In this document: positions 1 to 64,000 of the stretch, one piece after another
Position numbering within the stretch: position 1 is the stretch's first letter
How the letters are laid out: each line of letters opens with the position of its first letter
Origin: Candidatus Nomurabacteria bacterium GW2011_GWB1_43_19
Lineage (GTDB): Bacteria; Patescibacteriota; Minisyncoccia; Phycocordibacterales; UBA9973
Assembly: GCA_000999465.1 (NCBI GenBank)
Contig: LCGB01000003.1
Location: 4,252 to 68,251, forward strand
Direction of reading: 5' to 3'
DNA: 64,000 bases
The notes under the pieces: generated by a model
Databases searched by the model: none
What the model was told of the DNA's origin: nothing
What the model saw: only the letters and a program-made list of their open reading frames with translations
Program-made: the position numbers and the translations under genes

Positions 1-170
1 TGCCGTTTCCGGCGCTGGACGGCGGGCGGCTTTTTTTCCTGCTGATTGAAAAAATAAAGGGCTCGCGTATTAATCCGAAAGTCGCCAATACCGCCAACAT
101 GGTCGGCTTCGGGCTTCTGATATTCCTGATGCTCGTCATTACTTATCATGATGTAATAAAACTCCTTTAG
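1..170 (+). CDS. rseP: Site-2 (RIP) metalloprotease RseP family, C-terminal fragment (5' end outside window)
   Basis: Translation in frame from nt 3 reads ...PFPALDGGRLFFLLIEKIKGSRINPKVANTANMVGFGLLIFLMLVITYHDVIKLL*. It matches the conserved RseP C-terminus (P-x-LDGG-h-LhFhhIE motif plus last TM helix). Stop TAG at 168-170. Confidence 0.6.
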   Translation, partial: PFPALDGGRLFFLLIEKIKGSRINPKVANTANMVGFGLLIFLMLVITYHDVIKLL

Positions 171-195
171 TTCCCCTATGTCAGACATAGGGGAA
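171..195. repeat. Palindromic element, ATGTCWGACAT family (single unit TTCCCCTATGTCAGACATAGGGGAA)
   Basis: Perfect 25-nt palindrome immediately after the rseP stop. It overlaps the annotated start of the M24 peptidase ORF. Confidence 0.8.
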
Positions 196-933
196 AACAG
201 TAAATCTATGAAAACTACATTCATCCACGAAATCCGGGCGGTAAAAAATAAAAAAGAACTGGCAAATATAATCAGGGCGCAAAGAATCAGTGAAAAGGTA
301 CTGGGGCGCGTTTTGGCGAATTTAAAGACGGGAGTAAGCGAAATTGAGACAGCCAACCTGATTAAAAAAAGTTTCATTAAAGAAGGCGCCCCGGTGCTGT
401 CTTTTCCTCCGATTGTGGCGTTCGGTAAGAATTCCGCAAATATCCACCACATTCCCGGCAAAACCAAATTGAAAAAAGGGGATATGGTCATGTTTGACTT
501 CGGCTGCGCGGTTAGCCATTATTGTTCCGATATGACCCGGACATATTTCTGGGGTGAACCCTCTTTAAAACAGAAAAAAATTTATTTGGCGGTGCTGGAA
601 GCCCAGAACCGTGTTTTATCCTTGATTAAAAAAGGCGAGCGCCGCGCCGGAGTTATTGACGCAAGCGCGCGGAAATTTCTGGCTAAAAAATACAAAAATA
701 ACTTTAAGCACGGCCTGGGCCACGGGGTTGGCACCGTTATCCACGAATGGCCAAACTTCAAGCCGAAAAGTGAGGATATTCTACCGGTCGGCTCGGTAAT
801 GACCGTGGAACCGGGGCTTTACTTTAAGGATTGGGGCGGGGTGCGGATAGAGGATATGGTCTTGATTGCCCGAAAAGGGTATAAAAATTTAACCAACATC
901 CCCAAGGATTTATCAAGTGCGATTTTGAAATAA
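178..933 (+). CDS. M24 family metallopeptidase (Xaa-Pro aminopeptidase/prolidase-like catalytic domain only)
   Basis: Pita-bread motifs FDFGCAVSHYCSDMTRT, HGLGHGVGTVIHEWP, VEPGLY and GGVRIEDMVLI. Only 251 aa, so it lacks the N-terminal creatinase-like domain. The first 10 codons (MSDIGENSKS) are encoded by a palindromic repeat, so the true start may be M at nt 208. Confidence 0.75.
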   Translation: MSDIGENSKSMKTTFIHEIRAVKNKKELANIIRAQRISEKVLGRVLANLKTGVSEIETANLIKKSFIKEGAPVLSFPPIVAFGKNSANIHHIPGKTKLKKGDMVMFDFGCAVSHYCSDMTRTYFWGEPSLKQKKIYLAVLEAQNRVLSLIKKGERRAGVIDASARKFLAKKYKNNFKHGLGHGVGTVIHEWPNFKPKSEDILPVGSVMTVEPGLYFKDWGGVRIEDMVLIARKGYKNLTNIPKDLSSAILK

Positions 934-953
934 TTGGGGTATACTAGGATGTC

Positions 954-1922
954 ATGACTAGGAAGAAAATCAAAATCGGCGTGCTGTTCGGAGGTAAATC
1001 GGCGGAACATGATGTATCGCTGCAATCGGCTCGAAATGTTATAAATGCCCTTGATAAGAAAAAATATCAGGTGGTTCTCGTTAAAATCAACCGGAACGGA
1101 AAATTTAAATTTGATTCCATTAAAAATTTTGACGTTGTTTTCCCGGTCATGCACGGACCGTTTGGCGAAGACGGCAGTATGCAAGGGCTTTTGAAACTTG
1201 CCGGAGTGCCGTTTGTGGGTCCGAGCGTACTTGGGTCGGCAGTTGGAATGGATAAAGATGTGATGAAACGGCTTTTCCGGGATGCCGGGATTCCTATCGG
1301 CAGATTTATTGTCATCAAAGATAATGAGAAAATTAATTTTAATAAAGTTAAAAAAGAGCTTGGCCTGCCTGTTTTTGTGAAGCCGGTTAATATGGGCTCG
1401 TCGGTGGGGATAAATAAAGTTAGGAATGAAAAAGAGTTTAAAAAAGCGGTTAAAGAAGCCTTTAAGTTTGATACGAAAGTTATCATTGAAGAATTTATTT
1501 CCGGACGCGAGATAGAATGTTCGGTTTTGGGAAATAAAAAACCTACAGCTTCAATTCCCGGTGAAATTATTGCGAATCAGGAATTCTACTCCTATGATGC
1601 CAAATACATAGACGAGGGATCTGTTGCTGTTATTCCGGCCAAAATTGATAAAAAAACTACTAAAAAAATTCAGGAGTTGGCCATTCGGGTATTCAAAGTT
1701 CTTAATTGCGAAGGTATGGGGAGAGTGGATTTTTTTCTTAAAAAGAACGGAAGGGTGGTGGTAAATGAAATAAACACAATACCGGGATTTACAAAAATCA
1801 GCATGTACCCAAAATTATGGGAAGCGAGCGGAATGCCGTTTTCGAAACTTCTGGATAAATTGATAGAGCTTGCGATAGAGCGCTTTAAAAAAGAGCAGAA
1901 ACTAAAAACAACCGTAAATTAA
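954..1922 (+). CDS. ddl: D-alanine--D-alanine ligase
   Basis: N-terminus KIGVLFGGKSAEHDVSLQSA and an ATP-grasp domain with C-terminal NEINTIPGFT. Length 322 aa. Confidence 0.9.
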   Translation: MTRKKIKIGVLFGGKSAEHDVSLQSARNVINALDKKKYQVVLVKINRNGKFKFDSIKNFDVVFPVMHGPFGEDGSMQGLLKLAGVPFVGPSVLGSAVGMDKDVMKRLFRDAGIPIGRFIVIKDNEKINFNKVKKELGLPVFVKPVNMGSSVGINKVRNEKEFKKAVKEAFKFDTKVIIEEFISGREIECSVLGNKKPTASIPGEIIANQEFYSYDAKYIDEGSVAVIPAKIDKKTTKKIQELAIRVFKVLNCEGMGRVDFFLKKNGRVVVNEINTIPGFTKISMYPKLWEASGMPFSKLLDKLIELAIERFKKEQKLKTTVN

Positions 1923-1926
1923 AGTT

Positions 1927-2733
1927 ATGCGGAATACCAAAAACAACAGGCCAATCGGGGTTTTTGATTCAGGGGTAGGCGGGCTTTCGGTGCTTATTGA
2001 ACTCGAGAAGATACTGCCGAGAGAAAACTTTGTATTTTTAGCCGACCAATTACATGTTCCCTACGGCGAAAAAAGCAAAAGCGAACTCGTCGGCTTAGCT
2101 TACCGGATTGTCGATTTTTTTATAAATAAACACGATGCCAAAATGGTTGTTATCGCCTGCAATACCTCCACTTGTTATTCCATTGACGCTCTCCGTAGAA
2201 AATATTCGCTTCCGATTATCGGGACGGTTCCGGCGGTTAAACCGGCAAGTGAAAAAACCAAAAGTGGCGCTATCGCCGTGATTTCCACGCCGGCCACTTC
2301 AAAAAGCAGAGTATTAAAAAAACTGATTGAAGATAATTGCTGGGGGATGGAAGTGTTTAACGTCGGCTGCAAGAATCTGGAAAATGCCGTGGAAAAGGGG
2401 AATATAGATAATCCCCGGGTTCATATTTTACTCAAAAAGTACCTGAAAAAGATAAAAAATTCAAAAATTGATTACCTTGTTTTGGGCTGCACCCATTATC
2501 CGTTTCTTAAAAAATCCATCAGAAAATATGTAAAACCCCCGGTAAAACTTCTGGATGGAGGATTTTCTATCGCCAAAAGAGTCGGATTTTTATTAAAAAC
2601 CAATTTTTTAAAAACCGGCAAAAAAACGAAAGGGAAGACCCTTTATTTAACTACCGGAAATTCCGCCAAATTTTCCAAAGTCGCGGGGAAATTATTGAAT
2701 AAAACCATAAAATCTAAAACCGTTAAAATTTAA
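1927..2733 (+). CDS. murI: Glutamate racemase
   Basis: GVFDSGVGGLSVL, VIACNTS and LGCTHYP motifs. Adjacent to ddl. Confidence 0.9.
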   Translation: MRNTKNNRPIGVFDSGVGGLSVLIELEKILPRENFVFLADQLHVPYGEKSKSELVGLAYRIVDFFINKHDAKMVVIACNTSTCYSIDALRRKYSLPIIGTVPAVKPASEKTKSGAIAVISTPATSKSRVLKKLIEDNCWGMEVFNVGCKNLENAVEKGNIDNPRVHILLKKYLKKIKNSKIDYLVLGCTHYPFLKKSIRKYVKPPVKLLDGGFSIAKRVGFLLKTNFLKTGKKTKGKTLYLTTGNSAKFSKVAGKLLNKTIKSKTVKI

Positions 2734-2746
2734 ATTTTATAAAAAT

Positions 2747-2780
2747 ACTTAAAACTCTGTGATAGCAGAAAATGTAACAA
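2747..2780 (+). promoter_or_regulatory. Conserved promoter/operator-like motif (copy 1), upstream of rpmG
   Basis: ACTTAAAACTCTGTGATAGCAGAAAATGTAACAA. A -35-like TTAAAA, then a conserved 17-nt spacer with a CTGYGATMGCMG dyad, then a -10-like element. Confidence 0.5.
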
Positions 2781-2816
2781 TTTGCTTTTTATAATTTTTT
2801 ATACTAATCTATGCAT

Positions 2817-2975
2817 ATGTCACAAGAAAGATTAATCAAACTGGCCTGCGGAACCTGCAAACGCATCAATTACTGGTCCAGCAAGAACAAAAAACTCGTT
2901 ACCAAGAAAATAGAGCTTAAAAAATTCTGCAAATGGTGCCGCAAGCAGACCAAGCACAAGGAAGTCAAGAAGTAA
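2817..2975 (+). CDS. rpmG: 50S ribosomal protein L33
   Basis: Short ORF missed by the >=60 aa track: MSQERLIKLACGTCKRINYWSSKNKKLVTKKIELKKFCKWCRKQTKHKEVKK (C-x2-C ... C-x2-C zinc ribbon typical of L33). An alternative ATG lies at 2811. Confidence 0.8.
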   Translation: MSQERLIKLACGTCKRINYWSSKNKKLVTKKIELKKFCKWCRKQTKHKEVKK

Positions 2976-2992
2976 ATTTTTCCGCTTCTTTT

Positions 2993-3064
2993 GCGGGCGA
3001 TGAGGGAATCGGACCCCCGACATCGGTTTTGGAGACCGAAGTTATACCACTTAACTAATCGCCC
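2993..3064 (-). tRNA. tRNA-Trp (anticodon CCA)
   Basis: Reverse complement GGGCGATTAGTTAAGTGGTATAACTTCGGTCTCCAAAACCGATGTCGGGGGTCCGATTCCCTCATCGCCCG folds as a cloverleaf. Anticodon loop CTCCAAA; T-arm GGTCCGATTCC. Confidence 0.8.
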
Positions 3065-3147
3065 AACTTTCAAGAACGTAGGCTGATTATAACAAACTGA
3101 ATCAAAAATGGAAGAACACTTCCAAAACCTAGAAAAAGAGATTGAAC

Positions 3148-3969
3148 TCATAAAGCAGACGCATCAAACCACTTTATCTCTTTATCTCTTTTGAACCAAG
3201 TCATCTGCCTTTTGGCGTATTTTAAGGTTTCTTTAATTACTTTTTCCGGCGTCGGATTATTATATTCAAAACCAAACTCTTTTAATCTTTTATCGGACAC
3301 TCCCGCGCGCTTAAGTTTTTCTATTTCTTTCAAGAGTCCGTCTTTAAACATTTTTTTAACTCTTTGCTCCACTTTATTTTTTAGTTTATCAGGAGGCAAA
3401 TACAGCCCGATCTTGATGAATTGATAGGGAAGCGGATTAGCTTTTGGGCGAGGAACCTCGCCGAGATATTTGGCTATTTCAATCGCCCGAACCAGCCGGA
3501 CCTTATTTTTGGTATCGATATTTTTTGCGCGTTCCGGATCCATTTTTTTAAAATACTCAAATAATGCTATCGCTGATTTTGAGTATAATTCTTTACGCAG
3601 TTTAATATTTGGCGGGACCTCAGGGAAAACTATTCCCTTAGTTATGGCGTCAATATAGAAACCCGTTCCTCCGCAGATAATTGGAAACTTTCCTCGTTTT
3701 TGAATCTCCGCTATAACGTAGATTGCTTGCTTTTGATATTCAGCGACTGAAAACTTGGATTTTGGGTTAGCCACATCCAACAAATGGTGCAGCACACCTC
3801 GCATTTCTTTCTTGTCGATTTTACCCGTCCCTATGTTAAGTCCTTTATAAACCTGCCTGGAATCGGCGGAAATTATTTCACCTTTTAGTTTTTTAGCAAT
3901 ACTGACAGCCAAAGTGCTTTTGCCGGTTGCGGTTTGTCCCAGGATAACAATAATTTTCGGCTTAGACAT
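3148..3969 (-). CDS. miaA: tRNA dimethylallyltransferase
   Basis: P-loop ILGQTATGKST plus ISADSRQVYKGLNIGTGK, characteristic of MiaA. Confidence 0.9.
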   Translation of the reverse strand: MSKPKIIVILGQTATGKSTLAVSIAKKLKGEIISADSRQVYKGLNIGTGKIDKKEMRGVLHHLLDVANPKSKFSVAEYQKQAIYVIAEIQKRGKFPIICGGTGFYIDAITKGIVFPEVPPNIKLRKELYSKSAIALFEYFKKMDPERAKNIDTKNKVRLVRAIEIAKYLGEVPRPKANPLPYQFIKIGLYLPPDKLKNKVEQRVKKMFKDGLLKEIEKLKRAGVSDKRLKEFGFEYNNPTPEKVIKETLKYAKRQMTWFKRDKEIKWFDASAL

Positions 3970-5500
3970 ATGTTCCTTTTATTATTTTAATGTCCGCGCC
4001 AATAGAATTCAGCCTTTCCGCAATTTCTTCATAGCCGCGGTTTATCATATAAACATTGCGGAGAATGGAAATTCCGTTCGCTCCCAACATGGAAATGAGT
4101 ATAACCATGGACGGGCGCAGGGCGGGAGGGCAGACAACTTGCGCCGGTTTTAGCATTGTTCCGCCGTTTATATAAAGACGGTGGGGATCAGCAAGCGTTA
4201 TATCCGCTCCCAAGCGATTTAATTCGGTTAAATATATAGCGCGATTCTCATAAACCCAGTCGTGAATCATCGTTTGACCTTTTGCGCGTATTGCAATCGG
4301 AACAAAAAACGGCAAGTTATCAATGTTTATTCCCGGATAGGGGTTGGAGTGCAATTTATCGTGAAGAGCTTTCAGCTTGCTTGGGAGTATTTCCACATCC
4401 GCCAGTTTTGTCCGGCCGTTGAATGAGTTATATATTTTCGATATTTTGTATTTTAAATTCATTCTTTTTAATTTTTCAAGTTCCAGAGACATAAAATCTA
4501 TCGGCACACGGGTGACTTTAAGTCGGGAGTCTGTGACGATACAAGCGGAAATAAACATCATCGATTCTATCGGGTCTTCGCTGTTCCAATATTCGATATT
4601 TTTATTGATTTCTTTTATCCCGTGGACGGTCAGGTTGGCGGTGCCGATGCCGTCAATTTTTACTCCCAGCGCTTCCAGAAAAAAACATACTTCTTGTACC
4701 ATGTAATTGGCGCTGGCAAAACTTATTTTGGTAGTTCCTTCAATCAAGGCGGCGGCCGTGAGGACATTTTCACAGGCGGTATCTCCCGATTCATACATCA
4801 CTACATCTTTCGGCTTCAATTTTTTTGCGGTTATTTCGTAGTTTTTGACGGTCGTTTTTATTTTTACTCCAAATCGCTCAAGCGCGTAAATATGCGCGGC
4901 TATAGTGCGTTTTCCTAAGTGGCAACCATGCGCATGCGGGATAGAAAAGGAAGATAATTTGTGGATAAGAGGACCCATTAGCATAACAACGGAACGTGTT
5001 TTTAGGGCCGATTCTATATTAATATTTTCCAGGTTAAATTTGGCGGGTGGAGTTATTGTCAGTGTGTTTTGGTTAAGCCACTTTACCGCGACTCCGATAC
5101 TTTCCAAGATTTCAATTACCCGAAAAACTTCTTCGATCTTGGCGATGCCGTGCAGGGTCGTCGTCCCGCTGTTTATAAGCGAGGCGCACAGGAGACCGAC
5201 GGAGCCGTTTTTTGAAAAGTTGGTTTTAATCGTTCCGCTTAATTTCTTGCCGCCGTTCACTTGGAAATCAATGGAATCATTTATGGAAATAATCTGGTGG
5301 TCGAGAACATTGCTGATCTTTAAGAGAAGCTCGGTTGTAAAATTTTGTTCGCCTTTTTCCATACGGGGGATGGAGCTCTGTGATGTGTTGAGCGCTTTAG
5401 CGAACTCTGCCTGTGTCATCCCGCGATGTTCACGGAGTTCCCGGATAAAATACCCTATTTTTTCCTGCTCGGTTTGCACCGTTTCTTTTGTTTTAGTCAT
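3962..5500 (-). CDS. murA: UDP-N-acetylglucosamine 1-carboxyvinyltransferase with N-terminal HTH (XRE-type) domain fusion
   Basis: Residues ~15-70 (IRELREHRGMTQAEFAKALNTSQSSIPRMEKGEQNFTTELLLKISNVL) look like HTH_XRE. The rest is the MurA/EPT fold (GGKKLSGTIKT..., C-terminal NRGYEEIAERLNSIGADIKI). Single uninterrupted 512-aa ORF. Confidence 0.8.
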   Translation of the reverse strand: MTKTKETVQTEQEKIGYFIRELREHRGMTQAEFAKALNTSQSSIPRMEKGEQNFTTELLLKISNVLDHQIISINDSIDFQVNGGKKLSGTIKTNFSKNGSVGLLCASLINSGTTTLHGIAKIEEVFRVIEILESIGVAVKWLNQNTLTITPPAKFNLENINIESALKTRSVVMLMGPLIHKLSSFSIPHAHGCHLGKRTIAAHIYALERFGVKIKTTVKNYEITAKKLKPKDVVMYESGDTACENVLTAAALIEGTTKISFASANYMVQEVCFFLEALGVKIDGIGTANLTVHGIKEINKNIEYWNSEDPIESMMFISACIVTDSRLKVTRVPIDFMSLELEKLKRMNLKYKISKIYNSFNGRTKLADVEILPSKLKALHDKLHSNPYPGINIDNLPFFVPIAIRAKGQTMIHDWVYENRAIYLTELNRLGADITLADPHRLYINGGTMLKPAQVVCPPALRPSMVILISMLGANGISILRNVYMINRGYEEIAERLNSIGADIKIIKGTYV

Positions 5501-5513
5501 ATGTCAAATAGTA

Positions 5514-5531
5514 TATCTCATATATGAGATA
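5514..5531. promoter_or_regulatory. Perfect 18-nt palindrome TATCTCATATATGAGATA in the promoter of the HTH-murA fusion gene
   Basis: Located 14 nt upstream of the start codon (minus strand). It overlaps a TATACT -10-like box. A candidate operator for the fused XRE-type HTH. Confidence 0.5.
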
Positions 5532-5591
5532 ATGCAAGCATAGTGTATGATAAATTGATTTCCGCCTGCAATTAAAGTATTATTTGGACAT

Positions 5592-5678
5592 GCCCAGGTG
5601 GCGGAATTGGTAGACGCGATAGACTCAAAATCTATTGATGGCAACATCATGAGAGTTCGATTCTCTCCCTGGGCACCA
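5592..5678 (+). tRNA. tRNA-Leu (anticodon CAA), encoded CCA
   Basis: GCCCAGGTGGCGGAATTGGTAGACGCG...GACTCAAAATC... has a long variable arm. T-arm GGTTCGATTCT; 3' end GGGCACCA. Confidence 0.85.
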
Positions 5679-5756
5679 AAAAACATATTTTGTTTTGCAC
5701 TTGATATAAACATAAATATCGATTTTTATTTTTTGGAAGTGTGCTAAAATGTACTC

Positions 5757-6743
5757 ATGTCCAACTTATATTCCAATTCAATTTTTTGGATTGATACCGA
5801 TAAAATTAAACCGAATCCGCTCCAGCCGAGACGGGATTTTGACGAAGCGCGTTTACAGGACCTGGCTGATTCCATAAAGCAATACGGGGTTCTGCAGCCG
5901 TTGACCGTTTCTCGAATGGAAATGGAAAAAGAAAATGGTGGGCTGGTAACTGAGTATGAACTAATTGCCGGAGAGCGCCGGCTACGGGCTGCCAAGTTGG
6001 CACAAGTATCGCAGGTGCCCGTCATAATTCGCATCGGAGACACGGCCATTATGAAACTTGAACTGGCAATTATTGAGAATCTGCAACGCGAGGACTTAAA
6101 TGCGGTGGACCGCGCCAGAGCTTTTTTCCGGCTGGTCGGTGAATTTAAATTCACCCATAATGAAATTGCAAAAAAAATGGGCCGCAGCCGGGAATATGTT
6201 TCCAATTCTCTGCGTATTTTGACTCTGCCGGAAGAAATTTTAAACGGTCTTTCCGAAGGCAAAATTACCGAAGGGCATACTCGTCCGCTTCTTATGCTGG
6301 CAGACCATCCGGAAGAACAGTTGGTTTTATTCAAGGAAATTTTATACAAGAAAATTACCGTGCGCGAAGCCGAAAGACTGGCAAGAAAAATAGCTTACGA
6401 CCGGGTCCGGAAGAAAGAATTTATGCCCGACCCGGAAATAACCGAATTAGAAGAAGAGTTTCAGGAAAAACTCGGCACCCGGGTGCACATAGACAGAAAG
6501 GAACTGGGTGGACAGATTAAAATTGATTTCTTTTCCACAGAAGACCTGCGAACCATTTTGGATTTAATTCATAAAAGTGAATCCGAGAAAAAACCGGAAC
6601 AAATGCTTGAAAATTTTATCGCCAAGAATAATTCAAAAGAAGAAATTCCGACACTTGAAGAGACACCGGTGGATGACAGGACAAAAGAAGATATAAACAA
6701 GGACGACGCCGATTTATACAACATTTCCAATTTCAGCGTATAA
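5757..6743 (+). CDS. parB: Chromosome partitioning protein ParB/Spo0J
   Basis: ParB box LQPLTV...GERRLRAAKLA and an HTH region. No parA is adjacent. Confidence 0.85.
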   Translation: MSNLYSNSIFWIDTDKIKPNPLQPRRDFDEARLQDLADSIKQYGVLQPLTVSRMEMEKENGGLVTEYELIAGERRLRAAKLAQVSQVPVIIRIGDTAIMKLELAIIENLQREDLNAVDRARAFFRLVGEFKFTHNEIAKKMGRSREYVSNSLRILTLPEEILNGLSEGKITEGHTRPLLMLADHPEEQLVLFKEILYKKITVREAERLARKIAYDRVRKKEFMPDPEITELEEEFQEKLGTRVHIDRKELGGQIKIDFFSTEDLRTILDLIHKSESEKKPEQMLENFIAKNNSKEEIPTLEETPVDDRTKEDINKDDADLYNISNFSV

Positions 6744-6744
6744 A

Positions 6745-8214
6745 TCAGCTTCTTCCGAAGGATTTAAGTCTGGCAAGTAAGCTGTTTTTTTCCAAGTACG
6801 ATCTTATATGTTTTTTAGCAATGGAAGTTTTTACGAATTCCAACCATTTACTGGAAGGTTTGGAGTCCTTTTTGGTTACTATTTCCACGATATCTCCATT
6901 TTTTAACTTTGTGAAAAGTTGCACCATTTTGCCGTTAACTTTTGCGCCGAAAGTATGGTTTCCAATATCGGAATGAATGGAATAGGCAAAATCAAGCGGG
7001 CATGATTCTTCCGGCAGGTCTATAACATCTCCCTTGGGAGTAAAAACGAAAATACGATCATTAAAAAAATCCATTTTCAGGTGGTCAATAAATTTTTTCG
7101 GATCATCGGGTGAATATTTCAATTCCTTTAACTCCTCAACCCATTTAAATTTATTCTTATCATTTTTTACCTTTTTGTCTTTTTGTTCTTTGTAGGCGAA
7201 ATGCGCGGCAATACCGTAAGCGGCTTCGGCGTGCATTTCTTTTGTTTTTATTTGGATTTCCGCGACTCTTCCCAGCCCGGTAAAAATAGTCGTATGAATT
7301 GAACGGTAGCCGTTCGGCTTGGGGACAGCGATGTAGTCCTTAATTCTGCCCGGTAGGGGATTCCAGATGGAATGAATCAGCCCAAGAACCCGATAACACT
7401 CTTCCACAGTATTAACCACGACGCGCAGAGCCACGATGTCATATATTTTATCTATGTCTATGTCGTATTTCAGGAGCTTCTTGTATAAGCTGTATCTGTG
7501 CTTTATACGATAATCAATTTCCACGAATTTAATTTTGTTTTTCTTCAATTCTTTTTCAAGTTCGGTGCGGACTTCGGTCAGGTTTTTCTGGAAAGTGTCT
7601 TTTTTTTCTTTAATTATTTCTTCCACCTGGGCATATTCCGCGGGATAAGCATATGGAAAAGCGGCATCTTCAAGCTCGCCTTTAAGTTTTCCCATTCCAA
7701 GACGGTTCGCCAATGGCGCATAGACTTCAATGGACTCGATGGATATTCTTTCCCTCTTGTCTTCGCGCAAGAATTCAAGCGTGCGCAGATTATGTAGTCG
7801 GTCGGCAAATTTTATAATAACCACGCGCAAATCGTTTGCCATGGCGATAAAAAATTTACGCAGAGATTCCACATGCCTTTCATGCCCGCGGTATTTGAGA
7901 GTTCCCAACTTAGTCACGCCTTTTATCAAGAACAGGATATCGTCGCCGAATTCTCTTTTTATTTCTTCCTCTTTTATCTCGGTGTCTTCCAGTATGTCAT
8001 GCAGAAGCCCGGCGGCGATGGTCTTTGCATCCATTCCAAGCTGGGTCAGGATTTTAGCAGTTTCAAAAACGTGATTAAAATATGGTTCTCCGTTCATCCG
8101 TTTTTGCCCGGCATGCGCTTTTTCGGCAAATGCACAGGCCTTTTCAATGAGAACAGCATCTTTTTTGCATAAATCCCCGGTAATTAGGTCTATCATCTCT
8201 TTAATATTTGCCAT
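6745..8214 (-). CDS. (p)ppGpp synthetase/hydrolase, short Rel/SpoT homolog (HD + synthetase + TGS-like, no ACT)
   Basis: HD motif LLHDILEDT, synthetase region YRSIHTTI and a TGS-like C-terminus. 489 aa. Confidence 0.85.
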   Translation of the reverse strand: MANIKEMIDLITGDLCKKDAVLIEKACAFAEKAHAGQKRMNGEPYFNHVFETAKILTQLGMDAKTIAAGLLHDILEDTEIKEEEIKREFGDDILFLIKGVTKLGTLKYRGHERHVESLRKFFIAMANDLRVVIIKFADRLHNLRTLEFLREDKRERISIESIEVYAPLANRLGMGKLKGELEDAAFPYAYPAEYAQVEEIIKEKKDTFQKNLTEVRTELEKELKKNKIKFVEIDYRIKHRYSLYKKLLKYDIDIDKIYDIVALRVVVNTVEECYRVLGLIHSIWNPLPGRIKDYIAVPKPNGYRSIHTTIFTGLGRVAEIQIKTKEMHAEAAYGIAAHFAYKEQKDKKVKNDKNKFKWVEELKELKYSPDDPKKFIDHLKMDFFNDRIFVFTPKGDVIDLPEESCPLDFAYSIHSDIGNHTFGAKVNGKMVQLFTKLKNGDIVEIVTKKDSKPSSKWLEFVKTSIAKKHIRSYLEKNSLLARLKSFGRS

Positions 8215-8241
8215 CTAAGAATTATACATCCCGATAGAGTT

Positions 8242-10542
8242 TTATTCAATTTTTTTAATTTTATGCGGATTATGCATTGGACAGCTTTTATTTGAGCAAC
8301 GTTCGGGAATTGTTTTTGTGCCTTCCATCATTAAACTGCCACATTTTTCGCATGTTCGGCCCGTCGGCTTGGCTTTGATTGCGAATTTACAGTCCGGATA
8401 GTTAGAGCAGGAATAAAAGATACCGAAACGTCCGCGCCGTTCGGAAATGTCGCCCTTCTTACATAAAGGGCAGGTGACACCAGTGCGTTTCCTCGCTTCC
8501 TCGGCCTCGTCTTTTTTTATGAATTTGCATTTCGGATAGCGCGAGCAAGCGATGAATGTGCCGGAGCCGTCACGCCTCTCTTTGATGACCAGCTTGCCGT
8601 GTTCCTTCTCCTTTTTTCCTCGCCTTGCCGAAGTCTCGGACGAAGGCAGGTCTCCGCACAAAGGGCACACCTCACCAGTTTCTTTGGGTCCCTCTAGTTC
8701 TTTTCCGTCCAGCATCAGCGCGCCGTCACAGTCGGGATATTTGGAGCAAGAGTAAAATTTTCCTCCGCGCGCAAGTTTGATTATCATCAAACTGCCGCAT
8801 TTTGGGCATTTGATGGTTTTTGGGGCGTCGCCCAGATTAGTCGCTTTTTCCAGTTTTTCTTTTGATTTAATGTCTTTGGAAAAAGGAATGTAAAAATCCT
8901 TCAGCGTTTTCTCGTATTCGCGTTCCCCGCGGGAAATTTCGTCAAGTTCGTCTTCCATTTCGGCGGTGAAAGTGTCGGAAATATAATTGGCAAAATGCTT
9001 TTCCAGAAAATCCGAGACCACTTCGCCGACATCAGTGGGAAATAATGTTTTGCTTTCTTTTTTTATATACCCGCGTTCTTCGATTGTCCGCATAATAGAC
9101 GCATAAGTGGAAGGCCGACCGATACCCCGCTGCTCAAGTTCTTTAATCAGTCCCGCTTCGCTGTATCTCTCCGGCGGTTCGGTAAATTTTTCCTCGCTGG
9201 AGAGACCAAGTAGTTTTAATTTTTCTCCCTCTTTACACAAAGGCAGTTCCACGTCATTCCCGCGGGCGCCTTGATCGACAGCCAGCCATCCCGGAAAAAG
9301 CAAGCGTGAGCCGTTGGCCCGGAAGTCCGGGATTTCCCCACATGTCAGACATGTGGGAACCACATGTCTGACATGTGGGAACTCAACACGGGCGGTAATT
9401 TTTGTCTTCAGCAGTTTCGCGTCGGCCATCTGCGAAGACACGGCGCGTTCCCAGATGAGGCGGTAGAGGTGGTCTTGATCGTCGTGGCTCGTGTGCAGTT
9501 TGTCTATATGGGTGGGCCGGATGGCTTCATGCGCTTCTTGGGCGTTTTTTGATTTTGTTTTGTAAATTCTTCCTTCGGCATATTCATTTCCGTATTCCTT
9601 TTTTACGAAAGACAAAATTTGGGCCCGCGCGGCGGCGGATAAATTGGTGCTGTCGGTTCTCATGTAAGTAATGTGTCCCGCCTCATAGAGTTTCTGAGCT
9701 ATCTGCATCGTGCGCGAAGGGGAGTAGCCCAGGCGCGAACTGGCGGTCTGCTGCAGAGTGGAAGTGGTGAAAGGCGCGCGCGGCGAATGTTTCTGTTCCG
9801 ATTCTTTGACTCCGCTTATCAGCCAGGCGCCGGATTTTCCCGCCTCCATTATTTTTTCTACCAGTTTTTCGTCCCGAGGTTCTTCCGAGCATTCTAGAGT
9901 AATTTTTTCTTCTCTTGCTGTTTCAAACAAGCCCAGAATTTTCCAGAATTTTTCCGGAATAAAAGCGCGGATTTCCCGCTCGCGTTCCATTATTATGCGG
10001 AGGGCAGGGGACTGGACTCGTCCGGCCGAGAGCCCGTACCTGACCTTTTTCCAGATAAGTCCCGAAAGGTCGTAGCCGACAAGGCGGTCAAGCACCCGGC
10101 GCGCCTCTTGCGCTTTGCGAAGAGCCGTATCAATTTTCCGCGGATGCTTTAACGCTTCTTCCACCGCTTCTTTGGTAACTTCATAAAAAGTCACCCGTTC
10201 TATCGGGGCCCTGATCTTTTTATCCTGCTTTAAGAGGGTTTCTATATGCCAAGCGATGGCTTCTCCTTCGCGGTCGGGATCGGTTGCCAGGATTATTTCA
10301 CCGGCTTTTTCGGCGAGCATTTGGAGTTCATGCACGATTTTTTCCTTGCCTCTCGAAATCTCATAATGTGGAATAAATCCGCCTTCTATGTCTATGGCTT
10401 TTTTGTTTGACTTCGGCAGGTCGCGGATGTGCCCGACGGATGCGCGCACGGTAAACTTGTCCGCTTTCAGGGCAGACCCGTCATTCAGATATTTTTCAAT
10501 AGTTTTCGCTTTCGACGGCGATTCCACAATCAATAACTTCAT
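8242..10542 (-). CDS. topA: DNA topoisomerase I with C-terminal multiple zinc ribbons
   Basis: Toprim N-terminus MKLLIVESPSKAKTIEKYL, active-site Tyr region GRPSTYAS and four C4 zinc-ribbon repeats. It carries an in-frame palindromic insert at 9334-9382. Confidence 0.95.
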   Translation of the reverse strand: MKLLIVESPSKAKTIEKYLNDGSALKADKFTVRASVGHIRDLPKSNKKAIDIEGGFIPHYEISRGKEKIVHELQMLAEKAGEIILATDPDREGEAIAWHIETLLKQDKKIRAPIERVTFYEVTKEAVEEALKHPRKIDTALRKAQEARRVLDRLVGYDLSGLIWKKVRYGLSAGRVQSPALRIIMEREREIRAFIPEKFWKILGLFETAREEKITLECSEEPRDEKLVEKIMEAGKSGAWLISGVKESEQKHSPRAPFTTSTLQQTASSRLGYSPSRTMQIAQKLYEAGHITYMRTDSTNLSAAARAQILSFVKKEYGNEYAEGRIYKTKSKNAQEAHEAIRPTHIDKLHTSHDDQDHLYRLIWERAVSSQMADAKLLKTKITARVEFPHVRHVVPTCLTCGEIPDFRANGSRLLFPGWLAVDQGARGNDVELPLCKEGEKLKLLGLSSEEKFTEPPERYSEAGLIKELEQRGIGRPSTYASIMRTIEERGYIKKESKTLFPTDVGEVVSDFLEKHFANYISDTFTAEMEDELDEISRGEREYEKTLKDFYIPFSKDIKSKEKLEKATNLGDAPKTIKCPKCGSLMIIKLARGGKFYSCSKYPDCDGALMLDGKELEGPKETGEVCPLCGDLPSSETSARRGKKEKEHGKLVIKERRDGSGTFIACSRYPKCKFIKKDEAEEARKRTGVTCPLCKKGDISERRGRFGIFYSCSNYPDCKFAIKAKPTGRTCEKCGSLMMEGTKTIPERCSNKSCPMHNPHKIKKIE
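9334..9382. repeat. Palindromic element, ATGTCWGACAT family, tandem pair inside topA CDS
   Basis: TTTCCCCACATGTCAGACATGTGGGAACCACATGTCTGACATGTGGGAA. In-frame in topA, where it translates as ...FPHVRHVVPTCLTCGEIP.... Confidence 0.8.
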
Positions 10543-10631
10543 GATAGTGTGCTAAGTATTACATGAAATAGTTTTTTAATGCAAATCCATCCTGCCACAA
10601 CGCCTCGCACCGTCGTGCTCCGGCCTTGCGA

Positions 10632-11495
10632 TTAGGTATTTAATCTAATCTCACCCAATTCTTCCTTAATAAGTTCTTTTATTTCCATCACCGAAAGGAG
10701 CGCGTTTGCCGTAGGGACAGGCATTTTCATCGCGCGAATCAGATCGTCGCGGGGAACCGGTTCACGCAGTAAATTAACCACCGTTTTTTCCTCCGGTGAT
10801 AAATCTAAAAACAATTTCGCCTGTTTCTTTTCATCCTTTTCCATTTCAAAACCAAGCGCCTCCAGGACTTCTTCCGCCGAAGTTACCGGAGTGGCGCCCT
10901 GACGGAGCAGCTTGTTTGTGCCTTTTGAATTGGGGGAGAAAATGGGCCCGGGCACTGCTAAGACATCCCGATTGTATTCCGTGGCCAAGCGGGCGGTTAT
11001 CAGAGTGCCGGATTTCTCGGCCGCTTCTATAATAAGCGTTGCTTTGGAAATTCCCGCCATTAATCTGTTACGCATCGGAAAGCTCCACAGTGTTGCCTTA
11101 AAATCAGGAGCAAATTCGGAAATCAGACAACTTCCGCTTTCTATCAACTCTTCTGCCAGCCGGAGATTGGTTTTAGGGTACATCGCTTCTTTGCCGAGCC
11201 CCGAACCGGGAAAAATCAGAGTTTTTAGTCCGACCGAGAGGGCCTTCCTGTGAGCGATAGCGTCAATGCCCATCGCCAGACCGGAAACTATTACAATCGG
11301 ATAGCCTTTTAGTCCGGCAATAATTTTTTCACAGGCTTCACGCCCGTAAGAAGTGAATTTTCGCGAGCCGACAACACAAAGGTGTATCAAATTTTCGGAA
11401 GGAAGTTCCCCAATAATCCAGAGCTCCTTGGGGGGCTGGGGTATTTCTAAAAGCGCTTTCGGGAACTTTTCTCTCGGCAGTTTCTCAATTTGCAT
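10632..11495 (-). CDS. dprA: DNA processing protein DprA/Smf
   Basis: Rossmann-like core VVGSRKFTSYGREACEKII...IVSGLAMGIDAIAH. Confidence 0.85.
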   Translation of the reverse strand: MQIEKLPREKFPKALLEIPQPPKELWIIGELPSENLIHLCVVGSRKFTSYGREACEKIIAGLKGYPIVIVSGLAMGIDAIAHRKALSVGLKTLIFPGSGLGKEAMYPKTNLRLAEELIESGSCLISEFAPDFKATLWSFPMRNRLMAGISKATLIIEAAEKSGTLITARLATEYNRDVLAVPGPIFSPNSKGTNKLLRQGATPVTSAEEVLEALGFEMEKDEKKQAKLFLDLSPEEKTVVNLLREPVPRDDLIRAMKMPVPTANALLSVMEIKELIKEELGEIRLNT

Positions 11496-11531
11496 TTTGT
11501 AATTATATTAATTTTATTATATAATCACAAT

Positions 11532-12797
11532 ATGCTGGACATTAAATTTATCCGTGAAAATAAGGATGTTGTGCAGTCGGGCGCCAAGAAGAAACACATT
11601 GATGTGGATATTGACGCGCTTATCGGGCTTGATGATGAGCGCTTGAAAATATTGAAGGAAGTGGAAGAATTGAGAAGCGAGGTAAATAGGGTATCGAACG
11701 ACATCGCTCGCGACCAAGACCCGGCGCTTAAAATCCAGTTGATTGAAGAAATGCGCGCGGTTAAAGAAGAGATTAAAGGTAAAGAAGAAAAGCTAAAGGC
11801 AATTATGGATGATTGGCGCAAGTTCATGCTGCAAGTTCCCAATGTGCCGGATATTTCCGTGCCCGAAGGCAATAGTGATGCTGATAATCAGGAAGTAAAA
11901 GTTTGGGGCGATAAACCAGCATTTAATTTTGAACCGAAAGATCATATTGAAATAATGACTGCGCTGAAAATGGCTGACTTTGAGAGAGGCACGAAGGTGC
12001 ACGGATTTCGGGGATATTTTTTAATCAACGACGGGGTCTTGTTGTCTTTTGCCATCTGGAATTACGCAATGGATTTTTTCAGAACCAAAGATTTTTCCCC
12101 GGTTATTCCACCCGTAATCGTCCGTAAAGATTCATTCGTGGGAACCGGATACCTTCCGCAAGGAGAAGAAGATTTATATAAAACACAGGGCGGGGAGTAT
12201 CTGGCCGGTACATCGGAAGTGCCGATTATGGCTATACATGCGGGAGAAATTTTGGACAAGAACTCTTTTCCATTTAAATATCTGGGGTTTTCTCCATGTT
12301 TTAGGCGGGAGGCCGGAAGTCACGGCAAGGACGTCAAAGGCCTTATTCGAGTAAATGAATTTTATAAAGTGGAACAGGTGGTTTTATGCGAAGCCAGCCA
12401 TGAAATTTCGGTAAAATTTCACGAGGAAATAAACAGAAACATGGAAGAATTTATAGAGTCGTTGAAGATTCCATACCATACCGTCATAAATTGCGGAGGC
12501 GATTTAGGATTAGGCCAAGTGAAAAAATATGACGTTGAACTTTGGGTACCGAAAGAAAATAAATATCGGGAAATAGGTTCAGCTTCGTATTTTCATGATT
12601 TTCAAACCAGGCGTTTCGGTATTCGCTATAAAGACGAGGAAGGAAAAATAAATTATGCGCATTCCATGAACGCCACAGCCATAGCCACACCCCGTATTCT
12701 TGTTTCTTTAATTGAGAATTGTCAGCAGGCGGACGGTTCCGTAAAAATTCCGGAAGTTTTGCGTCCATATATGGGCGGAAAGGAAGTAATCAAATAA
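11532..12797 (+). CDS. serS: Seryl-tRNA synthetase
   Basis: MLDIKFIRENKD N-terminus and class II aaRS motifs (FRREAGS, GSASYFHDFQTRR). The track ORF starts at TTG 11490; ATG 11532 is preferred, with TATAAT 7 nt upstream. Confidence 0.9.
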   Translation: MLDIKFIRENKDVVQSGAKKKHIDVDIDALIGLDDERLKILKEVEELRSEVNRVSNDIARDQDPALKIQLIEEMRAVKEEIKGKEEKLKAIMDDWRKFMLQVPNVPDISVPEGNSDADNQEVKVWGDKPAFNFEPKDHIEIMTALKMADFERGTKVHGFRGYFLINDGVLLSFAIWNYAMDFFRTKDFSPVIPPVIVRKDSFVGTGYLPQGEEDLYKTQGGEYLAGTSEVPIMAIHAGEILDKNSFPFKYLGFSPCFRREAGSHGKDVKGLIRVNEFYKVEQVVLCEASHEISVKFHEEINRNMEEFIESLKIPYHTVINCGGDLGLGQVKKYDVELWVPKENKYREIGSASYFHDFQTRRFGIRYKDEEGKINYAHSMNATAIATPRILVSLIENCQQADGSVKIPEVLRPYMGGKEVIK

Positions 12798-12801
12798 AAC
12801 T

Positions 12802-13656
12802 ATGAGAAAAAATGTTTTAAATTCCCCGCGCCTTTCGGAATTAAAAAAGCGCCGTCAAAGGGTTTTTTTTGCTAAGATTTTAATCTCCGGACTGGGATTA
12901 CTGGTGATCTTTTTTTTATTGGCATATCTTTCGCGCCTGGAAAGCCTCAATATCGGTGAAATAAAAGTTTCCGGAAACCAATTCTTGGAAACAGAGACGC
13001 TCCGGGTGGCGATAGAAACAGAATTGGCTGGAAAATACTTGTGGCTTTTTCCAAAAACCAATATATTGTATTACTCCAAGAATAGTATTAAAAAAGGGTT
13101 GCAGGACAGATTTAAAAGGATTGGCGACATGACTTTTTCGATTAATGATAATGAAACTCTTGAAATATCTCTGACGGAAAGAACACCAAAGTATATCTGG
13201 TGCGGCATAGAGCCCAAAGAGACACCGGGCAACAAATGTTATTTTATGGATAAAAATGGATATATTTTTGACGAAGCGCCGTATTTTTCCGGCGAAGTTT
13301 ATTTTAAATTTTATGGCCGGACGGATACAGGCGAACCCCTCGGGGCTTATTTTTTAAAACAAAATTTCCGGCAGCTGGTCTGGTTTAAGGATTTTATGAT
13401 TGAACTCGGAATGAAGCCCACCGTCATTTACGCTACGGGCGAAGGAGATATAGAGATTTTCCTTTCCCGGGGCGGGACGCCGGCCGCGGCCCCCAAAATA
13501 CTTCTTCAGGCGGATGCCGATTTCCAAAATGCGGCGGAAAACCTGGAAACGGCGCTCTCCATCGAACCCCTGCAGTCAAAATTTAAAAAAAATTATTCCT
13601 CCCTGCAATACATTGATCTGCGTTTTGAAAACCGAGTAATTTATAAATTTCAATGA
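12802..13656 (+). CDS. Cell division protein FtsQ/DivIB-like (POTRA domain, single N-terminal TM)
   Basis: A basic N-terminus and a TM helix, followed by a POTRA-like region (IGEIKVSGNQFL...). Weakly conserved. Confidence 0.6.
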   Translation: MRKNVLNSPRLSELKKRRQRVFFAKILISGLGLLVIFFLLAYLSRLESLNIGEIKVSGNQFLETETLRVAIETELAGKYLWLFPKTNILYYSKNSIKKGLQDRFKRIGDMTFSINDNETLEISLTERTPKYIWCGIEPKETPGNKCYFMDKNGYIFDEAPYFSGEVYFKFYGRTDTGEPLGAYFLKQNFRQLVWFKDFMIELGMKPTVIYATGEGDIEIFLSRGGTPAAAPKILLQADADFQNAAENLETALSIEPLQSKFKKNYSSLQYIDLRFENRVIYKFQ

Positions 13657-14858
13657 ATAATTTCGGATTTTGGGAGAAACTAAAAAAACCTATTTTTGCT
13701 TTGGCTCCGATGGCAAATATCACCGACTGCGCTTTCCGGCAAATAATCGCCAAATACGGAAAACCAAATGTATTTTATACAGAGTTCGTTTCAGCCGACG
13801 GCCTGGCGCACCCTGTGGCGCAGGAGAAACTTCTGGTAGATTTGAAATACGGGGAAAACGAGCATCCGATTGTGGCGCAAATTTTCGGCGGAAAATCGGA
13901 GAACATCAAAATTGCTTCCGCCTTGTGCAAGGAACTCGGCTTTGACGGTATAGACATCAATATGGGCTGTCCGGACAGGTCGGTGGAAAAACAATGCGCC
14001 GGGGCGGCGATGATGAAAAATCCGAAACTGGCGCGGGAGGTAATCCGCGCGGCGAAGGAAGGCGCGAGCGGATTGCCTATCTCGGTAAAAACTCGCATCG
14101 GTTACAACCCGCCTCCGCCCAAGGGCTTCGGACGGGCAGGTAAAAACGATTATTTATTGGATAAAGAATGGATAAAAACTTTACTTGAGGAGGACTTGGC
14201 GGCGCTTATCATCCATCTGCGCACCCGTAAGGAAATGTCGGATGCGCCCGCACACTGGGAACTGATGCCGCGGATAGTCGCAATCCGAAATGAAATGAGT
14301 AAGAAAACTTTAATTCTAGGCAACGGCGATGCCGTAGATACTGATGATGCCAGAAAAAAGTGCAAAAAATACGGCTGCGACGGGGTAATGCTCGGCCGAG
14401 CGATTTTCGGCAACCCGTGGCTATTTGCCAATTTGGCTCGTGTGAAACACGATTGCCAAATTGAGCATCCCGTTTCAGATTCGCTAGTAAAAAAATCACA
14501 AATTTTAAATAAATTTAAAAAAATATTTTCTCTCGCAACACAGAGCCGGAATAGTGCCGAGCGGAGCGAGTGTGTTGCTGTTAGTAAAAAAAGCGAATCT
14601 GGGGCTGGGATAAGTATTCAGAAAAAATTAAGCGTCATGGTAGAGCACACCAAACTTTTTGAGAAAATGTTTGTAAGCAACCCCCTTCGCCAAGGCTCCG
14701 GCAGGCCAAGCAAGAACTTTGCCGTGATGAAAAAGCATTACAAGGCGTACGTCAACGGCTTCAATGGCGCCAAGGAGCTCCGTATCAAACTAATGGAAGC
14801 CGACAACGCCGAACAGGTGGAAAAAATAACTAATGATTTTTTAGCAAAAATAGAGTAG
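13653..14858 (+). CDS. tRNA-dihydrouridine synthase (with ~50-aa internal/C-terminal insertion)
   Basis: ALAPMANITDCAFRQI, FGG...DGIDINMGCP, GNGD and GRAIFGNPWLF motifs. 401 aa. Confidence 0.85.
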   Translation: MNNFGFWEKLKKPIFALAPMANITDCAFRQIIAKYGKPNVFYTEFVSADGLAHPVAQEKLLVDLKYGENEHPIVAQIFGGKSENIKIASALCKELGFDGIDINMGCPDRSVEKQCAGAAMMKNPKLAREVIRAAKEGASGLPISVKTRIGYNPPPPKGFGRAGKNDYLLDKEWIKTLLEEDLAALIIHLRTRKEMSDAPAHWELMPRIVAIRNEMSKKTLILGNGDAVDTDDARKKCKKYGCDGVMLGRAIFGNPWLFANLARVKHDCQIEHPVSDSLVKKSQILNKFKKIFSLATQSRNSAERSECVAVSKKSESGAGISIQKKLSVMVEHTKLFEKMFVSNPLRQGSGRPSKNFAVMKKHYKAYVNGFNGAKELRIKLMEADNAEQVEKITNDFLAKIE

Positions 14859-14867
14859 AATAACCGC

Positions 14868-15905
14868 ATGCATGATTTAGCCCTATATAGAAAGTACCGG
14901 CCGAAAAACTTCAGGGAAGTCCTGGGACAGGATCACATCGTCAAGGTGCTGGAAAGTTCGGTGGACACCAATAAGGTCTCGCATGCCTATCTCTTCGTCG
15001 GTTCGCGCGGGACGGGTAAGACAACCGTCGCCCGTATTTTTGCCGCCGAAATCGGCGTATCTGCCAATGATATGTATGAAATTGACGCCGCTTCCAACCG
15101 CGGGATTGAGGATATTAAAGAATTGCGCGAGGGGGCGCGGGTCTTGCCCTTTGATTCAAAATTCAAGGTCTACATTATTGACGAGGTGCATATGCTCTCC
15201 AAGGATGCCTGGGGCGCATTATTGAGGATACTGGAAGAACCTCCGAAGCATGTGATTTTCATTTTGGCGACGACCGAATTCCATAAAGTGCCGGAAACCA
15301 TCATTTCCCGTTGCCAGGTTTTTACTTTCAAGAAGCCAACCGAAGCGGTTTTGCGCAATCTTCTCGGGAGCGTGGCGGAGAAGGAAGAGTTTGAACTGGA
15401 CGCCGGCTCAGCCGAACTCCTGGCGATTTTAGCCGACGGTTCCTTCCGCGACGCGCTGGGAGAACTGCAAAAAATCCTGAATTTCAGCAAAAATAAGAAA
15501 ATAAAAAGAGAGGATGTGGAAAAACTGACCGGCGCGCCGAAAGCGACCCTAGTCAACGATTACATCTCTGCCATCGCCGAGAACGACCTGGAGAAGGGGA
15601 TTAGCGCCGTCCGGGCGGCGGCGGAAACCAATCTGGATATGAAATTGTATTTCAAACTTATAATCCAGAAATTCCGTGCGGCCATCATCTTGCGCTACGC
15701 ACCGAAACTGAAAAATAAAATGACCGGGGACTTAGGCGAAGCCGATTTAAAGTTTTTGGAGGGTCTGGTTAAAGAAGATAAAGACGGCATGCTCCGCTCG
15801 CAGGCGCTGGCGACTCTCCTGGGGTCCTATCAGGACATGGACAACGCCTTTATCGCGGAACTACCGCTAGAACTTGCGCTAGTCCGTATAATAAGTAAGG
15901 AGTAA
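14868..15905 (+). CDS. dnaX: DNA polymerase III subunit gamma/tau (short form)
   Basis: YRPKNFREVLGQDHI, Walker A GSRGTGKTT, DEVHML and SRCQ motifs. 345 aa. Confidence 0.85.
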   Translation: MHDLALYRKYRPKNFREVLGQDHIVKVLESSVDTNKVSHAYLFVGSRGTGKTTVARIFAAEIGVSANDMYEIDAASNRGIEDIKELREGARVLPFDSKFKVYIIDEVHMLSKDAWGALLRILEEPPKHVIFILATTEFHKVPETIISRCQVFTFKKPTEAVLRNLLGSVAEKEEFELDAGSAELLAILADGSFRDALGELQKILNFSKNKKIKREDVEKLTGAPKATLVNDYISAIAENDLEKGISAVRAAAETNLDMKLYFKLIIQKFRAAIILRYAPKLKNKMTGDLGEADLKFLEGLVKEDKDGMLRSQALATLLGSYQDMDNAFIAELPLELALVRIISKE

Positions 15906-15919
15906 AATACTTAATTAAA

Positions 15920-16312
15920 TTATTCTTTGACTTCTTTAAAAGGATAGACACATGCGTGCATATGCCAGTGTTTAGGGTAAGTGCCCAGTGTTACAAAAAA
16001 ATCGTAATCTCTCTTCCACACCAAAGAATACTTTCTTAATAAAAATTCTTTGAAGGTTTTTCTCATCATTGCCAATAAATAGGGGCTTGGTTCTTTTATG
16101 TGATTATGAGCAGAAACCGAGAATCTCTTTTTTACCTTGAATTTTTTTCCTTTAATTTTAATAAAACAAATAGGGTTAAGAACAAAAAAACCGTACCTAT
16201 TTTCAAAAAGAAAAGTATTTCTGAGTAAATTCCTTCTTTCACATAAATCGCAATTTTTCTTCTTCATAATAAAACTCCACTGTATTATTTCATGGGGCGG
16301 GGAATAAAACAA
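15920..16312 (-). CDS. HIT (histidine triad) family protein
   Basis: CDLCE zinc-binding N-terminal region and the histidine triad HWHMH near the C-terminus. The true start may be the internal Met (MKKKNCD). Confidence 0.6.
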   Translation of the reverse strand: MFYSPPHEIIQWSFIMKKKNCDLCERRNLLRNTFLFENRYGFFVLNPICFIKIKGKKFKVKKRFSVSAHNHIKEPSPYLLAMMRKTFKEFLLRKYSLVWKRDYDFFVTLGTYPKHWHMHACVYPFKEVKE

Positions 16313-16327
16313 TTCAACCCTTCAACT

Positions 16328-16366
16328 TAATAGTATAATAGATACGGCCGCTACCATTATACTATT
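16328..16366. repeat. AT-flanked GCGGCCGC-core palindromic element (copy 1)
   Basis: AATAGTATAATAGATACGGCCGCTACCATTATACTATTA. Lies between the HIT gene and tRNA-Gln. Confidence 0.7.
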
Positions 16367-16449
16367 ACTAGCAAAATGCTGAATTATTCAAGAAAATATG
16401 TTAATCTGGAATTATCAAGTTTGAAAAGTAAATGATTTGTCCGTAAAGC

Positions 16450-16520
16450 TGGGAGATCGTCTAATGGTAGGACTCCTCCCTTTGAAGGAGGCTATTTTGG
16501 TTCGAATCCAAATCTCCCAG
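16450..16520 (+). tRNA. tRNA-Gln (anticodon TTG)
   Basis: TGGGAGATCGTCTAATGGTAGGACTCCTCCCTTTGAAGGAGGCTATTTGGTTCGAATCCAAATCTCCCAG. Anticodon loop CTTTGAA; T-loop TTCGAAT. Confidence 0.75.
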
Positions 16521-16735
16521 CTTTGCGGATGAGTTGAAACTGTGAATCTTAGTTCGCCTGCCCGAAATGAATTTCATTAAACTTTTATTTTTAGTTCAAC
16601 TACAAAAGATTATTAAATTCCGAAGCGTTGAAGAAGGATAAGTTTGGGGTATAATATGGGTGCTCCGTAGTCTTGACGAAGGACACCAAGTCTTCCAGCC
16701 AGGTTTAAAAACTATATTTTTGATATAATTGCATC

Positions 16736-17194
16736 ATGGATAATTTTTTGTCCAAAATTTTAGAAGCGATTAAAAAGTTGGGAATAAAACCTATTATTTA
16801 TGGTTCATTTGGAGTAGTTAATTATCTCGGAAATTTTAAAAAATTTGAAGACATAGATATTTTAATTGATGATGAGTTTGTAAATAAAAGATGGGAAGAA
16901 TTTAAAAAACTTCTTGAGGGTAGTAATTTTAATTTAGTTGATGAAAATGAACATGAATTTGAGTTGGATAATAAAAAAGTAGGATTTGCTTCAAAAAATA
17001 TATTAATAAGAGATAAAATAATAAATGATTACTCAGAATTAATTCAATACAAAAATACCAATGCTTTGACTTTAAAGCCAGAAGATTTTCTAGTAGCATA
17101 TAAATTTAGTATAAAAGATGGTTATCGTATTAATACGAGGGAAAAGAAAGATAAAGATATCATAAATATGTTAGAAGCTTATCTTGTTCGTTAA
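16736..17194 (+). CDS. Minimal nucleotidyltransferase, Lnu(A)/LinA-like architecture (possible lincosamide/antibiotic nucleotidyltransferase)
   Basis: IIYGSFGVVNYLGNFKKFEDIDILID resembles a Pol-beta-type NTase GS...[DE]x[DE] motif. The ~150-aa size and C-terminal region parallel Lnu(A). It sits in the AT-rich islet. Leaderless promoter TTTGATATAAT lies 6 nt upstream. Confidence 0.55.
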   Translation: MDNFLSKILEAIKKLGIKPIIYGSFGVVNYLGNFKKFEDIDILIDDEFVNKRWEEFKKLLEGSNFNLVDENEHEFELDNKKVGFASKNILIRDKIINDYSELIQYKNTNALTLKPEDFLVAYKFSIKDGYRINTREKKDKDIINMLEAYLVR

Positions 17195-17249
17195 ATAAGT
17201 TCAAACTTCGCACCACACGCCCAACCAATGAATTTGATATAATCTAAAC

Positions 17250-17720
17250 ATGAAAGAGTCTAAGAAAAACTTCCATAACGCCGAAATATTATCAGTGATT
17301 TCTCGTGCAGTTGAATGGGCGGAGAAACAAGCGGATAGAATACTAAAAGAGGGAGAACCACTAAATCCATCAGAGGTTGAACTCGCTAGAATAGCCGGGG
17401 TCCGATGCCCAGAAAGAGTACGCATTCTTAAGGTCTCAAACATGCCGACACCCGAGGACCCTAAGTTTGCTGAAGCAGCTAAAGCAAATGGTTTCCTTTG
17501 GGAACAGATAAAAGGGTTAACGCTAGGATACGGAATTTATATTATGGAAGAGTATAAATCAGCCCGATTGGTATCTCACGAACTTCGTCATGTTTTTCAA
17601 TTTGAGCAGACAGGGTCACTCTCTATCTTTTTGCAAAAATACCTCCAACAACTTATATCATTTGGGTATGACAATGCACCCTTTGAAATAGATGCCCGGA
17701 AACACGAACAAGGTCACTAA
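17250..17720 (+). CDS. DUF4157-like HExxH zinc-metallopeptidase-domain protein
   Basis: SHELRHVFQFEQ matches the HExxHxxQ signature of DUF4157. An identical TTTGATATAAT box lies 7 nt upstream of the ATG. Confidence 0.5.
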   Translation: MKESKKNFHNAEILSVISRAVEWAEKQADRILKEGEPLNPSEVELARIAGVRCPERVRILKVSNMPTPEDPKFAEAAKANGFLWEQIKGLTLGYGIYIMEEYKSARLVSHELRHVFQFEQTGSLSIFLQKYLQQLISFGYDNAPFEIDARKHEQGH

Positions 17721-17743
17721 ACTATATTAATACGGTTATTAAA

Positions 17744-17786
17744 TGTTATAAATTCTGCGATAGCAGAAATTGTAACAAAAAAATTA
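17744..17786 (+). promoter_or_regulatory. Conserved promoter/operator-like motif (copy 2), upstream of GNAT gene
   Basis: GTTATAAATTCTGCGATAGCAGAAATTGTAACAAAAAAATTA. Confidence 0.45.
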
Positions 17787-17914
17787 TGTTAAGAGTGCAA
17801 TGAACCAAGCATATGCCCCCAATTACTTACGAAGATTTTACAAAGGAAAATATACGTATTCGTATACGTATATGAGTACGTATCTAAATATTTTTTGGTA
17901 TAATCAATTCCACA

Positions 17915-18430
17915 ATGGAAACAAAAATAATAATAGCCGGGCCGGAACATTGGCAGGAATACAAGACAATCAGGTTGAAGGCGCTAAAGGCCGACCCGAT
18001 TGCCTTCGGTGTTACATATGAGCAGGATGTTTTGCTGTCCGAAGAAGAATGGAAGGAAAGATTGTTCAACCCGTTTAGCCAGACCTACCTTGCCATGGCG
18101 AACGACAAGCCGGTAGCTCTAGCCACCGTGCGGCGCGAGAAAGCAAAAAATGTTGAACACCTGGCCACAATCAATTCCGTGTTCACTGATCCGGAATTTC
18201 GCCAACATGGGATTAGCTCCAAGATCCTTAAGAATATTCTTGATGACCTGCATGCCAACGATAAGACGGTGAAAGTCCGGCTCAGCGTGAATGTAGCCCA
18301 GGAATCTGCCCGAAAAATGTATGAAAAGAGTGGATTTTTCAAAGTGGCGATCCTGCCAAAAGAAATGAAAGTAAACGAAAAATACTACGACCAAATAGAA
18401 ATGGCGTATATATTTAAAGACAAGCTATAA
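17915..18430 (+). CDS. GNAT family N-acetyltransferase
   Basis: Acetyl-CoA binding motif region FRQHGISSKILKNILDD, and the 171-aa size. Confidence 0.8.
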   Translation: METKIIIAGPEHWQEYKTIRLKALKADPIAFGVTYEQDVLLSEEEWKERLFNPFSQTYLAMANDKPVALATVRREKAKNVEHLATINSVFTDPEFRQHGISSKILKNILDDLHANDKTVKVRLSVNVAQESARKMYEKSGFFKVAILPKEMKVNEKYYDQIEMAYIFKDKL

Positions 18431-18671
18431 AAATTATATATTTTAATACGTATTGGCGGGTTTTTACCCGGTATGGTAAAATAAGGTATGGCTTTTTTGG
18501 AATACATTAAAACACCGGAAGGATTTTTAAGTTTAAGCGGAGTTGTTCTTTCGTTGGTTACTATTTTAACCAGAATATTTGTTGGATTTAAATCTGACAA
18601 ATAATTTTTATTAGAAGAGAATGGCCTTATTGGCGCTTTCTTATGGTTGATAAAATGGTATAATTATTGTA

Positions 18672-18908
18672 ATGAAACATAAATACAAAATTCGTTTAAT
18701 TGAATTTTTTATTGTGGGTGTTTTGTTCGGCATTATCGAAGACTTAATTGCTATTACCATGGCGACAGAAGGAGTGTTTGAATGGAGATATCTTAGCACC
18801 GCCGCTATTGTCGCTATTCCTTTCGCCTTCATAAGTGAAATCGTAGTTGACCATCCTAATTTTTGGAAATATTTTCTACCAAAACATTGGTTCGTTACAG
18901 ATGATTAA
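18672..18908 (+). CDS. Hypothetical small membrane protein
   Basis: Two predicted TM helices. TGGTATAAT extended -10 lies 7 nt upstream of the ATG. Confidence 0.4.
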   Translation: MKHKYKIRLIEFFIVGVLFGIIEDLIAITMATEGVFEWRYLSTAAIVAIPFAFISEIVVDHPNFWKYFLPKHWFVTDD

Positions 18909-18927
18909 AATTTAATATACTATAAAA

Positions 18928-19074
18928 ATGAGTGTAAATAAAACTTTAAATAAATTTTCCGGCTATGCCCCGGTGGTCCTCCGCGTGGGACTCTCTTTAG
19001 TGTTTTTGTGGTTCGGTTCGGAGCAAATATGGAAGCGATGCCTGGTGCCTGGACAGATTTTTAAGCAAAATTGA
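18928..19074 (+). pseudogene. DoxX-family membrane protein, N-terminal fragment (truncated)
   Basis: MSVNKTLNKFSGYAPVVLRVGLSLVFLWFGSEQIW resembles a DoxX N-terminus. It terminates after 48 aa and overlaps the guaB start. Confidence 0.35.
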
Positions 19075-19106
19075 CTGATATAATTTTTCCGTGTATATTT
19101 GAGTTA

Positions 19107-20585
19107 ATGAAAAGAAATACTTCAATACCTAAAAATTTAGGACAGGGGCTGACTTTTGACGATGTATTACTCGTGCCGAATTACAGCGAAGTCCTGCCAA
19201 AAAACGTAATAACCGAAACCCGCCTGACCAAGAATATAAATCTCCATATTCCGTTCATGTCGGCGGCCATGGACACGGTCACCGAAGCCAGGATGGCGAT
19301 AGCCATAGCGGAGCAGGGCGGCATCGGCATCATTCATAAAAATCTTTCCATCGCCGACCAGGCGCGCGAAGTGGAAAAAGTCAAAAGATACGAATCCGGC
19401 CGGATTACCAATCCGGTGACAGTTTCGGCCGACGCGACAGCCGGCGACGTGTTTGCTATCCAGAAAAAATATCATTTCGGCGGCTTTCCGGTTTTGGATA
19501 AAAACGGATTTTTGGTGGGCATCGTTACCAACCGGGACATGCGCTTCCAGAAAGACGCTTTCGCTCCGATAGCGAAAATAATGACGACCAAACTCATAAC
19601 CGGCGGACCGCACACCACGGTAGAGGAAGCGAATAATTTATTCAACAAGCACGGCATAGAAAAGCTTCCATTGGTGGACAAAAACAACAAGTTGGTCGGA
19701 ATGATTACTTACCGGGATATCGCCAAAAGCAAGGAATACCCGAATGCCACCAAGGACAAGCTGGGCCGGCTCCGGGTCGGAGCCGCCATCGGCACGGGAG
19801 CCGACGCGCTCATCCAGGTGGACGCGCTGGTTAAGAACGACGTTGACGTGGTATGCGTGGATACCGCCCACGGGCATTCCAAAGGGGTGCTGGATGTGGT
19901 GAAAAAAATCCGCCGGGCCTACCCGAAGCTTGATATTATCGCCGGAAACGTGGCCACCGAAGAAGCGGCCCTGGCTCTGATTAAAGCGGGGGCTAACGCC
20001 ATTAAGGTCGGTATCGGCCCGGGTTCAATCTGCACCACCCGCATCGTTTCGGGAGTCGGCGTGCCGCAACTTTCAGCCGTGTCCACGGTCTACCGGGCCT
20101 GTAAAAATTTGAATATTCCGGTCATCGCCGACGGAGGTATCAAGCATAGCGGCGACGTGGTCAAGGCGCTGGCTTTCGGGGCCGATGCGGTTATGTCCGG
20201 GTCAATGTTTGCCGGCACCGATGAGTCCCCCGGTGACACGATTATAATAAATGACCAGAAATTCAAAAAGTACCGCGGGATGGGTTCGCTCGGAGCCATG
20301 CAAAGGGGCTCTAAAGACCGTTATTTCCAGGAAGACCAACATGATTTAACCAAGCTCGTTCCAGAAGGAGTTTCTGGACATGTGACCTACAAAGGCGCGC
20401 TTTCGGAAATTATCCATCAACATATCGGAGGGCTCCGCGCCGGCATGGGCTATCTGGGAGCATCCAATATTTCAAAATTACGCAATGCTTCTTTTTATAC
20501 CATTACCGGAGCGGGCTTAAATGAAAGTCATGTGCATGACATTTTTATGGTCAGCCCCGCTCCGAATTACAAAAAACAACATTAA
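19107..20585 (+). CDS. guaB: IMP dehydrogenase
   Basis: [13 protein letters not shown] pair, catalytic [11 protein letters not shown] loop and GGLRAGMGY. The track ORF starts at 19071; Met 19107 is preferred. Confidence 0.9.
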
Positions 20586-20589
20586 AAGG

Positions 20590-21453
20590 ATGCCTAACCC
20601 GGATAAAAACGCTAAAATTACCCCTCTTATCGGATTGCAATGGGGAGACGAAGGAAAGGGCAAGGGCGTGGCCCGCATCGCTTCCGGCTTAACGAAAAAT
20701 GATTTAATTGTCCGGTTCCAGGGAGGGAACAACGCCGGACACACCATCTGGCGGAGGGAAAAGGGCAAGGTGAAATGCTATGTTTTCCATCTTATTCCGT
20801 CCGGGGTCTTCGGCTCCGCCCAAATTCATCTGGGCGCCGGCATGGGCATTCCGCCGTCCCTAATCGGCTCCAGCATTGGAATTTTCAAGGCCTATGTGAC
20901 CAAAGTCGGCGAAGGGCCATTCCCGACCGAACTCGGAGGTGAACAATCCGCTCACTGGTGCCGGGACAAGAAATTTGCGGAAGAAAAAGCCAGATTTCCG
21001 AATCCCGACCCGAATAGTAAAAGCGAGTTTGAGCGGGGGATAGCGCTCCGCCGACTGGGAAGTGAAATCGGCGCGACAACCGGGCGCTTGCGCCGCACCG
21101 GCTGGCTGGACATCCCGCTCTTAAAATACGCCATCCGGATGAACGACGCGGACAAATTGGTGCTGACCAAGCTGGACATCCTGGATAATTTCAAGAAAAT
21201 AAAGGCGTGTACGCATTACCTTATCGGTAGTAAAAAAACTTCGGATATTCCTTTTGACCTGTCGCGAGAAAAAATAAAATGCGTTTATAAGTCCTTTCCT
21301 CTTTGGCAGGGGAAACTTTCCGACTACGGCCGTAAATTGCCGAAAGAGGCCCTGAACTACGTCAAATTTTTGGAAAAAGAACTGGGCGCCAAAATTATCT
21401 ATGTCGGCACCGGCCCGGAAGAACAGCACGTAGTGGAACGCTACTGGAGATAG
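20590..21453 (+). CDS. Adenylosuccinate synthetase-like protein, unusually short (288 aa)
   Basis: N-terminal GDEGKGK...GGNNAGHT and C-terminal GATTGRLRRTGWLD, LTKLDILD motifs of PurA are present. The central ~140 aa of canonical PurA are missing or diverged. Confidence 0.65.
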   Translation: MPNPDKNAKITPLIGLQWGDEGKGKGVARIASGLTKNDLIVRFQGGNNAGHTIWRREKGKVKCYVFHLIPSGVFGSAQIHLGAGMGIPPSLIGSSIGIFKAYVTKVGEGPFPTELGGEQSAHWCRDKKFAEEKARFPNPDPNSKSEFERGIALRRLGSEIGATTGRLRRTGWLDIPLLKYAIRMNDADKLVLTKLDILDNFKKIKACTHYLIGSKKTSDIPFDLSREKIKCVYKSFPLWQGKLSDYGRKLPKEALNYVKFLEKELGAKIIYVGTGPEEQHVVERYWR

Positions 21454-21968
21454 GGTTCTAAATTTTGTCCCGTATAAAGAATTGTTTTTAAGTTGGGAAA
21501 TTTTTTAAAATCCAGATCTGCGAAACGATCAGCCCTATCATCAATAAAAATCACTTCCTCGCCCTTATGTTTGGCGCATACTCTTTCTACGGCTTCTTTC
21601 TTGCTTCCTTGTATCACAATAATTTCGGAAAACAAGGGGGTTATCCCTGTTTTTTTTATTTTATCCAACTGATATTCTTTCTCTCCATGGGTTATCATGT
21701 AACAATTTTCCTTTCTTATTTTTTTTATTATTTCCAGCAACTCCGTATTTAAAAAATCGGGGCATTTGGACATAATTTTTTCATATATATGTTCTTTGCC
21801 AAAATGAGTCAAAAAATTTCTCAAGGAAAATTCATGGCGCACTTTTTTATAATACTCTACCGCGACATGAGAGGGCACCCCGGCATCTTCCAAGCATTCA
21901 TACATGTATTTCTTGAACTGTTCCGTGTTGTTAAACAAAACATCGTCAAAATCAAATATGTATTTCAT
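21441..21968 (-). CDS. HAD superfamily hydrolase
   Basis: DFDDVLF (DxD motif I) at the N-terminus and a C-terminal IFIDDR motif IV. Confidence 0.7.
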   Translation of the reverse strand: MKYIFDFDDVLFNNTEQFKKYMYECLEDAGVPSHVAVEYYKKVRHEFSLRNFLTHFGKEHIYEKIMSKCPDFLNTELLEIIKKIRKENCYMITHGEKEYQLDKIKKTGITPLFSEIIVIQGSKKEAVERVCAKHKGEEVIFIDDRADRFADLDFKKFPNLKTILYTGQNLEPYLQ

Positions 21969-22915
21969 GTTATTATTTTTGCGATAACTTTCGCTAATTT
22001 AAGCGAATCATGACGAATAAGGCTCCGCTTGACGCTGTCGTTATTATTCTGGGTGGAAATTTTATTTGACAGCAAATCCTCCCGGATTACCCGCGGACTA
22101 CCATATTCGTTTTTGATAAACACTTCCTCTCCGGCGTCCTTAAGATACCTCTCTTTCTGCTCTCCTGAAAACTCTCCCTTGTTTATTAAAATAAAATCCG
22201 CCTTCCTGCCTAAATATTTTTCAACAGTACTGATATATCTTTCTGTATTCCAGCCCATCGTATGTCCTTGTTTATTCACGAGATTTACCAGAAAAATTAT
22301 CTTCGCCTTGCTTGCTTGGATGGTTTCCTGGAAATTTTCGGCAATTAAATTAGGAATAATGGAACAATAAATATTGCCGGGGCCGATGATTATATAGTCG
22401 GCGGCTAAAATTGCGTCTCTCCCTAAGGGATTCAGTATGGTGTTTCTTTCATAAAAAATTCTTTCCAAGTTGTCTCCGCCATTTTCCGTTTGCAGGTCCG
22501 CCGTATCTATTTTGCTTTCTCCGGTAATTACTTCGCCGCCTTTGAGTTCCGCGCATAAAACAGCTGCGTCTTTTGTTATCGGTATGATTTTTCCCTTGGC
22601 ATTAAATACAAAAGAGAGGATTTTAAGGCCTCGGCTGAAGTCCCCGGTAATTTTTTCCATCACCGCCAAAAGAATATTGCCCAATTTGTGCCTTCCGACT
22701 CTCCGGTTGAGAAATTCTTTTCCGGAGAGGGCGACCAGGCATTGTCTGACGTCTCCCGGCGGCATAACACCCCATTTTCTCCGGAGAACTCCGGTTGACC
22801 CTCCGTCATCCGCCATAGAGACAAGAGCCGTCAAAAAAACATCCGGAAACGTTTTAAGCCCGGAGAGTACGGTATAGCTGCCTGTTCCGCCGCCCACCGT
22901 TACAATGTGTTTCAT
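21965..22915 (-). CDS. YvcK/CofD-family gluconeogenesis factor (UPF0052)
   Basis: VTVGGGTGSYTVLSGLK...DDGGSTGVLR signature. Confidence 0.8.
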   Translation of the reverse strand: MKHIVTVGGGTGSYTVLSGLKTFPDVFLTALVSMADDGGSTGVLRRKWGVMPPGDVRQCLVALSGKEFLNRRVGRHKLGNILLAVMEKITGDFSRGLKILSFVFNAKGKIIPITKDAAVLCAELKGGEVITGESKIDTADLQTENGGDNLERIFYERNTILNPLGRDAILAADYIIIGPGNIYCSIIPNLIAENFQETIQASKAKIIFLVNLVNKQGHTMGWNTERYISTVEKYLGRKADFILINKGEFSGEQKERYLKDAGEEVFIKNEYGSPRVIREDLLSNKISTQNNNDSVKRSLIRHDSLKLAKVIAKIIT

Positions 22916-22979
22916 AAAAGTGATTCTAGCAAATAAAGCGCCATTTGTCTTTAACTCCTTTATATTATATATTTACTAT

Positions 22980-25900
22980 ATGATTTCAAGGATATATGTG
23001 ACGCCCAAAGGCAAGGCAGATTTCATCAATTCCTACCTGATTGCGCACAAATTCTCAAAAGAGCGGATAGAAAAAATCGCCCAAGCTCTGACGAATCCCG
23101 TCCTTGAAAACTACTCCATAAACGAGTTCCCGAAAACAGAAAAGTTTTCGTATGCTATTGAGATCGGATTTAAGCCGGGGGTCACGGACAACGCCGGGCA
23201 TACGGCGGAAGAAACAATTTACGATTTATTTCATATTCCGTCGGGTGTTGGACACCGGGATTTCGGGTGTCCAACACCCGACGGAACTCTGGCGGTGTAC
23301 ACTTCCAAAATATTTTTAATACACGAAGCGGACCGCAAAGAGGCGGAACAAATCGCCCTTTCACTTCACAATCCGCTAATTGAACGCTCTTACATCGTCA
23401 GTCGGAAAGATTTGCAGAAAAATAAAAATTTGTTTTTAGAAGCGCCGCGGGTCATCTTGGAAAAACGCGTTCCGGTAATTAACATTTCGCTTGATGTGCT
23501 CGATGACGAACTCGTTAAAATCGGCCAGGAGGGGATAAGGGACGAGAAAGGCGACCGGCGGGGACCTTTGGCGCTGGACCTTGCGTCCATGAAAGCAATT
23601 CAGGAACATTTCCGGAAATTAAAAAGAAATCCGACGGATATTGAACTGGAGTCCTTGGCCCAAACCTGGTCCGAGCATTGCAAACACACCATTTTTGCCA
23701 ATCCGATAGACGACATACATGACGGTTTGTATAAAACTTACATCAAAGGAGCCACTAATTTAATTAGGAAAAATAAGGGCCGCCGCCTGGGCGGGGCAAG
23801 TAAAAACGACTTCTGCGTATCGGTATTTTCCGACAATTCCGGCGGCATAGTTTTTGACAAGAATTATCTCATAACCCACAAAGTGGAAACGCACAATAGC
23901 CCGTCCGCCCTGGACCCCTTCGGCGGGGCCATTACCGGTATCGTCGGAGTCAACCGCGACACCATTGGCTTCGGTCTGGGCGCCAAGCCGGTGGCGAATG
24001 TTTACGGCTTTTGTTTTGGCTATCCAGAGGACGAGCAAAAATTTTTTAAAGACAAAAACATGACACAATTAATGCTTCCGCCGAAAAGAATTATGAAAGG
24101 TGTAATTAAGGGAATCAATGTCGGGGGAAATTGTTCCGGCATTCCGACTCTTTCCGGTTTTTTGAAATTTGACGATAGATACCGCGCCAAGCCTTTGGTT
24201 TTCGCCGGCACCGTCGGAATTATCCCAAGGAAAATTAACGGTAAATTCTTACACACCAAAGAGGCAAAGGCGGGTGACTATATAGTAATGGTCGGAGGCA
24301 GAGTGGGTTTGGACGGTATCCACGGAGCGACTTTTTCTTCGGTAGCGATGGATGCGAATTCCCCGGCCACCGCAGTGCAAATCGGCGACCCGATAACCCA
24401 GAAAAAATTAAGCGACGCGATTGTCAAAGAAGCGCGAGACATGGGCTTATACAACAGCATCACCGACAACGGCGCCGGCGGGCTTTCCTGTTCGGTGGCG
24501 GAAATGGCCAAGGAGTGCGGCGGAGCGAAGGTGGCATTGGAAAAAGTTCCGTTAAAATATCCGGGGTTGTGCCCCTGGGAAATATGGATTTCCGAATCAC
24601 AAGAGCGCATGACTCTCTCTGTGCCAAAAAGTAAATGGAAAAAATTTGAAAATCTTATGGAAAGCCGAGGAGTGGAAGCGACGGTTATTGGCGAATTTAC
24701 CAAGGCGGAAAAATGCGTAGTCAAATACAAAGGAAAAAAAATAATGGATATTCCGATGGATTTCCTGCATAACGGACTGCCTAAGCATCATTTATACACC
24801 TCACCCCCAGCCTCTCTCCTTGAACCCCCTTACTCCCCCTTATCAGGGGGAAACCATTTGCCTCCCCTGATAAGGGGAGGTCGGGAGGGGTTGGAGGGGA
24901 TGGCCGAAAGGCCGGGTGAGATCTACACTAAAGATTTAGAGAATCTGCTTGGCAATAAAAATATCAGCGGATTTTCTTTTGTTTCGGAACAATACGACCA
25001 TGAAGTCCAAGCATCTTCCGTATTAAAGCCCCTCTCCGGAGCAGGGCGCATCAACACCGACGCGCAGATTTTCCGCCCGGTTTTGGACTCGCCCAAGGGA
25101 GTTGTGCTGACTTCCAGCGCTTATCCGTCATATGGAGACATCAGCGCTTACAATATGGCCGCCTGCGCGATTGATACGGCGGTCAGGAACATAATTTCGG
25201 CCGGCGGAACACTCTCGCACCTGGCCATCTTGGACAACTTTTGCTGGTGCTCATCCAATGACCCGAAACGCCTTGGCCAACTTGTAGGCGCGGTCAAGGC
25301 CTGTTATGACTGCGCGGTGGGATATGGAACTCCCTTTATCTCCGGCAAGGACAGCATGTTCAACGATTTCAAAGGATATGATGAAAGGGGAAACCCGGTG
25401 GATATTTCCATTCCGCCGACATTGCTAATTTCCGCTATCAGCGTAATGCCGGATTTGTATAAGGCCGTTTCGCCTGAATTCAAAAAAACCGGAGACATTA
25501 TTTACTTGCTGGGAGAAACGAACGACGAGATGGGAGGAGGGGAGTATTTAAAGTCGTTGGGCTTCGTAGGCAATAACACCCCGAAAGTTGATGTGAAAAA
25601 AAATATGAGAACTTATCTAGCGCTGGAGAAAGCGATTCAAGAAGGATTAGTATCGTCTTCGCTTTCGGTAACTTCTGGCGGGCTGGGCATCGCCCTGGCC
25701 AAAGCCGCTGTTGGGGGGATGATGGGGTGCAATATTTCTCTAAGCCCCATAGGCAAGACCTATGGGGTAGATGTAAAGCTTTTCTCCGAAAGCCAGGGCA
25801 GAATTCTTGTTTCGGTGCCGTCTAAAAATGTTTCCGCTTTTGAAAAAATAATCAAAAATATCTCTTTCGCTAAGTTGGGCAGAGTTGTCGGAGGCGGAAA

Positions 25901-25994
25901 GGTAGTTATTATGGACAAAAGCAAGATAGTTGAGACCAATGTGAAAAAATTACACAAAATTTATCATAAATTTTCAAATGAAAACCGAAACTAA
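22980..25994 (+). CDS. purL: Phosphoribosylformylglycinamidine synthase, PurS-PurL fusion with in-frame Pro/Gly-rich insertion
   Basis: N-terminal PurS-like region (RIYVTPKGKADF...KPGVTDNAGHT), then PurL AIRS domains (VETHNSPSALDPFGGAITG, GKDSM). Residues ~606-640 are encoded by a GC-rich palindromic element. Confidence 0.85.
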   Translation: MISRIYVTPKGKADFINSYLIAHKFSKERIEKIAQALTNPVLENYSINEFPKTEKFSYAIEIGFKPGVTDNAGHTAEETIYDLFHIPSGVGHRDFGCPTPDGTLAVYTSKIFLIHEADRKEAEQIALSLHNPLIERSYIVSRKDLQKNKNLFLEAPRVILEKRVPVINISLDVLDDELVKIGQEGIRDEKGDRRGPLALDLASMKAIQEHFRKLKRNPTDIELESLAQTWSEHCKHTIFANPIDDIHDGLYKTYIKGATNLIRKNKGRRLGGASKNDFCVSVFSDNSGGIVFDKNYLITHKVETHNSPSALDPFGGAITGIVGVNRDTIGFGLGAKPVANVYGFCFGYPEDEQKFFKDKNMTQLMLPPKRIMKGVIKGINVGGNCSGIPTLSGFLKFDDRYRAKPLVFAGTVGIIPRKINGKFLHTKEAKAGDYIVMVGGRVGLDGIHGATFSSVAMDANSPATAVQIGDPITQKKLSDAIVKEARDMGLYNSITDNGAGGLSCSVAEMAKECGGAKVALEKVPLKYPGLCPWEIWISESQERMTLSVPKSKWKKFENLMESRGVEATVIGEFTKAEKCVVKYKGKKIMDIPMDFLHNGLPKHHLYTSPPASLLEPPYSPLSGGNHLPPLIRGGREGLEGMAERPGEIYTKDLENLLGNKNISGFSFVSEQYDHEVQASSVLKPLSGAGRINTDAQIFRPVLDSPKGVVLTSSAYPSYGDISAYNMAACAIDTAVRNIISAGGTLSHLAILDNFCWCSSNDPKRLGQLVGAVKACYDCAVGYGTPFISGKDSMFNDFKGYDERGNPVDISIPPTLLISAISVMPDLYKAVSPEFKKTGDIIYLLGETNDEMGGGEYLKSLGFVGNNTPKVDVKKNMRTYLALEKAIQEGLVSSSLSVTSGGLGIALAKAAVGGMMGCNISLSPIGKTYGVDVKLFSESQGRILVSVPSKNVSAFEKIIKNISFAKLGRVVGGGKVVIMDKSKIVETNVKKLHKIYHKFSNENRN
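24796..24900. repeat. GC-rich nested palindromic element inserted in frame in purL
   Basis: Core CCCCCTTATCAGGGGG...CCCCTGATAAGGGG, flanked by CCTCTCTCC.../...GGAGGTCGGGAGGGG. About 65% GC. Encodes TSPPASLLEPPYSPLSGGNHLPPLIRGGREGLEG within PurL. Confidence 0.7.
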
Positions 25995-26625
25995 ACAATG
26001 CCAAAACTGTCCCGATTTCTTAAATTTCAAGCAACAACTTCGCGGCTGCTATGGACTTCGTAAAAAGTCTTACTGCATTTTGAATAAACAATACAGTAAG
26101 GAAACATATGAGAATTTGAAAGAAAAAATAATTGAAAGGATGAGAGCTGGCAGAGAATGGGGACAATTCTTCCCCAAAAGCATGAGTCCTTTCGCTTACA
26201 ACGAAGCAATTGCGAATGAATATATGCCGCTTTCTAAAGAGAAAGCTGCTGTTCAGGGTTTTCGCTGGCAAGACGATATACCGAGCACCAAAGGGCAGGG
26301 AACTATGGATAATTCAAAATTACCCGAAAATCCTAATGAATATAATGATAATTTAACACAGGAGATATTAACTTGTGAAAAATGCGAAAAAAACTATAAA
26401 CTCATAAAAAGAGAGATTGGTTTTTACAAGAAGAATAAATTACTTCCTCCCCGTCAATGTTTCAATTGCCGGCACGCCCTGCGGATGAGCAAGCGCAATT
26501 CCAGAAATCTTTGGGAGGGTGTTTGCGCTAAATGTGGTAATGTAATACTTACCTCTTACAAACCTGAAGATCAAAAGATTTATAAACTTTACTGCGAAAA
26601 ATGTTATCAGCAAGAAGTATATTAA
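25978..26625 (+). CDS. Cysteine-rich multi-zinc-ribbon protein, short paralog (family member D)
   Basis: It shares CILNKQY[ST]KE.Y, SPFAYNE, the C-terminal zinc-ribbon module (CEKC..Y..I..E..FYKK...P.RQCFNCR) and the terminal YCEKCYQQEVY with the 34811, 50052 and 51402 ORFs. Confidence 0.6.
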   Translation: MKTETKQCQNCPDFLNFKQQLRGCYGLRKKSYCILNKQYSKETYENLKEKIIERMRAGREWGQFFPKSMSPFAYNEAIANEYMPLSKEKAAVQGFRWQDDIPSTKGQGTMDNSKLPENPNEYNDNLTQEILTCEKCEKNYKLIKREIGFYKKNKLLPPRQCFNCRHALRMSKRNSRNLWEGVCAKCGNVILTSYKPEDQKIYKLYCEKCYQQEVY

Positions 26626-26670
26626 TTATCTATACTTAAAACTTAGCCATGGCATAAATTTGAGTATATT

Positions 26671-27492
26671 ATGAAAAAAAAGAAAAAATTAAAATTAAAA
26701 AAACCAAGAGTGATAATAATGTCCGGTTACGGGCTTAACTGCGAAGAGGAAACAAAATTCGCTTTTGAGAAAGCGGGAGCAAAAGAAAAGGTCAGCGCGG
26801 ACATCGTGCACATTAACGACCTGATAAAGAAGCCAAAAATGCTCTCGGAATACCAGATACTCGCTTTCCCGGGAGGATTTTCCTATGGTGACGATACGGG
26901 AAGCGGAAAGGCCTATGCTAATAAATTCAAGAATCATTTGTTAAAAGAACTGAAAGAATTTTTGTCCAGGGACACCCTAGCGATTGGCATTTGCAACGGA
27001 TTCCAAATTATGACGAATCTAGGTATTCTGCCGGGAGCTCTTTCCCAAAATAAGGGCGGAAAATATCTGGACAGATGGGTAGACCTGAAAGTTACGGGTC
27101 GGAGCCCTTGGCTCTCGGGCATTAAAAAAATCTCGGTTCCAATAGCCCACGGGGAGGGGTGCTATGTAATAAGAAAAAAGGAATATAAAAAAATGTCCGC
27201 CAAAGGCGGATCCGCCTCTGGCGGAAAAAACAATGGAGAAATTGCCCTCACTTACACCAAGGGAGATATTTGCCGTTTTCAAAATCTTGAAAAAAACCCG
27301 AACGGGTCGGCTTATGACATTGCCGGCGTGAACGCCTATAACGGCAGAGTCCTGGGGCTGATGCCCCATCCGGAACGGGCAATGTTTGTTTATCAAAGCC
27401 CTTTGTGGTATAAAAATAAAAAGGGCGATAAATCGGAAATGGGTCCCAGTTTGCGGATTTTTAAAAACGCAATCAAATACTTTATTAAATGA
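26671..27492 (+). CDS. purQ: Phosphoribosylformylglycinamidine synthase glutaminase subunit
   Basis: Class I GATase: FPGGFSYGDD, GICNGFQ and the HPE catalytic triad region. Confidence 0.85.
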   Translation: MKKKKKLKLKKPRVIIMSGYGLNCEEETKFAFEKAGAKEKVSADIVHINDLIKKPKMLSEYQILAFPGGFSYGDDTGSGKAYANKFKNHLLKELKEFLSRDTLAIGICNGFQIMTNLGILPGALSQNKGGKYLDRWVDLKVTGRSPWLSGIKKISVPIAHGEGCYVIRKKEYKKMSAKGGSASGGKNNGEIALTYTKGDICRFQNLEKNPNGSAYDIAGVNAYNGRVLGLMPHPERAMFVYQSPLWYKNKKGDKSEMGPSLRIFKNAIKYFIK

Positions 27493-28886
27493 GCGAAATT
27501 AAAGAAAAATGCGGAATAGTCGGTATATACGGCACCGGATTACCTATTGCCCGTTTAGCTTTTTTCGCTCTATTTGCGCTCCAACATAGAGGACAGGAAG
27601 CATCCGGCATCACTACCAACGACGGGAAAAAATTCCGTACTCACAAGGGCGCCGGGCTAGTATCCCAGGTTTACAAGGAAAAAGACATAAAAAAACTAAC
27701 GGGGCACATAGTCATAGGACACAACAGGTATTCAACATCAGGTGGTGGAGCCCTTAATCATGCCCAGCCGGTTGTGAATAACAATGCGTCTTTCGCTTTG
27801 GCACACAACGGAAATTTGCCAAGCGTAAAGGCTTTGAAAAAATTCCTTGCTTTAAACAAAGCGCTGCGCAAAAACCACTCGGACTCGGAACTAATAACCG
27901 ACGCCATTGATTTTTATATTAAAAAAGGCAACTCAATGGAGGCGGCGGTTATAAAAGTTTTTCCGCTCATGACCGGCGCCTTTTCCCTGGTAATGATGGA
28001 CAAGCATAATTTAATCGCTCTGCGTGATGCTTGTGGAATGCGTCCGCTGGCGCTCGGAAAAATCAAAAATGGCTATGTTGTCGCTTCGGAAACCTGCGCC
28101 CTTCAAACCATCGGCGCATCTTTCAAAAGGGAAGTGAGGCCCGGGGAAATGATTGTAATAAACAAAAAGGGACTAAAAAGCGTAAAACTGGCCAAGGCCA
28201 ACCCGAAACACGACATATTTGAATACGTTTATTTTTCCCGACCGGACAGTGTGCTTGCGGGTAAGCTAATTTATAATGTTAGGAAGAATTTCGGCAAGGC
28301 CCTGGCTCGCGAATGTAAATTAAAAATTGATGCGATAGTGCCGGTGCCCGATACGGCGACACCCGTCGCTTTAGGATACAGCCAGGTCTCCGGTATTCCA
28401 ATTGAAATGGCTTTAGTCAAAAATCGCTACGTGCATAGAACTTTCATAGAACCGGACCAAAAATCTCGCCGACGTAGCGTGGCTCTTAAACTCATACCTC
28501 TCCCGCAGGTCTTAAAAGGCAAAAAAATAGCGCTCATTGATGACTCTATAGTTAGAGGACATACATGTAAAAGATTGGTAAAAAGACTTTTTAAGGCAGG
28601 GGCTAAAGAAGTGCATCTATTAATCTCTTCTCCGCCCATACGTTTTCCGGACTTTTATGGCATGGATACTCCAAACCAAAATGAATTGATTGCATCTTTT
28701 AAAACCGTAGAAGAAATCCGTAAATTTATGGAAGCTACATCGTTACACTATCTTTCGCTTGAGGGGCTGATAAAATCCGTCGGCCTGCCGAAGACGCATC
28801 TTTCCACTTCATGCTTTACGGGTGTTTTTCCTATTGATTTAAAAGAAAGAAAAAATGAAGTAGATTATAATGTTTCAAGAAAATAA
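27489..28886 (+). CDS. purF: Amidophosphoribosyltransferase
   Basis: N-terminal nucleophile CGIVGIYG and a PRTase motif VPVPDTATP. Confidence 0.9.
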   Translation: MSEIKEKCGIVGIYGTGLPIARLAFFALFALQHRGQEASGITTNDGKKFRTHKGAGLVSQVYKEKDIKKLTGHIVIGHNRYSTSGGGALNHAQPVVNNNASFALAHNGNLPSVKALKKFLALNKALRKNHSDSELITDAIDFYIKKGNSMEAAVIKVFPLMTGAFSLVMMDKHNLIALRDACGMRPLALGKIKNGYVVASETCALQTIGASFKREVRPGEMIVINKKGLKSVKLAKANPKHDIFEYVYFSRPDSVLAGKLIYNVRKNFGKALARECKLKIDAIVPVPDTATPVALGYSQVSGIPIEMALVKNRYVHRTFIEPDQKSRRRSVALKLIPLPQVLKGKKIALIDDSIVRGHTCKRLVKRLFKAGAKEVHLLISSPPIRFPDFYGMDTPNQNELIASFKTVEEIRKFMEATSLHYLSLEGLIKSVGLPKTHLSTSCFTGVFPIDLKERKNEVDYNVSRK

Positions 28887-29487
28887 ATTAAAATTAACGG
28901 TCCTTATTTCCAATACCGGCATCGGCACCAACCTAAGGGCGATAATTGACGGAGTTGCTAAAGGCAAGATAAAAGCAGAGATTGTGGCGGTGATTTCCGA
29001 TACGACCGAAGCGCTTGGGCTGGAACACGCCAGAAAACATAATTTGGAAATTGAAATATGCGAAAAAAAAGAGAATTTGTTGCCGCTTTTACAAAAATTA
29101 AATCCGGATTATGTGTGTTTAGCCGGCTGGAAGCAAATTATTCTGGATGAAGTTATCTTGACATATCCCAATAAAATTTTAAACCTGCATCCGGGACTGG
29201 TTCCGAACACCACAGACGGAAGCGTTGAAAATCCTGATGAAACAGAAGGACTTTGGAATAAGGGCATGTTGACCGATAAAGCGATTCAAAACTTTTTAAA
29301 TAAAAAAAACACTTTTGCTGGCTCTTCTATCCATTTTCTCACTTTAAATTTTGATTTTGGGCCGGTTTTAGGAAGAACTTTTGAAAAAATTAAAGTCAGT
29401 GATACAATTGCATCGTTGTATGGAAGGTTGAAGAAAAAAGAAAATCAATTATATGTGGAAGTTTTAGAAAAACTGACTAATACTTAA
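28870..29487 (+). CDS. purN: Phosphoribosylglycinamide formyltransferase
   Basis: VLISNTGIGTNLRAII and NLHPGL motifs. It has a longer C-terminal half than E. coli PurN. Confidence 0.85.
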   Translation: MFQENKLKLTVLISNTGIGTNLRAIIDGVAKGKIKAEIVAVISDTTEALGLEHARKHNLEIEICEKKENLLPLLQKLNPDYVCLAGWKQIILDEVILTYPNKILNLHPGLVPNTTDGSVENPDETEGLWNKGMLTDKAIQNFLNKKNTFAGSSIHFLTLNFDFGPVLGRTFEKIKVSDTIASLYGRLKKKENQLYVEVLEKLTNT

Positions 29488-29518
29488 AACTCTGCAATCG
29501 CCGAAATTTAAGTAAAAT
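29483..29518 (+). promoter_or_regulatory. Conserved promoter/operator-like motif (copy 3), 5 nt upstream of purD ATG
   Basis: ACTTAAAACTCTGCAATCGCCGAAATTTAAGTAAAAT. Confidence 0.5.
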
Positions 29519-29522
29519 ATTT

Positions 29523-30809
29523 ATGCAGAAACAAAGAATTTTAATTATCGGAAGTGGAGGCAGAGAACACGCGATAGGATGGAAAATAAAGCAGTCTATT
29601 CGCGCTGAGCAGATATTTTTCGCGCCCGGAAATGGGGGTACAGGTAGAATCGGCATAAATATACCAATTAAAGCAACAGACATCCCCGCGCTACTTGATT
29701 TCGCAAAAAAAGAAAATATCACCTTGACACTAGCTCTGCCGGATGACCCGCTTGCGCTTGGAATAGTGAACGAATTTCAAAAAAAAGGCCTGCGCATTTG
29801 GGGCCCCACTAAGGAGGCGGCGCAGATTGAATGGTCAAAAACATTCTCCAAAGATTTCATGCGCAGGCACAATCTGCCTACCGCCAAATTTATGACCTTT
29901 TCTGACTACAAAATGGCTAAAAAATATATTACCGACCAAATATTTCCGATTGTCATTAAAGCGGACGGTCTGGCGCTCGGAAAAGGAGTAATCATCTGCG
30001 AAACGCGCGAGCAGGCATATGAAGCCCTGGAAAATATATTCATAAAGAAAATATTCGGGGAAGCGGGCAATGAAATAGTGGTGGAAAAATTTTTGGCCGG
30101 CCCGGAAATATCAATTCATGCTTTTTCTGACGGAAAAAATTATAAAATATTCCCGCCGTCGCAGGATCATAAAAAAATAGGCGAAGAAGACATCGGTCCC
30201 AATACCGGAGGAATGGGCACTATTGCGCCTCTTCCTTTTGTTTCCAATAATCTTTTCAAGGAAATCGAAAAAAACATTGTGGCACCGACTTTATCCGCGA
30301 TGAATTCTGATGGATATCCCTTTGTCGGTGTTATTTATCCCGGACTGGTCTTGCACAAAGACGGTCTGAAAATTTTGGAATACAACGCGCGCTTCGGCGA
30401 CCCGGAGACGCAAACCTACATGCGGCTTCTTGATACCGATATACTGGATATTTTTGACGCCTGCCTGGACGGAAAATTGAATGAAATAGAAATCATATGG
30501 AGAAACGCTTATGCCTGCACAATAATTCTCGCTTCGGGAGGCTACCCGGGAAATTACGAAAAAGGAAAAGTAGTTTCCGGCATCGACGACGCAGAAAGGG
30601 AGCTCGACATAATTGTATTTCATGCCGGCACGGCCGCGAAAGATGACAAATTTGTTACAAATGGAGGAAGAGTGCTCGGAGTTTCCGCCATCGGCATTAC
30701 TTTGGAAGAAACTCTCGCTAAAGCATATAAAGCCATAGAAAAAATTTCGTTTGAAGGTATGCAATACCGCAAAGACATCGGGAAATCCGCCCTTTTACTT
30801 TCAAAATAA
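29523..30809 (+). CDS. purD: Phosphoribosylamine--glycine ligase
   Basis: ILIIGSGGREHAIGWK N-terminus and an ATP-grasp domain. Confidence 0.9.
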   Translation: MQKQRILIIGSGGREHAIGWKIKQSIRAEQIFFAPGNGGTGRIGINIPIKATDIPALLDFAKKENITLTLALPDDPLALGIVNEFQKKGLRIWGPTKEAAQIEWSKTFSKDFMRRHNLPTAKFMTFSDYKMAKKYITDQIFPIVIKADGLALGKGVIICETREQAYEALENIFIKKIFGEAGNEIVVEKFLAGPEISIHAFSDGKNYKIFPPSQDHKKIGEEDIGPNTGGMGTIAPLPFVSNNLFKEIEKNIVAPTLSAMNSDGYPFVGVIYPGLVLHKDGLKILEYNARFGDPETQTYMRLLDTDILDIFDACLDGKLNEIEIIWRNAYACTIILASGGYPGNYEKGKVVSGIDDAERELDIIVFHAGTAAKDDKFVTNGGRVLGVSAIGITLEETLAKAYKAIEKISFEGMQYRKDIGKSALLLSK

Positions 30810-30897
30810 AGAGTACTTTGATGCGATGTCATTCAGATGTTGTCTGTAAGAATACTTACAGACACATCTTCGCTAATCGCAAAAAAAATGCTAAAAT

Positions 30898-31422
30898 ATG
30901 CCTATGAAAAATAACCCAAAAGTGGGCATAATTATGGGCTCGGACTCGGATTTGGAGGTAATGGCGGAAGCGGCAAAAATCCTTGAAGAATTCGGCGTAG
31001 GATACGAAATTACGGTGGGCTCCGCTCACCGTAGCCCCGAATTGATACACAAATACATAACAACTATACAAAAACAGGGAATCAAAATTATTATCGCGGG
31101 TGCTGGAGGCGCGGCGCATCTGGCTGGAGTAGCGGCTTCTTTAGCCACCTTGCCGGTCATAGGCATTCCAATCAAAGCCAAAACCCTGGATGGCTTGGAT
31201 TCGCTCCTTTCTACTGTCAATATGCCTCCGGGCGTGCCGGTGGCAACCGTCGGCATAAACGCCGGAAAAAACGCCGGACTGCTGGCCGTGCAGATGCTGG
31301 CCATATCGGACAAAGGCCTGGAAAATAAGCTGGCTGCTTATAAAAATAAATTAGCCAAGGATACGCAAGCCAAAGGGGAAAAACTCCTGAAAATCGGGTA
31401 TAAAAAATATCTGGGAAAATAA
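30898..31422 (+). CDS. purE: N5-carboxyaminoimidazole ribonucleotide mutase
   Basis: VGIIMGSDSDLEVM and AGGAAHLAGV motifs. Confidence 0.9.
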   Translation: MPMKNNPKVGIIMGSDSDLEVMAEAAKILEEFGVGYEITVGSAHRSPELIHKYITTIQKQGIKIIIAGAGGAAHLAGVAASLATLPVIGIPIKAKTLDGLDSLLSTVNMPPGVPVATVGINAGKNAGLLAVQMLAISDKGLENKLAAYKNKLAKDTQAKGEKLLKIGYKKYLGK

Positions 31423-32442
31423 ATGCAAAAATTATCATACAAAAACTCAGGGGTAAACATTGACGTTGCTAATAATACAAAAAGCGGCATAGCAAAAGTT
31501 TTGGATGGGCAAAACAAGAATGTGCTTAATAGAGTTGGGGCCTTTGCGACATTATATGACGGCACTTTTCCGGGGTATAAAAACCCTATTTTGGTTTTTA
31601 AAACAGAGGAGCCGGGAACCAAACAAAAATTGGCTATAGAAAATAACAGCCTGGAAACGATCGCCTATGATTTAATCGGCCATTTGATAAATGACACGGT
31701 TGTCATGGGAGCCAAACCGCTTTCCGTGCAGGATTGCATTGTTTGCGGAAAAATGGAAAAGAAAGTAATTTTAAAAATAGTTTCTTCTTTAGCGAAGGCC
31801 TGTAAAGAAAACGGCTGTCTGCTGACCGGAGGAGAAACATCCGAACAACCCGGAGTGGTTCCAAAAGGGATTTATATTCTTACAGCAAGCATTACTGGAG
31901 TAGTTGAAAAAGATTCAATCATTGACGGCTCAAAAATAAAAGAAGGGGATACGGTACTTGCTTTGGCTTCAAATGGCTTGCACACTAATGGCATTTCTTT
32001 AGTCAGGAAAATCATGGAACAAAACCCAAAAATCCTCAAAGAAAAAATAGGCGGGAAGTCATTTATTGAAAATGTTTTAACGCCGCATAGATGCTATTAT
32101 AACAGCTTGAAGGGCCTATTCAGAAATAAAGAATTAGTCGGCTTAGCACACATCACGGGTGGCGGCATTAAAGAAAATCTTAATCGGATCTTGCCCAAAA
32201 ATCTAGATGCAGTCATTGATGTAAACAAAATAAGGATTTTAAAGATATTTAAAACTTTGAAAAAATTTGGTAAACTGGAAGACGAGGAGATGTTCCGGGC
32301 ATTCAATATGGGAGTGGGCATAGCCGCCGTAGTTAAGAAAAACTTTGCTGGTAAAGCAAAAAAACATCTAAGGAAATTTGGGATAGATACTTATGAAATT
32401 GGTAAAATTATTAAAGGTAAGGGCAAAGTAATTTTAAAATAA
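31423..32442 (+). CDS. purM: Phosphoribosylformylglycinamidine cyclo-ligase
   Basis: AIRS N- and C-domains (DLIGHLINDTVVMGAKP, HITGGG). Confidence 0.9.
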   Translation: MQKLSYKNSGVNIDVANNTKSGIAKVLDGQNKNVLNRVGAFATLYDGTFPGYKNPILVFKTEEPGTKQKLAIENNSLETIAYDLIGHLINDTVVMGAKPLSVQDCIVCGKMEKKVILKIVSSLAKACKENGCLLTGGETSEQPGVVPKGIYILTASITGVVEKDSIIDGSKIKEGDTVLALASNGLHTNGISLVRKIMEQNPKILKEKIGGKSFIENVLTPHRCYYNSLKGLFRNKELVGLAHITGGGIKENLNRILPKNLDAVIDVNKIRILKIFKTLKKFGKLEDEEMFRAFNMGVGIAAVVKKNFAGKAKKHLRKFGIDTYEIGKIIKGKGKVILK

Positions 32443-32443
32443 A

Positions 32444-33376
32444 ATGAATATTTTAGAAAAAACGGATTTCAAGAACTTGGGGGAGAAATACACGGGGAAG
32501 GTAAGGGACGTTTACACCCAGAAAAACAAAGTTATTTTAATCTCCACCGACCGGTATTCCGCCTTTGACCGCAACCTGGCGCTGATACCCTGTAAAGGCC
32601 AAGTGTTGACACAAGTCAGTAAATTTTGGTTTGAGAACACAAAAGACATAGTCCAAAATCATGTGATAGATTTTCCCGACCCGAACGTAGTAGTGGGTAA
32701 AAAATGTGAAGTTCTGCCGATAGAAGTTGTACCCCGAGCATATATTACCGGAGTAACCGGAACTTCTTTATGGACTTTATACCAGAAGGGTCAGAGAGAT
32801 TTCGGAGATTTTACCCTGCCTGATGGCATGCATAAAAATCAAAAACCGGACAAAGTCGTGCTGACACCCACCACCAAGCGCGAGGAGCACGACCGGCCGC
32901 TCTCGGGCAAAGAGATAGTCGAAGGCGGCTACATGACCAAAGAGCAGTGGGAAAAAGTTGCGGACATTTCACTCAAACTATTCAAGCGCGGACAGGAAAT
33001 CGCTTTGCAAAAAGGCTTGATTCTGGTGGACTGCAAGTACGAATTCGGTTTGGATGAAAACGGGGAACTAACTCTGGTTGACGAAATTCATACTCCCGAT
33101 TCTTCGCGCTACTGGCAGGCAAATTCATACGAGGAACGGATTAATCAGGGACTGGAACCGGAAAACTTTGACAAGGAATTTCTGCGCCTATGGTTCAAAG
33201 AGCACTGCGACCCCTATAAGGACAAAGTGTTGCCGCCGGCCCCGCCGGAAATGATTGCGGAATTATCAAGGCGCTATGTGCAAATCTGCGAGCAAATTAC
33301 CGGGATTCCTTTCACCGTTGAAACGGGAGATATCGGAAAAAGGATAGAAAATAATCTTAAAAAATATCAAATATAA
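32444..33376 (+). CDS. purC: Phosphoribosylaminoimidazole-succinocarboxamide synthase (long form)
   Basis: GKVRDVY, STDRYSAFD and DCKYEFG motifs. 310 aa. Confidence 0.85.
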   Translation: MNILEKTDFKNLGEKYTGKVRDVYTQKNKVILISTDRYSAFDRNLALIPCKGQVLTQVSKFWFENTKDIVQNHVIDFPDPNVVVGKKCEVLPIEVVPRAYITGVTGTSLWTLYQKGQRDFGDFTLPDGMHKNQKPDKVVLTPTTKREEHDRPLSGKEIVEGGYMTKEQWEKVADISLKLFKRGQEIALQKGLILVDCKYEFGLDENGELTLVDEIHTPDSSRYWQANSYEERINQGLEPENFDKEFLRLWFKEHCDPYKDKVLPPAPPEMIAELSRRYVQICEQITGIPFTVETGDIGKRIENNLKKYQI

Positions 33377-33377
33377 T

Positions 33378-34766
33378 ATGCCTTTGAACTCAATTTCCCC
33401 AATAGACGGAAGATATGAAAAGTATACCAAGGATTTGGCTCCGTATTTCAGTGAAGCCGCCTCCATGAAGTATAAAGTCCTGATGGAATGCGAGTATCTG
33501 ATAGCGTTGTCGGAAACGGCCGGTATCGGAATGCGGAAGTTGAATACCCGAGAAAAAGCTTCAATAAGAAATTTGTATGCAAAATTTTCGCTTGAAGACG
33601 CGGAGACGATTAGTAATATTGAATTGAAGGGGTATAAAGGCATAAAAGCCACCAATCACGATTTCAAGGCGATTGAATATTTCATCAAGGATAAAATGGC
33701 GAAAACCGGCCTGAAGGATGTGCTGGAATTCGCGCATTTCGGCCTGACCAGCGAAGATGCCAGCAATATTGCCTACGCGTTGATGTTGTCGGATGCTTTG
33801 GAATATGTACTTATCCCTGAAATCAAAAAAATAGTGGAAGAATTGGACACTCTTGCGAAAAAATATAAAAATTTGCCGATGCTGGCCAGGACCCATGGAC
33901 AACCTGCTTCTCCGACCACTTTCGGCAAGGAAATGAAGGTTTTTGTTGCCAGAATTGAAAAAAGAATTGAGGGTCTTGAGAGTATAAAAATAGAAGTAAA
34001 GTTAAATGGAGCCACCGGTAACTATAATGCTCTTTATGTTGCATATCCCAAAATTGACTGGACGAAGTTTAGCCAAAAATTTATTGAAGGTTTTAATAAA
34101 AATCGTTCTCAAAAATTAAAAACAAACTTGATTACTACTCAGATAGAATGTCATGACAGTTATGTGGCTATCTTTGATACTTTAAGACAAATCAATACGA
34201 TTCTCTTGGGTTTCAATCAAGACATGTGGAGGTATGTTTCTGATGGCTGGGTTAGCCAAAGGCCGGTGGAAGGGGAGGTGGGTTCATCCACCATGCCGCA
34301 TAAAATTAATCCTTGGTTTCTGGAAAACAGCGAAGGCAATTTGGGAATGGCCAACGCCATGTTTGAATTTTTCGCGCGAAAGCTTCCCGTTTCCCGCCTG
34401 CAGAGGGACTTATCGGATTCCACCGTTTTACGCAATATTGGAACGGCCTTTGGTCACAGCTTGATTGGCTTCAAATACTTAAATAATCAGCTTGGCAGAG
34501 TTATTGTAAATAAGGAAAAAACGCTGGAGGACCTTAAAAACCATCCGGAAGTAATTACCGAGGCCATCCAGACAATCCTGCGGCGGGAAGGGGTAGCTAT
34601 GCCCTATGAAAAGTTAAAAGAACTGACTCGCGGTAAAAAAGTCACTCTTCAGGATATCCGTAAATTTATCAATGACCTGAAAGTCAGCGAAAAAGTAAAA
34701 AAGGAGCTCTTAAAGATTACTCCGGAAAATTATACCGGCCTGGCTTCCAAACTTGCTTCCAAATAA
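33378..34766 (+). CDS. purB: Adenylosuccinate lyase
   Basis: Fumarate lyase signature GSSTMPHKINP. 462 aa. Confidence 0.9.
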   Translation: MPLNSISPIDGRYEKYTKDLAPYFSEAASMKYKVLMECEYLIALSETAGIGMRKLNTREKASIRNLYAKFSLEDAETISNIELKGYKGIKATNHDFKAIEYFIKDKMAKTGLKDVLEFAHFGLTSEDASNIAYALMLSDALEYVLIPEIKKIVEELDTLAKKYKNLPMLARTHGQPASPTTFGKEMKVFVARIEKRIEGLESIKIEVKLNGATGNYNALYVAYPKIDWTKFSQKFIEGFNKNRSQKLKTNLITTQIECHDSYVAIFDTLRQINTILLGFNQDMWRYVSDGWVSQRPVEGEVGSSTMPHKINPWFLENSEGNLGMANAMFEFFARKLPVSRLQRDLSDSTVLRNIGTAFGHSLIGFKYLNNQLGRVIVNKEKTLEDLKNHPEVITEAIQTILRREGVAMPYEKLKELTRGKKVTLQDIRKFINDLKVSEKVKKELLKITPENYTGLASKLASK

Positions 34767-34768
34767 AA

Positions 34769-34807
34769 ACTTATAACTCCGCTATCGCAGAAATATAAGT
34801 AAGTAAT
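34769..34807 (+). promoter_or_regulatory. Conserved promoter/operator-like motif (copy 4), upstream of Cys-rich gene A
   Basis: ACTTATAACTCCGCTATCGCAGAAATATAAGTAAGTAAT. Ends 3 nt before the ATG. Confidence 0.5.
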
Positions 34808-34810
34808 AAA

Positions 34811-36583
34811 ATGAAAGGGGAAAGCGAAAATAGAATACATTCAGTAGACTCAGTATCTACGACGTGCCAGAACTGCAAGGGTTCATTCACGATTGAGCCG
34901 GACGATTTCGGATTCTATGAAAAGATCAAGGTTCCGCCGCCAACTTTTTGTTTTGATTGCCGGCTACAAAGAAAACTAACTTTCGTCAACGAACGGGCGC
35001 TTTTTAAAAGAAAATGCGATAATTGCGGCAAAGACACCATAACAATGTATTCACCCAGAAACCCTTTTAGAGTTTTCTGCACTAGTTGTTACAATGATAG
35101 GAGAAACTGCCTGGAATACGGGATAGATTTAGATTTCTCAAAACATTTTCTCGCGCAATTTTATGAGCTTTTTAAAAAGGTCCCGCGGCTTCATTTGATG
35201 CACAAAAACAACAACGGCGAAGGGTGCGAGTATGCTAACCATATTTACCGCAGTCGTAGAGTTTATCTATCTTATACGATAGTAAAATCCGAAGACATTT
35301 ATTACTCCAAACAAGGCCTAGAGGGAAATAAAATTTGCTTAGATAGCTTTAATATGAAACATAGCGAGAGGGGTTATGAATTGGTCTATGTTTCAAGGGC
35401 CTATAATTCAAGATTTCTAATCCATTCTAGCCGTTGCATTGATAGTCAGTATCTTTTGCATTGCGGTGATTGTAATAATTGCTTCATGTCTCATAATCTC
35501 CGACATAAAAGCTATGTTTTTAGAAATCAACAATTGACTAGAGAAGAGTATTTCAAGGAGATGAAAAAAATTAAACTTGATTCCTATACCGAACAAGAAA
35601 AGTTAAAAAAAGAATTTTCTGAATTACCTAGAATGACAGGCCCAGCCCAAGTCAAGGCGGTTGTAAATGTAACCGGCGACTTTATTGGTCATTCAAAAAA
35701 CGCTAAATACTGTTTTAGCAATGTTGATACAGAAAATTCTAAATATATTGTTTTTGGTGTAAATACTATTCGAGATTGTTATGATCTAATGTTTGCTGGC
35801 CGGAGTGAACTTTGTTACGAATGTGCTGGTAGCGGCGCTCAAAATAATAATGTTTCTTTCTCTCTTGATATAGGAGCAAATCATGAGATTAATTATTGTA
35901 TTTCTACTAACAATTGCGGATACTGTTTTGGTTGTGTCGGTATAACCAATCAAAATTATTGCATTCTCAATAAACAGTACACCAAAGAAGAATACGAAAA
36001 GCTGGTGCCGAAAATTATTAAGCACATGAATCAAATGCCCTATGTGAGCAAAATAGGGAGGGTGTATAAATACGGCGAATTTTTTCCAGAAGAATTCTCA
36101 CCTTTCGCTTATAATGAAAGTTTGGCCTACGAAGAATTTTCAATGACGAAAGAAGAAGTTTTAAAAGAGGGCTACGAGTGGCGGGACTTGGAGGAGAAGC
36201 AGTATAAAACCACTATTGATAATAGAGATTTACCTGATAGTGTTAATGATGTCAAGGACAGTATTCTTGAAGAAGTAATTGCTTGTCCCAATCAGGGTCA
36301 GACCGAGACCAAGTGCACCTACGGCTTTAGAATTGTGCCAGATGAACTTAGATTTTATCGTTTAATGAAGATACCACTGCCTAGACTTTGTCCAAACTGC
36401 CGCTATTATGAACGTCGTAAGTGGCTTAACCCGTGGAAACTCTGGCATCGGCAATGTATGTGCAGTAAAAAGAATCACTTTCACGGAGTGGAAAAGTGTG
36501 AGGTGGAATTTGAGACGTCATACGCCCCGGAGAGGCCGGAAATTGTTTACTGCGAAAAATGCTACCAGGCGGAGATGTATTAA
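34811..36583 (+). CDS. Cysteine-rich multi-zinc-ribbon protein, long paralog (family member A)
   Basis: N-terminal CQNCKGSFTIEPDDFGFYEKIKVPPPTFCFDCRLQR, a second ribbon KRKCDNCGK...FCTSCY, a Cys-rich core (CIDSQYLLHCGDCNNC..., CYECAGSG...CGYCFGCVGITNQNYCILNKQYTKEEY), SPFAYNES, a C-terminal ribbon CPNCRYYERRKWLNPWKLWHRQCMC and terminal ETSYAPERPEIVYCEKCYQAEMY. No signal peptide or TM. Confidence 0.7.
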   Translation: MKGESENRIHSVDSVSTTCQNCKGSFTIEPDDFGFYEKIKVPPPTFCFDCRLQRKLTFVNERALFKRKCDNCGKDTITMYSPRNPFRVFCTSCYNDRRNCLEYGIDLDFSKHFLAQFYELFKKVPRLHLMHKNNNGEGCEYANHIYRSRRVYLSYTIVKSEDIYYSKQGLEGNKICLDSFNMKHSERGYELVYVSRAYNSRFLIHSSRCIDSQYLLHCGDCNNCFMSHNLRHKSYVFRNQQLTREEYFKEMKKIKLDSYTEQEKLKKEFSELPRMTGPAQVKAVVNVTGDFIGHSKNAKYCFSNVDTENSKYIVFGVNTIRDCYDLMFAGRSELCYECAGSGAQNNNVSFSLDIGANHEINYCISTNNCGYCFGCVGITNQNYCILNKQYTKEEYEKLVPKIIKHMNQMPYVSKIGRVYKYGEFFPEEFSPFAYNESLAYEEFSMTKEEVLKEGYEWRDLEEKQYKTTIDNRDLPDSVNDVKDSILEEVIACPNQGQTETKCTYGFRIVPDELRFYRLMKIPLPRLCPNCRYYERRKWLNPWKLWHRQCMCSKKNHFHGVEKCEVEFETSYAPERPEIVYCEKCYQAEMY

Positions 36584-36587
36584 CATA

Positions 36588-36626
36588 ACACAATTTCGCG
36601 ATCGCGAAATTGTGTTAAAAAATTAC
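36588..36626 (+). promoter_or_regulatory. Variant of the conserved motif as a perfect 28-nt palindrome downstream of Cys-rich gene A
   Basis: ACACAATTTCGCGATCGCGAAATTGTGTTAAAAAATTA. Compare copy 2: TCTGCGATAGCAGAAATTGTAACAAAAAAATTA. Confidence 0.45.
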
Positions 36627-36663
36627 ATCTACGTTAAAGTGTAGATACAAAAAACTGAAATAA

Positions 36664-36697
36664 CGCTATGGTAGCGGCCGCTACTATTGTATTATTA
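36664..36697. repeat. AT-flanked GCGGCCGC-core palindromic element (copy 2)
   Basis: CGCTATGGTAGCGGCCGCTACTATTGTATTATT. Lies downstream of Cys-rich gene A. Confidence 0.7.
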
Positions 36698-36738
36698 TGT
36701 GTTTTTTTATTTCAACTATAATCTGCTATAATTGTTCT

Positions 36739-37599
36739 ATGAACTTTAAGAAAATCGGAATTGTCTTATTTTTGATACTTTTTTTGTTTCCAATAAATAG
36801 AATATTAGCCCAAACGACGAATGCTGGCTTTGTGCCAGCTAATATCTGGTATTCGCAGGACCCGTTTGAAGAAGGGGATAAGGTAAAAATATATACGGTA
36901 ATTTTCAACCCCGATTCCAGGCAATTATCGGGAAGCGTGATTTTTTTTGATAACAGCGTTTTTTTGGGCAAAAAGGACTTTACGGCCGAAACGAAAAGCG
37001 TCAAGGATGTATATCTGGACTGGACGGCCACCGTCGGAGAGCATAGTATTTTCGGCAAAATTGAAAATGCTAAATTCTTGGTCTCCCTGGGAAAATATGA
37101 GGAAGTTTATCTGGCGGAAAACGAAACGAGCAAAAGTTTGCGTACGGTAAGCAAAAAAATAATCACGGTAGCCGACACGACTGACCCAAGCGCAATTACA
37201 AATCCAATATTGAATATTGTAAATGCTGTCAGTTTCGAGCCGATTAAAAATATTGGGAAAATAATAGGAGATAACACGCCGGAGTTTATAGCCCAACCCA
37301 CAATTTCAACCGCCAATATGGTTGAAGAGTTGCGCATTAATGCAGGCATCGTCCTAGAAACCAAAAGAAAAGAAGTCAAAGAAAACATCCGGGCGCTGGA
37401 TCCAAGCACGGAAGAAGCAGCTCCGGGGTCAAATTCTCCCGAGGCAGAGCCGAGTAAATTCTTAAAACCTTTTAAATATGCGGAGCTTTTTGCCTTGGCC
37501 CTGTTTTCGACCACTTTTAATAATAAACTCATTTTCTATACGGTCCTCATTTTGATTATTTTCTTTTTGTTGCGTTATATAATGAAGCGTGTAAGATAA
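36739..37599 (+). CDS. Hypothetical secreted/membrane-anchored protein (signal peptide + C-terminal TM)
   Basis: Hydrophobic N-terminus MNFKKIGIVLFLILFLFPINRILAQ and C-terminal helix LIFYTVLILIIFFLL. No recognisable domain. The track ORF starts at 36697. Confidence 0.5.
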   Translation: MNFKKIGIVLFLILFLFPINRILAQTTNAGFVPANIWYSQDPFEEGDKVKIYTVIFNPDSRQLSGSVIFFDNSVFLGKKDFTAETKSVKDVYLDWTATVGEHSIFGKIENAKFLVSLGKYEEVYLAENETSKSLRTVSKKIITVADTTDPSAITNPILNIVNAVSFEPIKNIGKIIGDNTPEFIAQPTISTANMVEELRINAGIVLETKRKEVKENIRALDPSTEEAAPGSNSPEAEPSKFLKPFKYAELFALALFSTTFNNKLIFYTVLILIIFFLLRYIMKRVR

Positions 37600-37603
37600 A
37601 GTT

Positions 37604-37867
37604 ATGATGTTTAGAATTTTGGCTTCTGTTTTGTTATTATTTTCAATACTTTTTATGCCTTTTTGGGTGTCGGTTATCTTAGCGCTCGGAGCAATGATTT
37701 ATTTTAACGTTTTTTGGGAAGCGATTTTTTTATTTCTTTTGTCGGATTTGCTCTATGGAGTAAAAGGGGGGAAATTTTTTAGTATAATTTTTCTTTCCTT
37801 TGTCGTGTCAGCCGTCGTTTTGGTTTTGCTAGAATTTACAAAAAGAAAACTGAAGTTCTACAAATAA
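37604..37867 (+). CDS. Hypothetical small membrane protein (possibly MreD-like)
   Basis: 87 aa, three hydrophobic segments, located immediately upstream of PBP2. Confidence 0.4.
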   Translation: MMFRILASVLLLFSILFMPFWVSVILALGAMIYFNVFWEAIFLFLLSDLLYGVKGGKFFSIIFLSFVVSAVVLVLLEFTKRKLKFYK

Positions 37868-39610
37868 ATGATTATTAGAATAATTAAAAAAAATAAAACA
37901 AAAAACGGGAGTTTTTTCGTGGAACCGGACGAGATTTTTCTGGACTCCAAAAATCTGCAAAACTTTAACCGTCAACAGTTTGAAGGACGAATAGAAAGGC
38001 CGATTTCCAAAAAAACAATTTATTTTCTTGGTTTCTTGTTTTTGTTTTTTATTGGAATTTTTGGAATCCGCCTGGTCTATCTTCAAATCCAAAAAGGCGA
38101 GACATATTTTGCACGAAGCCAAAATAATTTTTTGGAAAAAGCGATTATTTTTACCAACAGGGGAATAATTTATGACCGTAACAAGATAGAGTTGGCCTGG
38201 AATAAACCTGCCCGCGATGCTACACAAACCGTAGCAGATGAAAAGACGGAAGAAAAAACAGACGAGACGACAATTCCAATACGCGCATATTTATCGTCCG
38301 GATTTTCGCATTTATTGGGTTATATCAGCTATCCGACCCGAGACAAAGGAGGTAATTATTGGCAAAGTGAATTTATAGGCATAAATGGACTGGAAAAAGA
38401 ATATAACGAAAAACTTAAAGGAGAAAATGGGTCAAAAATAATAGAAACGGATGCGTTGGGAAAAATATATTCGGAAAATATTGTGAATGCTCCCAAACAG
38501 GGGACTGACTTAATAACAACTATTGACGTGCGAATACAAAAAGAACTTTTTGATTTTATAAAAAATTTATCGGAAAATAATTCTTTTGTAGGCGGAGGAG
38601 GTGTGCTTCTTGATGTTCGAAATGGAGAAGTGATAGCTTCTACCAATTTTCCGGAATATAATTCCGAAATTTTATCTCTGGGAAAAGATAGTGAGAAAAT
38701 TAACGGCTATATAAATGATAAAAGAAAATTTTTCCTGGATAGAGTTGTTTCGGGGCTCTATACTCCGGGTTCAATTGTTAAGCCATTTTTTGCCTTGGGC
38801 GCTTTGACGGAAGGTGTGATCGACCCGTATAAAAAAATTCTTTCAATCGGCTCTATTTCAATCCCGAATCCTTATTTTCCGGATCAAAAAACCATTTTTA
38901 AAGATTGGAAAATTCACGGTTGGACCGATATGGCGCAAGCGCTGGCTGTCTCTTCAGATGTATATTTTTATTCAATCGGAGGGGGATATGAAGAACAAAA
39001 TGGACTTGGTATCGTAAAATTGGAAAAATACGTCAGGCTTTTTGGTATTGGAGAGAAAACCGAAATTGACCTGCCAAATGAAACACGAGGTGTAATTCCA
39101 AGTCCGGAATGGAAGATAAAAAACTTTCCGGACGATCCATGGCGCATCGGGAACACTTACCATACCGCTATCGGACAGTATGGATTTCAAGTCACTCCGA
39201 TGGAAATGGTGCGCGCAATAGGAGCTATCGCAAATAACGGCAAATTACTGACTCCGCATTTAATATTGGGTGATGTTGAAAAAGAAAATAAAGTTTCTAT
39301 GATAGATATAGAGAAAGAATATTTTGATGTGGTGCATAAAGGAATGAGACAAGCCGTGACTTACGGTACGGCTGTGGCGCTTGATGTGCCATATGTGCAA
39401 GTTGCTGCTAAAACCGGTACGGCCCAACTGGGTGTCGCAAAAAATAAAGTAAACTCATGGGTAATTGGTTTCTTTCCATACGAAAATCCCAAATATGCAT
39501 TTGTGGTAATGATGGAATCCGGTCCCGCCTCGGGTAATGTCGGCGCAACTTCCGTTATGCGAGCGCTTCTGGATTGGATGTCCATCAACACACCGGAATA
39601 TTTTGAATAA
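37868..39610 (+). CDS. Penicillin-binding protein 2 / peptidoglycan D,D-transpeptidase
   Basis: N-terminal TM and the transpeptidase motifs SIVKP (SxxK), SSD (SxN) and KTGTA (KTG). Confidence 0.85.
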   Translation: MIIRIIKKNKTKNGSFFVEPDEIFLDSKNLQNFNRQQFEGRIERPISKKTIYFLGFLFLFFIGIFGIRLVYLQIQKGETYFARSQNNFLEKAIIFTNRGIIYDRNKIELAWNKPARDATQTVADEKTEEKTDETTIPIRAYLSSGFSHLLGYISYPTRDKGGNYWQSEFIGINGLEKEYNEKLKGENGSKIIETDALGKIYSENIVNAPKQGTDLITTIDVRIQKELFDFIKNLSENNSFVGGGGVLLDVRNGEVIASTNFPEYNSEILSLGKDSEKINGYINDKRKFFLDRVVSGLYTPGSIVKPFFALGALTEGVIDPYKKILSIGSISIPNPYFPDQKTIFKDWKIHGWTDMAQALAVSSDVYFYSIGGGYEEQNGLGIVKLEKYVRLFGIGEKTEIDLPNETRGVIPSPEWKIKNFPDDPWRIGNTYHTAIGQYGFQVTPMEMVRAIGAIANNGKLLTPHLILGDVEKENKVSMIDIEKEYFDVVHKGMRQAVTYGTAVALDVPYVQVAAKTGTAQLGVAKNKVNSWVIGFFPYENPKYAFVVMMESGPASGNVGATSVMRALLDWMSINTPEYFE

Positions 39611-39636
39611 GCGTATTTGTTGCGTTTTATCCGTTT

Positions 39637-39918
39637 TTGGAATACAATATGTGTATGCGTAAAGCAAGAATACTTTTGATTTTGGGAATTTGGATTGCAG
39701 TATTGCCATATTTGGGTTTTCCGTATTCATGGAAAGATGTTCTGTTTACTCTTTCCGGATTGGGGCTCATTTGGTTTAGTTATATGTTATATAGAGGACA
39801 CAAAAAGGAAGAAGGTCAGGGAGAAACCTTCGATAATTTTAAAGAAAATGGCGCTTTTGGCAACAACGAAAACAAAAATGACGTGGCGACGGGAGAATCG
39901 CAAGAACACATAAAATAA
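39637..39918 (+). CDS. Hypothetical small membrane protein
   Basis: Two TM helices followed by a charged tail. No known domain. Confidence 0.4.
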   Translation: MEYNMCMRKARILLILGIWIAVLPYLGFPYSWKDVLFTLSGLGLIWFSYMLYRGHKKEEGQGETFDNFKENGAFGNNENKNDVATGESQEHIK

Positions 39919-39931
39919 AAAATCTAAAAAT

Positions 39932-41143
39932 ATGGAACATTTTTCTAAAACAAAGTATGTTGCGGCTACTGTTTTGTTTATAGCTTTATTTTTTATTTTC
40001 GGCGTCTATGTCGGAGACCAAAATCGCCCGGCAATAGATAAAGTTCTTGGTATTTCCGGCAAAGAAACGGCTGTTGAGACCCAAACGGATTTTTCCCCGT
40101 TTTGGAAAGTTTGGAATACCATTAATGAAAAACACCCAACCGCGAGCAAAACAACCGATCAAGACAGGGTTTATGGGGCAATTTCAGGGTTGGTAGGCTC
40201 GCTAAACGACCCATATAGCGTGTTTTTAACCCCAGAAGAGGCAAAATCATTTGGAGACGAAATAGCCGGCAACTTTGACGGAATTGGCATGGAAATCGGC
40301 ATAAAAAATAAAGTGCTCACCGTCATCGCTCCGCTTAAAGACACTCCCGCCTATAGGGCCGACATTAAATCCGGTGATAAAATTATTAGAATTGATAAAA
40401 CAGACACAATAGATTTAAGCGTTGAAGAGGCAATTAAGTTAATTCGGGGACCAAAAGGAACAGTTGTTACTCTTACCATTCTCCGCGAAGGAACAGAGCA
40501 ACCAAAAGAAATAAAAATTACCAGAGACACTATAAATATACCGACTTTAGACACAGAGTTGAGAGAAGACGGTATTTTTGTAATCAAACTTTATAGTTTT
40601 TCCGCCAATTCCGCCGGTCTTTTCCGTAATGCGATAGAACAATTTGCAGAGGCAAAAACAGACAAACTTCTCCTTGATTTGCGGGGCAACCCGGGCGGAT
40701 ATCTGGAAGCATCCGTAAACATGGCCAGTTGGTTTCTGGAAGGAGGGAAAGTCGTTGTGACCGAGGACTACGGTAACGGCAGGAAGGCGCACGTTTACCG
40801 AAGCAAAGGCTATGATATATTCAATGACAAATTAAAATTCGTAGTTCTGATAGACGGCGGCTCCGCTTCGGCTTCGGAGATACTAGCTGGTGCCCTGCAG
40901 GACCACAGACGCGCTAAACTGGTGGGGGAGAACAGCTTCGGCAAAGGTTCCGTCCAGCAAGTGGTGGATATAACTTCGGATACTATCCTTAAAATCACTG
41001 TCGCTAAATGGCTGACTCCGAACGGAATTTCCATTTCGGAAAAAGGCCTGACTCCGGACTACTTCGTTGAAATAACGGAAAAAGACATCAAGGCGAAAAG
41101 AGATCCGCAAATGGATAAAGCGGTGGAGTTATTATTAAAATAG
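39932..41143 (+). CDS. ctpA: Carboxy-terminal processing protease (S41 family, PDZ domain)
   Basis: A PDZ region, LDLRGNPGG and the catalytic GSASASEI...K arrangement. Confidence 0.85.
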   Translation: MEHFSKTKYVAATVLFIALFFIFGVYVGDQNRPAIDKVLGISGKETAVETQTDFSPFWKVWNTINEKHPTASKTTDQDRVYGAISGLVGSLNDPYSVFLTPEEAKSFGDEIAGNFDGIGMEIGIKNKVLTVIAPLKDTPAYRADIKSGDKIIRIDKTDTIDLSVEEAIKLIRGPKGTVVTLTILREGTEQPKEIKITRDTINIPTLDTELREDGIFVIKLYSFSANSAGLFRNAIEQFAEAKTDKLLLDLRGNPGGYLEASVNMASWFLEGGKVVVTEDYGNGRKAHVYRSKGYDIFNDKLKFVVLIDGGSASASEILAGALQDHRRAKLVGENSFGKGSVQQVVDITSDTILKITVAKWLTPNGISISEKGLTPDYFVEITEKDIKAKRDPQMDKAVELLLK

Positions 41144-41144
41144 G

Positions 41145-41192
41145 TCCATAAGTCAGACATATAGGGATTCCCACATGTCTGACTTATGGGAA
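41145..41192. repeat. Palindromic element, ATGTCWGACAT family, composite tandem pair upstream of rplI
   Basis: TCCATAAGTCAGACATATAGGGATTCCCACATGTCTGACTTATGGGAA. Lies between the ctpA stop and the rplI start. Confidence 0.75.
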
Positions 41193-41198
41193 ATAAAG

Positions 41199-41663
41199 AT
41201 GAAAGTAATATTTTTACAAGACGTAGTACGGGTAGGAAAGAGGCACGACATAAAGGAAGTCAACGACGGCTACGCTATGAATTTTTTGATTCCAAGAAAA
41301 TTAGCCGAACTTGCCACCCCGAGAGCGACCGCCGAACTGGAAAAGAGAATGAAAAATATAACTATTGAAAAAGAAGTGCAGGAAGACCTTTTGATGAAAA
41401 ATCTGGAAGAAATAAAAGGTAAAATTGTTCATATTCAGGCCAAAACGGACGAAAAAGGGCATCTGTTTTCTAAAATTCACGACAAAGACATCGTAGAAGC
41501 GATGAAAAACGAACATCATGCTGATATTAGTAAAGAATTTATCGTTCTAGAAAAGCCAATTAAAGAAATAGGGGAGTTCGATATCCCGATTGAAATACCT
41601 GCCCCGTCCGTGGCGGGGAAGGGCAAAAAATCATCATTCAAGCTTATCATTGAGAAAGAATAG
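41199..41663 (+). CDS. rplI: 50S ribosomal protein L9
   Basis: MKVIFLQDVVRVGKRHDIKEVNDGYAMNFLIPRKLA matches the L9 N-domain. The track ORF starts at 41175 inside a palindromic repeat (MSDLWEIK). Confidence 0.85.
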   Translation: MKVIFLQDVVRVGKRHDIKEVNDGYAMNFLIPRKLAELATPRATAELEKRMKNITIEKEVQEDLLMKNLEEIKGKIVHIQAKTDEKGHLFSKIHDKDIVEAMKNEHHADISKEFIVLEKPIKEIGEFDIPIEIPAPSVAGKGKKSSFKLIIEKE

Positions 41664-41672
41664 ACGATGAAT

Positions 41673-41698
41673 AAAAAATCCCCATTCGGGGATTTTTT
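41673..41698. terminator. Bidirectional rho-independent terminator between rplI and rpmA
   Basis: AAAAAATCCCCATTCGGGGATTTTTT: a GC stem flanked by an A-run on one side and a T-run on the other. The flanking genes are convergent. Confidence 0.8.
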
Positions 41699-41700
41699 AT

Positions 41701-41973
41701 TCATATTATGTTTACTGTTTTTTTGACTATAATTCTGCCATGGAAGGAGGTCTTGCGCTTGGAACCGAATTTGACGGTGCCATCTTTTAGGGAAAAAAGG
41801 GTATGGTCCCGGCCGGTTGATACGTTATTACCCGCCATAATGGGCGTTCCGCGCTGGCGGACGATAATAGACCCGGACTGGGCCTTTTGGCCGTCGGCCA
41901 GCTTAATACCGAGGTATTTTGGGTTTGAGTCCCTTAAGTTTTTGGCGGTACCGCCGGCTTTTCTATGTGCCAT
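41701..41973 (-). CDS. rpmA: 50S ribosomal protein L27
   Basis: [24 protein letters not shown]...GRDHTLF is the L27 signature. Confidence 0.9.
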
Positions 41974-42041
41974 ATTGTTTTTATGTTAAAATAAAATGCA
42001 ATAGATGAGTAATCTATTACTTAATAAGTATATATCGATAT

Positions 42042-42401
42042 ATGCAAAAAATCAAGCGATTTTGGGAAAGCGAGAAGGGGAAGGATATTCTGATAGTTAT
42101 TATCGTGATTTTAGTAGGCCTGGGATCGTTTGAACTGGGTCGGCTATCCAAAGAAAGCGCCCAGGGAGGCCTAAAAATAGAGTATCCGGGCCTAAATGGG
42201 GCTCAAGAGGCCAATGTGATTTCGACGGCCGCACCCGCAGAAAGATTCGGAAAAAATTTCTTCGCTTCAAATCGGGGAACTAAATATTACTCAATCGGCT
42301 GTTCCGGCGGCAAAACCATCAAAGAAGAAAATAGGGTTTGGTTTTGGACAGGGGAGGAAGCCGAAGAGGCCGGATATGCGCTTTCCGCCTCGTGTCAGTA
42401 A
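42042..42401 (+). CDS. Hypothetical membrane-anchored protein with Ada-type metal-binding-like C-terminal motif
   Basis: N-terminal TM. The C-terminal YYSIGCSGGKTIKEENRVWFWTGEEAEEAGYALSASC resembles the Ada_Zn_binding pattern (F..seeEA..AGYRPC). Confidence 0.45.
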   Translation: MQKIKRFWESEKGKDILIVIIVILVGLGSFELGRLSKESAQGGLKIEYPGLNGAQEANVISTAAPAERFGKNFFASNRGTKYYSIGCSGGKTIKEENRVWFWTGEEAEEAGYALSASCQ

Positions 42402-42559
42402 TCTATATCCACGTCGCACAATATATGTTTGCGGCCACCTTTAGTGTATCTCAAACATTACGTAGATTGTACGTACGTTAAAACGTCGTACAATCTACTT
42501 CAATAATTCATTATTTATTCACAATATGCTGCTCTGCGGCCTATGTGTGCCTCCTTAAT

Positions 42560-42886
42560 TCACTGCGGAAGTTTCAGAGCGTCGCCCGCTTTATCAAAAT
42601 CCGTAGGTTGGCCGTCGCGGATGCGCTCCATGTTGGAAATGAATCCTTTCCAAAAAATATCTATCCAAACATCATTCCAGAGATATGAGACCGGCTCGGC
42701 CAAATAGGCCGTCCATAAGCTTTTAGTGCCTCCGGCGACATAATTTATGTTTTCCTGCCCTGTGGGGCTCTCCACGACGGCTTTGATGCTGATATTGAAA
42801 TAGCTAAGCACTAAAATGATTATAACGGCTAAGACCAGAACTCCAATGATGCTTATCCCCTTTTGGTTGTTGTCCAATTTTTTCAT
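42560..42886 (-). CDS. Hypothetical small membrane protein
   Basis: N-terminal hydrophobic helix GISIIGVLVLAVIIILVL. No classic prepilin G-F-T-L-E motif. Confidence 0.4.
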   Translation of the reverse strand: MKKLDNNQKGISIIGVLVLAVIIILVLSYFNISIKAVVESPTGQENINYVAGGTKSLWTAYLAEPVSYLWNDVWIDIFWKGFISNMERIRDGQPTDFDKAGDALKLPQ

Positions 42887-42923
42887 TTGATTTTAAAAAA
42901 TCACCTACTGGGTCGGGTTATTT

Positions 42924-43073
42924 TTATTGAAAAACTCCGCTAAAAAATGACACAAACCAATTCCAAACTCCGGAAACGGTTACTCCCAAGAATTTCATTA
43001 TGAGTAAAGCAATGATAATGAAAATAATTATTTGCAAAAATCCTTTTTCTTTGTTTTTCATTTTATTTATCAT
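42924..43073 (-). CDS. Possible 49-aa membrane peptide
   Basis: MINKMKNKEKGFLQIIIFIIIALLIMKFLGVTVSGVWNWFVSFFSGVFQ. Below the ORF-track cutoff, with no homology support. Confidence 0.25.
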   Translation of the reverse strand: MINKMKNKEKGFLQIIIFIIIALLIMKFLGVTVSGVWNWFVSFFSGVFQ

Positions 43074-43116
43074 ATGTATATTTTACCACAAATTACCAAA
43101 TCAGGGCAATATTATC

Positions 43117-44394
43117 TTAGCGGAGTGAATAAAGAGGCAAGTAAAGCATTGGATCAAGATGTGCATTGATTGCTGACACTCTAGGTTGAACTAAAGTTTT
43201 ACCGGGATAAGCCCTACTCTCAAAAGAATCCACCTGGACCCCGCTCGATACATACAGCGAAACGTGCAAATGAGGCCCCGTAGAAGAGCCGGTATTGCCA
43301 CTGTAGCCCACCACCTCTCCTCTTCCGACTTTTTGTCCTTCTCTCACGCTAATTAGCGAAAGATGCCCGTAAGCGCTGGAAAGGCCGTTATTGTATTCTA
43401 TAAATATCCACTTGCCGAAAGACGCGCCGGGACAACATATATCCGTATCCCCTATTCCTCTGACCGTACCCTCCGCCATAGCTTTTACCGGAGTTCCAAC
43501 CGCCGCGCGAAAATCAGTACCACGATGAAATCCTCCCCACCTAGGAGCATAAGGCGAAGTAACATAGATACTATCAAGAGGCCAACTCAATAATCGACCT
43601 TTTGGTATTTGTGAAGGGTCTAGAATAAGTTGAAGCTGGGCTTCGTAATCCTGCAATTCTTTTTCAAAAGCGTCCCTTTGGGCGATCCGGTCTTTTAATA
43701 ATTTTTGGTAATTGGCTTCGTTATTTTTTGTCTGCGTTAAAAGCTTATTCTTTTCATTTGTGTTTTGCACGACTATCTTCTGTTGGTCTGAAAGCTGGGA
43801 CTTGAGCTTGGTTAGTTCGTTTTTTGCGTCAATGGTCACCTTTCTGGTATCTTCCAACGCGCCCTTCATTTGTTTCAACTCAACTATATCTGCCCTGATT
43901 CTCTCGCGCACCGCAATCATACTATCTATATCATTCCAAATAACAGAAAAATCATTGTCGGATAATATGGTTTCCACAATGCCTGCCTGTTCAAATTCAT
44001 TGATGTTTTTAATTCCAAGTTTAATGGAATCTATATTGTTTCCTATGGAATTTTCTTTACTGTTTATATCCGAACTCAGGCTTTGTATTTTGAGATTGGT
44101 TTTATCTATTTTGTTTTGCGTTATGGAAATATCCGCATTTAATTTTTTTTTGGTTATATCCAGTTCTTTCAAAGATTTACTTAAAGAACTTTTTTGTTGT
44201 TCTAGACCGTTAAGTTGCGTTTGGTAAGCGGCAATTTCCTGCTCCAACTTCCGGATGTCAGAATCTTTTTCCGATATTTTATTCCGTATCTCGGTGGCCG
44301 TCTGCGCATGGGAAAAAACAACGGGCACCGCCAAAAGAACTGCCAGTAAAACAACAATATTAAACAGCTTTTTGTAGTCGGGATATGGTTTCAT
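43117..44394 (-). CDS. M23 family peptidoglycan DD-metalloendopeptidase with N-terminal coiled coil (EnvC-like)
   Basis: A long coiled-coil region followed by HRGTDF...GNTGSSTGPHLHVSLY (LytM/M23 motifs). Confidence 0.85.
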   Translation of the reverse strand: MKPYPDYKKLFNIVVLLAVLLAVPVVFSHAQTATEIRNKISEKDSDIRKLEQEIAAYQTQLNGLEQQKSSLSKSLKELDITKKKLNADISITQNKIDKTNLKIQSLSSDINSKENSIGNNIDSIKLGIKNINEFEQAGIVETILSDNDFSVIWNDIDSMIAVRERIRADIVELKQMKGALEDTRKVTIDAKNELTKLKSQLSDQQKIVVQNTNEKNKLLTQTKNNEANYQKLLKDRIAQRDAFEKELQDYEAQLQLILDPSQIPKGRLLSWPLDSIYVTSPYAPRWGGFHRGTDFRAAVGTPVKAMAEGTVRGIGDTDICCPGASFGKWIFIEYNNGLSSAYGHLSLISVREGQKVGRGEVVGYSGNTGSSTGPHLHVSLYVSSGVQVDSFESRAYPGKTLVQPRVSAINAHLDPMLYLPLYSLR

Positions 44395-45778
44395 TTTTTC
44401 CTAAAATCTCAGCGATAATAAAAGGGTCCGGGGATTTATCAAGACCCGATAACGCGAAACGGAGAGGGTGTAACAGTCCTCCCCTGCTCTCCAGTTTGTC
44501 CGCAAGAACCATTAACGCTGTTTTAATTTTCTCCTGTTTGAAATCTTTCTCATCCAAAACTTGGAGAATATCTATCGCTTGTTTTAAATTCTCCGATATT
44601 TTTTGAGGTGAAGCATTTTTAAAAATCAGTTTTTCTTTTCCGTATTTCGGCTGCTTGAAAAAGAAATCTAGCTCTCCTTTCCCAGTCATGTCTTTAACAT
44701 CTCCCCACTTGGAAATTCTTTCCAAAATTACCGGAACCAGTTTGGAGTTTTGCATTTCTTTCGGTAAATATTCTAAAATATTTTTTTCTACCTCTTTCGG
44801 CGGGAGCAGTTTGATATGTTCCTTGTTCATCCAATCCAATTTCTCGTCATTCCACTGCGCGCCGGAGCGTTGGATTTTGGCAAGGTCAAAAACTTTAATC
44901 AGTTCCCCGCGGGTGTATATTTCTTTTTCCCCGCCCGGGTTAAAGCCGAGAAATGCCAAATAATTTATCATTGTGTCCGGCAAATATCCTTCCTTCTTGT
45001 ATTCCAAAATATCTTTCGCGCCGTCTCGCTTGCTTAATTTCTTTTTCCCGTCGGCCGCCATAATCGGAGGCGTGGTGACGAAAAAAGGCGGCAGAACACC
45101 GAATGCTTCGTATAAAGACAGGAATTTCGGAGTAGAAGCGATGAATTCCTGCCCCCGCACCACATGGGTCACTTTCATTTCTATGTCGTCCACCACATGC
45201 GCGAAATTATAGGTCGGGTAGCCGTCGCTTTTTATTAAAATAAAATCTTCCAGCGCTTCCTCGCCGGCGGAAAGCTCTCCCCAGACAATATCGTTCCAGA
45301 CCGTGCGCTTGAGTTCCGCTATTTTGAACCGAAGCGGCCGAGTCCCGTCCCAGGCGGGAGGATTCTCCGGCCGGTGTTTCCGGTATAAAAACGGCTTTTT
45401 TTCTTCCTCCGCTTTTTTCCGGAATTCCTCAATCTCATTCTCCGCGTAAGGATCCGCGTAAGCCAGGCCTTTTTGAATGAGCGTCTCCGCGTATTTTTTA
45501 TATAGTTCTAGGCGCTCCGACTGGACATAGGGCGCGTGGGGCCCTCCGATGTCCGGACCCTGGTCCCAATCCAAACCAAGCCATTTGAGCGATTCCTGGA
45601 TGTGTAGAATTGAGCCCTCCACTTCCCTCTCCTTGTCCGTGTCCTCAATCCGCAGGACAAATTGGCCGTTATTTTTCCTGGCGAAAAGCCACGCATAGAG
45701 CGCGGTCCTGACCCCGCCCACATGCATAAACCCTGTCGGCGAAGGCGCAAATCTGGTTACGACTTTTTTATCGGGCAT
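44360..45778 (-). CDS. gltX: Glutamyl-tRNA synthetase
   Basis: HVGG motif region RFAPSPTGFMHVGGVRTALY and KMSKR-like KLSKR. Confidence 0.9.
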   Translation of the reverse strand: MPDKKVVTRFAPSPTGFMHVGGVRTALYAWLFARKNNGQFVLRIEDTDKEREVEGSILHIQESLKWLGLDWDQGPDIGGPHAPYVQSERLELYKKYAETLIQKGLAYADPYAENEIEEFRKKAEEEKKPFLYRKHRPENPPAWDGTRPLRFKIAELKRTVWNDIVWGELSAGEEALEDFILIKSDGYPTYNFAHVVDDIEMKVTHVVRGQEFIASTPKFLSLYEAFGVLPPFFVTTPPIMAADGKKKLSKRDGAKDILEYKKEGYLPDTMINYLAFLGFNPGGEKEIYTRGELIKVFDLAKIQRSGAQWNDEKLDWMNKEHIKLLPPKEVEKNILEYLPKEMQNSKLVPVILERISKWGDVKDMTGKGELDFFFKQPKYGKEKLIFKNASPQKISENLKQAIDILQVLDEKDFKQEKIKTALMVLADKLESRGGLLHPLRFALSGLDKSPDPFIIAEILGKNETISRLQKAV

Positions 45779-45821
45779 AGTGCCATTTTAGCACTTATTT
45801 CCTTATTTTGAAAATTAAAAA

Positions 45822-46952
45822 TTATTTCTCGTGGCTCAAGGCCATATCCACCAACTCTTGGGCGATTTTCTCGGCTGCGCCGCTCTTGCTAAAAGCCTTG
45901 GCATTTTGCGACATTTTTTCATAGTCCGTTTTGTTTTCCGTTATTCTTTCAATTTCCGAACTAAGAATATTGGCGGTCATGTTCATTTCTTCCACGACGC
46001 TGCAGGCGCCCGCCCGCGCGTAATTGAAAGCATTTTTTCTGGAATGGTCGGCATTTGAATTGGTAAAAGGAACCAAAATTGACGGCACTCCCCAGCCGGC
46101 TATCTCAAACAAAGTTGAACCGGCGCGGGAAACAATGACGGTCGCCGCCCCGGCCGCCATTTTCATTTGTAACGAATTTAAATAAGCAACGGGTCGATAT
46201 CTTGGCTTATATTTATCAACAGTAAGCGCAACCTCGGCTTGTCCGGAAACAACTCTAAAGTTTTTTATGCCGGTTTGATGAATGATTTGGTAATTTTTCG
46301 TCAACCTCGGCAACGCGTCAAGAACGGTATTGTTTATCAATTCCGCGCCTTGAGAGCCCCCTAAAATTAAAATTACAGGCACTTTCGGTTCCATTTTAAA
46401 ATACTCCAGCGCTTCTTCGCGTGTTGCCTTATGTTCTATTTCAGCCATTATTGGTTGACCCGTCCAGGCAACAACTTTTTTTGGAAAGTAAGCAGCCGCC
46501 TCGGGAAAAGAAACAGCGACTTTTTTGGCAAAATGTCCGGCCCATTTATTCACCCGCCCGGGAACGGAATCAGATTCGTGAATTATCACGGGAATGCGCA
46601 AAATCCTGGCGGCAAAAATCGTGGGAAACGACGCATATCCCCCTTTACCGAAAACGACATCGGGGTAAATTGAAAACAATTTAAAAATTGCGTTAATAAC
46701 GCCAAAAAAAACTTTCAAGCCATCGGAAAAATTTTTAAATGAAAAATAGGTGCGCATTTTCCCGGTTTTTATTTTTTCAAAATGAAGCCCGTTTTCAATA
46801 AGTATTTCTTTGTCGTAAGGATCGTCGGAAATATAGAAGAGTTTGGCTCCGATGATATGTTCTTTGTCTATTGTCTGATTCACTTTCTGAGCAACGGCGA
46901 TAAGCGGGTAAAAATGTCCGCCTGTTCCGCCGCCCGTAAAAACTATTTTCAT
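45822..46952 (-). CDS. murG: Undecaprenyldiphospho-muramoylpentapeptide beta-N-acetylglucosaminyltransferase
   Basis: MKIVFTGGGTGGHFYPLIAV N-terminus, GT28 fold. Confidence 0.9.
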   Translation of the reverse strand: MKIVFTGGGTGGHFYPLIAVAQKVNQTIDKEHIIGAKLFYISDDPYDKEILIENGLHFEKIKTGKMRTYFSFKNFSDGLKVFFGVINAIFKLFSIYPDVVFGKGGYASFPTIFAARILRIPVIIHESDSVPGRVNKWAGHFAKKVAVSFPEAAAYFPKKVVAWTGQPIMAEIEHKATREEALEYFKMEPKVPVILILGGSQGAELINNTVLDALPRLTKNYQIIHQTGIKNFRVVSGQAEVALTVDKYKPRYRPVAYLNSLQMKMAAGAATVIVSRAGSTLFEIAGWGVPSILVPFTNSNADHSRKNAFNYARAGACSVVEEMNMTANILSSEIERITENKTDYEKMSQNAKAFSKSGAAEKIAQELVDMALSHEK

Positions 46953-48049
46953 ATATGTTTTTGGAATTTAGATATGTTAAGCACTATGCCCACGGCCATC
47001 AGATATACCATAAGCGAGGTTCCCCCTTGGCTCATAAACACCAGCGGAACACCTGTTAACGGAAAAACTCCGGTAACGGAGGCAATATGCATAAATGATT
47101 GCGCCGTAATGAGTATAACAATTCCATAGACTAAAAGTCCACTAAAATTATCGGGAGTCCGACCGGCAATCCGAAATCCGCGCAGAATAAAAAGAATATA
47201 AAGAAAGATGGTAACAAAGGCACCCGCGAAACCCAATTCCTCTCCTAAAACAGCAAAAATGGAGTCGCCTTGCGGTTCCGGAAGATAACTGAATTTCTGA
47301 ACGCTTTGTCCGAACCCCCGACCAAAGACCCCGCCGGAACCGAGCGTAATAAGTGATTGTTGAATTTGATAAGAAGCCCCCTGCGCGTCTTGGGATGGAT
47401 TAATAAAAGTTTCCACCCGTTTTTGAAGATAAGGCGTAGAATAAACCAGAGCTCCGAGTAAAATTGCCAGCCCGAGACCGGCACCTAAAATATATCTAAT
47501 GGGAACACCGGAAACAAAAAGCATTGATACGCCGGTAACAGCAATTAAAATGAAGTTTTTAGTATCGGGTTGTTTGAGTAAAATTAAAGCGATAACCGCA
47601 AGCATTATCCCAAGCGGCAAAATACCGAATCTAAAATCTTGCACTTTATTTTTTACCCAAGACAACCACGCCGCAAAATAAATCACGAATCCGAATTTTA
47701 AGAATTCTACCGGTTGAAATCTGGCAAAACCAAGATCTATCCATCTTTCCGCCCCGCCATGACTCCATCCTAGAGAAGGGATAAAAACCGCCGCCGTCAA
47801 TAATATTGATCCGAAAAAAATCAAAAAAGAATATTTGCGCCAGAATTTATAATCAATTTTTAGGCATAAATACATTCCTACAAGACCTAACCCAAGTCCC
47901 AAAATTAATTGGCTAAAAAGTATTGAGTAAAAAGTTTTTTCATTTTTAGCCAGGACTCCGAGCGACGCCGAAATAAACATGGCAACTCCGACGGCCAGCA
48001 AGAGACCGACAATTATCAGAAAAAACTTATCTACTTTTTTTTCTTTCAT
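46949..48049 (-). CDS. SEDS family peptidoglycan glycosyltransferase FtsW/RodA
   Basis: Ten-TM SEDS protein carrying the PEPQGDSIFA and GGTS motifs. Confidence 0.85.
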   Translation of the reverse strand: MKEKKVDKFFLIIVGLLLAVGVAMFISASLGVLAKNEKTFYSILFSQLILGLGLGLVGMYLCLKIDYKFWRKYSFLIFFGSILLTAAVFIPSLGWSHGGAERWIDLGFARFQPVEFLKFGFVIYFAAWLSWVKNKVQDFRFGILPLGIMLAVIALILLKQPDTKNFILIAVTGVSMLFVSGVPIRYILGAGLGLAILLGALVYSTPYLQKRVETFINPSQDAQGASYQIQQSLITLGSGGVFGRGFGQSVQKFSYLPEPQGDSIFAVLGEELGFAGAFVTIFLYILFILRGFRIAGRTPDNFSGLLVYGIVILITAQSFMHIASVTGVFPLTGVPLVFMSQGGTSLMVYLMAVGIVLNISKFQKHI

Positions 48050-48065
48050 TGCTTTTTCCCGTCTT

Positions 48066-49121
48066 CTATCTGCTGATAATGGCTAAAATTATGCCGATAA
48101 TGGCAAAAACCACCGAGAGAATCCAGAAACGCATTGTTACTTTGTATGGTGACCAGCCGATGGCTTCAAAATGGTGGTGTATGGGCGCTAACCTAAAAAT
48201 TCTTTTACCTCCACGTAATTTCTTTGAAACAAGTTGTAAAATAACCGAACCGGATGTAATAACGAGTGGTAGAGCGACAACGGGAAGGATTAGGACCGAA
48301 TCGGTAAGGAATGCTAAGGTCGCCAGGGTGATAGTGAGCCCCATGACACCCGTCTCTCCCATATAAAATCTAGCCGGCGGAATATTGAACCAAAGAAAGG
48401 CTAGGATGGCGCCGGTTATAACTCCAGAAAAGGCGGCAATGTCTATTTGGTTGTTGGCATAAGCTATCGCCGAATAAGCGGTAAATATGGCGGCCAGCAC
48501 TCCGCCCGAGAGCCCGTCAATGCCGTCAATAACCCCGCCGGAAAAAGTGGCAAGCGCAACAATCATGAAAAACGGAATAATCAGAATGTCCAGGTAAATT
48601 TCCCCGCCGAAAGGAATATGGAGAGAAGTCATGCCCAGCTTATAGAAAAACCAGAGGCCTATCAAAAAAGAAATCAGAGCGATGAGAAAGGCCTTCCATT
48701 TGCGCCAGGATTTGTCGTCGCGAGCAAATTTTCCAGTACCATAAATTTGAATCAAGTCATCCCATAGACCTATCAATGAACCGACTAAAAGTGTGAAAAG
48801 TGGTATGAATGTCTGATTACGGCTCAAAAAATTCATTTTCTCCGTATAGAGAGTTGGAAACATTATTGAAACGAGATAAAAAATAAGCGTGGTGAAGAGA
48901 ACACCCATCCAGATTATTATTCCGCCTGCGCGAGGAGTTCGGAGTTCCGCTTCCTCGTTGTGAATTTTCGGAAAGTCGGAAGTGTTTATATTGGTGTTCC
49001 GGGAATACTTCTTCCACATCCTGTATTTGTAGAAAAAATGCGTCGCAACCGGGGTCAATAAAAGGCCCATAAAAAAGGCCACAGTCGTCGGCAGAAAGAT
49101 TTTAATCAGGTCCAAATACAT
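48066..49121 (-). CDS. mraY: Phospho-N-acetylmuramoyl-pentapeptide transferase
   Basis: GLWDD and the DGIDGL motif (as VIDGIDGLSGG). Confidence 0.9.
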   Translation of the reverse strand: MYLDLIKIFLPTTVAFFMGLLLTPVATHFFYKYRMWKKYSRNTNINTSDFPKIHNEEAELRTPRAGGIIIWMGVLFTTLIFYLVSIMFPTLYTEKMNFLSRNQTFIPLFTLLVGSLIGLWDDLIQIYGTGKFARDDKSWRKWKAFLIALISFLIGLWFFYKLGMTSLHIPFGGEIYLDILIIPFFMIVALATFSGGVIDGIDGLSGGVLAAIFTAYSAIAYANNQIDIAAFSGVITGAILAFLWFNIPPARFYMGETGVMGLTITLATLAFLTDSVLILPVVALPLVITSGSVILQLVSKKLRGGKRIFRLAPIHHHFEAIGWSPYKVTMRFWILSVVFAIIGIILAIISR

Positions 49122-49175
49122 AGGATGAGTATAGCATTTTTTGATTAAAATGCATCCGTGTGTTATTGTCTTTAA

Positions 49176-49988
49176 GTGAATAATCTAACTTTCAAACACA
49201 TATTGCCGGTCGCCGTATTAATCCTGCTATGTATTCCGATAGCGACTTCTTCGCTTCTGGACTTGGAGCAAAAAAGAGAAAATGAATTGCTTTTGGAGCA
49301 AGAGCGGATTCAAAAAGAGGCCGAATTGAAAATTTACCTGATGGGTAAATTTGAACCGGCAGAAAGGAAGGATTTTTCCTTGATACCCGAGAAATACAAT
49401 GTCGGAGGATACGGGATGTATTTACGGACGGAAACCCTGGATGCATTCTCGCAGATGGCGAACCAAGCGGAGCAAGACGGGGTAAATTTAAGAATCGCTT
49501 CCGCCACCCGGAACTTTACCTATCAAAAAAGCATCTGGGAAAACAAGTGGACCGGTGTGGCCTATGTGGACGGAGAAAATCTTACGAAAAGCATTCCGAA
49601 TGGACTGGAAAGGTTCAAAAAGATATTGGAATATAACTCCGTTCCGGGCATTTCGCGCCATCATTGGGGTACCGATATAGATATCAATAACGCGAACCTC
49701 TCGTATTTCGGGACGAAAGAAGGTAAAAAGGTGTATGAGTGGCTGGTAAATAATGCTTGGATGTTCGGCTTTTGCCAGCCCTATAATTTAAAAGGGAGCG
49801 AACGGCTGACCGGCTACAATGAAGAAAAATGGCATTGGTCCTATCTTCCACTTGCCCAAAATTTTACGCAAGAATATAAAAATTTAATCAAGACAGAAGA
49901 CATCAACGGCTTCCTGGGCGCTGAATATGGTCCGGGAATAAATTTAATCAGCGACTACGTCCTCGGAATTAATCCGGAGTGCCTCTAA
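49176..49988 (+). CDS. M15 family D-alanyl-D-alanine carboxypeptidase (VanY-like)
   Basis: Signal peptide plus SRHHWGTDIDI and a W..NAW.FGF tail, typical of M15B peptidases. Confidence 0.75.
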   Translation: MNNLTFKHILPVAVLILLCIPIATSSLLDLEQKRENELLLEQERIQKEAELKIYLMGKFEPAERKDFSLIPEKYNVGGYGMYLRTETLDAFSQMANQAEQDGVNLRIASATRNFTYQKSIWENKWTGVAYVDGENLTKSIPNGLERFKKILEYNSVPGISRHHWGTDIDINNANLSYFGTKEGKKVYEWLVNNAWMFGFCQPYNLKGSERLTGYNEEKWHWSYLPLAQNFTQEYKNLIKTEDINGFLGAEYGPGINLISDYVLGINPECL

Positions 49989-50008
49989 TCTACGCTATGG
50001 CGTAGATT
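49987..50008 (+). terminator. Hairpin after M15 peptidase gene
   Basis: AATCTACGCTATGGCGTAGATT is followed by a T-rich tract. Confidence 0.5.
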
Positions 50009-50012
50009 GATT

Positions 50013-50051
50013 TATGTTATCACTTTTGGACGGCCGTCAAATTTGATAACA
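50013..50051. repeat. Conserved 3' block of Cys-rich paralogs (copy at gene B) containing palindrome TTTGACGGCCGTCAAA
   Basis: TTATCACTTTTGGACGGCCGTCAAATTTGATAACATTAA is near-identical to 51362-51401 downstream of gene C. Confidence 0.75.
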
Positions 50052-51356
50052 TTAATACATCTCTGCCTGGTAGCACTTTTCGCAATATACAATTTCCGGC
50101 CTATCCGGAGCATAAGAGGTCTCAAATTCCACCGGGCACCTTGCCCCGCCCTGGCGCGGGTCCCCCGCCCCGTGGAAATGATTTTCTTTCTTACACATAC
50201 ATGAACGGTGCCAAAGTTTGAAAGGGTTGGTTCGTTTAACCCGCGCCTGGTGCCGGCAATGAAAACATCTCCTCGGAATAGGTATGTTCATTTTCTTATA
50301 AAAATTCAGTTCGTTCGAGACAATCTTGTAATTTCTCTTGCAGTTTGTGCACGCCAAAATTTCTTCCAGAATTGAATCGCCGACATCATCGATTGATTCG
50401 GGAATTTTTCCCGGCAATAAAGTTTCTTTGCCGGTAGTTTTTTGTATGTTGTTTTGCCAATTATACCCCGCTTCATTTGCTTCTTTTTTCGCAAGCGGAA
50501 ATTGTTCCATAGCGCAAGATTCGTTATAGCCGAAATATGAAAGTTCTACCGGAAAATATTCCCCGTATGAATACTTATTACCTTTTTTATCTAAAAAAGG
50601 CATGGTATCCATGTGCTCCATAATTTTAGGCATAAGTTCCCCATATTGTTCTTTGGTATATTGTTTATTAAAAATGCAATAATTCGTATTGCGTAGCCCC
50701 ACACAGCCGAAAACATGCTTGCAGTTGTGGCAATCGTAAAGAAATTGCGAGTCAACGCAGGCCAAGCAGATTTCCGAATATTTGGTCTGATATGACTTAC
50801 TACAAAGAATGCATTCATATATCCAATTGCTCTCTGACCGGATATTCATGCAGTCCACAATATCTTTGCCTTTCAATATGAAGAAGCTGTACATGACATT
50901 TTCCACGTACCATCCGGAAAAGCACATATAGCAATTCTTGGAAAACCACCAGTCGTGGGTGTATTCGCAGTTCAAGCTGGCAATCCCGTCGTCATTAACA
51001 ATTGCCATGTGCGGGACTCTTTTCATCAACTCAATGAATTGGGCAAAAAATGGCTTTGAAAAATCATAGTCAACCCCGTAACTTTTCGGATCCCATTTAT
51101 CACTCCACCAGCATTTATTGCAGTACACAATAATCCCGGAATCCGGATGGTAAATGGAAATAATTCCTTTGCCGCACAGGTCACATTTGCGATTATAAAG
51201 GGACATATTGTTCCTCCAGGCCCAACGCCTCTGCCTCCGGCAGTCCGGACAAAAGGTTGGCGGGGGAACCTTTATTTTCTCGTAAAATCCGAAATCATCC
51301 GGTTCTATAGTAAAATTCTTTTTGCAATTAACACAATTTTTTATATCCTGTTTCAT
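50052..51356 (-). CDS. Cysteine-rich multi-zinc-ribbon protein, paralog (family member B)
   Basis: Same modules as the 34811 ORF: CVNCKKNFTIEPDDFGFYEKIKVPPPTFCPDCRRQRR ... CVDSQFLYDCHNCKHVFGCVGLRNTNYCIFNKQYTKEQY ... CTNCKRNYKIV..FYKKMNIPIPRRCFHCR ... ETSYAPDRPEIVYCEKCYQAEMY. Confidence 0.7.
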   Translation of the reverse strand: MKQDIKNCVNCKKNFTIEPDDFGFYEKIKVPPPTFCPDCRRQRRWAWRNNMSLYNRKCDLCGKGIISIYHPDSGIIVYCNKCWWSDKWDPKSYGVDYDFSKPFFAQFIELMKRVPHMAIVNDDGIASLNCEYTHDWWFSKNCYMCFSGWYVENVMYSFFILKGKDIVDCMNIRSESNWIYECILCSKSYQTKYSEICLACVDSQFLYDCHNCKHVFGCVGLRNTNYCIFNKQYTKEQYGELMPKIMEHMDTMPFLDKKGNKYSYGEYFPVELSYFGYNESCAMEQFPLAKKEANEAGYNWQNNIQKTTGKETLLPGKIPESIDDVGDSILEEILACTNCKRNYKIVSNELNFYKKMNIPIPRRCFHCRHQARVKRTNPFKLWHRSCMCKKENHFHGAGDPRQGGARCPVEFETSYAPDRPEIVYCEKCYQAEMY

Positions 51357-51361
51357 TTTAT

Positions 51362-51401
51362 TTATATTATCACTTTTGGACGGCCGTCAAATTTGATAAC
51401 A
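51362..51401. repeat. Conserved 3' block of Cys-rich paralogs (copy at gene C) containing palindrome TTTGACGGCCGTCAAA
   Basis: Same sequence as 50013-50051. It directly abuts the start codon of gene B. Confidence 0.75.
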
Positions 51402-53132
51402 TTAATACACTTCTGCCTGATAGCATTTCTCGCAGTATATGATTTCCGGTCGGTTGGGGGCGTAGGATGTTTCAAATTTGTTAAGGCAACCCTTTTTCAT
51501 ACATTTGCGGTGCCAGAGTTTACGTGGGTTACGCAAGACAAACCTGTCTTGTCTGCGACATGAAAAACATTTTTCTGGAATAGGTAGGTTGAGTATTTTG
51601 CATAATGAAAGTTCTAAAGGAATAATTTTGAAAGCGGTTATGCATAAGGGATATTTTTCTTTTTCACTGGAGGAGTTTTGTGAAGAGCATTGAATTGTTT
51701 CTTTTGCAAGATTTTCCTTTATATCGCTAAAAGTTTTCGGCAGATTTTTAGTCAGAAGCGTTATTTGATAATCGCGGGGTGGCCGGTCATACCAGGTGTA
51801 ACCCTTTTTAAGGACTTCATTTTTGGTTAGGGGGAAATAATCTTGCGCCATTGACTCGTTGTAGGCAAACGGTGAGACCCGCGCCGGGAAATATTCCCCC
51901 CATTCCTTTGTCTTCCTCATGTGCTCAATTATCTCACTTTTGAGTTTGGTATATTGCTCCTTTGTGTATTGCTTGTTTAATATGCAGTATTGCCCTTTTT
52001 TAAGACCAAAACATCCAAAACAATTATCCGTTGTAAAGCACATATCGCAGTAACATGAATCCGTTATGCTGTTAAAACAACTTCTGATAAACATTGACCG
52101 GTGCGGCGACTCAACCCCTTGAACTTCATACGATAATTCACCAATAATTACTTCCGTGCAATCCTGACAATCAGCCGTCTTAAACCACACATCTTGCATA
52201 TACGCAGTATCTTTAAGAAGATGACAATTAAATACACGTCGTGCTCGTTGCGTACTTCCTATATAATCTCCTGTCGAATTTTGAATTTTTGAACCATGAT
52301 AATATTTTACCGGAGTACTAATGTTAAGTTCCATAACTTTTTTTTTCGATTCTTCTATGGAACTCCTATTAAATGAAAATTTTTTTAATTTTTCTTCATA
52401 TTGCGTTTTTGTAAGAGCTTTATTAAACCAATAATACTGCCTCTTGCGGAGACCCACACATCCAAAACAATTCAAACATCCCCTACAATCAATACAAAAT
52501 TCAAGTCCGACAGAATCAAAACAATCTTGACACCATACACATTTAGAACACCTTGCAATATTCATACATTCATAACAAAACTCACTTTTAAAGGCCATGT
52601 AGCAGTCGCTTAAAAAGTGACTGTCATGACACCAGCTTCCATACATACACTTTTCATTTGAGCCGCTGGTAACCAGCATATAACACTCCTTGTTGTCCTG
52701 AGACTGGTTTGTGTACTCGCTGTTAACGCTGTTTGAATTAACCATCGCCAGATGTGGCACTTCACGGCGAAGCTCTTCATACTGTTCAAAAAAGGACCGG
52801 CTAAAATCAAAGTCTCGCCCGTAATCCTTGGCATCAAAGGCGTCGGATTTCCAATATTCCTGCTCATACACCGAGAATGGAGCATCTGGGCGATAAATAG
52901 AAATAATGTCTTTTCCTGTAGCGTCGCATTTTCTTTTATAAAAGTTATATTCGTTTCTGTCTAACAAGCGCCTGATGTATCGACAATCCGGGCAAAAGGT
53001 TGGCGGGGGAACCTTTATTTTCTCGTAAAATCCGAAATCATCCGGCTCGATTATAAAATTGCCCTTACAATTCTGACACACCACATTTTGTGATTTATAT
53101 TCCATAACTTTTTTGTCCCGATTCTGATTCAT
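51402..53132 (-). CDS. Cysteine-rich multi-zinc-ribbon protein, paralog (family member C)
   Basis: N-terminal CQNCKGNFIIEPDDFGFYEKIKVPPPTFCPDCRYIRR. The core is richer in CxxC (CSKCVWCQDCFDSVGLEFCIDCRGCLNCFGCVGL; CYCDMCFTTDNCFGCFGL...CILNKQYTKEQY). Also SPFAYNES and C-terminal ETSYAPNRPEIIYCEKCYQAEVY. Confidence 0.7.
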   Translation of the reverse strand: MNQNRDKKVMEYKSQNVVCQNCKGNFIIEPDDFGFYEKIKVPPPTFCPDCRYIRRLLDRNEYNFYKRKCDATGKDIISIYRPDAPFSVYEQEYWKSDAFDAKDYGRDFDFSRSFFEQYEELRREVPHLAMVNSNSVNSEYTNQSQDNKECYMLVTSGSNEKCMYGSWCHDSHFLSDCYMAFKSEFCYECMNIARCSKCVWCQDCFDSVGLEFCIDCRGCLNCFGCVGLRKRQYYWFNKALTKTQYEEKLKKFSFNRSSIEESKKKVMELNISTPVKYYHGSKIQNSTGDYIGSTQRARRVFNCHLLKDTAYMQDVWFKTADCQDCTEVIIGELSYEVQGVESPHRSMFIRSCFNSITDSCYCDMCFTTDNCFGCFGLKKGQYCILNKQYTKEQYTKLKSEIIEHMRKTKEWGEYFPARVSPFAYNESMAQDYFPLTKNEVLKKGYTWYDRPPRDYQITLLTKNLPKTFSDIKENLAKETIQCSSQNSSSEKEKYPLCITAFKIIPLELSLCKILNLPIPEKCFSCRRQDRFVLRNPRKLWHRKCMKKGCLNKFETSYAPNRPEIIYCEKCYQAEVY

Positions 53133-53258
53133 CAGAATCGTGGATCCTCGATTTTTTAAATTTCAAGAAATCGGGACAATTCTGGCATATTTTTGTTTCA
53201 CTTTGCATATTTTTCTATTCTATAATTCTATAGAATATTAGAATACCGAGCAATGTAA

Positions 53259-53846
53259 TTAATTTTCTTCTTTGCTTTCTTCTTCCAAATTTTTGGCGGC
53301 GATTTCTATGGAACCGTTCACTTCTGCCCAGTCCGGCAGTTCTTCCAAAGATTTTATTCCCATATACGACATCAGCTCAAAGCTTGGCTTGTAGATATAC
53401 CGCCGGTTGTCTTTCGGGTCCGTTTCCCTTTCCACCAGTCCGCGCACCGAAAGAGCCCGTAAAATAAAGCTTGAATTGACTCCCCGGATATAGTCAATTT
53501 CCGACCGGCTGATGCCGTTCTTGTAAAGAATGATTGACAGGGTCTCCAAACTGGCCTTGGAAAGTTCTTTATTTAACTCTTCCTTTTGCAGTTTTTCAAT
53601 CAGCGGGCTCAATTCCGGGGCGGTGCCGAGCGTGATTTCGTCGTCCTTTTCAATCAGGACTATTCCCCTATTCTTCAAATTCTCTTTCAATTTTTCTATC
53701 GCTTCGTTTATCTCTAACTGCCCTATCCTTCCTTGTCCGTCCGAAGCCTTAGCGGAGGAGGATAAAATCTCCGCCAGCCTTTTCCGCGACATGGGCTCCC
53801 CTTTCCAGAACAATATGGCTTCAATTTTATTTTGTAAATTACTCAT
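53259..53846 (-). CDS. scpB: Segregation and condensation protein B
   Basis: Winged-helix pair KIEAILFWKGEPMSRKRLAEIL... The track ORF starts at 53894; Met 53846 avoids overlap with scpA. Confidence 0.8.
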   Translation of the reverse strand: MSNLQNKIEAILFWKGEPMSRKRLAEILSSSAKASDGQGRIGQLEINEAIEKLKENLKNRGIVLIEKDDEITLGTAPELSPLIEKLQKEELNKELSKASLETLSIILYKNGISRSEIDYIRGVNSSFILRALSVRGLVERETDPKDNRRYIYKPSFELMSYMGIKSLEELPDWAEVNGSIEIAAKNLEEESKEEN

Positions 53847-54570
53847 TATTTTTACTAATAATAATATCTCCCGCGTGCATTTCCTGGGTCGCATCCACTA
53901 TTCCCTGCCGGATAAGTTCCAACATGGCCAGGAATCCCACAATCATGACTATCTTTTCTTCGCGCGTAGCCGAGGCGACCAGCTGTCCGTTGAAATCTTT
54001 GAAATTCATTTTTAAAGAATTTTTTATCCGATCCGTCAGTTTGTTTATCATCTCTTCAATGCTTACCACTTTTCTCACTTCCACTTCCGGCATTAAAATC
54101 TTTTTCGGCATTGCCCCCAAGACATTCCGGGCAAAAGTCATTATGCTTTTTTTGGTGATTTGTTCATCCGGTAAGAATATCAGGAAATTATTTTTCCGTT
54201 CCAAAGGCGCGAAGATTATTCTCCTGCCGAATTGGCTTTTTATATTTCCTCCCAATTTGGTAAAAAGTTCGTATAAACGCAGCCGCTCTTCTAAATTTTT
54301 TATGTCGCCCTCTTCTTCCCCGGTCAGATCCAGATTGGGCAGGAGCGACTTGGACTTGATTAAAAGCAGGGTGGAGGCCACTAGAATAAAACTGGCAATC
54401 TCGGCCGGGGGCAATCCCCCTAATTTATTCATGTATTTCAAATAGTCCTCGGTAACGGCCGCCAGAGACACGTCGTTGATGAAAAGCTTGCGCTTCTCCA
54501 CCAGTTCTAACAACAGGGCAAACGGACCCTCAAATCCGGAGGTCTTTATTTTATAACTTTGGGTTTCCAC
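53839..54570 (-). CDS. scpA: Segregation and condensation protein A
   Basis: FEGPFALLLELVEKRKLFINDVSL kleisin N-terminus. It lies upstream of scpB. Confidence 0.8.
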   Translation of the reverse strand: METQSYKIKTSGFEGPFALLLELVEKRKLFINDVSLAAVTEDYLKYMNKLGGLPPAEIASFILVASTLLLIKSKSLLPNLDLTGEEEGDIKNLEERLRLYELFTKLGGNIKSQFGRRIIFAPLERKNNFLIFLPDEQITKKSIMTFARNVLGAMPKKILMPEVEVRKVVSIEEMINKLTDRIKNSLKMNFKDFNGQLVASATREEKIVMIVGFLAMLELIRQGIVDATQEMHAGDIIISKNNE

Positions 54571-54615
54571 CCTTGTATATTAGCATTTTTTAAGGAAAAA
54601 GATATAATAAAACTC

Positions 54616-55956
54616 ATGAAAAGAAAATCCACTGCAAAAAGAACCACACGCTCTGCCGCCTACGAACCCAGTAAAATAATCCTTGACCGCTACGCTAAAG
54701 TCCTGGTCCGTTTCGCTCTGGGCGGCGGCAAAGGCATAAAGAAGGGTGATGTCGTCCAGGTCAGCAGTTCCGAGTCCGCCCGCAGGCTTTATTTTGCCGT
54801 ATGTAATGCCATTATTGATGCCGGTGGCCATGTATTGCCGAACTATTCGCCTGACGCAGAACGGGGGGATCGCCGTCGCAGTGAGAGTTTTACCAGATAT
54901 TTTTACGAACACGCGCAGGACCACCAGATGGACCACTTTCCCCATAAATATCTTAAGGGGTTAGTGGACCAGATGGACCATTCTGTTTTTATTCTGGCGG
55001 ATGCCGACCCTCATGCGCTCCGGGGTGTGAACCCAAAAAAAATCATGCGCCGCGGCGTCGCACTCAAGCGCTTTATGGACTGGCGTCATGAGAAGGAATG
55101 GCAGGGTAAATTTACCTGGACCATCGCCTTGTACGGCACATCGGCAATGGCCCGTGAGGCAGGACTGGGCGAGCGCGAATACTGGAGACAAATTATCAAG
55201 GCCTGTTTTCTGGACGAAAAAGACCCAATCAAAAAATGGAAAGATGTGTATCGTAAAATGGAGCACTACCGCACTCGCCTAAACCGGCTGGCTCCAAAGA
55301 CCGACCGGATTTATGTCGTCGGCCCGGATGTGAATCTCTGGGTAAAGCTCGGAGAAAAACGAAACTGGCTTGGGGGCAGCGGCCGCAATATTCCTTCCTT
55401 TGAATTGTTTACTTCGCCGGACTGGCGCGGGACTTCCGGCTGGATTCGCTTCAATCAGCCCCTTTATCGGTATAGTAATAAAATAATCGGCATTGAACTC
55501 GTGTTTGAAAATGGCAGAGTCGTTAAATCCAAGGCCAAAACTAATGAAAAGTTGCTAAAAGAAATGATCGCCACAAAGGGCGCAGATAAGATCGGAGAAT
55601 TTTCTTTGACTGACCGTAGATTTTCGCGCATTACTAAATTCATGGCTGAAACCCTTTTCGACGAGAACATGGGCGGCCCGCACGGCAATACCCACATTGC
55701 AGTAGGTATGTCTTATCGCGACACCTACGCCGGCGATGCCTCCAAACTTTCTAAAAAAGAGGCCGAGGCCTTGGGCTTTAATGATTCCTCAGTGCATACG
55801 GATATGATTTCAACCGCGCCCCGCACCGTTACCGCCCACCTCAAAAACGGCCCCGGCGCCTCTCGGGTTATCTCCCAGGTCCTGGAACGCCTGGAAGGTA
55901 ATATTGCATGGCTGAAAAAGGATGAGAAAAAAATTGAGGGGTTTTTAGAAAAATAA
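54616..55956 (+). CDS. M29 family aminopeptidase (AmpS/PepS-like)
   Basis: N-terminal region YAKVLVRFALGGGKGIKKGDVVQV and overall length are consistent with thermophilic metalloprotease M29. The assignment is moderate. Confidence 0.6.
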   Translation: MKRKSTAKRTTRSAAYEPSKIILDRYAKVLVRFALGGGKGIKKGDVVQVSSSESARRLYFAVCNAIIDAGGHVLPNYSPDAERGDRRRSESFTRYFYEHAQDHQMDHFPHKYLKGLVDQMDHSVFILADADPHALRGVNPKKIMRRGVALKRFMDWRHEKEWQGKFTWTIALYGTSAMAREAGLGEREYWRQIIKACFLDEKDPIKKWKDVYRKMEHYRTRLNRLAPKTDRIYVVGPDVNLWVKLGEKRNWLGGSGRNIPSFELFTSPDWRGTSGWIRFNQPLYRYSNKIIGIELVFENGRVVKSKAKTNEKLLKEMIATKGADKIGEFSLTDRRFSRITKFMAETLFDENMGGPHGNTHIAVGMSYRDTYAGDASKLSKKEAEALGFNDSSVHTDMISTAPRTVTAHLKNGPGASRVISQVLERLEGNIAWLKKDEKKIEGFLEK

Positions 55957-55957
55957 T

Positions 55958-56290
55958 TTAATTGCGCGCGTCTACTTTCGCCGCAACGATAAAATCATTC
56001 TCGGAGAGTCCGCCGATGGCGTGGGTGGAAAGCGAAAGCAGCACTTTGCTGTAGTTTATTTTTATGTCCGGGTGGTGGCCTTCGGATTCGGCGATTTCGG
56101 CCACATTGTTGACGAAATTGATCGCTCCGATGAAATCCTTGAATTTGAATTGTTTGGAAATTTGTTTCGCCCCTTCGTTCAATTCCCAATCCGGTACATC
56201 CCCCATATATTTTAACGCCTCATCTTTGGAGAGCGGCACCGCTCCCCCTTCGCACGGCACGCATTTTTTCTTTAGTAAATCCATTTGCAA
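55958..56290 (-). CDS. Pterin-4-alpha-carbinolamine dehydratase
   Basis: EGHHPD signature (EGHHPDIKINYSKV). 110 aa. Confidence 0.8.
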   Translation of the reverse strand: MQMDLLKKKCVPCEGGAVPLSKDEALKYMGDVPDWELNEGAKQISKQFKFKDFIGAINFVNNVAEIAESEGHHPDIKINYSKVLLSLSTHAIGGLSENDFIVAAKVDARN

Positions 56291-56321
56291 TAATTATACC
56301 ATAAATAAGTGACAAAGAATT

Positions 56322-57560
56322 CTAAAGCTCGTCTAAATTTAGAAATATGTGCCCCATTTTATTACGCTTTGTGATAAGGTAATTTTTATTATATTCGTTT
56401 GATTTTATTTCTATCGGAACATTCTCTACAATTTCAAAACCATATCCCGTAAGACCAGCGCGTTTTTTGGGATTGTTTGTCAAGAGACGAATTTTAGAAA
56501 CACCCAGATCCCTCAAAATCTGCGCCCCAATGCCGTAGTCCCTTTCATCCATTTTGAAACCAAGTTTCAAATTTGCTTCTACCGTGTCAAAACCTTGTTC
56601 TTGTAGTTTGTAAGCTTTTAATTTATTTAAAAGACCTATTCCTCTGCCTTCTTGATTCATATATACAATCACACCCTTACCTGCAATACTTATGAGCTCC
56701 ATCGCCCTCTCAAGCTGAGGTCCGCAGTCGCACCTAAAAGACCCAAAAACATCTCCAGTAATGCAAGAAGAATGCATCCGCACCAAAATAGGTTCGTTTT
56801 CCCCCCAGACACCTTTAACCAAAGCCAGATTTTCTTCGCCCGTATTTTGGTGGCGATAGATGTAAAGATTAAAATCTCCCCATTTTGTTGGCAATTTTAC
56901 TTGTACTTCTTTTTTTATAAGAGTCTCTTTCTTTAATCTATAACGTATTAAATCTTCTATGCTAATTATTTTTAATTTAAATTTTTTTGCGATTTTAAAT
57001 AATTCCGGCAGCCGCGCCATCGCGCCATCTTTCTTCATAATCTCTACCAGAATACCTGCCGGCTCCATACCCGCCAAGCGCGCCAAATCTACAGCCGCCT
57101 CCGTATGCCCGGCTCTTCTTAAAATTCCACCGTCCATGGCTTGAATAGGGAAAATATGCCCTGGTCGGCCAAGATTGTTGGGTTTTATTGAAGGATCAAC
57201 TAAAGCTTGTATTGTCTTTGCTCTATCATGAGCAGAAATACCTGTTGTACAACCGTGTCCAAGCAGGTCAACTGAAATAGTGAAAGATGTGGAATGAAAA
57301 GACGTATTTTTAGAAGACATCATAGGAAGCTCCAGCTCTCTACACCTCTCTTCTGTAAGAGATACACAAACGAGGCCACGCCCATGGGTTGTCATAAAAT
57401 TGATTATTTCGGGTGTCGCATTTTTAGCAGCCGTTACAAAATCTCCTTCATTTTCGCGATTTGCGTCATCCACTACGATTACAATTTTGCTGGACTTTAT
57501 GTCTGAAATAGCGTCTTCTATAGAATTTAATTTAAATTCAGTTTTTTGATTTTTTTTCAT
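56322..57560 (-). CDS. ribBA: Bifunctional 3,4-dihydroxy-2-butanone-4-phosphate synthase / GTP cyclohydrolase II
   Basis: [12 protein letters not shown] (DHBP synthase) and [20 protein letters not shown] (GTP cyclohydrolase II zinc site). Confidence 0.9.
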
Positions 57561-58003
57561 CTTAATAAAACAAGTTCAAGCGCAGCCAAGGATGCTTCAC
57601 CTCCGACGTGAATTCTTTTTCGGGCTTGTTTGATATTGTTTACTGTAAGCACTCCGAAGCCAACAGGAATGCTATCTTCAATCATAACCTTCAAAACGCC
57701 TTCTTGTGCCATTTTGCAAACATAATCAAAGTGTGGCGTTTCTCCACGAATTACGCACCCAAGCACCACTAGAAAATCATATTTATTAGTTAATGCCAGT
57801 TTGTGTAAAGCAAAAGGAAGTTCAACCGAACCGGCAACATGTACTGTTCTTATATTTTTTTCAACCACTCCGCTTTTCTTTAAGGCAGACAAAGCAGACT
57901 TTAAAAGTTTTTCAGTAACTTCACTATTCCAACGAGCCAGCACAATCCCAGCTTTCAACTCTTTGCCATTTAAATATTTAATCTTTGTATTTTTTACTTG
58001 CAT
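57557..58003 (-). CDS. ribH: 6,7-dimethyl-8-ribityllumazine synthase
   Basis: GIVLARWN and a GETPHFDYV-like motif. Confidence 0.9.
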
Positions 58004-58565
58004 GCGCGTATTTGGCTAGTATATCAAATTCTAAATTAACAAAATCACCCTTTCTTTTATGTTTAATATTTGTATATTTCAAGGTATGTGGAATAATTTT
58101 GACAAAAAAAGAATTTTTTGAAATTCTTGTAACGGTTAAACTGACCCCTTCTACTGTGACTGCTCCCTTGTAAACTAAAAATTGTCTGAAATTTTTAGCG
58201 GGTATTTTTATTTCAAATACTTGTGAATTTCCCTCTTTTCTTATATTTAGTATTTCACCCTTTCCATCAACATGTCCAAGCACTATATGCCCGCTTATGC
58301 TGTCACCCAGGCGCATTGATGGTTCAATATTTACTGTATCACCTTTCTTTAAAAAACTTAAATTGGTAAGACTGAGAGTTTCTGGCATATATTCAAAAGA
58401 AATATTTTTATTTAACTTTTTAACAGTAGAACAGACACCATTTACGGAAATACTTTCTCCTAATTTTACCTTTCCCAGAGTATTTGCAATATCCAAAGAC
58501 ATTCCGCCATGGGCGGATTTTATGTTTTTAACTTTTGCAGTTTTAGAAATTATACCTGTGAACAT
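57978..58565 (-). CDS. ribE: Riboflavin synthase alpha subunit
   Basis: MFTGII...G.SI.V.GVCST N-barrel, duplicated in the C-barrel (GHIVLGHVDG). Confidence 0.85.
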   Translation of the reverse strand: MFTGIISKTAKVKNIKSAHGGMSLDIANTLGKVKLGESISVNGVCSTVKKLNKNISFEYMPETLSLTNLSFLKKGDTVNIEPSMRLGDSISGHIVLGHVDGKGEILNIRKEGNSQVFEIKIPAKNFRQFLVYKGAVTVEGVSLTVTRISKNSFFVKIIPHTLKYTNIKHKRKGDFVNLEFDILAKYAHASKKYKD

Positions 58566-58885
58566 ATTTTTAAATCTTCCTCAATCTGTCTTATTAACTC
58601 TTCTTCAGTATTAAATTTTTTATAATTTCGTAAAAATTCTTTAGTTTCGAGTATAACTGTATTGCCGTAAGCATCTCCACTATATCCAAGCAAATGCACT
58701 TCCACTTTACCGCTAGGGTTTATGAGAATACCCGCTCTGTAACTTTTATTGTTCATTATCGCATTTCCGGTATACACCCCAGCAGGAGGCAATGTGTCGC
58801 TAGTTTCTAAATTCACCGTCGGAAAACCAAGCTTCTTGCCATAGCCATCCCCTTTTATCACCTTCCCAGAAAGTATATAGTGCAT
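58550..58885 (-). CDS. Riboflavin kinase domain protein (monofunctional flavokinase-like)
   Basis: GDGYGKKLGFPTVN matches the RibF C-terminal kinase motif (G.G.G..LGFPTAN). There is no FAD-synthetase domain. Confidence 0.65.
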   Translation of the reverse strand: MHYILSGKVIKGDGYGKKLGFPTVNLETSDTLPPAGVYTGNAIMNNKSYRAGILINPSGKVEVHLLGYSGDAYGNTVILETKEFLRNYKKFNTEEELIRQIEEDLKICSQV

Positions 58886-58888
58886 TTA

Positions 58889-60331
58889 TTATTTACCCAA
58901 TTTTATACCAAGCTCTTTCAGCTGTTTTTCGGAGACTTCGGCCGGTGAATTCATCATTAAGTCCTTGCCTTCGCCGGTCTTCGGGAAAGCGATAACTTCG
59001 CGGATATTCGGCTCGTTTTCCAGGAGCATCATCAGGCGGTCAAAGCCCCAGGCAATGCCTCCGTGCGGCGGACAGCCGGAGCCGAGCGCTTCCAGCATAT
59101 GCCCGAAGTTTTTCTCAATTCGCTCGGATGCATAGCCCATAATTTCAAAGACCTTCCGAAGTGCCTCCGGCTGGTGGTTGCGGATACTACCTCCGCCTAT
59201 CTCCGAGCCGTTTAAGACCACGTCGTATTGGGTGGTCAGAATGTTCCCGATATCTTTCTTATTCATCAGCATTTCCATATGCTCGTCCTGCGGGCGGGAA
59301 AAAGGATTGTGGGTGAAGGTCCACTCGCCTTCGGCCAGCGGATTATCGGATTTGTCGGTTCTTTCAAAGAAAGGAAAATCTACCACCCAGACGAAGGCGA
59401 GCAAATTTTTGTTTTCTTTGTCTTTGCGGAGGTCCGGCCGGTCAGTGCCGTATTTCTCCATCACTTCTTTGTAAGAAATCCGCGGGAACGGAATTTCCTG
59501 AATCTTTTTCTCCGGATACAAATTTTCTACAATACTGATAAGCAACGCCTCGTTAAGCGCCATCACGTCCTCGCGCTTTACGAAACTCATTTCCAGGTCC
59601 AACTGGGTAAATTCCGGCTGGCGGTCGCCGCGGGTGTCTTCGTCGCGCATGCAACGAGCAATTTGGAAATACTTTTCCGCGCCGGCAGCCATCAAGAGTT
59701 GTTTGTATTGCTGGGGCGACTGCGGCAGAGCGTAAAAAGTCCCCGGCCAGATGCGGGACGGCACGATATAGTCGCGGGCGCCTTCGGGGGTGGATTTGGT
59801 CAGTATCGGGGTTTCAACCTCAATAAAATTTTCCTTATCCAGATAGTCCCGGATAAATTTAACCACTTTGTGCCGGTAGCGGATATTTTTTTGCATTCGC
59901 GTCCGGCGCAAATCAATATATCGGTACTTTAAGCGGTGCTCTTCGCCTATTTCATATCCGTCGGTGGTTACCTCTATCGGCGGGGTCTCCGCTTTGTTCA
60001 AAATTTCAATATTTAAGACCTCCAGTTCCACATCTCCATTTAAGACCCCCTCCTTTACATTTTTGTCCGGACGCTTATTGACGACACCGGAAATTTTTAG
60101 GACCCATTCGGGGCGGATTTTCCCGGCAATCTCCGTTGCCGAGGATCCGCGACCTTCGGTCGGGACTTTTTCCTTACCTGGTAAGGCCACGCACTGCACC
60201 CGGCCGGTCATATCCCGCATATCAAAAAATATCATTTTCCCCTGGTCGCGCCGGACATCCACCCATCCAGCCAAAATTACTTCCTTTCCGATATTGTCTT
60301 TCAAATCTTTGATATAAATGCGGTTTTTCAT
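58889..60331 (-). CDS. aspS: Aspartyl-tRNA synthetase (compact, no GAD insertion)
   Basis: N-terminal OB fold (GWVDVRRDQGKMIFFDMRD) and class II motifs (FRDEDTRGDRQPEFTQLD, GGGSIR). Confidence 0.9.
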   Translation of the reverse strand: MKNRIYIKDLKDNIGKEVILAGWVDVRRDQGKMIFFDMRDMTGRVQCVALPGKEKVPTEGRGSSATEIAGKIRPEWVLKISGVVNKRPDKNVKEGVLNGDVELEVLNIEILNKAETPPIEVTTDGYEIGEEHRLKYRYIDLRRTRMQKNIRYRHKVVKFIRDYLDKENFIEVETPILTKSTPEGARDYIVPSRIWPGTFYALPQSPQQYKQLLMAAGAEKYFQIARCMRDEDTRGDRQPEFTQLDLEMSFVKREDVMALNEALLISIVENLYPEKKIQEIPFPRISYKEVMEKYGTDRPDLRKDKENKNLLAFVWVVDFPFFERTDKSDNPLAEGEWTFTHNPFSRPQDEHMEMLMNKKDIGNILTTQYDVVLNGSEIGGGSIRNHQPEALRKVFEIMGYASERIEKNFGHMLEALGSGCPPHGGIAWGFDRLMMLLENEPNIREVIAFPKTGEGKDLMMNSPAEVSEKQLKELGIKLGK

Positions 60332-60574
60332 CCCATTAGAAAATTTAAATAATAAAACTTATTTTTATACAAGTCCGCTGATTTTCTAACGGGACAAGTA
60401 TTGAAATATTTTAGCACAAAATCAAAAGAAAAACAGCCTAAATAAAGGTGGGGCTGATCGCGATAGTCCGCGAACAGCCCCAAAAACGATGCGGTGGGCC
60501 AAGTCGCACTACCTTTCAAGCCCTAACTAAACTAAACCATTCCCCACACGGGCATCACCTCCCTTCAAGGTGAT

Positions 60575-60625
60575 AAAAAGAACAAACACCAGCTAGAGGG
60601 CTGGTGTTTGGGTTGTAGTTTATTT
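60575..60625. terminator. Bidirectional terminator-like hairpin
   Basis: CACCAGCTAGAGGGCTGGTG is followed by TTTGGGTTGTAGTTTATTTT on the plus strand. On the minus strand it is followed by TTTGTTCTTTTTATC. Confidence 0.55.
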
Positions 60626-60745
60626 TAGTTAGTTTTTACAGCGCAAAGATCAGCTCTCTAATTTGAGGGCTGAAAAAGAAAACATTGCTGATTTGCATTA
60701 TATTTTTGTTCACTTGCACCTTTTGTTTCATTGCTTCAAATCATA

Positions 60746-60780
60746 ATAATATAATAGCAGCGGCCGCTTTTATTATACTA
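60746..60780. repeat. AT-flanked GCGGCCGC-core palindromic element (copy 3)
   Basis: ATAATATAATAGCAGCGGCCGCTTTTATTATACTA, immediately after the trpA stop. Confidence 0.7.
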
Positions 60781-60788
60781 TTTAGGTA

Positions 60789-61568
60789 TTAATAATTTAA
60801 GTTCTTTAAGAAATTAATCAGGGTTTGGGGATTGTTTGTGTTTGATTTTTGAATCAGCTTAATTAAGCTGCTCCCGATGATTACCCCGTCAGCCCCGTTT
60901 ATTTTTAGTTTTTTAACTTGAGATAAATTTGATATTCCGAATCCCACGGCAATAGGTAGCCTGGTCTGCCGTTTTATTTGTTTAATATATTGCAATGTCT
61001 TTCTGGGTATATCCTTCTGAGTCCCTGTAATTCCCACCACAGAGGTCAGATAAAGATATCCTTGAGCAACTTTGGTAATTTTATTTAGCCGGCGCGGAGT
61101 AGTCGTAGTTGCAATCAAATAAATATTATCAATATTGTATTTCTTAGCTGCTTTCAAAAATATGCTTATTTCTTCAAAAGGCACATCGGGAATTAAGACG
61201 CCGTCTATACCAGCATTACGCGCATCGCGGTAGAATTTTTCTATTCCACGCTGATATACTAAATTTGCATACACTAAGACCGTAATGGGGATTTCGGTGG
61301 TTAGTCTAAGATTTTTAATGAGTTCAAATACTTTGCTTGTTGTTGAACCGGCTTTAAGGGCAACCTGATCCGCTTTTTGTATTACGGGTCCATCCGCCAA
61401 AGGATCGGAATAAGGAAAACCGATTTCCAACAGGTCGGAATGTTGAGAAAGAACTTTTAATATTTTTAACGACTGGCTAAAATTAGGAAATCCCGCAACT
61501 AAAAATGGCATCATGGCCAGTTTCCCTTCTTTTTTTATATGTGTAAATGCGGTTTCGATTCTGTTCAT
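60789..61568 (-). CDS. trpA: Tryptophan synthase alpha chain
   Basis: FLVAGFP, the active-site region [13 protein letters not shown] and the GFGIS phosphate loop. Confidence 0.9.
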
Positions 61569-62731
61569 ATTTTCAGTCCTTTTTCCATTTCCGGCAAATC
61601 TTTATCGCCTCTGCCGGATAAATTTATTATTATTAATTTTTTATTTGGAAGTTTTTTTGCCAACTTAAGCGCATAGGCTACCGCATGGGCCGATTCAAGC
61701 GCCGGGATAATCCCTTCTGTTTCGGATAGGTAGCGGAATGCGGAAAGGGCTTCTTCATCTGTCGCAGAAACGTATTTAATGCGTCCCAACTCGCGCAGGA
61801 AAACATGCTCGGGACCGATGCTCGGGTAGTCTAGGCCCGCAGAAATGCTGTGCGTTTCGGTAATTTGGCCGTCGGCATTCTGTAAAACAAATGACTTCGT
61901 GCCGTGCAAAATGCCTTCCCGCCCCCCGGCAAACCTAGCCGCATGTTTTCCGCTCCGAATTCCATATCCACCAGCTTCTACGCCAATCATTTTTACTTTT
62001 GAATCATTGATAAATTGATGGAATAATCCTACAGAGTTACTGCCGCCGCCGACACAAGCTACCAAGTAATCCGGCAGCCTGCCTTCCGATGATAAAATTT
62101 GGGATCGAGCTTCCCGCCCGATTACTGCTTGGAAATCTCTGACGATTGTCGGGTAAGGATGCGGACCCAGAACCGAACCTATCATGTAATGAGTGGTTTC
62201 AATATTCGTAATCCAGTCACGGATAGCTTCATTAATCGCATCTTTAAGGGTTCGGCTCCCTGATGTAACCGGGACAACTTTTGCTCCTAGCAATCTCATG
62301 CGTATTACATTGGGTTGCTGCCGCTCCATATCTACCTCGCCCATATAAACAACGCACTCCAGTCCCAGCTTTGCACAGGCCGCAGCGGTGGCAACCCCGT
62401 GTTGTCCAGCACCTGTTTCCGCAATTATTCGGCTCTTCCCCATAAATTTTGCCAAAAGACCCTGGCCAATCGCGTTATTGATTTTGTGCGCGCCGGTATG
62501 GGCCAGGTCTTCTCGTTTCAAATAAATTTTTTGGCCGGTGGCTTTGGACATTCTTTCGGCAAAATATAAGGAAGTGGGCCGTCCAATAAAATCCCTCTGT
62601 AATTTTTTTAACTCAGCCTGCATTGATTCATTCTTTTTAAATCTTTCATAAGCTTTTTCCAACTCTAAAAGAGAAGGCATTAATGTCTCCGGTACGAACT
62701 GTCCGCCAAATTTTCCAAAATATGATTTCAT
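61565..62731 (-). CDS. trpB: Tryptophan synthase beta chain
   Basis: GRPT..Y.AE...[19 protein letters not shown]-lysine region and GGGSN. Confidence 0.9.
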
Positions 62732-62811
62732 GTGTATGTAATCTTAAAATAAATATAGCGGGTAGGCAACAATTCGGATTCCTCCGCCCTGTTGCCTGCC
62801 GCTTGAGATGA

Positions 62812-62976
62812 TCACAGTCCGTTCGGACTGTTGAAGATCAGCGTATACTGACCTTCCTTCCATGGAACGACGAGCATCACGCCCACCGCGACCCAGCCCT
62901 TCACTTTCTCTGGATCTTCTCCGGTAGCTTGTGCATGGTCGGCCACCGCTTTTGCCACCTGTACGTCCTTGCTCAT
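62812..62976 (-). CDS. Hypothetical 54-aa GC-rich small ORF between trp leader and trpB
   Basis: MSKDVQVAKAVADHAQATGEDPEKVKGWVAVGVMLVVPWKEGQYTLIFNSPNGL. The RBS AAAAGGGGTG is spaced 5 nt from the ATG. It is in the same frame as the upstream small ORF, separated by one TGA plus one codon. About 55% GC versus ~40% in the surroundings. Confidence 0.35.
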   Translation of the reverse strand: MSKDVQVAKAVADHAQATGEDPEKVKGWVAVGVMLVVPWKEGQYTLIFNSPNGL

Positions 62977-62979
62977 CTG

Positions 62980-63180
62980 TCACCCCTTTTCTGATTTGGT
63001 CGCCAGGAGGATTTCACCGTCCCTGACCCTGATGGGGACGAGTTGCCCTTCAGCTACCATGCTGAAGATAACCTCGATTTTCGTTCCAGTGGATGCGCTG
63101 TGACGTTTGATCGCCCCAGCCAGATCCTTTGCGGTAACAGGTTCCCCCGTAGTCGCAACTTGGAGTTTAACGATTTGCAT
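62980..63180 (-). CDS. Hypothetical 66-aa GC-rich small ORF, first gene after trp leader
   Basis: MQIVKLQVATTGEPVTAKDLAGAIKRHSASTGTKIEVIFSMVAEGQLVPIRVRDGEILLATKSEKG. There is no confident homology. The faint TRAP/dodecin-like beta-rich pattern is speculative. Confidence 0.35.
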   Translation of the reverse strand: MQIVKLQVATTGEPVTAKDLAGAIKRHSASTGTKIEVIFSMVAEGQLVPIRVRDGEILLATKSEKG

Positions 63181-63392
63181 GGTTTTTTCTCAAAGAACGA
63201 CCGGCAATTTGGTTGCGCCGGTACAATGAACAAACAGCGCACTTTATGTGCGCTGTTTGGTGGATTCCTTGGAATTAGTTTCTAGTGATTAGTTGTTAGG
63301 GGTTGGTAGAAATCAATGAAAGAGCGCACAAGAGAATTTGCGCTCCACCAATAGTTTAATAATTTATTTGTTTGTAAATTTCTCAATATCAT

Positions 63393-63414
63393 CATACTAG
63401 TATGCTAGTATATG
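63393..63414. promoter_or_regulatory. TrpR-type operator-like site (CATACTAGTATGCTAGTATATG) upstream of trp leader/trpBA
   Basis: It contains two CTAG cores 8 bp apart, as in the E. coli trp operator (ACTAGTtaACTAGT), and embeds the perfect palindrome CATACTAGTATG. Confidence 0.55.
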
Positions 63415-63443
63415 TAAAAATAAAAAGCAAGGGCACTATTTGC

Positions 63444-63731
63444 TTATCTGTGGATAACTTTTAAAGCCCTTCTAAAACCGCCTTCTTTCTTCCGCATTTC
63501 ACGGGAACCTCTGGTAATCGTAGCCACCCCCACATGCAAATTCTCCGCAATGGCTATGTGGTGCTCCCCTTTCCCGAGACGTTTGACTATTTGCCACCTG
63601 ACTCCCACATTTTCAAATTCCCTTGGCGTCAATATGTCCCTGATAAAATCGGCAAGGAGTTGCTTGTCTTTCGCGATTTTATGAATCACTTCAATTACTT
63701 CTTTTTTATATTGATCAATATTATTTTTCAT
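63444..63731 (-). CDS. Trp-repressor-like DNA-binding protein (TrpR/YerC/YecD family)
   Basis: LTPREFENVGVRWQIVKRL...HHIAIAENLHVGVATITRGSREM matches the Trp_repressor fold pattern. CTAG-containing palindromes flank it on both sides. Confidence 0.7.
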   Translation of the reverse strand: MKNNIDQYKKEVIEVIHKIAKDKQLLADFIRDILTPREFENVGVRWQIVKRLGKGEHHIAIAENLHVGVATITRGSREMRKKEGGFRRALKVIHR

Positions 63732-63752
63732 AATATTCTCTATATTATACTA

Positions 63753-63774
63753 CCATACTAGTATGCTGACATAT
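63753..63774. promoter_or_regulatory. Second TrpR-type operator-like site (CCATACTAGTATGCTGACATAT) in the trpR-like gene promoter
   Basis: It shares the 14-mer CATACTAGTATGCT with the site at 63393. It lies between the trpS stop and the trpR-like start. Confidence 0.55.
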
Positions 63775-63788
63775 TTGCTTGTAAAATT

Positions 63789-64000
63789 TTAATACACATC
63801 CACCCCAATTTTTTCCCGGACTTCTTCCATCTTTGCATTAGCGACTTTTTTAGCTTTTTCGCCACCTTCTTTTAAGATTTGCAGGGCTCGCGGAATATCT
63901 TTTTCAAATTTTTTCCGGCGTTCGCGGAGCGGCGCGATGAATTTTTCCAGATCTTCAATCAGAAGTTCTTTCAGTTCTTTATATTTTCCCGCCTTGCTTT
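63789..64000 (-). CDS. trpS: Tryptophanyl-tRNA synthetase, C-terminal fragment (5' part beyond window)
   Basis: The minus-strand translation ...ELKELLIEDLEKFIAPLRERRKKFEKDIPRALQILKEGGEKAKKVANAKMEEVREKIGVDVY* matches the TrpRS C-terminal anticodon-binding helix region. Confidence 0.7.
   Translation of the reverse strand, partial: SKAGKYKELKELLIEDLEKFIAPLRERRKKFEKDIPRALQILKEGGEKAKKVANAKMEEVREKIGVDVY

What the first reader, a model, noticed from the sequence alone, without database searches (positions are those of the whole stretch)
53119..53258. Start codon of Cys-rich gene C buried in a 22-nt inverted repeat, followed by further nested palindromes in the 5' region
On the plus strand, CGATTCTGATTCATCAGAATCG (53119-53140) is a 10+10 inverted repeat whose centre contains the minus-strand ATG of gene C (CAT at 53130-53132). 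It is followed by AATCGTGGATCCTCGATT + TTTTT (a near-palindrome with a T-run) and, further upstream, by ATTCTATAGAAT and related TTCTATA repeats at about 53215-53250. Sequestering the initiation codon in a stable stem is a classic translational control arrangement. The upstream AT-rich palindromes look like operators.
Basis: seen in the sequence. Interest (0 to 1): 0.5.

Follow-up and report, generated by a model that had tools for sequence, protein, structure and literature searches.

The report
Palindromic insert splits gene's 5' end
The hairpin around the annotated start codon is real, but it lies inside a small palindromic DNA insert that split the front of a cysteine-rich gene in a Nomurabacteria genome. 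The gene most likely starts 27 bases further downstream, so this is not a classic start-codon switch.

Summary
The inverted repeats are real and more than chance would give. The interpretation does not hold as stated.

- **Start codon.** Gene C most likely starts at ATG 53105 (MEYKSQNVVCQNC), not at ATG 53132 in the hairpin. No homolog carries the 9-codon extension.
- **Origin of the segment.** The 97 nt at 53175-53079 sit between two copies of the Cys-Gln-Asn-Cys codons. Orthologous "empty" sites lack this segment.
- **Family.** It is a species-specific variant of an insert module found at the same codon site in at least 15 distinct loci carrying family genes. These proteins are only 41-47% identical to each other, yet the module is 85-95% identical in DNA.
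- **Mobility.** The module's core hairpin also occurs in frame inside an RluA-type gene, with filled and empty orthologs, and in intergenic DNA. It therefore behaves as a mobile palindromic element, similar to the Rickettsia palindromic elements.
- **Upstream part.** The ancestral promoter and ATG (53208) survive as a 37-codon small ORF. It runs through the palindromes and stops 8 nt past ATG 53105.
- **Likely mechanism (inferred).** A near-leaderless mRNA is made, the small ORF is translated, and the ribosome restarts at 53105.
- **AT-rich palindromes.** They overlap the -10 boxes and are conserved in three other loci. An operator role is possible but untested.

The parts
53216..53245 (-). 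Roughly 30-nt AT-rich imperfect palindrome that contains the perfect 12-mer ATTCTATAGAAT (53225-53236). It is the promoter region of the small ORF and gene C, and a possible operator.
   Evidence: Inverted repeats I1 and I2. Chance expectation is 0.24. Near-identical sequence lies upstream of family genes in L017 and L043, and after an RseP-type gene in L028.
53217..53230 (-). Two -10-like hexamers TAGAAT (53230-53225 and 53222-53217). The second ends 8 nt before ATG 53208.
   Evidence: In this window strong -10-like hexamers peak exactly 6 nt before start codons (8 of 51 ORFs), which indicates leaderless or near-leaderless mRNAs. Eight of 15 module-bearing loci have a -10-like hexamer 6-9 nt before the corresponding ATG.
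53095..53208 (-). Small ORF of 37 codons (MQSETKICQNCPDFLKFKKSRIHDSDESESGQKSYGI*). Its first 11 codons are the ancestral N-terminus of the gene. Its stop codon TAA (53097-53095) lies 8 nt past ATG 53105.
   Evidence: The N-terminus matches intact orthologs (P0002 and P0007 start MQSETRICQNCKKDF). The promoter plus ATG is 90% identical over 42 nt to L017. The empty-site ortholog L066 reads ATG..TGTCAAAATTGC AAAAAAGAC without interruption.
53176..53187 (-). First copy of the Cys-Gln-Asn-Cys codons (TGCCAGAATTGT). It is the upstream member of a 12-nt direct repeat.
   Evidence: Direct repeat D4, spacing 109 nt (not a multiple of 3).
53079..53175 (-). 97-nt inserted segment between the two CQNC copies. 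It is the species-specific variant of the insert module: palindromic core, then AAAAAAGTT, then a new ATG with 8 further codons.
   Evidence: Absent from the orthologous empty sites L066, L017 and L010. Same site and same 3' part (CGGGAC..AAAAAAGTT ATGGARTATAAATCACAAAATGTGGTG) as the module in L039, L041, L043 and L048-L060.
53113..53179 (-). Outer 11-bp perfect inverted repeat (UUGUCCCGAUU/AAUCGGGACAA) with everything inside it. The CCCG/CGGG part corresponds to the stem of the canonical core element.
   Evidence: Repeat I3. A fold constrained to this stem gives -25.3 kcal/mol against an unconstrained minimum of -27.5. The canonical core hairpin gives -16.4 kcal/mol and shows covariation.
53119..53140 (-). 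As RNA it is a 9-bp hairpin with a UGAA loop. The annotated ATG 53132-53130 sits at its apex and is probably a by-product of the palindrome centre CTGATGAATCAG.
   Evidence: No other copy of this interior sequence exists in the window or in any fetched locus. No homolog has the resulting MNQNRDKKV extension.
53143..53177 (-). Second predicted RNA hairpin (GUCCCGAUUU..AAAUCGAGGAUC, -9.3 kcal/mol). It competes with the outer stem for the UCCCGAUU segment.
53103..53105 (-). Most likely true start codon of gene C, preceded by the A-rich AAAAAAGTT.
   Evidence: This ATG is present in all 17 module copies retrieved. It gives 9 residues before the first Cys, the second commonest spacing among 120 homologs (26 cases). 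The 18 residues given by ATG 53132 occur in none. P0001 is annotated from this ATG.
53067..53078 (-). Second copy of the Cys-Gln-Asn-Cys codons (TGTCAGAATTGT). This copy is the one read into the protein.
51402..53105 (-). Gene C as it is most likely expressed: 567 aa, cysteine-rich, one of a fast-diverging family with four members in the window.
   Evidence: No Pfam, NCBIfam or PDB match.

Best explanation
The nested palindromes are the interior of a small palindromic insertion that interrupted the N-terminal coding region of gene C.

**What happened to the gene.** The ancestral gene started at ATG 53208 (MQSETKICQNC...). It was transcribed from the TAGAAT promoter just upstream as a leaderless or near-leaderless mRNA. 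A module was inserted right after the first Cys-Gln-Asn-Cys codons. The module has three parts: a palindromic core, a short A-rich stretch, and a new ATG with a second N-terminus (MEYKSQNVV-CQNC).

**What the module is.** It is shared, nearly identical in DNA, by many very divergent members of the gene family in related Nomurabacteria and Paceibacteria. Its core hairpin also occurs in unrelated genes and between genes. It is therefore mobile or gene-converting selfish DNA, comparable to the Rickettsia palindromic elements. In this species the middle of the core hairpin has been replaced by about 50 nt of further nested palindromes. That replacement created the in-frame ATG at 53132 by accident.

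**How gene C is probably expressed.**
- Shown: the anatomy, the empty and filled sites, the family of modules, and the promoter-like spacing.
- Inferred: ribosomes start at the 5'-terminal AUG 53208 and translate the 37-codon small ORF through the palindromes, melting them. They terminate at UAA 53097-53095 and restart at AUG 53105, which lies 8 nt upstream of that stop. The structures end 7 nt before AUG 53105. Without translation of the small ORF they would hinder direct ribosome entry.
For: 1. **Empty versus filled sites.**
   - L066 is the 76% identical ortholog. It has the MQSETRICQNC N-terminus running straight into KKDF, with TATAAT 6 nt before the ATG.
   - L017 and L010 lie after scpB, as gene C does, and also lack the insert.
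   - L053 is filled and L046/L007 are empty, yet they share the same upstream and downstream genes at 88% and 83% amino-acid identity.
2. **Module family.**
   - A pattern scan plus look-ups gave 17 distinct sequence copies in 15 loci. All sit after TGY-CAR-AAY, and all have an ATG for the second N-terminus.
   - The module is 85-95% identical in DNA, while the host proteins are 41-47% identical to each other.
   - Two paralogs in one contig (L054) share a 160-nt tract with 2 mismatches. Its 5' edge is exactly the 5' end of the core, and the flanks are unrelated.
3. **The core is a palindromic element in its own right.**
   - It forms a 12-bp hairpin with 89-91% of cells paired. Its covariation score was reached by 0 of 500 shuffles.
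   - A covariance model finds it in frame in an RluA-type gene. L059 is filled, and L051 and L065 are empty at 77% amino-acid identity.
   - The model also finds it downstream of a gene in antisense orientation (L015), and as a remnant in L028 and L039.
4. **True start.**
5. **Leaderless habit.**
   - SD-like motifs occur before only 6 of 51 ORFs.
   - Strong -10-like hexamers peak 6 nt before start codons. TAGAAT lies 8 nt before ATG 53208, and no -10-like hexamer lies before 53132 or 53105.
6. **The small ORF is always closed near the main ATG.** In the 15 copies with a readable small ORF, the stop ends 6-7 nt before the main ATG in 5 and 8 nt after it in 8. It comes earlier in 2. The remnant in L028 keeps a 9-codon ORF that ends at the same TAA.
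7. **The sequence is real.** The same intergenic sequence appears in 6 contigs from 6 assemblies or MAGs.
Against: - Restart after the small ORF is inferred only. There are no transcript, ribosome or protein data.
- Two module copies (L041, L052) have small ORFs that stop 36-83 nt before the main ATG. Coupling therefore cannot be obligatory.
- The module copies are related by descent, so the recurrence of the stop position is not independent evidence.
- No terminator separates scpB from this region. Read-through transcripts would make AUG 53208 internal rather than 5'-terminal.
- The window variant matches the core model only weakly (13.9 bits, E = 0.31). Its homology rests on position and on the shared flanks.
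- How the module spreads is not resolved. It could be transposition, or gene conversion using the repeated CQN codons and the conserved zinc-ribbon codons.
- No clean target-site duplication or terminal inverted repeat defines the 97-nt segment.
- Most module copies were retrieved with a pattern that fixed part of the second N-terminus. This inflates their apparent similarity in that part.
Confidence: 0.6

Rival explanations
1. The palindromes are selfish DNA with no regulatory role. Gene C is translated by direct ribosome entry at the A-rich, unstructured AAAAAAGUU-AUG 53105, independently of the small ORF, which is just a decaying remnant.
For: - A-rich contexts without SD precede most start codons in the window.
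- Remnants are decayed in three loci: a stop codon in L041, a 1-nt loss in L052, and loss of the Gln and Asn codons in L039.
- The same core sits harmlessly in frame in an RluA-type gene.
- The window holds other palindromes inside ORFs.
Against: - In the folded ensemble the U and G of AUG 53105 are mostly paired, and the stems end 7 nt upstream.
- No promoter-like -10 lies closer than the one at the small ORF, so the small ORF's AUG would be the 5'-proximal one.
- The first N-termini keep their ATG and the family consensus in most loci.
Confidence: 0.27
2. One reading: AUG 53132 is the real start, and the 9-bp hairpin with its neighbours is a translational switch (thermosensor or ligand- or protein-controlled) that hides it.
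For: - The hairpin is stable (-10.3 kcal/mol) and the leader folds better than shuffles (z = -3.6 to -3.9).
- Two alternative folds of similar energy exist (-27.5 and -25.3 kcal/mol).
- GAGGA lies 12 nt upstream of AUG 53132.
- Two public annotations call the 576-aa ORF.
Against: - No homolog has the extension.
- The hairpin is not conserved outside this species.
- SD sites are rare in this genome.
- All other module copies start at the downstream ATG and have no in-frame ATG before it.
- No Rfam family matches.
Confidence: 0.07
3. Translational bypassing: ribosomes that started at AUG 53208 take off at the first Cys/Gln/Asn codons, skip the insert, and land on the matching codons 109 nt downstream. 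This would rebuild the ancestral protein MQSETKICQNC-KGNF...
For: - Matched codons TGY-CAR-AAY flank the insert in nearly all copies.
- A hairpin starts immediately after the upstream copy.
- The spacing is not a fixed reading frame (79, 81, 82, 109 and 116 nt).
- In L041 a stop codon follows the upstream Cys codon.
- First N-termini are well preserved.
Against: - Every copy keeps an in-frame ATG for the second N-terminus, including copies with a different second N-terminus (L021, L028).
- Apart from L041, no retrieved copy has a stop right after the take-off codon.
- The nascent chain at take-off would be only about 10 residues, too short for a tunnel signal of the T4 gene 60 kind (my own knowledge of that system).
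- The gap is longer than any known case.
Confidence: 0.03
4. The repeated CGATT/AATCG motifs and palindromes are DNA binding sites (operators) for a regulator, or a DNA-level recombination site. They would not be an RNA structure or a mobile remnant.
For: - Four CGATT/AATCG copies occur within 60 nt.
- The upstream AT-rich palindrome overlapping the -10 is conserved in three other loci. For that upstream part an operator role is quite possible.
Against: - The CGATT palindromes lie 30-95 nt downstream of the likely transcription start.
- They are not conserved in any other locus.
- They occupy the position of the core hairpin of a module found in many genomes.
Confidence: 0.03

Closest known systems
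Rickettsia palindromic elements (RPEs) and similar short palindromic insertions in coding sequences (named from my own knowledge: Ogata et al. 2000, Science)
   Same: - Short (35-100 nt), non-coding, palindromic DNA found in many copies.
- Inserted inside protein-coding genes without destroying them.
- Filled and empty orthologous sites exist, as in the RluA-type gene of L059 versus L051 and L065.
- Nested variants occur (L041, L059).
   Different: - Different phylum (Patescibacteria) and no sequence relation.
- At the cysteine-rich genes the insert is not read through in frame. It breaks the frame and comes with its own ATG and a second N-terminus.
- The unit shared between genes is larger than the hairpin, and its 5' edge is defined by the hairpin.
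Bacterial MITEs and REP-type repeats (Correia, ERIC, BOX, REP/BIME)
   Same: Small structured repeats without a transposase gene, scattered in different contexts, able to alter expression of neighbouring genes.
   Different: - No terminal inverted repeats with a target-site duplication could be defined here.
- No partner transposase or RAYT-type gene was identified.
- There is a strong preference for one codon position of one gene family.
Translational coupling by termination and reinitiation through an upstream ORF that melts an inhibitory structure (ermC-type leaders, overlapping stop/start pairs, 70S scanning)
   Same: The small ORF starts at the 5' end and runs through hairpins placed just before the main start. 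Its stop lies within 6-8 nt of the main AUG in 13 of 15 copies. The main AUG has no SD.
   Different: - The small ORF is a relic of the gene's own N-terminus, not a dedicated leader peptide.
- No stalling signal or ligand is known.
- The arrangement arose by insertion of mobile DNA.
- Function is inferred only.
Programmed translational bypassing (phage T4 gene 60; the 'byp' elements of Magnusiomyces mitochondria). See bioRxiv 10.1101/2022.08.31.505936 and PMC5462505, found; I saw only their titles and abstracts.
   Same: A mobile insert in a coding sequence, flanked by matching codons, with a hairpin starting at the upstream codon.
   Different: - Apart from L041, no retrieved copy has a stop after the take-off codon.
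- The nascent peptide would be about 10 residues.
- The gap is 79-116 nt.
- Every copy carries a conserved internal start codon, which bypassing would not need.

Membership tests
Start-codon-sequestering translational switch (RNA thermometer or riboswitch-like leader) | The functional initiation codon or ribosome-binding site lies in the regulated stem. | tested here: not met
   The codon in the hairpin (53132) has no support from 120 homologs. The conserved start is 53105. SD use is rare in this genome.
Start-codon-sequestering translational switch (RNA thermometer or riboswitch-like leader) | The structure is conserved, with covariation, in orthologous leaders. | tested here: not met
   The 10+10 hairpin and its neighbours are absent from all other loci. 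Only the outer CCCG/CGGG stem has counterparts. No Rfam match.
Start-codon-sequestering translational switch (RNA thermometer or riboswitch-like leader) | A stable fold that persists when flanking sequence is included. | tested here: met
   -27.5 kcal/mol with z = -3.6 for 111 nt, and z = -3.9 for 223 nt.
Short palindromic mobile insertion (RPE- or MITE-like) | Short, non-coding and able to form a hairpin. | tested here: met
   The core is about 35 nt with a 12-bp stem, -16.4 kcal/mol. 89-91% of cells are paired, and the covariation score was reached by 0 of 500 shuffles.
Short palindromic mobile insertion (RPE- or MITE-like) | Copies in unrelated genomic contexts. | tested here: met
   Copies occur in cysteine-rich genes of several subfamilies, in an RluA-type gene (L059), in a possible remnant in an RsmE-type gene (L039), and downstream of a gene in antisense orientation (L015).
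Short palindromic mobile insertion (RPE- or MITE-like) | Filled and empty orthologous sites. | tested here: met
   Window versus L066, L017 and L010. L053 versus L046 and L007. L059 versus L051 and L065.
Short palindromic mobile insertion (RPE- or MITE-like) | Terminal inverted repeats plus a target-site duplication at the element ends. | tested here: inconclusive
   In L059 a CCCG repeat flanks the insert. At the cysteine-rich genes the flanking repeat is the CQN(C) codons, which are also part of the duplicated N-terminus. No consistent duplication could be defined.
Short palindromic mobile insertion (RPE- or MITE-like) | Many copies per genome. | not testable with these tools
   Only fragments of genomes were available. 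There are 2-3 copies per contig in L054 and L059. No canonical copy is in this 64-kb window, though the window has other palindromes inside ORFs.
Upstream-ORF termination-reinitiation coupling | The upstream ORF has a credible start, and its stop lies within a few nt of the main start. | tested here: met
   A -10-like hexamer lies 8 nt before ATG 53208. The stop lies 8 nt past ATG 53105. In 13 of 15 copies with a readable small ORF, the stop ends 6-7 nt before the main ATG or 8 nt after it.
Upstream-ORF termination-reinitiation coupling | Main ORF expression depends on upstream ORF translation. | not testable with these tools
   This needs reporter fusions or ribosome profiling.
T4 gene 60-type translational bypass | Matching take-off and landing codons with a hairpin at take-off. 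| tested here: met
   TGY-CAR-AAY lies on both sides, and the hairpin starts at the next base.
T4 gene 60-type translational bypass | A stop codon directly after the take-off codon, and a long nascent-peptide signal. | tested here: not met
   A stop follows only in L041. The upstream peptide is about 10 residues.
Programmed ribosomal frameshift | A constant frame relation between the upstream and downstream ORFs at a slippery site. | tested here: not met
   The spacings of 79, 81, 82, 109 and 116 nt give all three frame relations.
Intrinsic terminator | A GC-rich hairpin followed by a T-run on the transcribed strand. | tested here: not met
   No terminator-like site was found on either strand in 52800-53600. 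The T-run is antisense to gene C.

The most novel reading that the evidence does not exclude
The insert could be a bacterial chromosomal 'hop' element. Ribosomes that start at the ancestral AUG 53208 would leave the mRNA at the first Cys-Gln-Asn codons, slide over the 79-116-nt palindromic insert, and land on the identical codons downstream. This would restore the uninterrupted ancestral protein, as in phage T4 gene 60 and the mitochondrial 'byp' elements.

A less extreme novel reading is also open, and I put it at about 0.4. In it the module is an active cassette bounded by the hairpin, which homes into the CQN|C codons of this hypervariable gene family and converts leaderless genes into genes coupled to an upstream ORF.
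Probability: 0.03. Interest if true: 0.9.

Novelty: new variant of a known kind. Interest (0 to 1): 0.55.

Why it matters
- **Annotation.** The longest-ORF start at 53132 is probably an artefact of a palindrome. The same trap will affect other palindrome-bearing genes in these genomes.
- **Genome biology.** Ultra-small Patescibacteria genomes seem to tolerate short palindromic insertions inside coding sequences. One insert type travels with its own start codon, so the interrupted gene stays functional. I found no description of this in the literature searches.
- **The host gene family.** The host genes are a large cysteine-rich family of unknown function. They diverge far faster than their neighbours (33-63% against 83-88% amino-acid identity). 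A shared 5' module with a sharp hairpin boundary points to frequent recombination at their 5' ends, which may be how the family diversifies.
- **Translation.** If the restart mechanism holds, this would be a natural case of a leaderless gene turned into a gene coupled to an upstream ORF by mobile DNA.

Tried and rejected
- **Rfam.** Scans of the window region and of canonical copies gave only sub-threshold chance hits.
- **Hammerhead ribozyme.** The window has CUGAUGA, but canonical copies lack it and no model matches.
- **Intrinsic terminator** for scpB or for a plus-strand gene: none found.
- **SD sequestration.** This genome barely uses SD sites.
- **Programmed frameshift on the A-run.** The frame relation is inconsistent across copies.
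- **The 97-nt segment as a clean MITE.** Its own ends are not inverted repeats. The 11-bp inverted repeat is internal and overlaps the direct repeat.
- **Integron attC-like site.** I considered this because of the bulged hairpin next to GTT. On inspection of the sequence I saw no RYYYAAC/GTTRRRY core pair. No integrase search was possible, so I dropped it.
- **Assembly artefact.** Rejected, because the sequence is identical in 6 contigs from 6 assemblies or MAGs.
- **Other copies of the window-specific interior palindromes.** None in the window or in any of the loci fetched up to that point. The only match is the first roughly 24 nt, which recur in frame at the 5' end of the truncated paralog at 25978.
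- **Phage carriage of the core.** No hits in viral contigs.
- **Function of gene C.** No Pfam, NCBIfam or PDB match.
- **Whether all MEYK-type N-termini carry the module.** They do not: L042, L067 and L068 lack it.
Full report
**1. The observation.**
The window comes from a Candidatus Nomurabacteria genome. The same protein and locus occur in GCA_001786405.1 and GCA_001785955.1.

Gene C is the 576-aa minus-strand ORF 51402-53132, downstream of scpA and scpB.
- the perfect 10+10 repeat 53119-53128/53131-53140 around CAT 53130-53132;
- the 16-of-18 near-palindrome 53136-53153;
- the AT-rich palindromes at 53216-53245, including the perfect ATTCTATAGAAT.

One perfect 10+10 repeat is expected about once per shuffled window, but the nested set is not a chance pattern.

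The mRNA strand folds well with flanks (z = -3.6 and -3.9). Two alternative folds have similar energy (-27.5 and -25.3 kcal/mol). In the 9-bp hairpin the AUG sits at the apex, with its U and G in the UGAA loop. The T-run is antisense to the gene, and no terminator is predicted.

**2. The 5' region is not an ordinary leader.**
A 37-codon small ORF starts 76 nt upstream of the annotated ATG (ATG 53208; MQSETKICQNCPDFLKFKK...). Its first 11 residues are the standard N-terminus of this protein family.

The Cys-Gln-Asn-Cys codons occur twice, at 53187-53176 and 53078-53067. They are 109 nt apart, which is not a multiple of 3.

The closest ortholog with DNA (L066, 76% identity) reads ATG-CAA-TCT-GAA-ACC-AGA-ATC-TGT-CAA-AAT-TGC-AAA-AAA-GAC without interruption. 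It has TATAAT 6 nt before the ATG. L017 and L010, which also lie after scpB, are uninterrupted as well. L017 shares the promoter and ATG at 90% identity over 42 nt. The 97 nt at 53175-53079 are therefore an insertion into the N-terminal coding region.

**3. The true start.**
Among 120 homologs the first Cys follows 7 residues in 63 cases and 9 residues in 26 cases. None has 18 residues or the sequence MNQNRDKKV. Starting at ATG 53105 gives MEYKSQNVVCQNC, with 9 residues before the Cys. One NCBI record of the identical protein is annotated that way (P0001, 567 aa).

The ATG at 53132 is the centre of the palindrome CTGATGAATCAG. It exists only in this species.

**4. A family of inserts.**
Look-ups of homologs with similar N-termini (L039, L041, L043) and one metagenome pattern scan gave 17 distinct copies of the same arrangement in 15 loci. 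Each copy has, in order:
- an ATG plus a family-type N-terminus up to TGY-CAR-AAY;
- the core CCCCGAACGAAAGCAAAGCTTCGTACGGGGCAGGC;
- TGY-AAAAAA-GTT;
- ATG-GAG-TAT-AAA-TCA-CAA-AAT-GTG-GTG;
- a second TGT-CAG-AAT-TGT followed by the gene body.

The host proteins are only 41-47% identical to each other, yet the module is 85-95% identical in DNA. Part of that similarity was imposed by my search pattern. However, a covariance model of the core alone also found L021 and L028, where the same core and A-run precede different second N-termini.

In contig L054 two paralogs 2.7 kb apart share a 160-nt tract with 2 mismatches. The tract begins exactly at the 5' end of the core and ends in the conserved zinc-ribbon codons. 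Its flanks are unrelated. That indicates recent copying or gene conversion.

L053 (filled) and L046/L007 (empty) have the same neighbours at 83-88% amino-acid identity. The cysteine-rich genes between them are only 33-63% identical.

**5. The core is a palindromic element in its own right.**
It forms a 12-bp hairpin with an A·A mismatch and a bulged A (-16.4 kcal/mol). Pairing is kept in 89-91% of cells, with compensatory changes such as L060 AGGAA/UUCCU and L048 ACU(A)GAGC/GCUCAGU. The covariation score was reached by 0 of 500 shuffles.

The model finds the core in other contexts:
- in frame inside an RluA-type pseudouridine synthase gene in L059, while the orthologs in L051 and L065 (77% identity) lack it;
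- just after a gene in antisense orientation in L015;
- as a 3' half in L028, and as a possible short remnant in frame in an RsmE-type gene in L039.

L041 and L059 share a nested inner hairpin. L050 carries yet another palindrome, with 23-bp arms, in frame in its RluA-type gene. The window itself has further palindromes inside ORFs.

No Rfam family matches, and no copy is in viral contigs. This is the behaviour of short palindromic selfish DNA of the Rickettsia palindromic element kind.

**6. Where the window copy fits.**
It occupies the same site. It keeps the outer CCCG/CGGG stem and the 3' part CGGGAC..AAAAAAGTT-ATG-GAA-TAT-AAA-TCA-CAA-AAT-GTG-GTG.

About 6 nt (AGGYTG) are missing. The interior has no counterpart elsewhere. 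The one exception is its first roughly 24 nt, which recur in frame at the start of the truncated paralog at 25978-26625.

The core model scores the window copy weakly (13.9 bits). Homology therefore rests on position and flanks.

**7. How gene C is probably expressed.**
This part is inferred.

Only 6 of 51 ORFs in the window have an SD-like motif. Strong -10-like hexamers peak exactly 6 nt before start codons (8 of 51), which indicates common leaderless mRNAs.

ATG 53208 has TAGAAT 8 nt and 16 nt upstream. ATG 53132 and ATG 53105 have no -10-like hexamer within 45 nt. Eight of 15 module-bearing loci show a -10-like hexamer 6-9 nt before the first ATG.

The mRNA therefore most likely begins at or next to AUG 53208. 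The small ORF runs through the palindromes and stops at UAA 53097-53095, 8 nt past AUG 53105. In 13 of the 15 copies with a readable small ORF, its stop ends 6-7 nt before the main AUG or 8 nt after it.

The stems end 7 nt before AUG 53105, whose U and G are mostly paired in the ensemble. The simplest working model is that translation of the small ORF melts the palindromes and the ribosome then restarts at AUG 53105.

Two copies with early stops (L041, L052) show that this coupling is not obligatory.

**8. Alternatives.**
- Direct entry at the A-rich AUG 53105 with functionless palindromes is the main rival.
- A programmed frameshift is excluded by inconsistent spacing.
- Translational bypassing fits the matched flanking codons and the hairpin position. 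It is made unlikely by the conserved internal ATG, the absence of a stop after the take-off codon in all but L041, and the 10-residue nascent chain.

**9. The AT-rich palindromes.**
They overlap the two TAGAAT hexamers. Near-identical sequence lies upstream of family genes in L017 and L043, and after an RseP-type gene in L028. L048 has a different 13+13 palindrome with the shared half-site GGTATTCT at the same place. They are at least promoter sequence. An operator role is plausible and untested.

**10. Verdict.**
The thing itself is a species-specific variant of a previously undescribed palindromic insert module in Patescibacteria. I rate it as a new variant of a known kind of selfish DNA, with moderate interest.

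Noticed in passing
window 25978-26625 (+): This is a truncated 215-aa paralog. Its N-terminus MKTETKQCQNCPDFLNFK... matches the small ORF upstream of gene C (MQSETKICQNCPDFLKFK; 24 nt at 92%). It includes the 5' arm of the window-specific palindrome read in frame, and then joins the C-terminal half of the family protein. It looks like a deletion derivative of a module-bearing gene.
   Followed up: partly
window, all start codons (for example 16736, 17250, 17915, 48066-49121, 53839-54570): SD-like motifs precede only 6 of 51 ORFs. Strong -10-like hexamers peak exactly 6 nt before start codons (8 of 51). Leaderless mRNAs therefore seem common in this genome.
   Followed up: partly
window 9337-9379, 23236-23286, 24836-24877 (inside ORFs); 171-195 and 41146-41189: There are further long, near-perfect palindromes, three of them inside long ORFs. 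A recurring motif CC(C)nnATGTCAGACATnnGGG occurs at 171, 9337 and 41146. These may be other families of palindromic insertions in coding sequence.
   Followed up: no
L050:7545-7652: An in-frame insertion of about 29 codons in an RluA-type gene forms a hairpin with about 23-bp arms (-47.7 kcal/mol). It is absent from the orthologs in L059, L051 and L065.
   Followed up: partly
L053 versus L046; L048 and L057 versus window 48000-56000: Cysteine-rich genes at the same chromosomal position are 33-63% identical, while their neighbours are 62-88% identical. The family is hypervariable or is being exchanged between genomes.
   Followed up: partly
L039, L041, L042 (downstream of the cysteine-rich gene): Genes with weak VirD4/TraG-type (T4SS coupling protein) Pfam hits lie next to the cysteine-rich gene in three loci. 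This may hint at the family's function.
   Followed up: no
window 51357-51401: The 45-nt spacer between gene C and the next paralog holds the palindrome GACGGCCGTC. It also holds a GATAAT hexamer 9 nt before the ATG of the 434-aa paralog.
   Followed up: no
window 34730-34810 and L049 (upstream of its module-bearing gene): About 40 nt upstream of the 590-aa paralog (aaaacttataactccgctatcgcagaaatataagtaa) are nearly identical to the region upstream of a module-bearing gene in L049. That gene's body belongs to a different subfamily, so promoter regions also seem to be shared between divergent family members.
   Followed up: no
L048 (upstream of its small ORF, after scpB): A 13+13 palindrome ATTCTGGTATTCT-CA-AGAATACCAGAAT overlaps the -10 region. 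It shares the half-site GGTATTCT with window 53239-53246, which suggests a common regulator site.
   Followed up: no

Follow-up and report, generated by a model that had tools for sequence, protein, structure and literature searches.

The locus described here closes the window, that is, the whole 64-kb stretch of DNA analysed, which comes from a member of Candidatus Nomurabacteria, a tiny-genome groundwater bacterium. The minus strand carries the entire locus, in the order trpS (3' end), trpR, trpB and trpA, with the following features in window coordinates:

63789..64000, minus strand: 3' end of trpS (tryptophan--tRNA ligase), with the TAA stop at 63791-63789 and the remainder past the window end
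63744..63772, minus strand: trpR promoter-like site, -35 ATGTCA (63772-63767), 17-nt spacer, -10 TATAAT (63749-63744), 10/12 consensus matches
63754..63765, no strand assigned: putative operator site 1, perfect palindrome CATACTAGTATG (exact match), inside the trpR promoter spacer
63444..63731, minus strand: trpR, Trp-repressor-family regulator of 95 aa (PF01371, 61.2 bits)
63402..63430, minus strand: predicted leader-unit promoter, -35 TTGCTT (63430-63425), 17-nt spacer, -10 TAGCAT (63407-63402)
63385..63415, no strand assigned: putative operator site 2, ACATATACTAGCATACTAGTATGATGATATT, two CTAG cores spaced 8 bp apart (63405-63408, 63397-63400) plus ATGA (63389-63392) as a degenerate third
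63282..63395, minus strand: leader peptide ORF of 37 codons, MMILRNLQTNKLLNYWWSANSLVRSFIDFYQPLTTNH, tandem Trp codons at 63350-63345 (ORF listing)
63224..63360, minus strand: attenuator RNA, the window's sole match to the covariance model (75 bits, E=6e-13)
~63345-63338, minus strand: attenuator region 1 (leader RNA fold)
~63330-63322, minus strand: attenuator region 2 (leader RNA fold)
63314-63308 paired with 63270-63262, minus strand: helix P2 (consensus structure)
63259-63231, then UUCAUUG, minus strand: terminator hairpin with a 12-bp stem (terminator scan)
63190..63221, minus strand: extra hairpin CCGGC...GCCGG (63221-63201), then the conserved motif GTTCTTTGA (63198-63190), preceding the first downstream ORF
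62812..63180, minus strand: two small ORFs in the attenuator-to-trpB interval, of 66 aa (63180..62980) and 54 aa (62976..62812)
62760..62800, minus strand: strong stem-loop with a U-rich tail, GGCAGGCAACA ... TGTTGCCTACC, in the gap between the 54-aa ORF and trpB (RNA fold)
61565..62731, minus strand: trpB, tryptophan synthase beta subunit, 388 aa (TIGR00263, 628 bits, cut-off 392)
60789..61568, minus strand: trpA, tryptophan synthase alpha subunit, 259 aa (TIGR00262, 280 bits; PF00290, 272 bits)

Profile scores against TIGR00233, PF01371, TIGR00263 and TIGR00262 bore out the gene set of an earlier sequence-only reading of this DNA (trpS, a TrpR-like regulator, trpB and trpA). The 69-aa trpS fragment scored 34 bits against TIGR00233 and the complete 322-aa protein (contig locus L001, 8975-9943) 273 bits, with a cut-off of 177; the parent contig annotates trpS as tRNA-synt_1b. 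The start of trpA and the end of trpB overlap by 4 bases, and these two are the sole trp biosynthesis genes within the 64-kb window and 20 kb of the parent contig; TrpE and TrpG of relatives, used as tblastn queries, gave zero matches in the window. Some 660 bp separate the attenuator from trpB and hold the two small ORFs, neither of which matched any Pfam or NCBIfam family, and the U-tailed hairpin, which may terminate or process the transcript ahead of trpB. Given such a gap, trpBA possibly lies outside the transcript of the regulated promoter. In the comparison sample of 58 related loci, a homologue of the 54-aa ORF (49% identical) occupies the equivalent position in L026 and L054, and hairpins of differing sequence stand at the position equivalent to 62760..62800 in L026, L006 and L017.

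The PF01371 (Trp_repressor) match of the regulator covers residues 11-91 and far exceeds the gathering score of 27, so that the HMM comparison confirms one half of the 'TrpR/YerC-family' label given earlier. The other half did not stand, since YerC/YecD identity (TIGR02531) was rejected at 20.8 bits with a cut-off of 42.2, below even the score of 44.2 bits obtained with the TrpR equivalog profile TIGR01321. The latter falls under its own cut-off of 67.25, and by the NCBI criterion the regulator is classed as a divergent subfamily and not as an equivalog. In a profile search of PDB chains E. coli TrpR scored 36 bits and YerC-like chains 19-24 bits, placing the regulator, on these scores, nearer to true TrpR than to YerC. 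The E. coli TrpR structures were matched at E=6e-8 over an alignment of 71 residues, in which the recognition helix reads GVATITRGS versus GIATITRGS in E. coli; VATITRGS aligns with IATITRGS, residues I79-S86 of the E. coli helix-turn-helix recognition helix. The corepressor pocket of E. coli TrpR is formed by Thr44, Arg54, Arg84, Gly85 and Ser88. Four of these five residues are retained, as Thr35, Arg45, Arg74 and Gly75 (invariant in 16 relatives) align to T44, R54, R84 and G85, and Glu78 takes the place of Ser88. An AlphaFold monomer model is all-helical, with six helices and a mean pLDDT of 72, and its best 15 Foldseek matches in the PDB are all E. coli TrpR, at figures (E ~0.04, TM 0.48) that are weak because the model represents an intertwined dimer by a single monomer. 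Among relatives, trpR is 73-89% identical over most loci and 51-67% in the most distant.

Two palindromic sites flank this gene. The 14-mer CATACTAGTATGCT occurs at 63393-63406 and 63754-63767, the two copies that the sequence-only reading had placed correctly to within 1 base, and the 12-bp perfect palindrome CATACTAGTATG has exactly two copies in the window, one on each side of trpR; allowing two mismatches adds one match, at 940. The arrangement CTAG-N4-CTAG occurs once in the window (63397-63408), and its 8-bp core spacing has the geometry of the E. coli operator, as first read. In ~290 kb of related loci all palindrome matches with at most one mismatch adjoin trpS, trpR or the leader, so the motif is not a genome-wide repeat. 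A consensus scan placed promoter-like sequences under both palindromes, in agreement with the earlier placement of the sites. The extended consensus of site 1 in relatives is ~26 bp long, ATATCAGCATACTAGTATGCTGATAT, and an equivalent is found in 14 of 35 loci, 13 of them with a trpS-trpR gap and the site 19-45 nt upstream of the trpR ATG, the other (L017) with the site 3 nt upstream. Site 2 spans the -10 and the inferred start point of the leader promoter; in about 30 of 34 genome loci it is retained behind trpR regardless of the gene that comes next, and it is present in metagenome loci too. We picked TTGCTT-17-TAGCAT as the probable leader promoter, since TTGCTT/TTGACT stands at a fixed distance from TAGCAT/TATCAT across loci, reading TTGACA-17-TATCAT in L034; a generic promoter scan prefers TTTACA-16-TATGAT (63418..63391), whose start point would fall downstream of the ATG, a point against this reading. 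The clade with operator GTACTAGTAC has Arg at the position of E. coli Arg69 and the clade with ATACTAGTAT has Ile, Gln or Thr there; in the aligned loci this residue and the outer base of the operator thus change together. Taken together, the TrpR family, the promoter overlap, a motif conserved in sequence and position in dozens of genomes, the CTAG spacing and the co-change at Arg69 make autoregulation plus control of the downstream unit the best reading of the two sites, as proposed earlier, but trpBA does not hold as the fixed target, since it follows in a minority of relatives only.

The leader ATG forms the final three bases of the site 2 palindrome, and A63395 is the seventh nucleotide past the -10 TAGCAT. 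All 26 loci compared keep UGG UGG in the frame set by the palindrome ATG; the spacer has 13 different lengths, each a multiple of 3, and the leader frame contains 0 stops versus 90 and 65 in the other two frames. A conserved in-frame stop inside GTTGATTTC closes the ORF in 24 of these 26 loci; the leader in the window is without this UGA and is 23 codons longer, ending at a UAG in the P2 loop. We infer that the leader ORF is translated, and as a short ORF with consecutive Trp codons between a promoter and the genes it would regulate it is of the TrpL type. The sequence-only reading had mentioned a leader upstream of trpBA, which is indeed present, but this understated a full attenuator, the half of the system from which more can be learned.

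The covariance model finds one match per locus in 30 of 34 loci. Pairing reaches 93% of the cells in the consensus structure, which has three helices and shows compensatory changes in its terminator. For the alternative 2:3 helix the figure is 87%, and the pair that closes it occurs as CG (7 times), UA (6) and UG (5). The pairings 1:2, 2:3 and 3:4 are predicted to be mutually exclusive, 3:4 being an intrinsic terminator, and the Trp codons lie beside region 1. Masking region 1 in an RNA that does not yet include region 4 shifts the fold to 2:3 plus P2, whereas the full-length RNA at equilibrium always adopts the terminator form; the switch must therefore be kinetic. Beyond the terminator, GTTCTTTG follows in nearly all loci. 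With E values up to 10 admitted, an Rfam search of 62700-63800 gave chance-level matches at most, and one of 8 related loci returned zero matches at the gathering score. On these comparisons the attenuator is of the Trp_leader mechanism class and forms a sequence family separate from Rfam Trp_leader. A T-box riboswitch was rejected, with no Rfam T-box match and an AT-rich, length-variable, coding region upstream of UGGUGG.

As far as the related loci indicate, what is conserved as a unit is trpS–trpR–operator–leader, with trpBA one cargo of several. The others include trpEG, trpB alone, an Asp/Glu-racemase-family gene, a pyruvate-phosphate-dikinase-like enzyme, ORFs without known family (among them proteins of 369 and 258 aa) and Trp-rich micro-ORFs such as MWWPWFWWI. 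The cassette stands directly ahead of trpE in L012 and of trpB in L020, L031 and L035; it precedes trpE-trpG in L007 and, with a small ORF intervening, in L022. In many relatives it lies upstream of genes without a known tryptophan link.

We consider it likely that these elements provide two-layer tryptophan control like that at the trp operon in E. coli, combining repression and attenuation. In the repression layer the TrpR homologue, presumably as a Trp-loaded dimer, would bind palindromes built from TACTAGTA with CTAG cores 8 bp apart; binding at site 1, in the spacer of the trpR promoter, would give autoregulation, and binding at site 2 would repress the second promoter, just past trpR. 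The transcript of this promoter probably starts at the A of the operator ATG and would be a leaderless mRNA encoding the leader peptide with its tandem Trp codons. When charged tRNA-Trp is scarce, the ribosome would stall on UGG UGG and cover region 1, allowing 2:3 to pair, stacked under P2, so that no terminator forms and RNA polymerase reads into the cargo. When Trp is plentiful, the ribosome would advance, 1:2 would pair, and the 3:4 terminator would end transcription. The cargo in this genome would be the two small ORFs and then, if co-transcribed, trpB-trpA, yielding Trp from indole and serine.

Other explanations of the same features deserve consideration. It might be that the conserved RNA is not read by a ribosome at all but senses uncharged tRNA-Trp in a T-box-like manner, or binds a TRAP-like factor, the ORF being incidental. 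The single-stranded stretches UGUUCUGUUGAUUUCUU and AAGGAAUCCAUUAAG are indeed unusually conserved, there is the extra helix P2, whose loop in some copies carries CUAG/CUAA repeats, and pairing between the GCCA end of tRNA-Trp and the UGGU/UGGC immediately 5' of helix P1 is conceivable. Yet Rfam yielded neither a T-box nor any other family when E values up to 10 were admitted, and a Stem I and a specifier loop are both missing from the variable, AT-rich sequence ahead of UGGUGG. All 26 loci have an uninterrupted frame between the operator ATG and UGG UGG, with indels solely in multiples of 3, and loci with a P1 loop 9 nt longer still retain the in-frame stop, which is hard to explain without translation; we regard an RNA sensor of this sort as highly improbable. 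Most improbable in our view is that the palindromes are not operators but hairpins acting on trpS and trpR as terminators or stabilisers, or what is left of a mobile element, with the TrpR-like protein acting elsewhere or being YerC-like and unrelated to Trp. The 26-bp palindrome of extended site 1 could fold just past the trpS stop, the regulator is under the equivalog cut-off, and the trpR neighbourhood is without a trp gene in many relatives. Against this, the 12-bp core palindrome has neither a loop nor a U-run, -35/-10-like hexamers underlie both sites, the CTAG spacing resembles that of the E. coli trp operators with PDB 1trr among the top structural matches, the Arg69-equivalent residue varies along with the outer base of the operator, and the motif is confined to the vicinity of trpR in ~350 kb.

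A less radical possibility accepts both repressor and attenuator, but here limits their control to the two small ORFs, with trpBA expressed from an unregulated promoter of its own behind the 62800-62760 hairpin. That hairpin is strong and U-tailed, with the equivalents in relatives noted above, and a weak TTGCCT-17-TAAGAT, read by eye and below the promoter-scan threshold, stands just before the trpB ATG. However, the leader terminator is followed directly by trpB in three relatives and by trpE in another, the genes from the leader to trpA all lie on one strand with short gaps, and the hairpin has a long loop (~19 nt) and was not called by the terminator scan. We therefore find this arrangement unlikely, and retain two-layer control reaching trpBA as the preferred reading.

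Tandem binding of E. coli TrpR occurs on an operator whose CTAG cores are 8 bp apart. The Nomurabacteria locus resembles the E. coli trp operon (TrpR at trpO plus TrpL attenuation) in its repressor family with a nearly identical recognition helix, in an operator built on (G/A)TACTAGT(A/T) with the same core spacing and lying over the -10, in a repressor gene with an operator of its own, and in tandem Trp codons beside region 1 of a leader with 1:2, 2:3 and 3:4 hairpins and an intrinsic terminator. In contrast to E. coli, the leader start codon lies within the operator and leaves no room for a Shine-Dalgarno sequence, so that the mRNA is probably leaderless; leaders run to 28-44 codons versus 14, the antiterminator is topped by the extra conserved helix P2, and the RNA has no sequence match to Rfam Trp_leader. 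Furthermore, trpR adjoins its target and trpS, whereas in E. coli it lies elsewhere in the genome, and the cargo is trpBA only here and varies among relatives.

A parallel in gene content is trpRBA of Chlamydia trachomatis: that genome too is reduced, its genes run trpR, intergenic region, trpB, trpA, and Trp comes from scavenged indole; there a TrpR operator lies at the trpR promoter and a second promoter in the intergenic region (PMC7755916, PMC6504234). The latter region is controlled by the iron repressor YtgR, and its annotated TrpL is atypical, without tandem Trp codons, and unvalidated (PMC7755916). Gene order is shared, and trpE/G are absent here from the 64-kb window plus 20 kb of the parent contig, but in Nomurabacteria the intergenic region comprises a second putative TrpR operator and a canonical WW attenuator, and trpS is linked, unlike in Chlamydia. 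The novelty first claimed for this locus must hence be narrowed: the repressor-trpBA salvage logic was known from Chlamydia (PMC7755916), and what is new is the lineage. Attenuators with leaderless leader peptides have been described for mycobacterial polycysteine short ORFs in Actinobacteria (bioRxiv 10.1101/834739) and for Deinococcus deserti (PMC4007540). They likewise place at the transcript 5' end a short ORF that is rich in codons of the amino acid being sensed and regulates the operon behind it; our case differs in lineage and amino acid, in a start codon contained in the operator, and in a leaderless start deduced from promoter spacing alone. In candidate-phyla-radiation (CPR) bacteria, a trp repressor gene is linked to a TrpRS gene in an operon of tRNA-Trp(A73) and an archaeal-type TrpRS with the repressor gene at its head, for which Mukai et al. 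(2017; PMC5370408) suggested regulation by Trp availability and reported no operator motif, leader or attenuator. Here, by contrast, trpS is ahead of trpR and the regulated promoter comes after it. In the literature we found no description of trp control by repressor plus attenuator in the Candidatus Nomurabacteria group.

More tentatively, Nomurabacteria may possess, in trpS–trpR–operator–leader, a fixed expression platform for tryptophan starvation that has repeatedly received varied cargo, although we hold this to be somewhat doubtful. If true, the unknown cargo genes would be new players in obtaining or sparing tryptophan in host-dependent bacteria, and the attenuator would be direct evidence that the candidate phyla radiation couples translation of leaderless mRNAs to their transcription.

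CPR bacteria cannot be grown alone, and to our knowledge almost nothing is known of their gene regulation. This locus offers a complete, testable circuit that can be read from sequence (repressor, promoter, leader and RNA switch), with a putative operator motif defined across dozens of genomes and an RNA switch backed by covariation. The mechanism is a textbook one, and the value lies in the lineage and the testability, not in a new principle. The variable cargo amounts to a short list of genes, as yet uncharacterised, with a probable link to tryptophan. If the mechanism holds, these bacteria would sense tryptophan at two levels and couple translation to transcription, and tryptophan supply would be limiting for them, with indole or Trp probably coming from a host or the surrounding community.

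All genes within 60789-64000 lie on the minus strand, in the following order:

stop at 63791-63789, minus strand: 3' end of trpS (last 69 codons), C-terminus matching TIGR00233
57 nt: gap between trpS and trpR
63731..63444, minus strand: trpR, 95 codons
263 nt: non-coding stretch between trpR and the small ORFs
63180..62980, minus strand: small ORF, 66 codons (ORF66)
62976..62812, minus strand: small ORF, 54 codons (ORF54)
62731..61565, minus strand: trpB, far over the NCBIfam equivalog cut-off
61568..60789, minus strand: trpA, 4-base overlap with trpB, far over the NCBIfam equivalog cut-off

The complete trpS on the parent contig encodes 322 aa and scores 273 bits against the TIGR00233 cut-off of 177. 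The genes, the repeated palindrome and the positions given by the sequence-only reading were all confirmed; that trpB and trpA are the sole tryptophan-synthesis genes holds for the 64-kb window. The same set of proteins is present on contig MFWL01000004.1 of NCBI assembly GCA_001786405.1, and in NCBI's naming the regulator belongs to Candidatus Nomurabacteria, a lineage of the candidate phyla radiation (CPR). Just downstream of trpA, beside aspS, lies a riboflavin cluster (56322-58885, minus strand; genes for DHBP synthase/GTP cyclohydrolase II, lumazine synthase, riboflavin synthase and a flavokinase-domain protein), a greater biosynthetic capacity than one would normally expect in genomes this small.

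The 95-aa regulator had been assigned to the TrpR/YerC family, and an HMM check of Trp_repressor membership bore out the first half of that name: on the Pfam Trp_repressor model it scores 61 bits, where the gathering score is 27. On the NCBIfam models it reaches 44 bits for TrpR proper and 21 bits for YerC/YecD, each under its cut-off. With a profile of 16 relatives, crystal structures of E. coli TrpR align over 71 residues (E=6e-8) and YerC-like structures score lower. The recognition helix is nearly the same as in E. coli TrpR (GVATITRGS here, GIATITRGS there), and the equivalents of Thr44, Arg54, Arg84 and Gly85, the residues that form the tryptophan pocket in E. coli TrpR, are invariant among the relatives; Ser88 is replaced by Glu. 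The AlphaFold model has six helices and its best 15 PDB matches are all E. coli TrpR, with weak statistics (E ~0.04) because the intertwined dimer was modelled as a monomer, which gives a poor superposition; the structure search was accordingly dropped as proof of fold. On this evidence the regulator is a divergent TrpR and not a YerC-type protein.

The palindrome proposed to flank trpR was found exactly there. The perfect 12-bp palindrome CATACTAGTATG has two copies in the 64-kb window, at 63754-63765 (site 1) and 63393-63404 (site 2), and CTAG-N4-CTAG occurs once, at 63397-63408. Site 1, at 28 nt from the trpR ATG, falls between the two hexamers of a promoter-like ATGTCA-17-TATAAT upstream of the gene, and site 2 lies 40 nt past the trpR stop. 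With up to one mismatch, the motif occurs nowhere else in ~350 kb of window and related loci, and is therefore not the common repeat that the sequence-only reading had named as counting against its proposal. Site 2 is kept after trpR, in sequence and position, in ~30 of the 34 loci scanned, regardless of the downstream gene (consensus TATATACTAGCATACTAGTATG(A/C)TGATATT; a third and degenerate core follows 8 bp on). Site 1 is present in the 14 loci with a trpS-trpR gap and is extended there to a ~26-bp palindrome. In a deeper clade (L031-L034) the operator is GTACTAGTAC in place of ATACTAGTAT, and only these loci have Arg where E. coli TrpR has Arg69 (window residue 59); the main clade, with ATACTAGTAT, has Ile, Gln or Thr. 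Arg69 of E. coli TrpR contacts the outer G of its operator. This paired change in protein and DNA is the strongest evidence so far for the palindromes as binding sites of the regulator. L031 has two copies of the operator and leader-start region on either side of a run of N (4345-4520), probably an assembly artefact in that MAG.

A single scan of species-representative genomes supplied the 34 related loci, nearly all of which carry the label Nomurabacteria, Paceibacterota or Patescibacteria. trpS is directly upstream of trpR in 32 of them, often with overlap; trpB or trpBA follows trpR in only seven. The interpretation of a TrpR-like autoregulator that also controls trpBA was therefore largely right and yet incomplete, as the conserved module is, judging from these comparisons, trpS–trpR–operator–attenuator, with variable cargo behind it. 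trpS itself does not appear to be TrpR-controlled, since no TrpR operator precedes it either in the 75-bp upstream region on the parent contig or in the loci where trpS and trpR overlap. In seven loci (L006, L024, L025, L026, L028, L032 and L035) the TrpRS encoded beside trpR is only 31-41% identical to that of the window and is therefore of a different type at the same position; it may be related to the archaeal-type TrpRS of CPR bacteria (PMC5370408).

The probable attenuator is a conserved element that follows site 2 in the relatives, and its leader peptide begins within the operator, the last three bases of the palindrome being the leader ATG. This ATG is in frame with tandem Trp codons (window 63350-63345) in all 26 loci, and the spacer between them comes in 13 lengths of between 12 and 27 codons. 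The stretch is AT-rich, and its leader frame has zero stops where the other two frames have 90 and 65. In 24 of the 26 loci a conserved in-frame stop within GTTGATTTC closes the leader ORF, even in the two loci whose hairpin loop is 9 nt longer; in the window copy and L007 the ORF runs on to a later UAG. The P2 loop of the window (63275-63300, minus strand), L004, L007, L009, L024 and L026 has an insertion of CUAG/CUAA repeats that puts stop codons in all three frames, one of which ends the window leader ORF; the repeat period is ~7 nt, as opposed to 8 bp for TrpR operators.

RNAalifold on 19 leader copies gave a consensus of three helices, namely P1, in which the sequence right after UGGUGG (region 1) pairs with UUUUGCGCY (region 2), the long-range helix P2 (GAUUUCUU:AAGGAAUC), and a GC-rich hairpin of regions 3 and 4 followed by a U-run. 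Paired cells make up 93% of this structure, and the terminator shows compensatory CG/UA and GC/AU changes. The alternative helix between regions 2 and 3 is 87% paired, its closing pair being CG seven times, UA six times and UG five times, and it would stack beneath P2 as an antiterminator. ViennaRNA gave just this combination of 2:3 helix and P2 when region 1 was masked, as a stand-in for a stalled ribosome, in a prefix without region 4, as if that region were still unmade. At equilibrium the full leader always folds in the terminator form, even with region 1 masked, and the switch argument therefore rests on kinetics and covariation. A further long-range helix, between UUGGUGG (the Trp codons plus a 5' U; 63345-63351) and the conserved CCAYYAA between P2 and the terminator (63256-63263), is 86% paired (alignment A2 columns 14-20 with 116-122), but was rejected as it shows no compensatory change and does no better than shuffles.

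The covariance model, used to locate leaders after loose sequence anchors had given false sites in several loci, found one strong match per locus in 30 of the 34 loci, and a single match in the window (63224-63360, 75 bits). A metagenome scan with the leader motif added 24 loci, 20 of them with trpR upstream of the leader and four in which trpR was undetectable. A T-box or other known RNA family was considered and set aside: no Rfam family matched the window at permissive thresholds, nor eight related loci at gathering thresholds. Coding, structure and specificity together mark the leader element as a probable ribosome-read attenuator.

As for its start point, TTGCTT or TTGACT (TTGACA in one relative) is conserved 17 nt before a TAGCAT or TATCAT -10 element, and the A of the leader ATG is the seventh nucleotide after the latter. 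The sequence preceding this ATG is the operator, leaving no space for a Shine-Dalgarno element, and from this we infer a leaderless mRNA whose first codon lies within the operator. A generic promoter scan gives another pair, TTTACA-16-TATGAT, which would place the start downstream of the leader ATG. Leaderless leader peptides are known in Actinobacteria (bioRxiv 10.1101/834739) and Deinococcus (PMC4007540).

Directly behind the leader terminator lies trpE in L012 and trpB in L020, L031 and L035. The terminator also precedes trpE-trpG in L007 and, with a small ORF between, in L022. Where trpBA is the cargo, one small ORF intervenes in L006, L017 and L026, several ORFs in L027 and two small ORFs in the window. 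This recurrent cargo ties the cassette, by gene order, to tryptophan synthesis. In other relatives the cargo is an Asp/Glu-racemase-family gene, a dikinase-like enzyme, family-less proteins or Trp-rich micro-ORFs. The Asp/Glu/hydantoin-racemase-family gene recurs in L016 (from ~4372, directly behind the operator at 4328-4340 and without a leader), L005 (4812-5534) and L007 (6874-7146); a role in the use of D-tryptophan or a related compound is only a guess. A ~369-aa Pfam-less protein, followed by a histidine-phosphatase-like gene, is directly behind the cassette in L013 (4560-5669), L025 (823-1923) and L036 (4600-4866), as is a ~258-aa Pfam-less protein in L021 (4584-5360) and L032 (~4450 onwards); both are candidate members of an uncharacterised Trp regulon. 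In several relatives the leader terminator is followed by a tiny Trp-rich ORF with a strong Shine-Dalgarno sequence in front:

L027:4586-4615: Trp-rich micro-ORF MWWPWFWWI
L004:4583-4615: Trp-rich micro-ORF MLWDIEEWFI
L024:4543-4569: Trp-rich micro-ORF MLWDPEWC
L018:4416-4442: Trp-rich micro-ORF MSLWDDWW
L014 ~4370-4415: Trp-rich micro-ORF MGWSSLDDWWCLGL

These could provide a second Trp-sensing step, or be small peptides made only under Trp limitation.

In the window, ~660 bp separate the terminator from trpB, and in this gap lie the two small ORFs (62812-63180, minus strand), neither of them with a Pfam or NCBIfam match, and, between ORF54 and trpB, a strong hairpin that has a U-rich tail (62800-62760, minus strand). 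Control of trpBA by the cassette in this genome is therefore inferred from synteny only. A strong stem-loop also stands between the small post-leader ORF and trpB in L026 (~4780-4830), L006 (~4703-4740) and L017 (~4760-4795), conserved in position and not in sequence; it might serve in termination or processing, or as a second regulatory element. Just 3 nt separate the ORF66 stop from the ORF54 start. A 49% identical ORF54 homologue occupies the same position in L026 (4621-4767) and L054 (6001-6147), and unrelated small ORFs of 50-70 aa take its place in other relatives.

The window's trpR–trpB–trpA order resembles the trpRBA salvage operon of Chlamydia trachomatis, but in Chlamydia the iron repressor YtgR controls the intergenic region, and the TrpL annotation is doubtful (PMC7755916). 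In the CPR, Patescibacteria and Nomurabacteria literature on TrpR, trp attenuation and trpBA salvage we found only a brief remark on the link between the trp repressor and TrpRS genes in CPR (Mukai et al., PMC5370408), and no paper on operator, leader or trpBA regulation in CPR, within a coverage that is incomplete and in which absence is not proof. The cassette would be an instance of a familiar type of control system, found in a lineage whose regulation is essentially uncharted.
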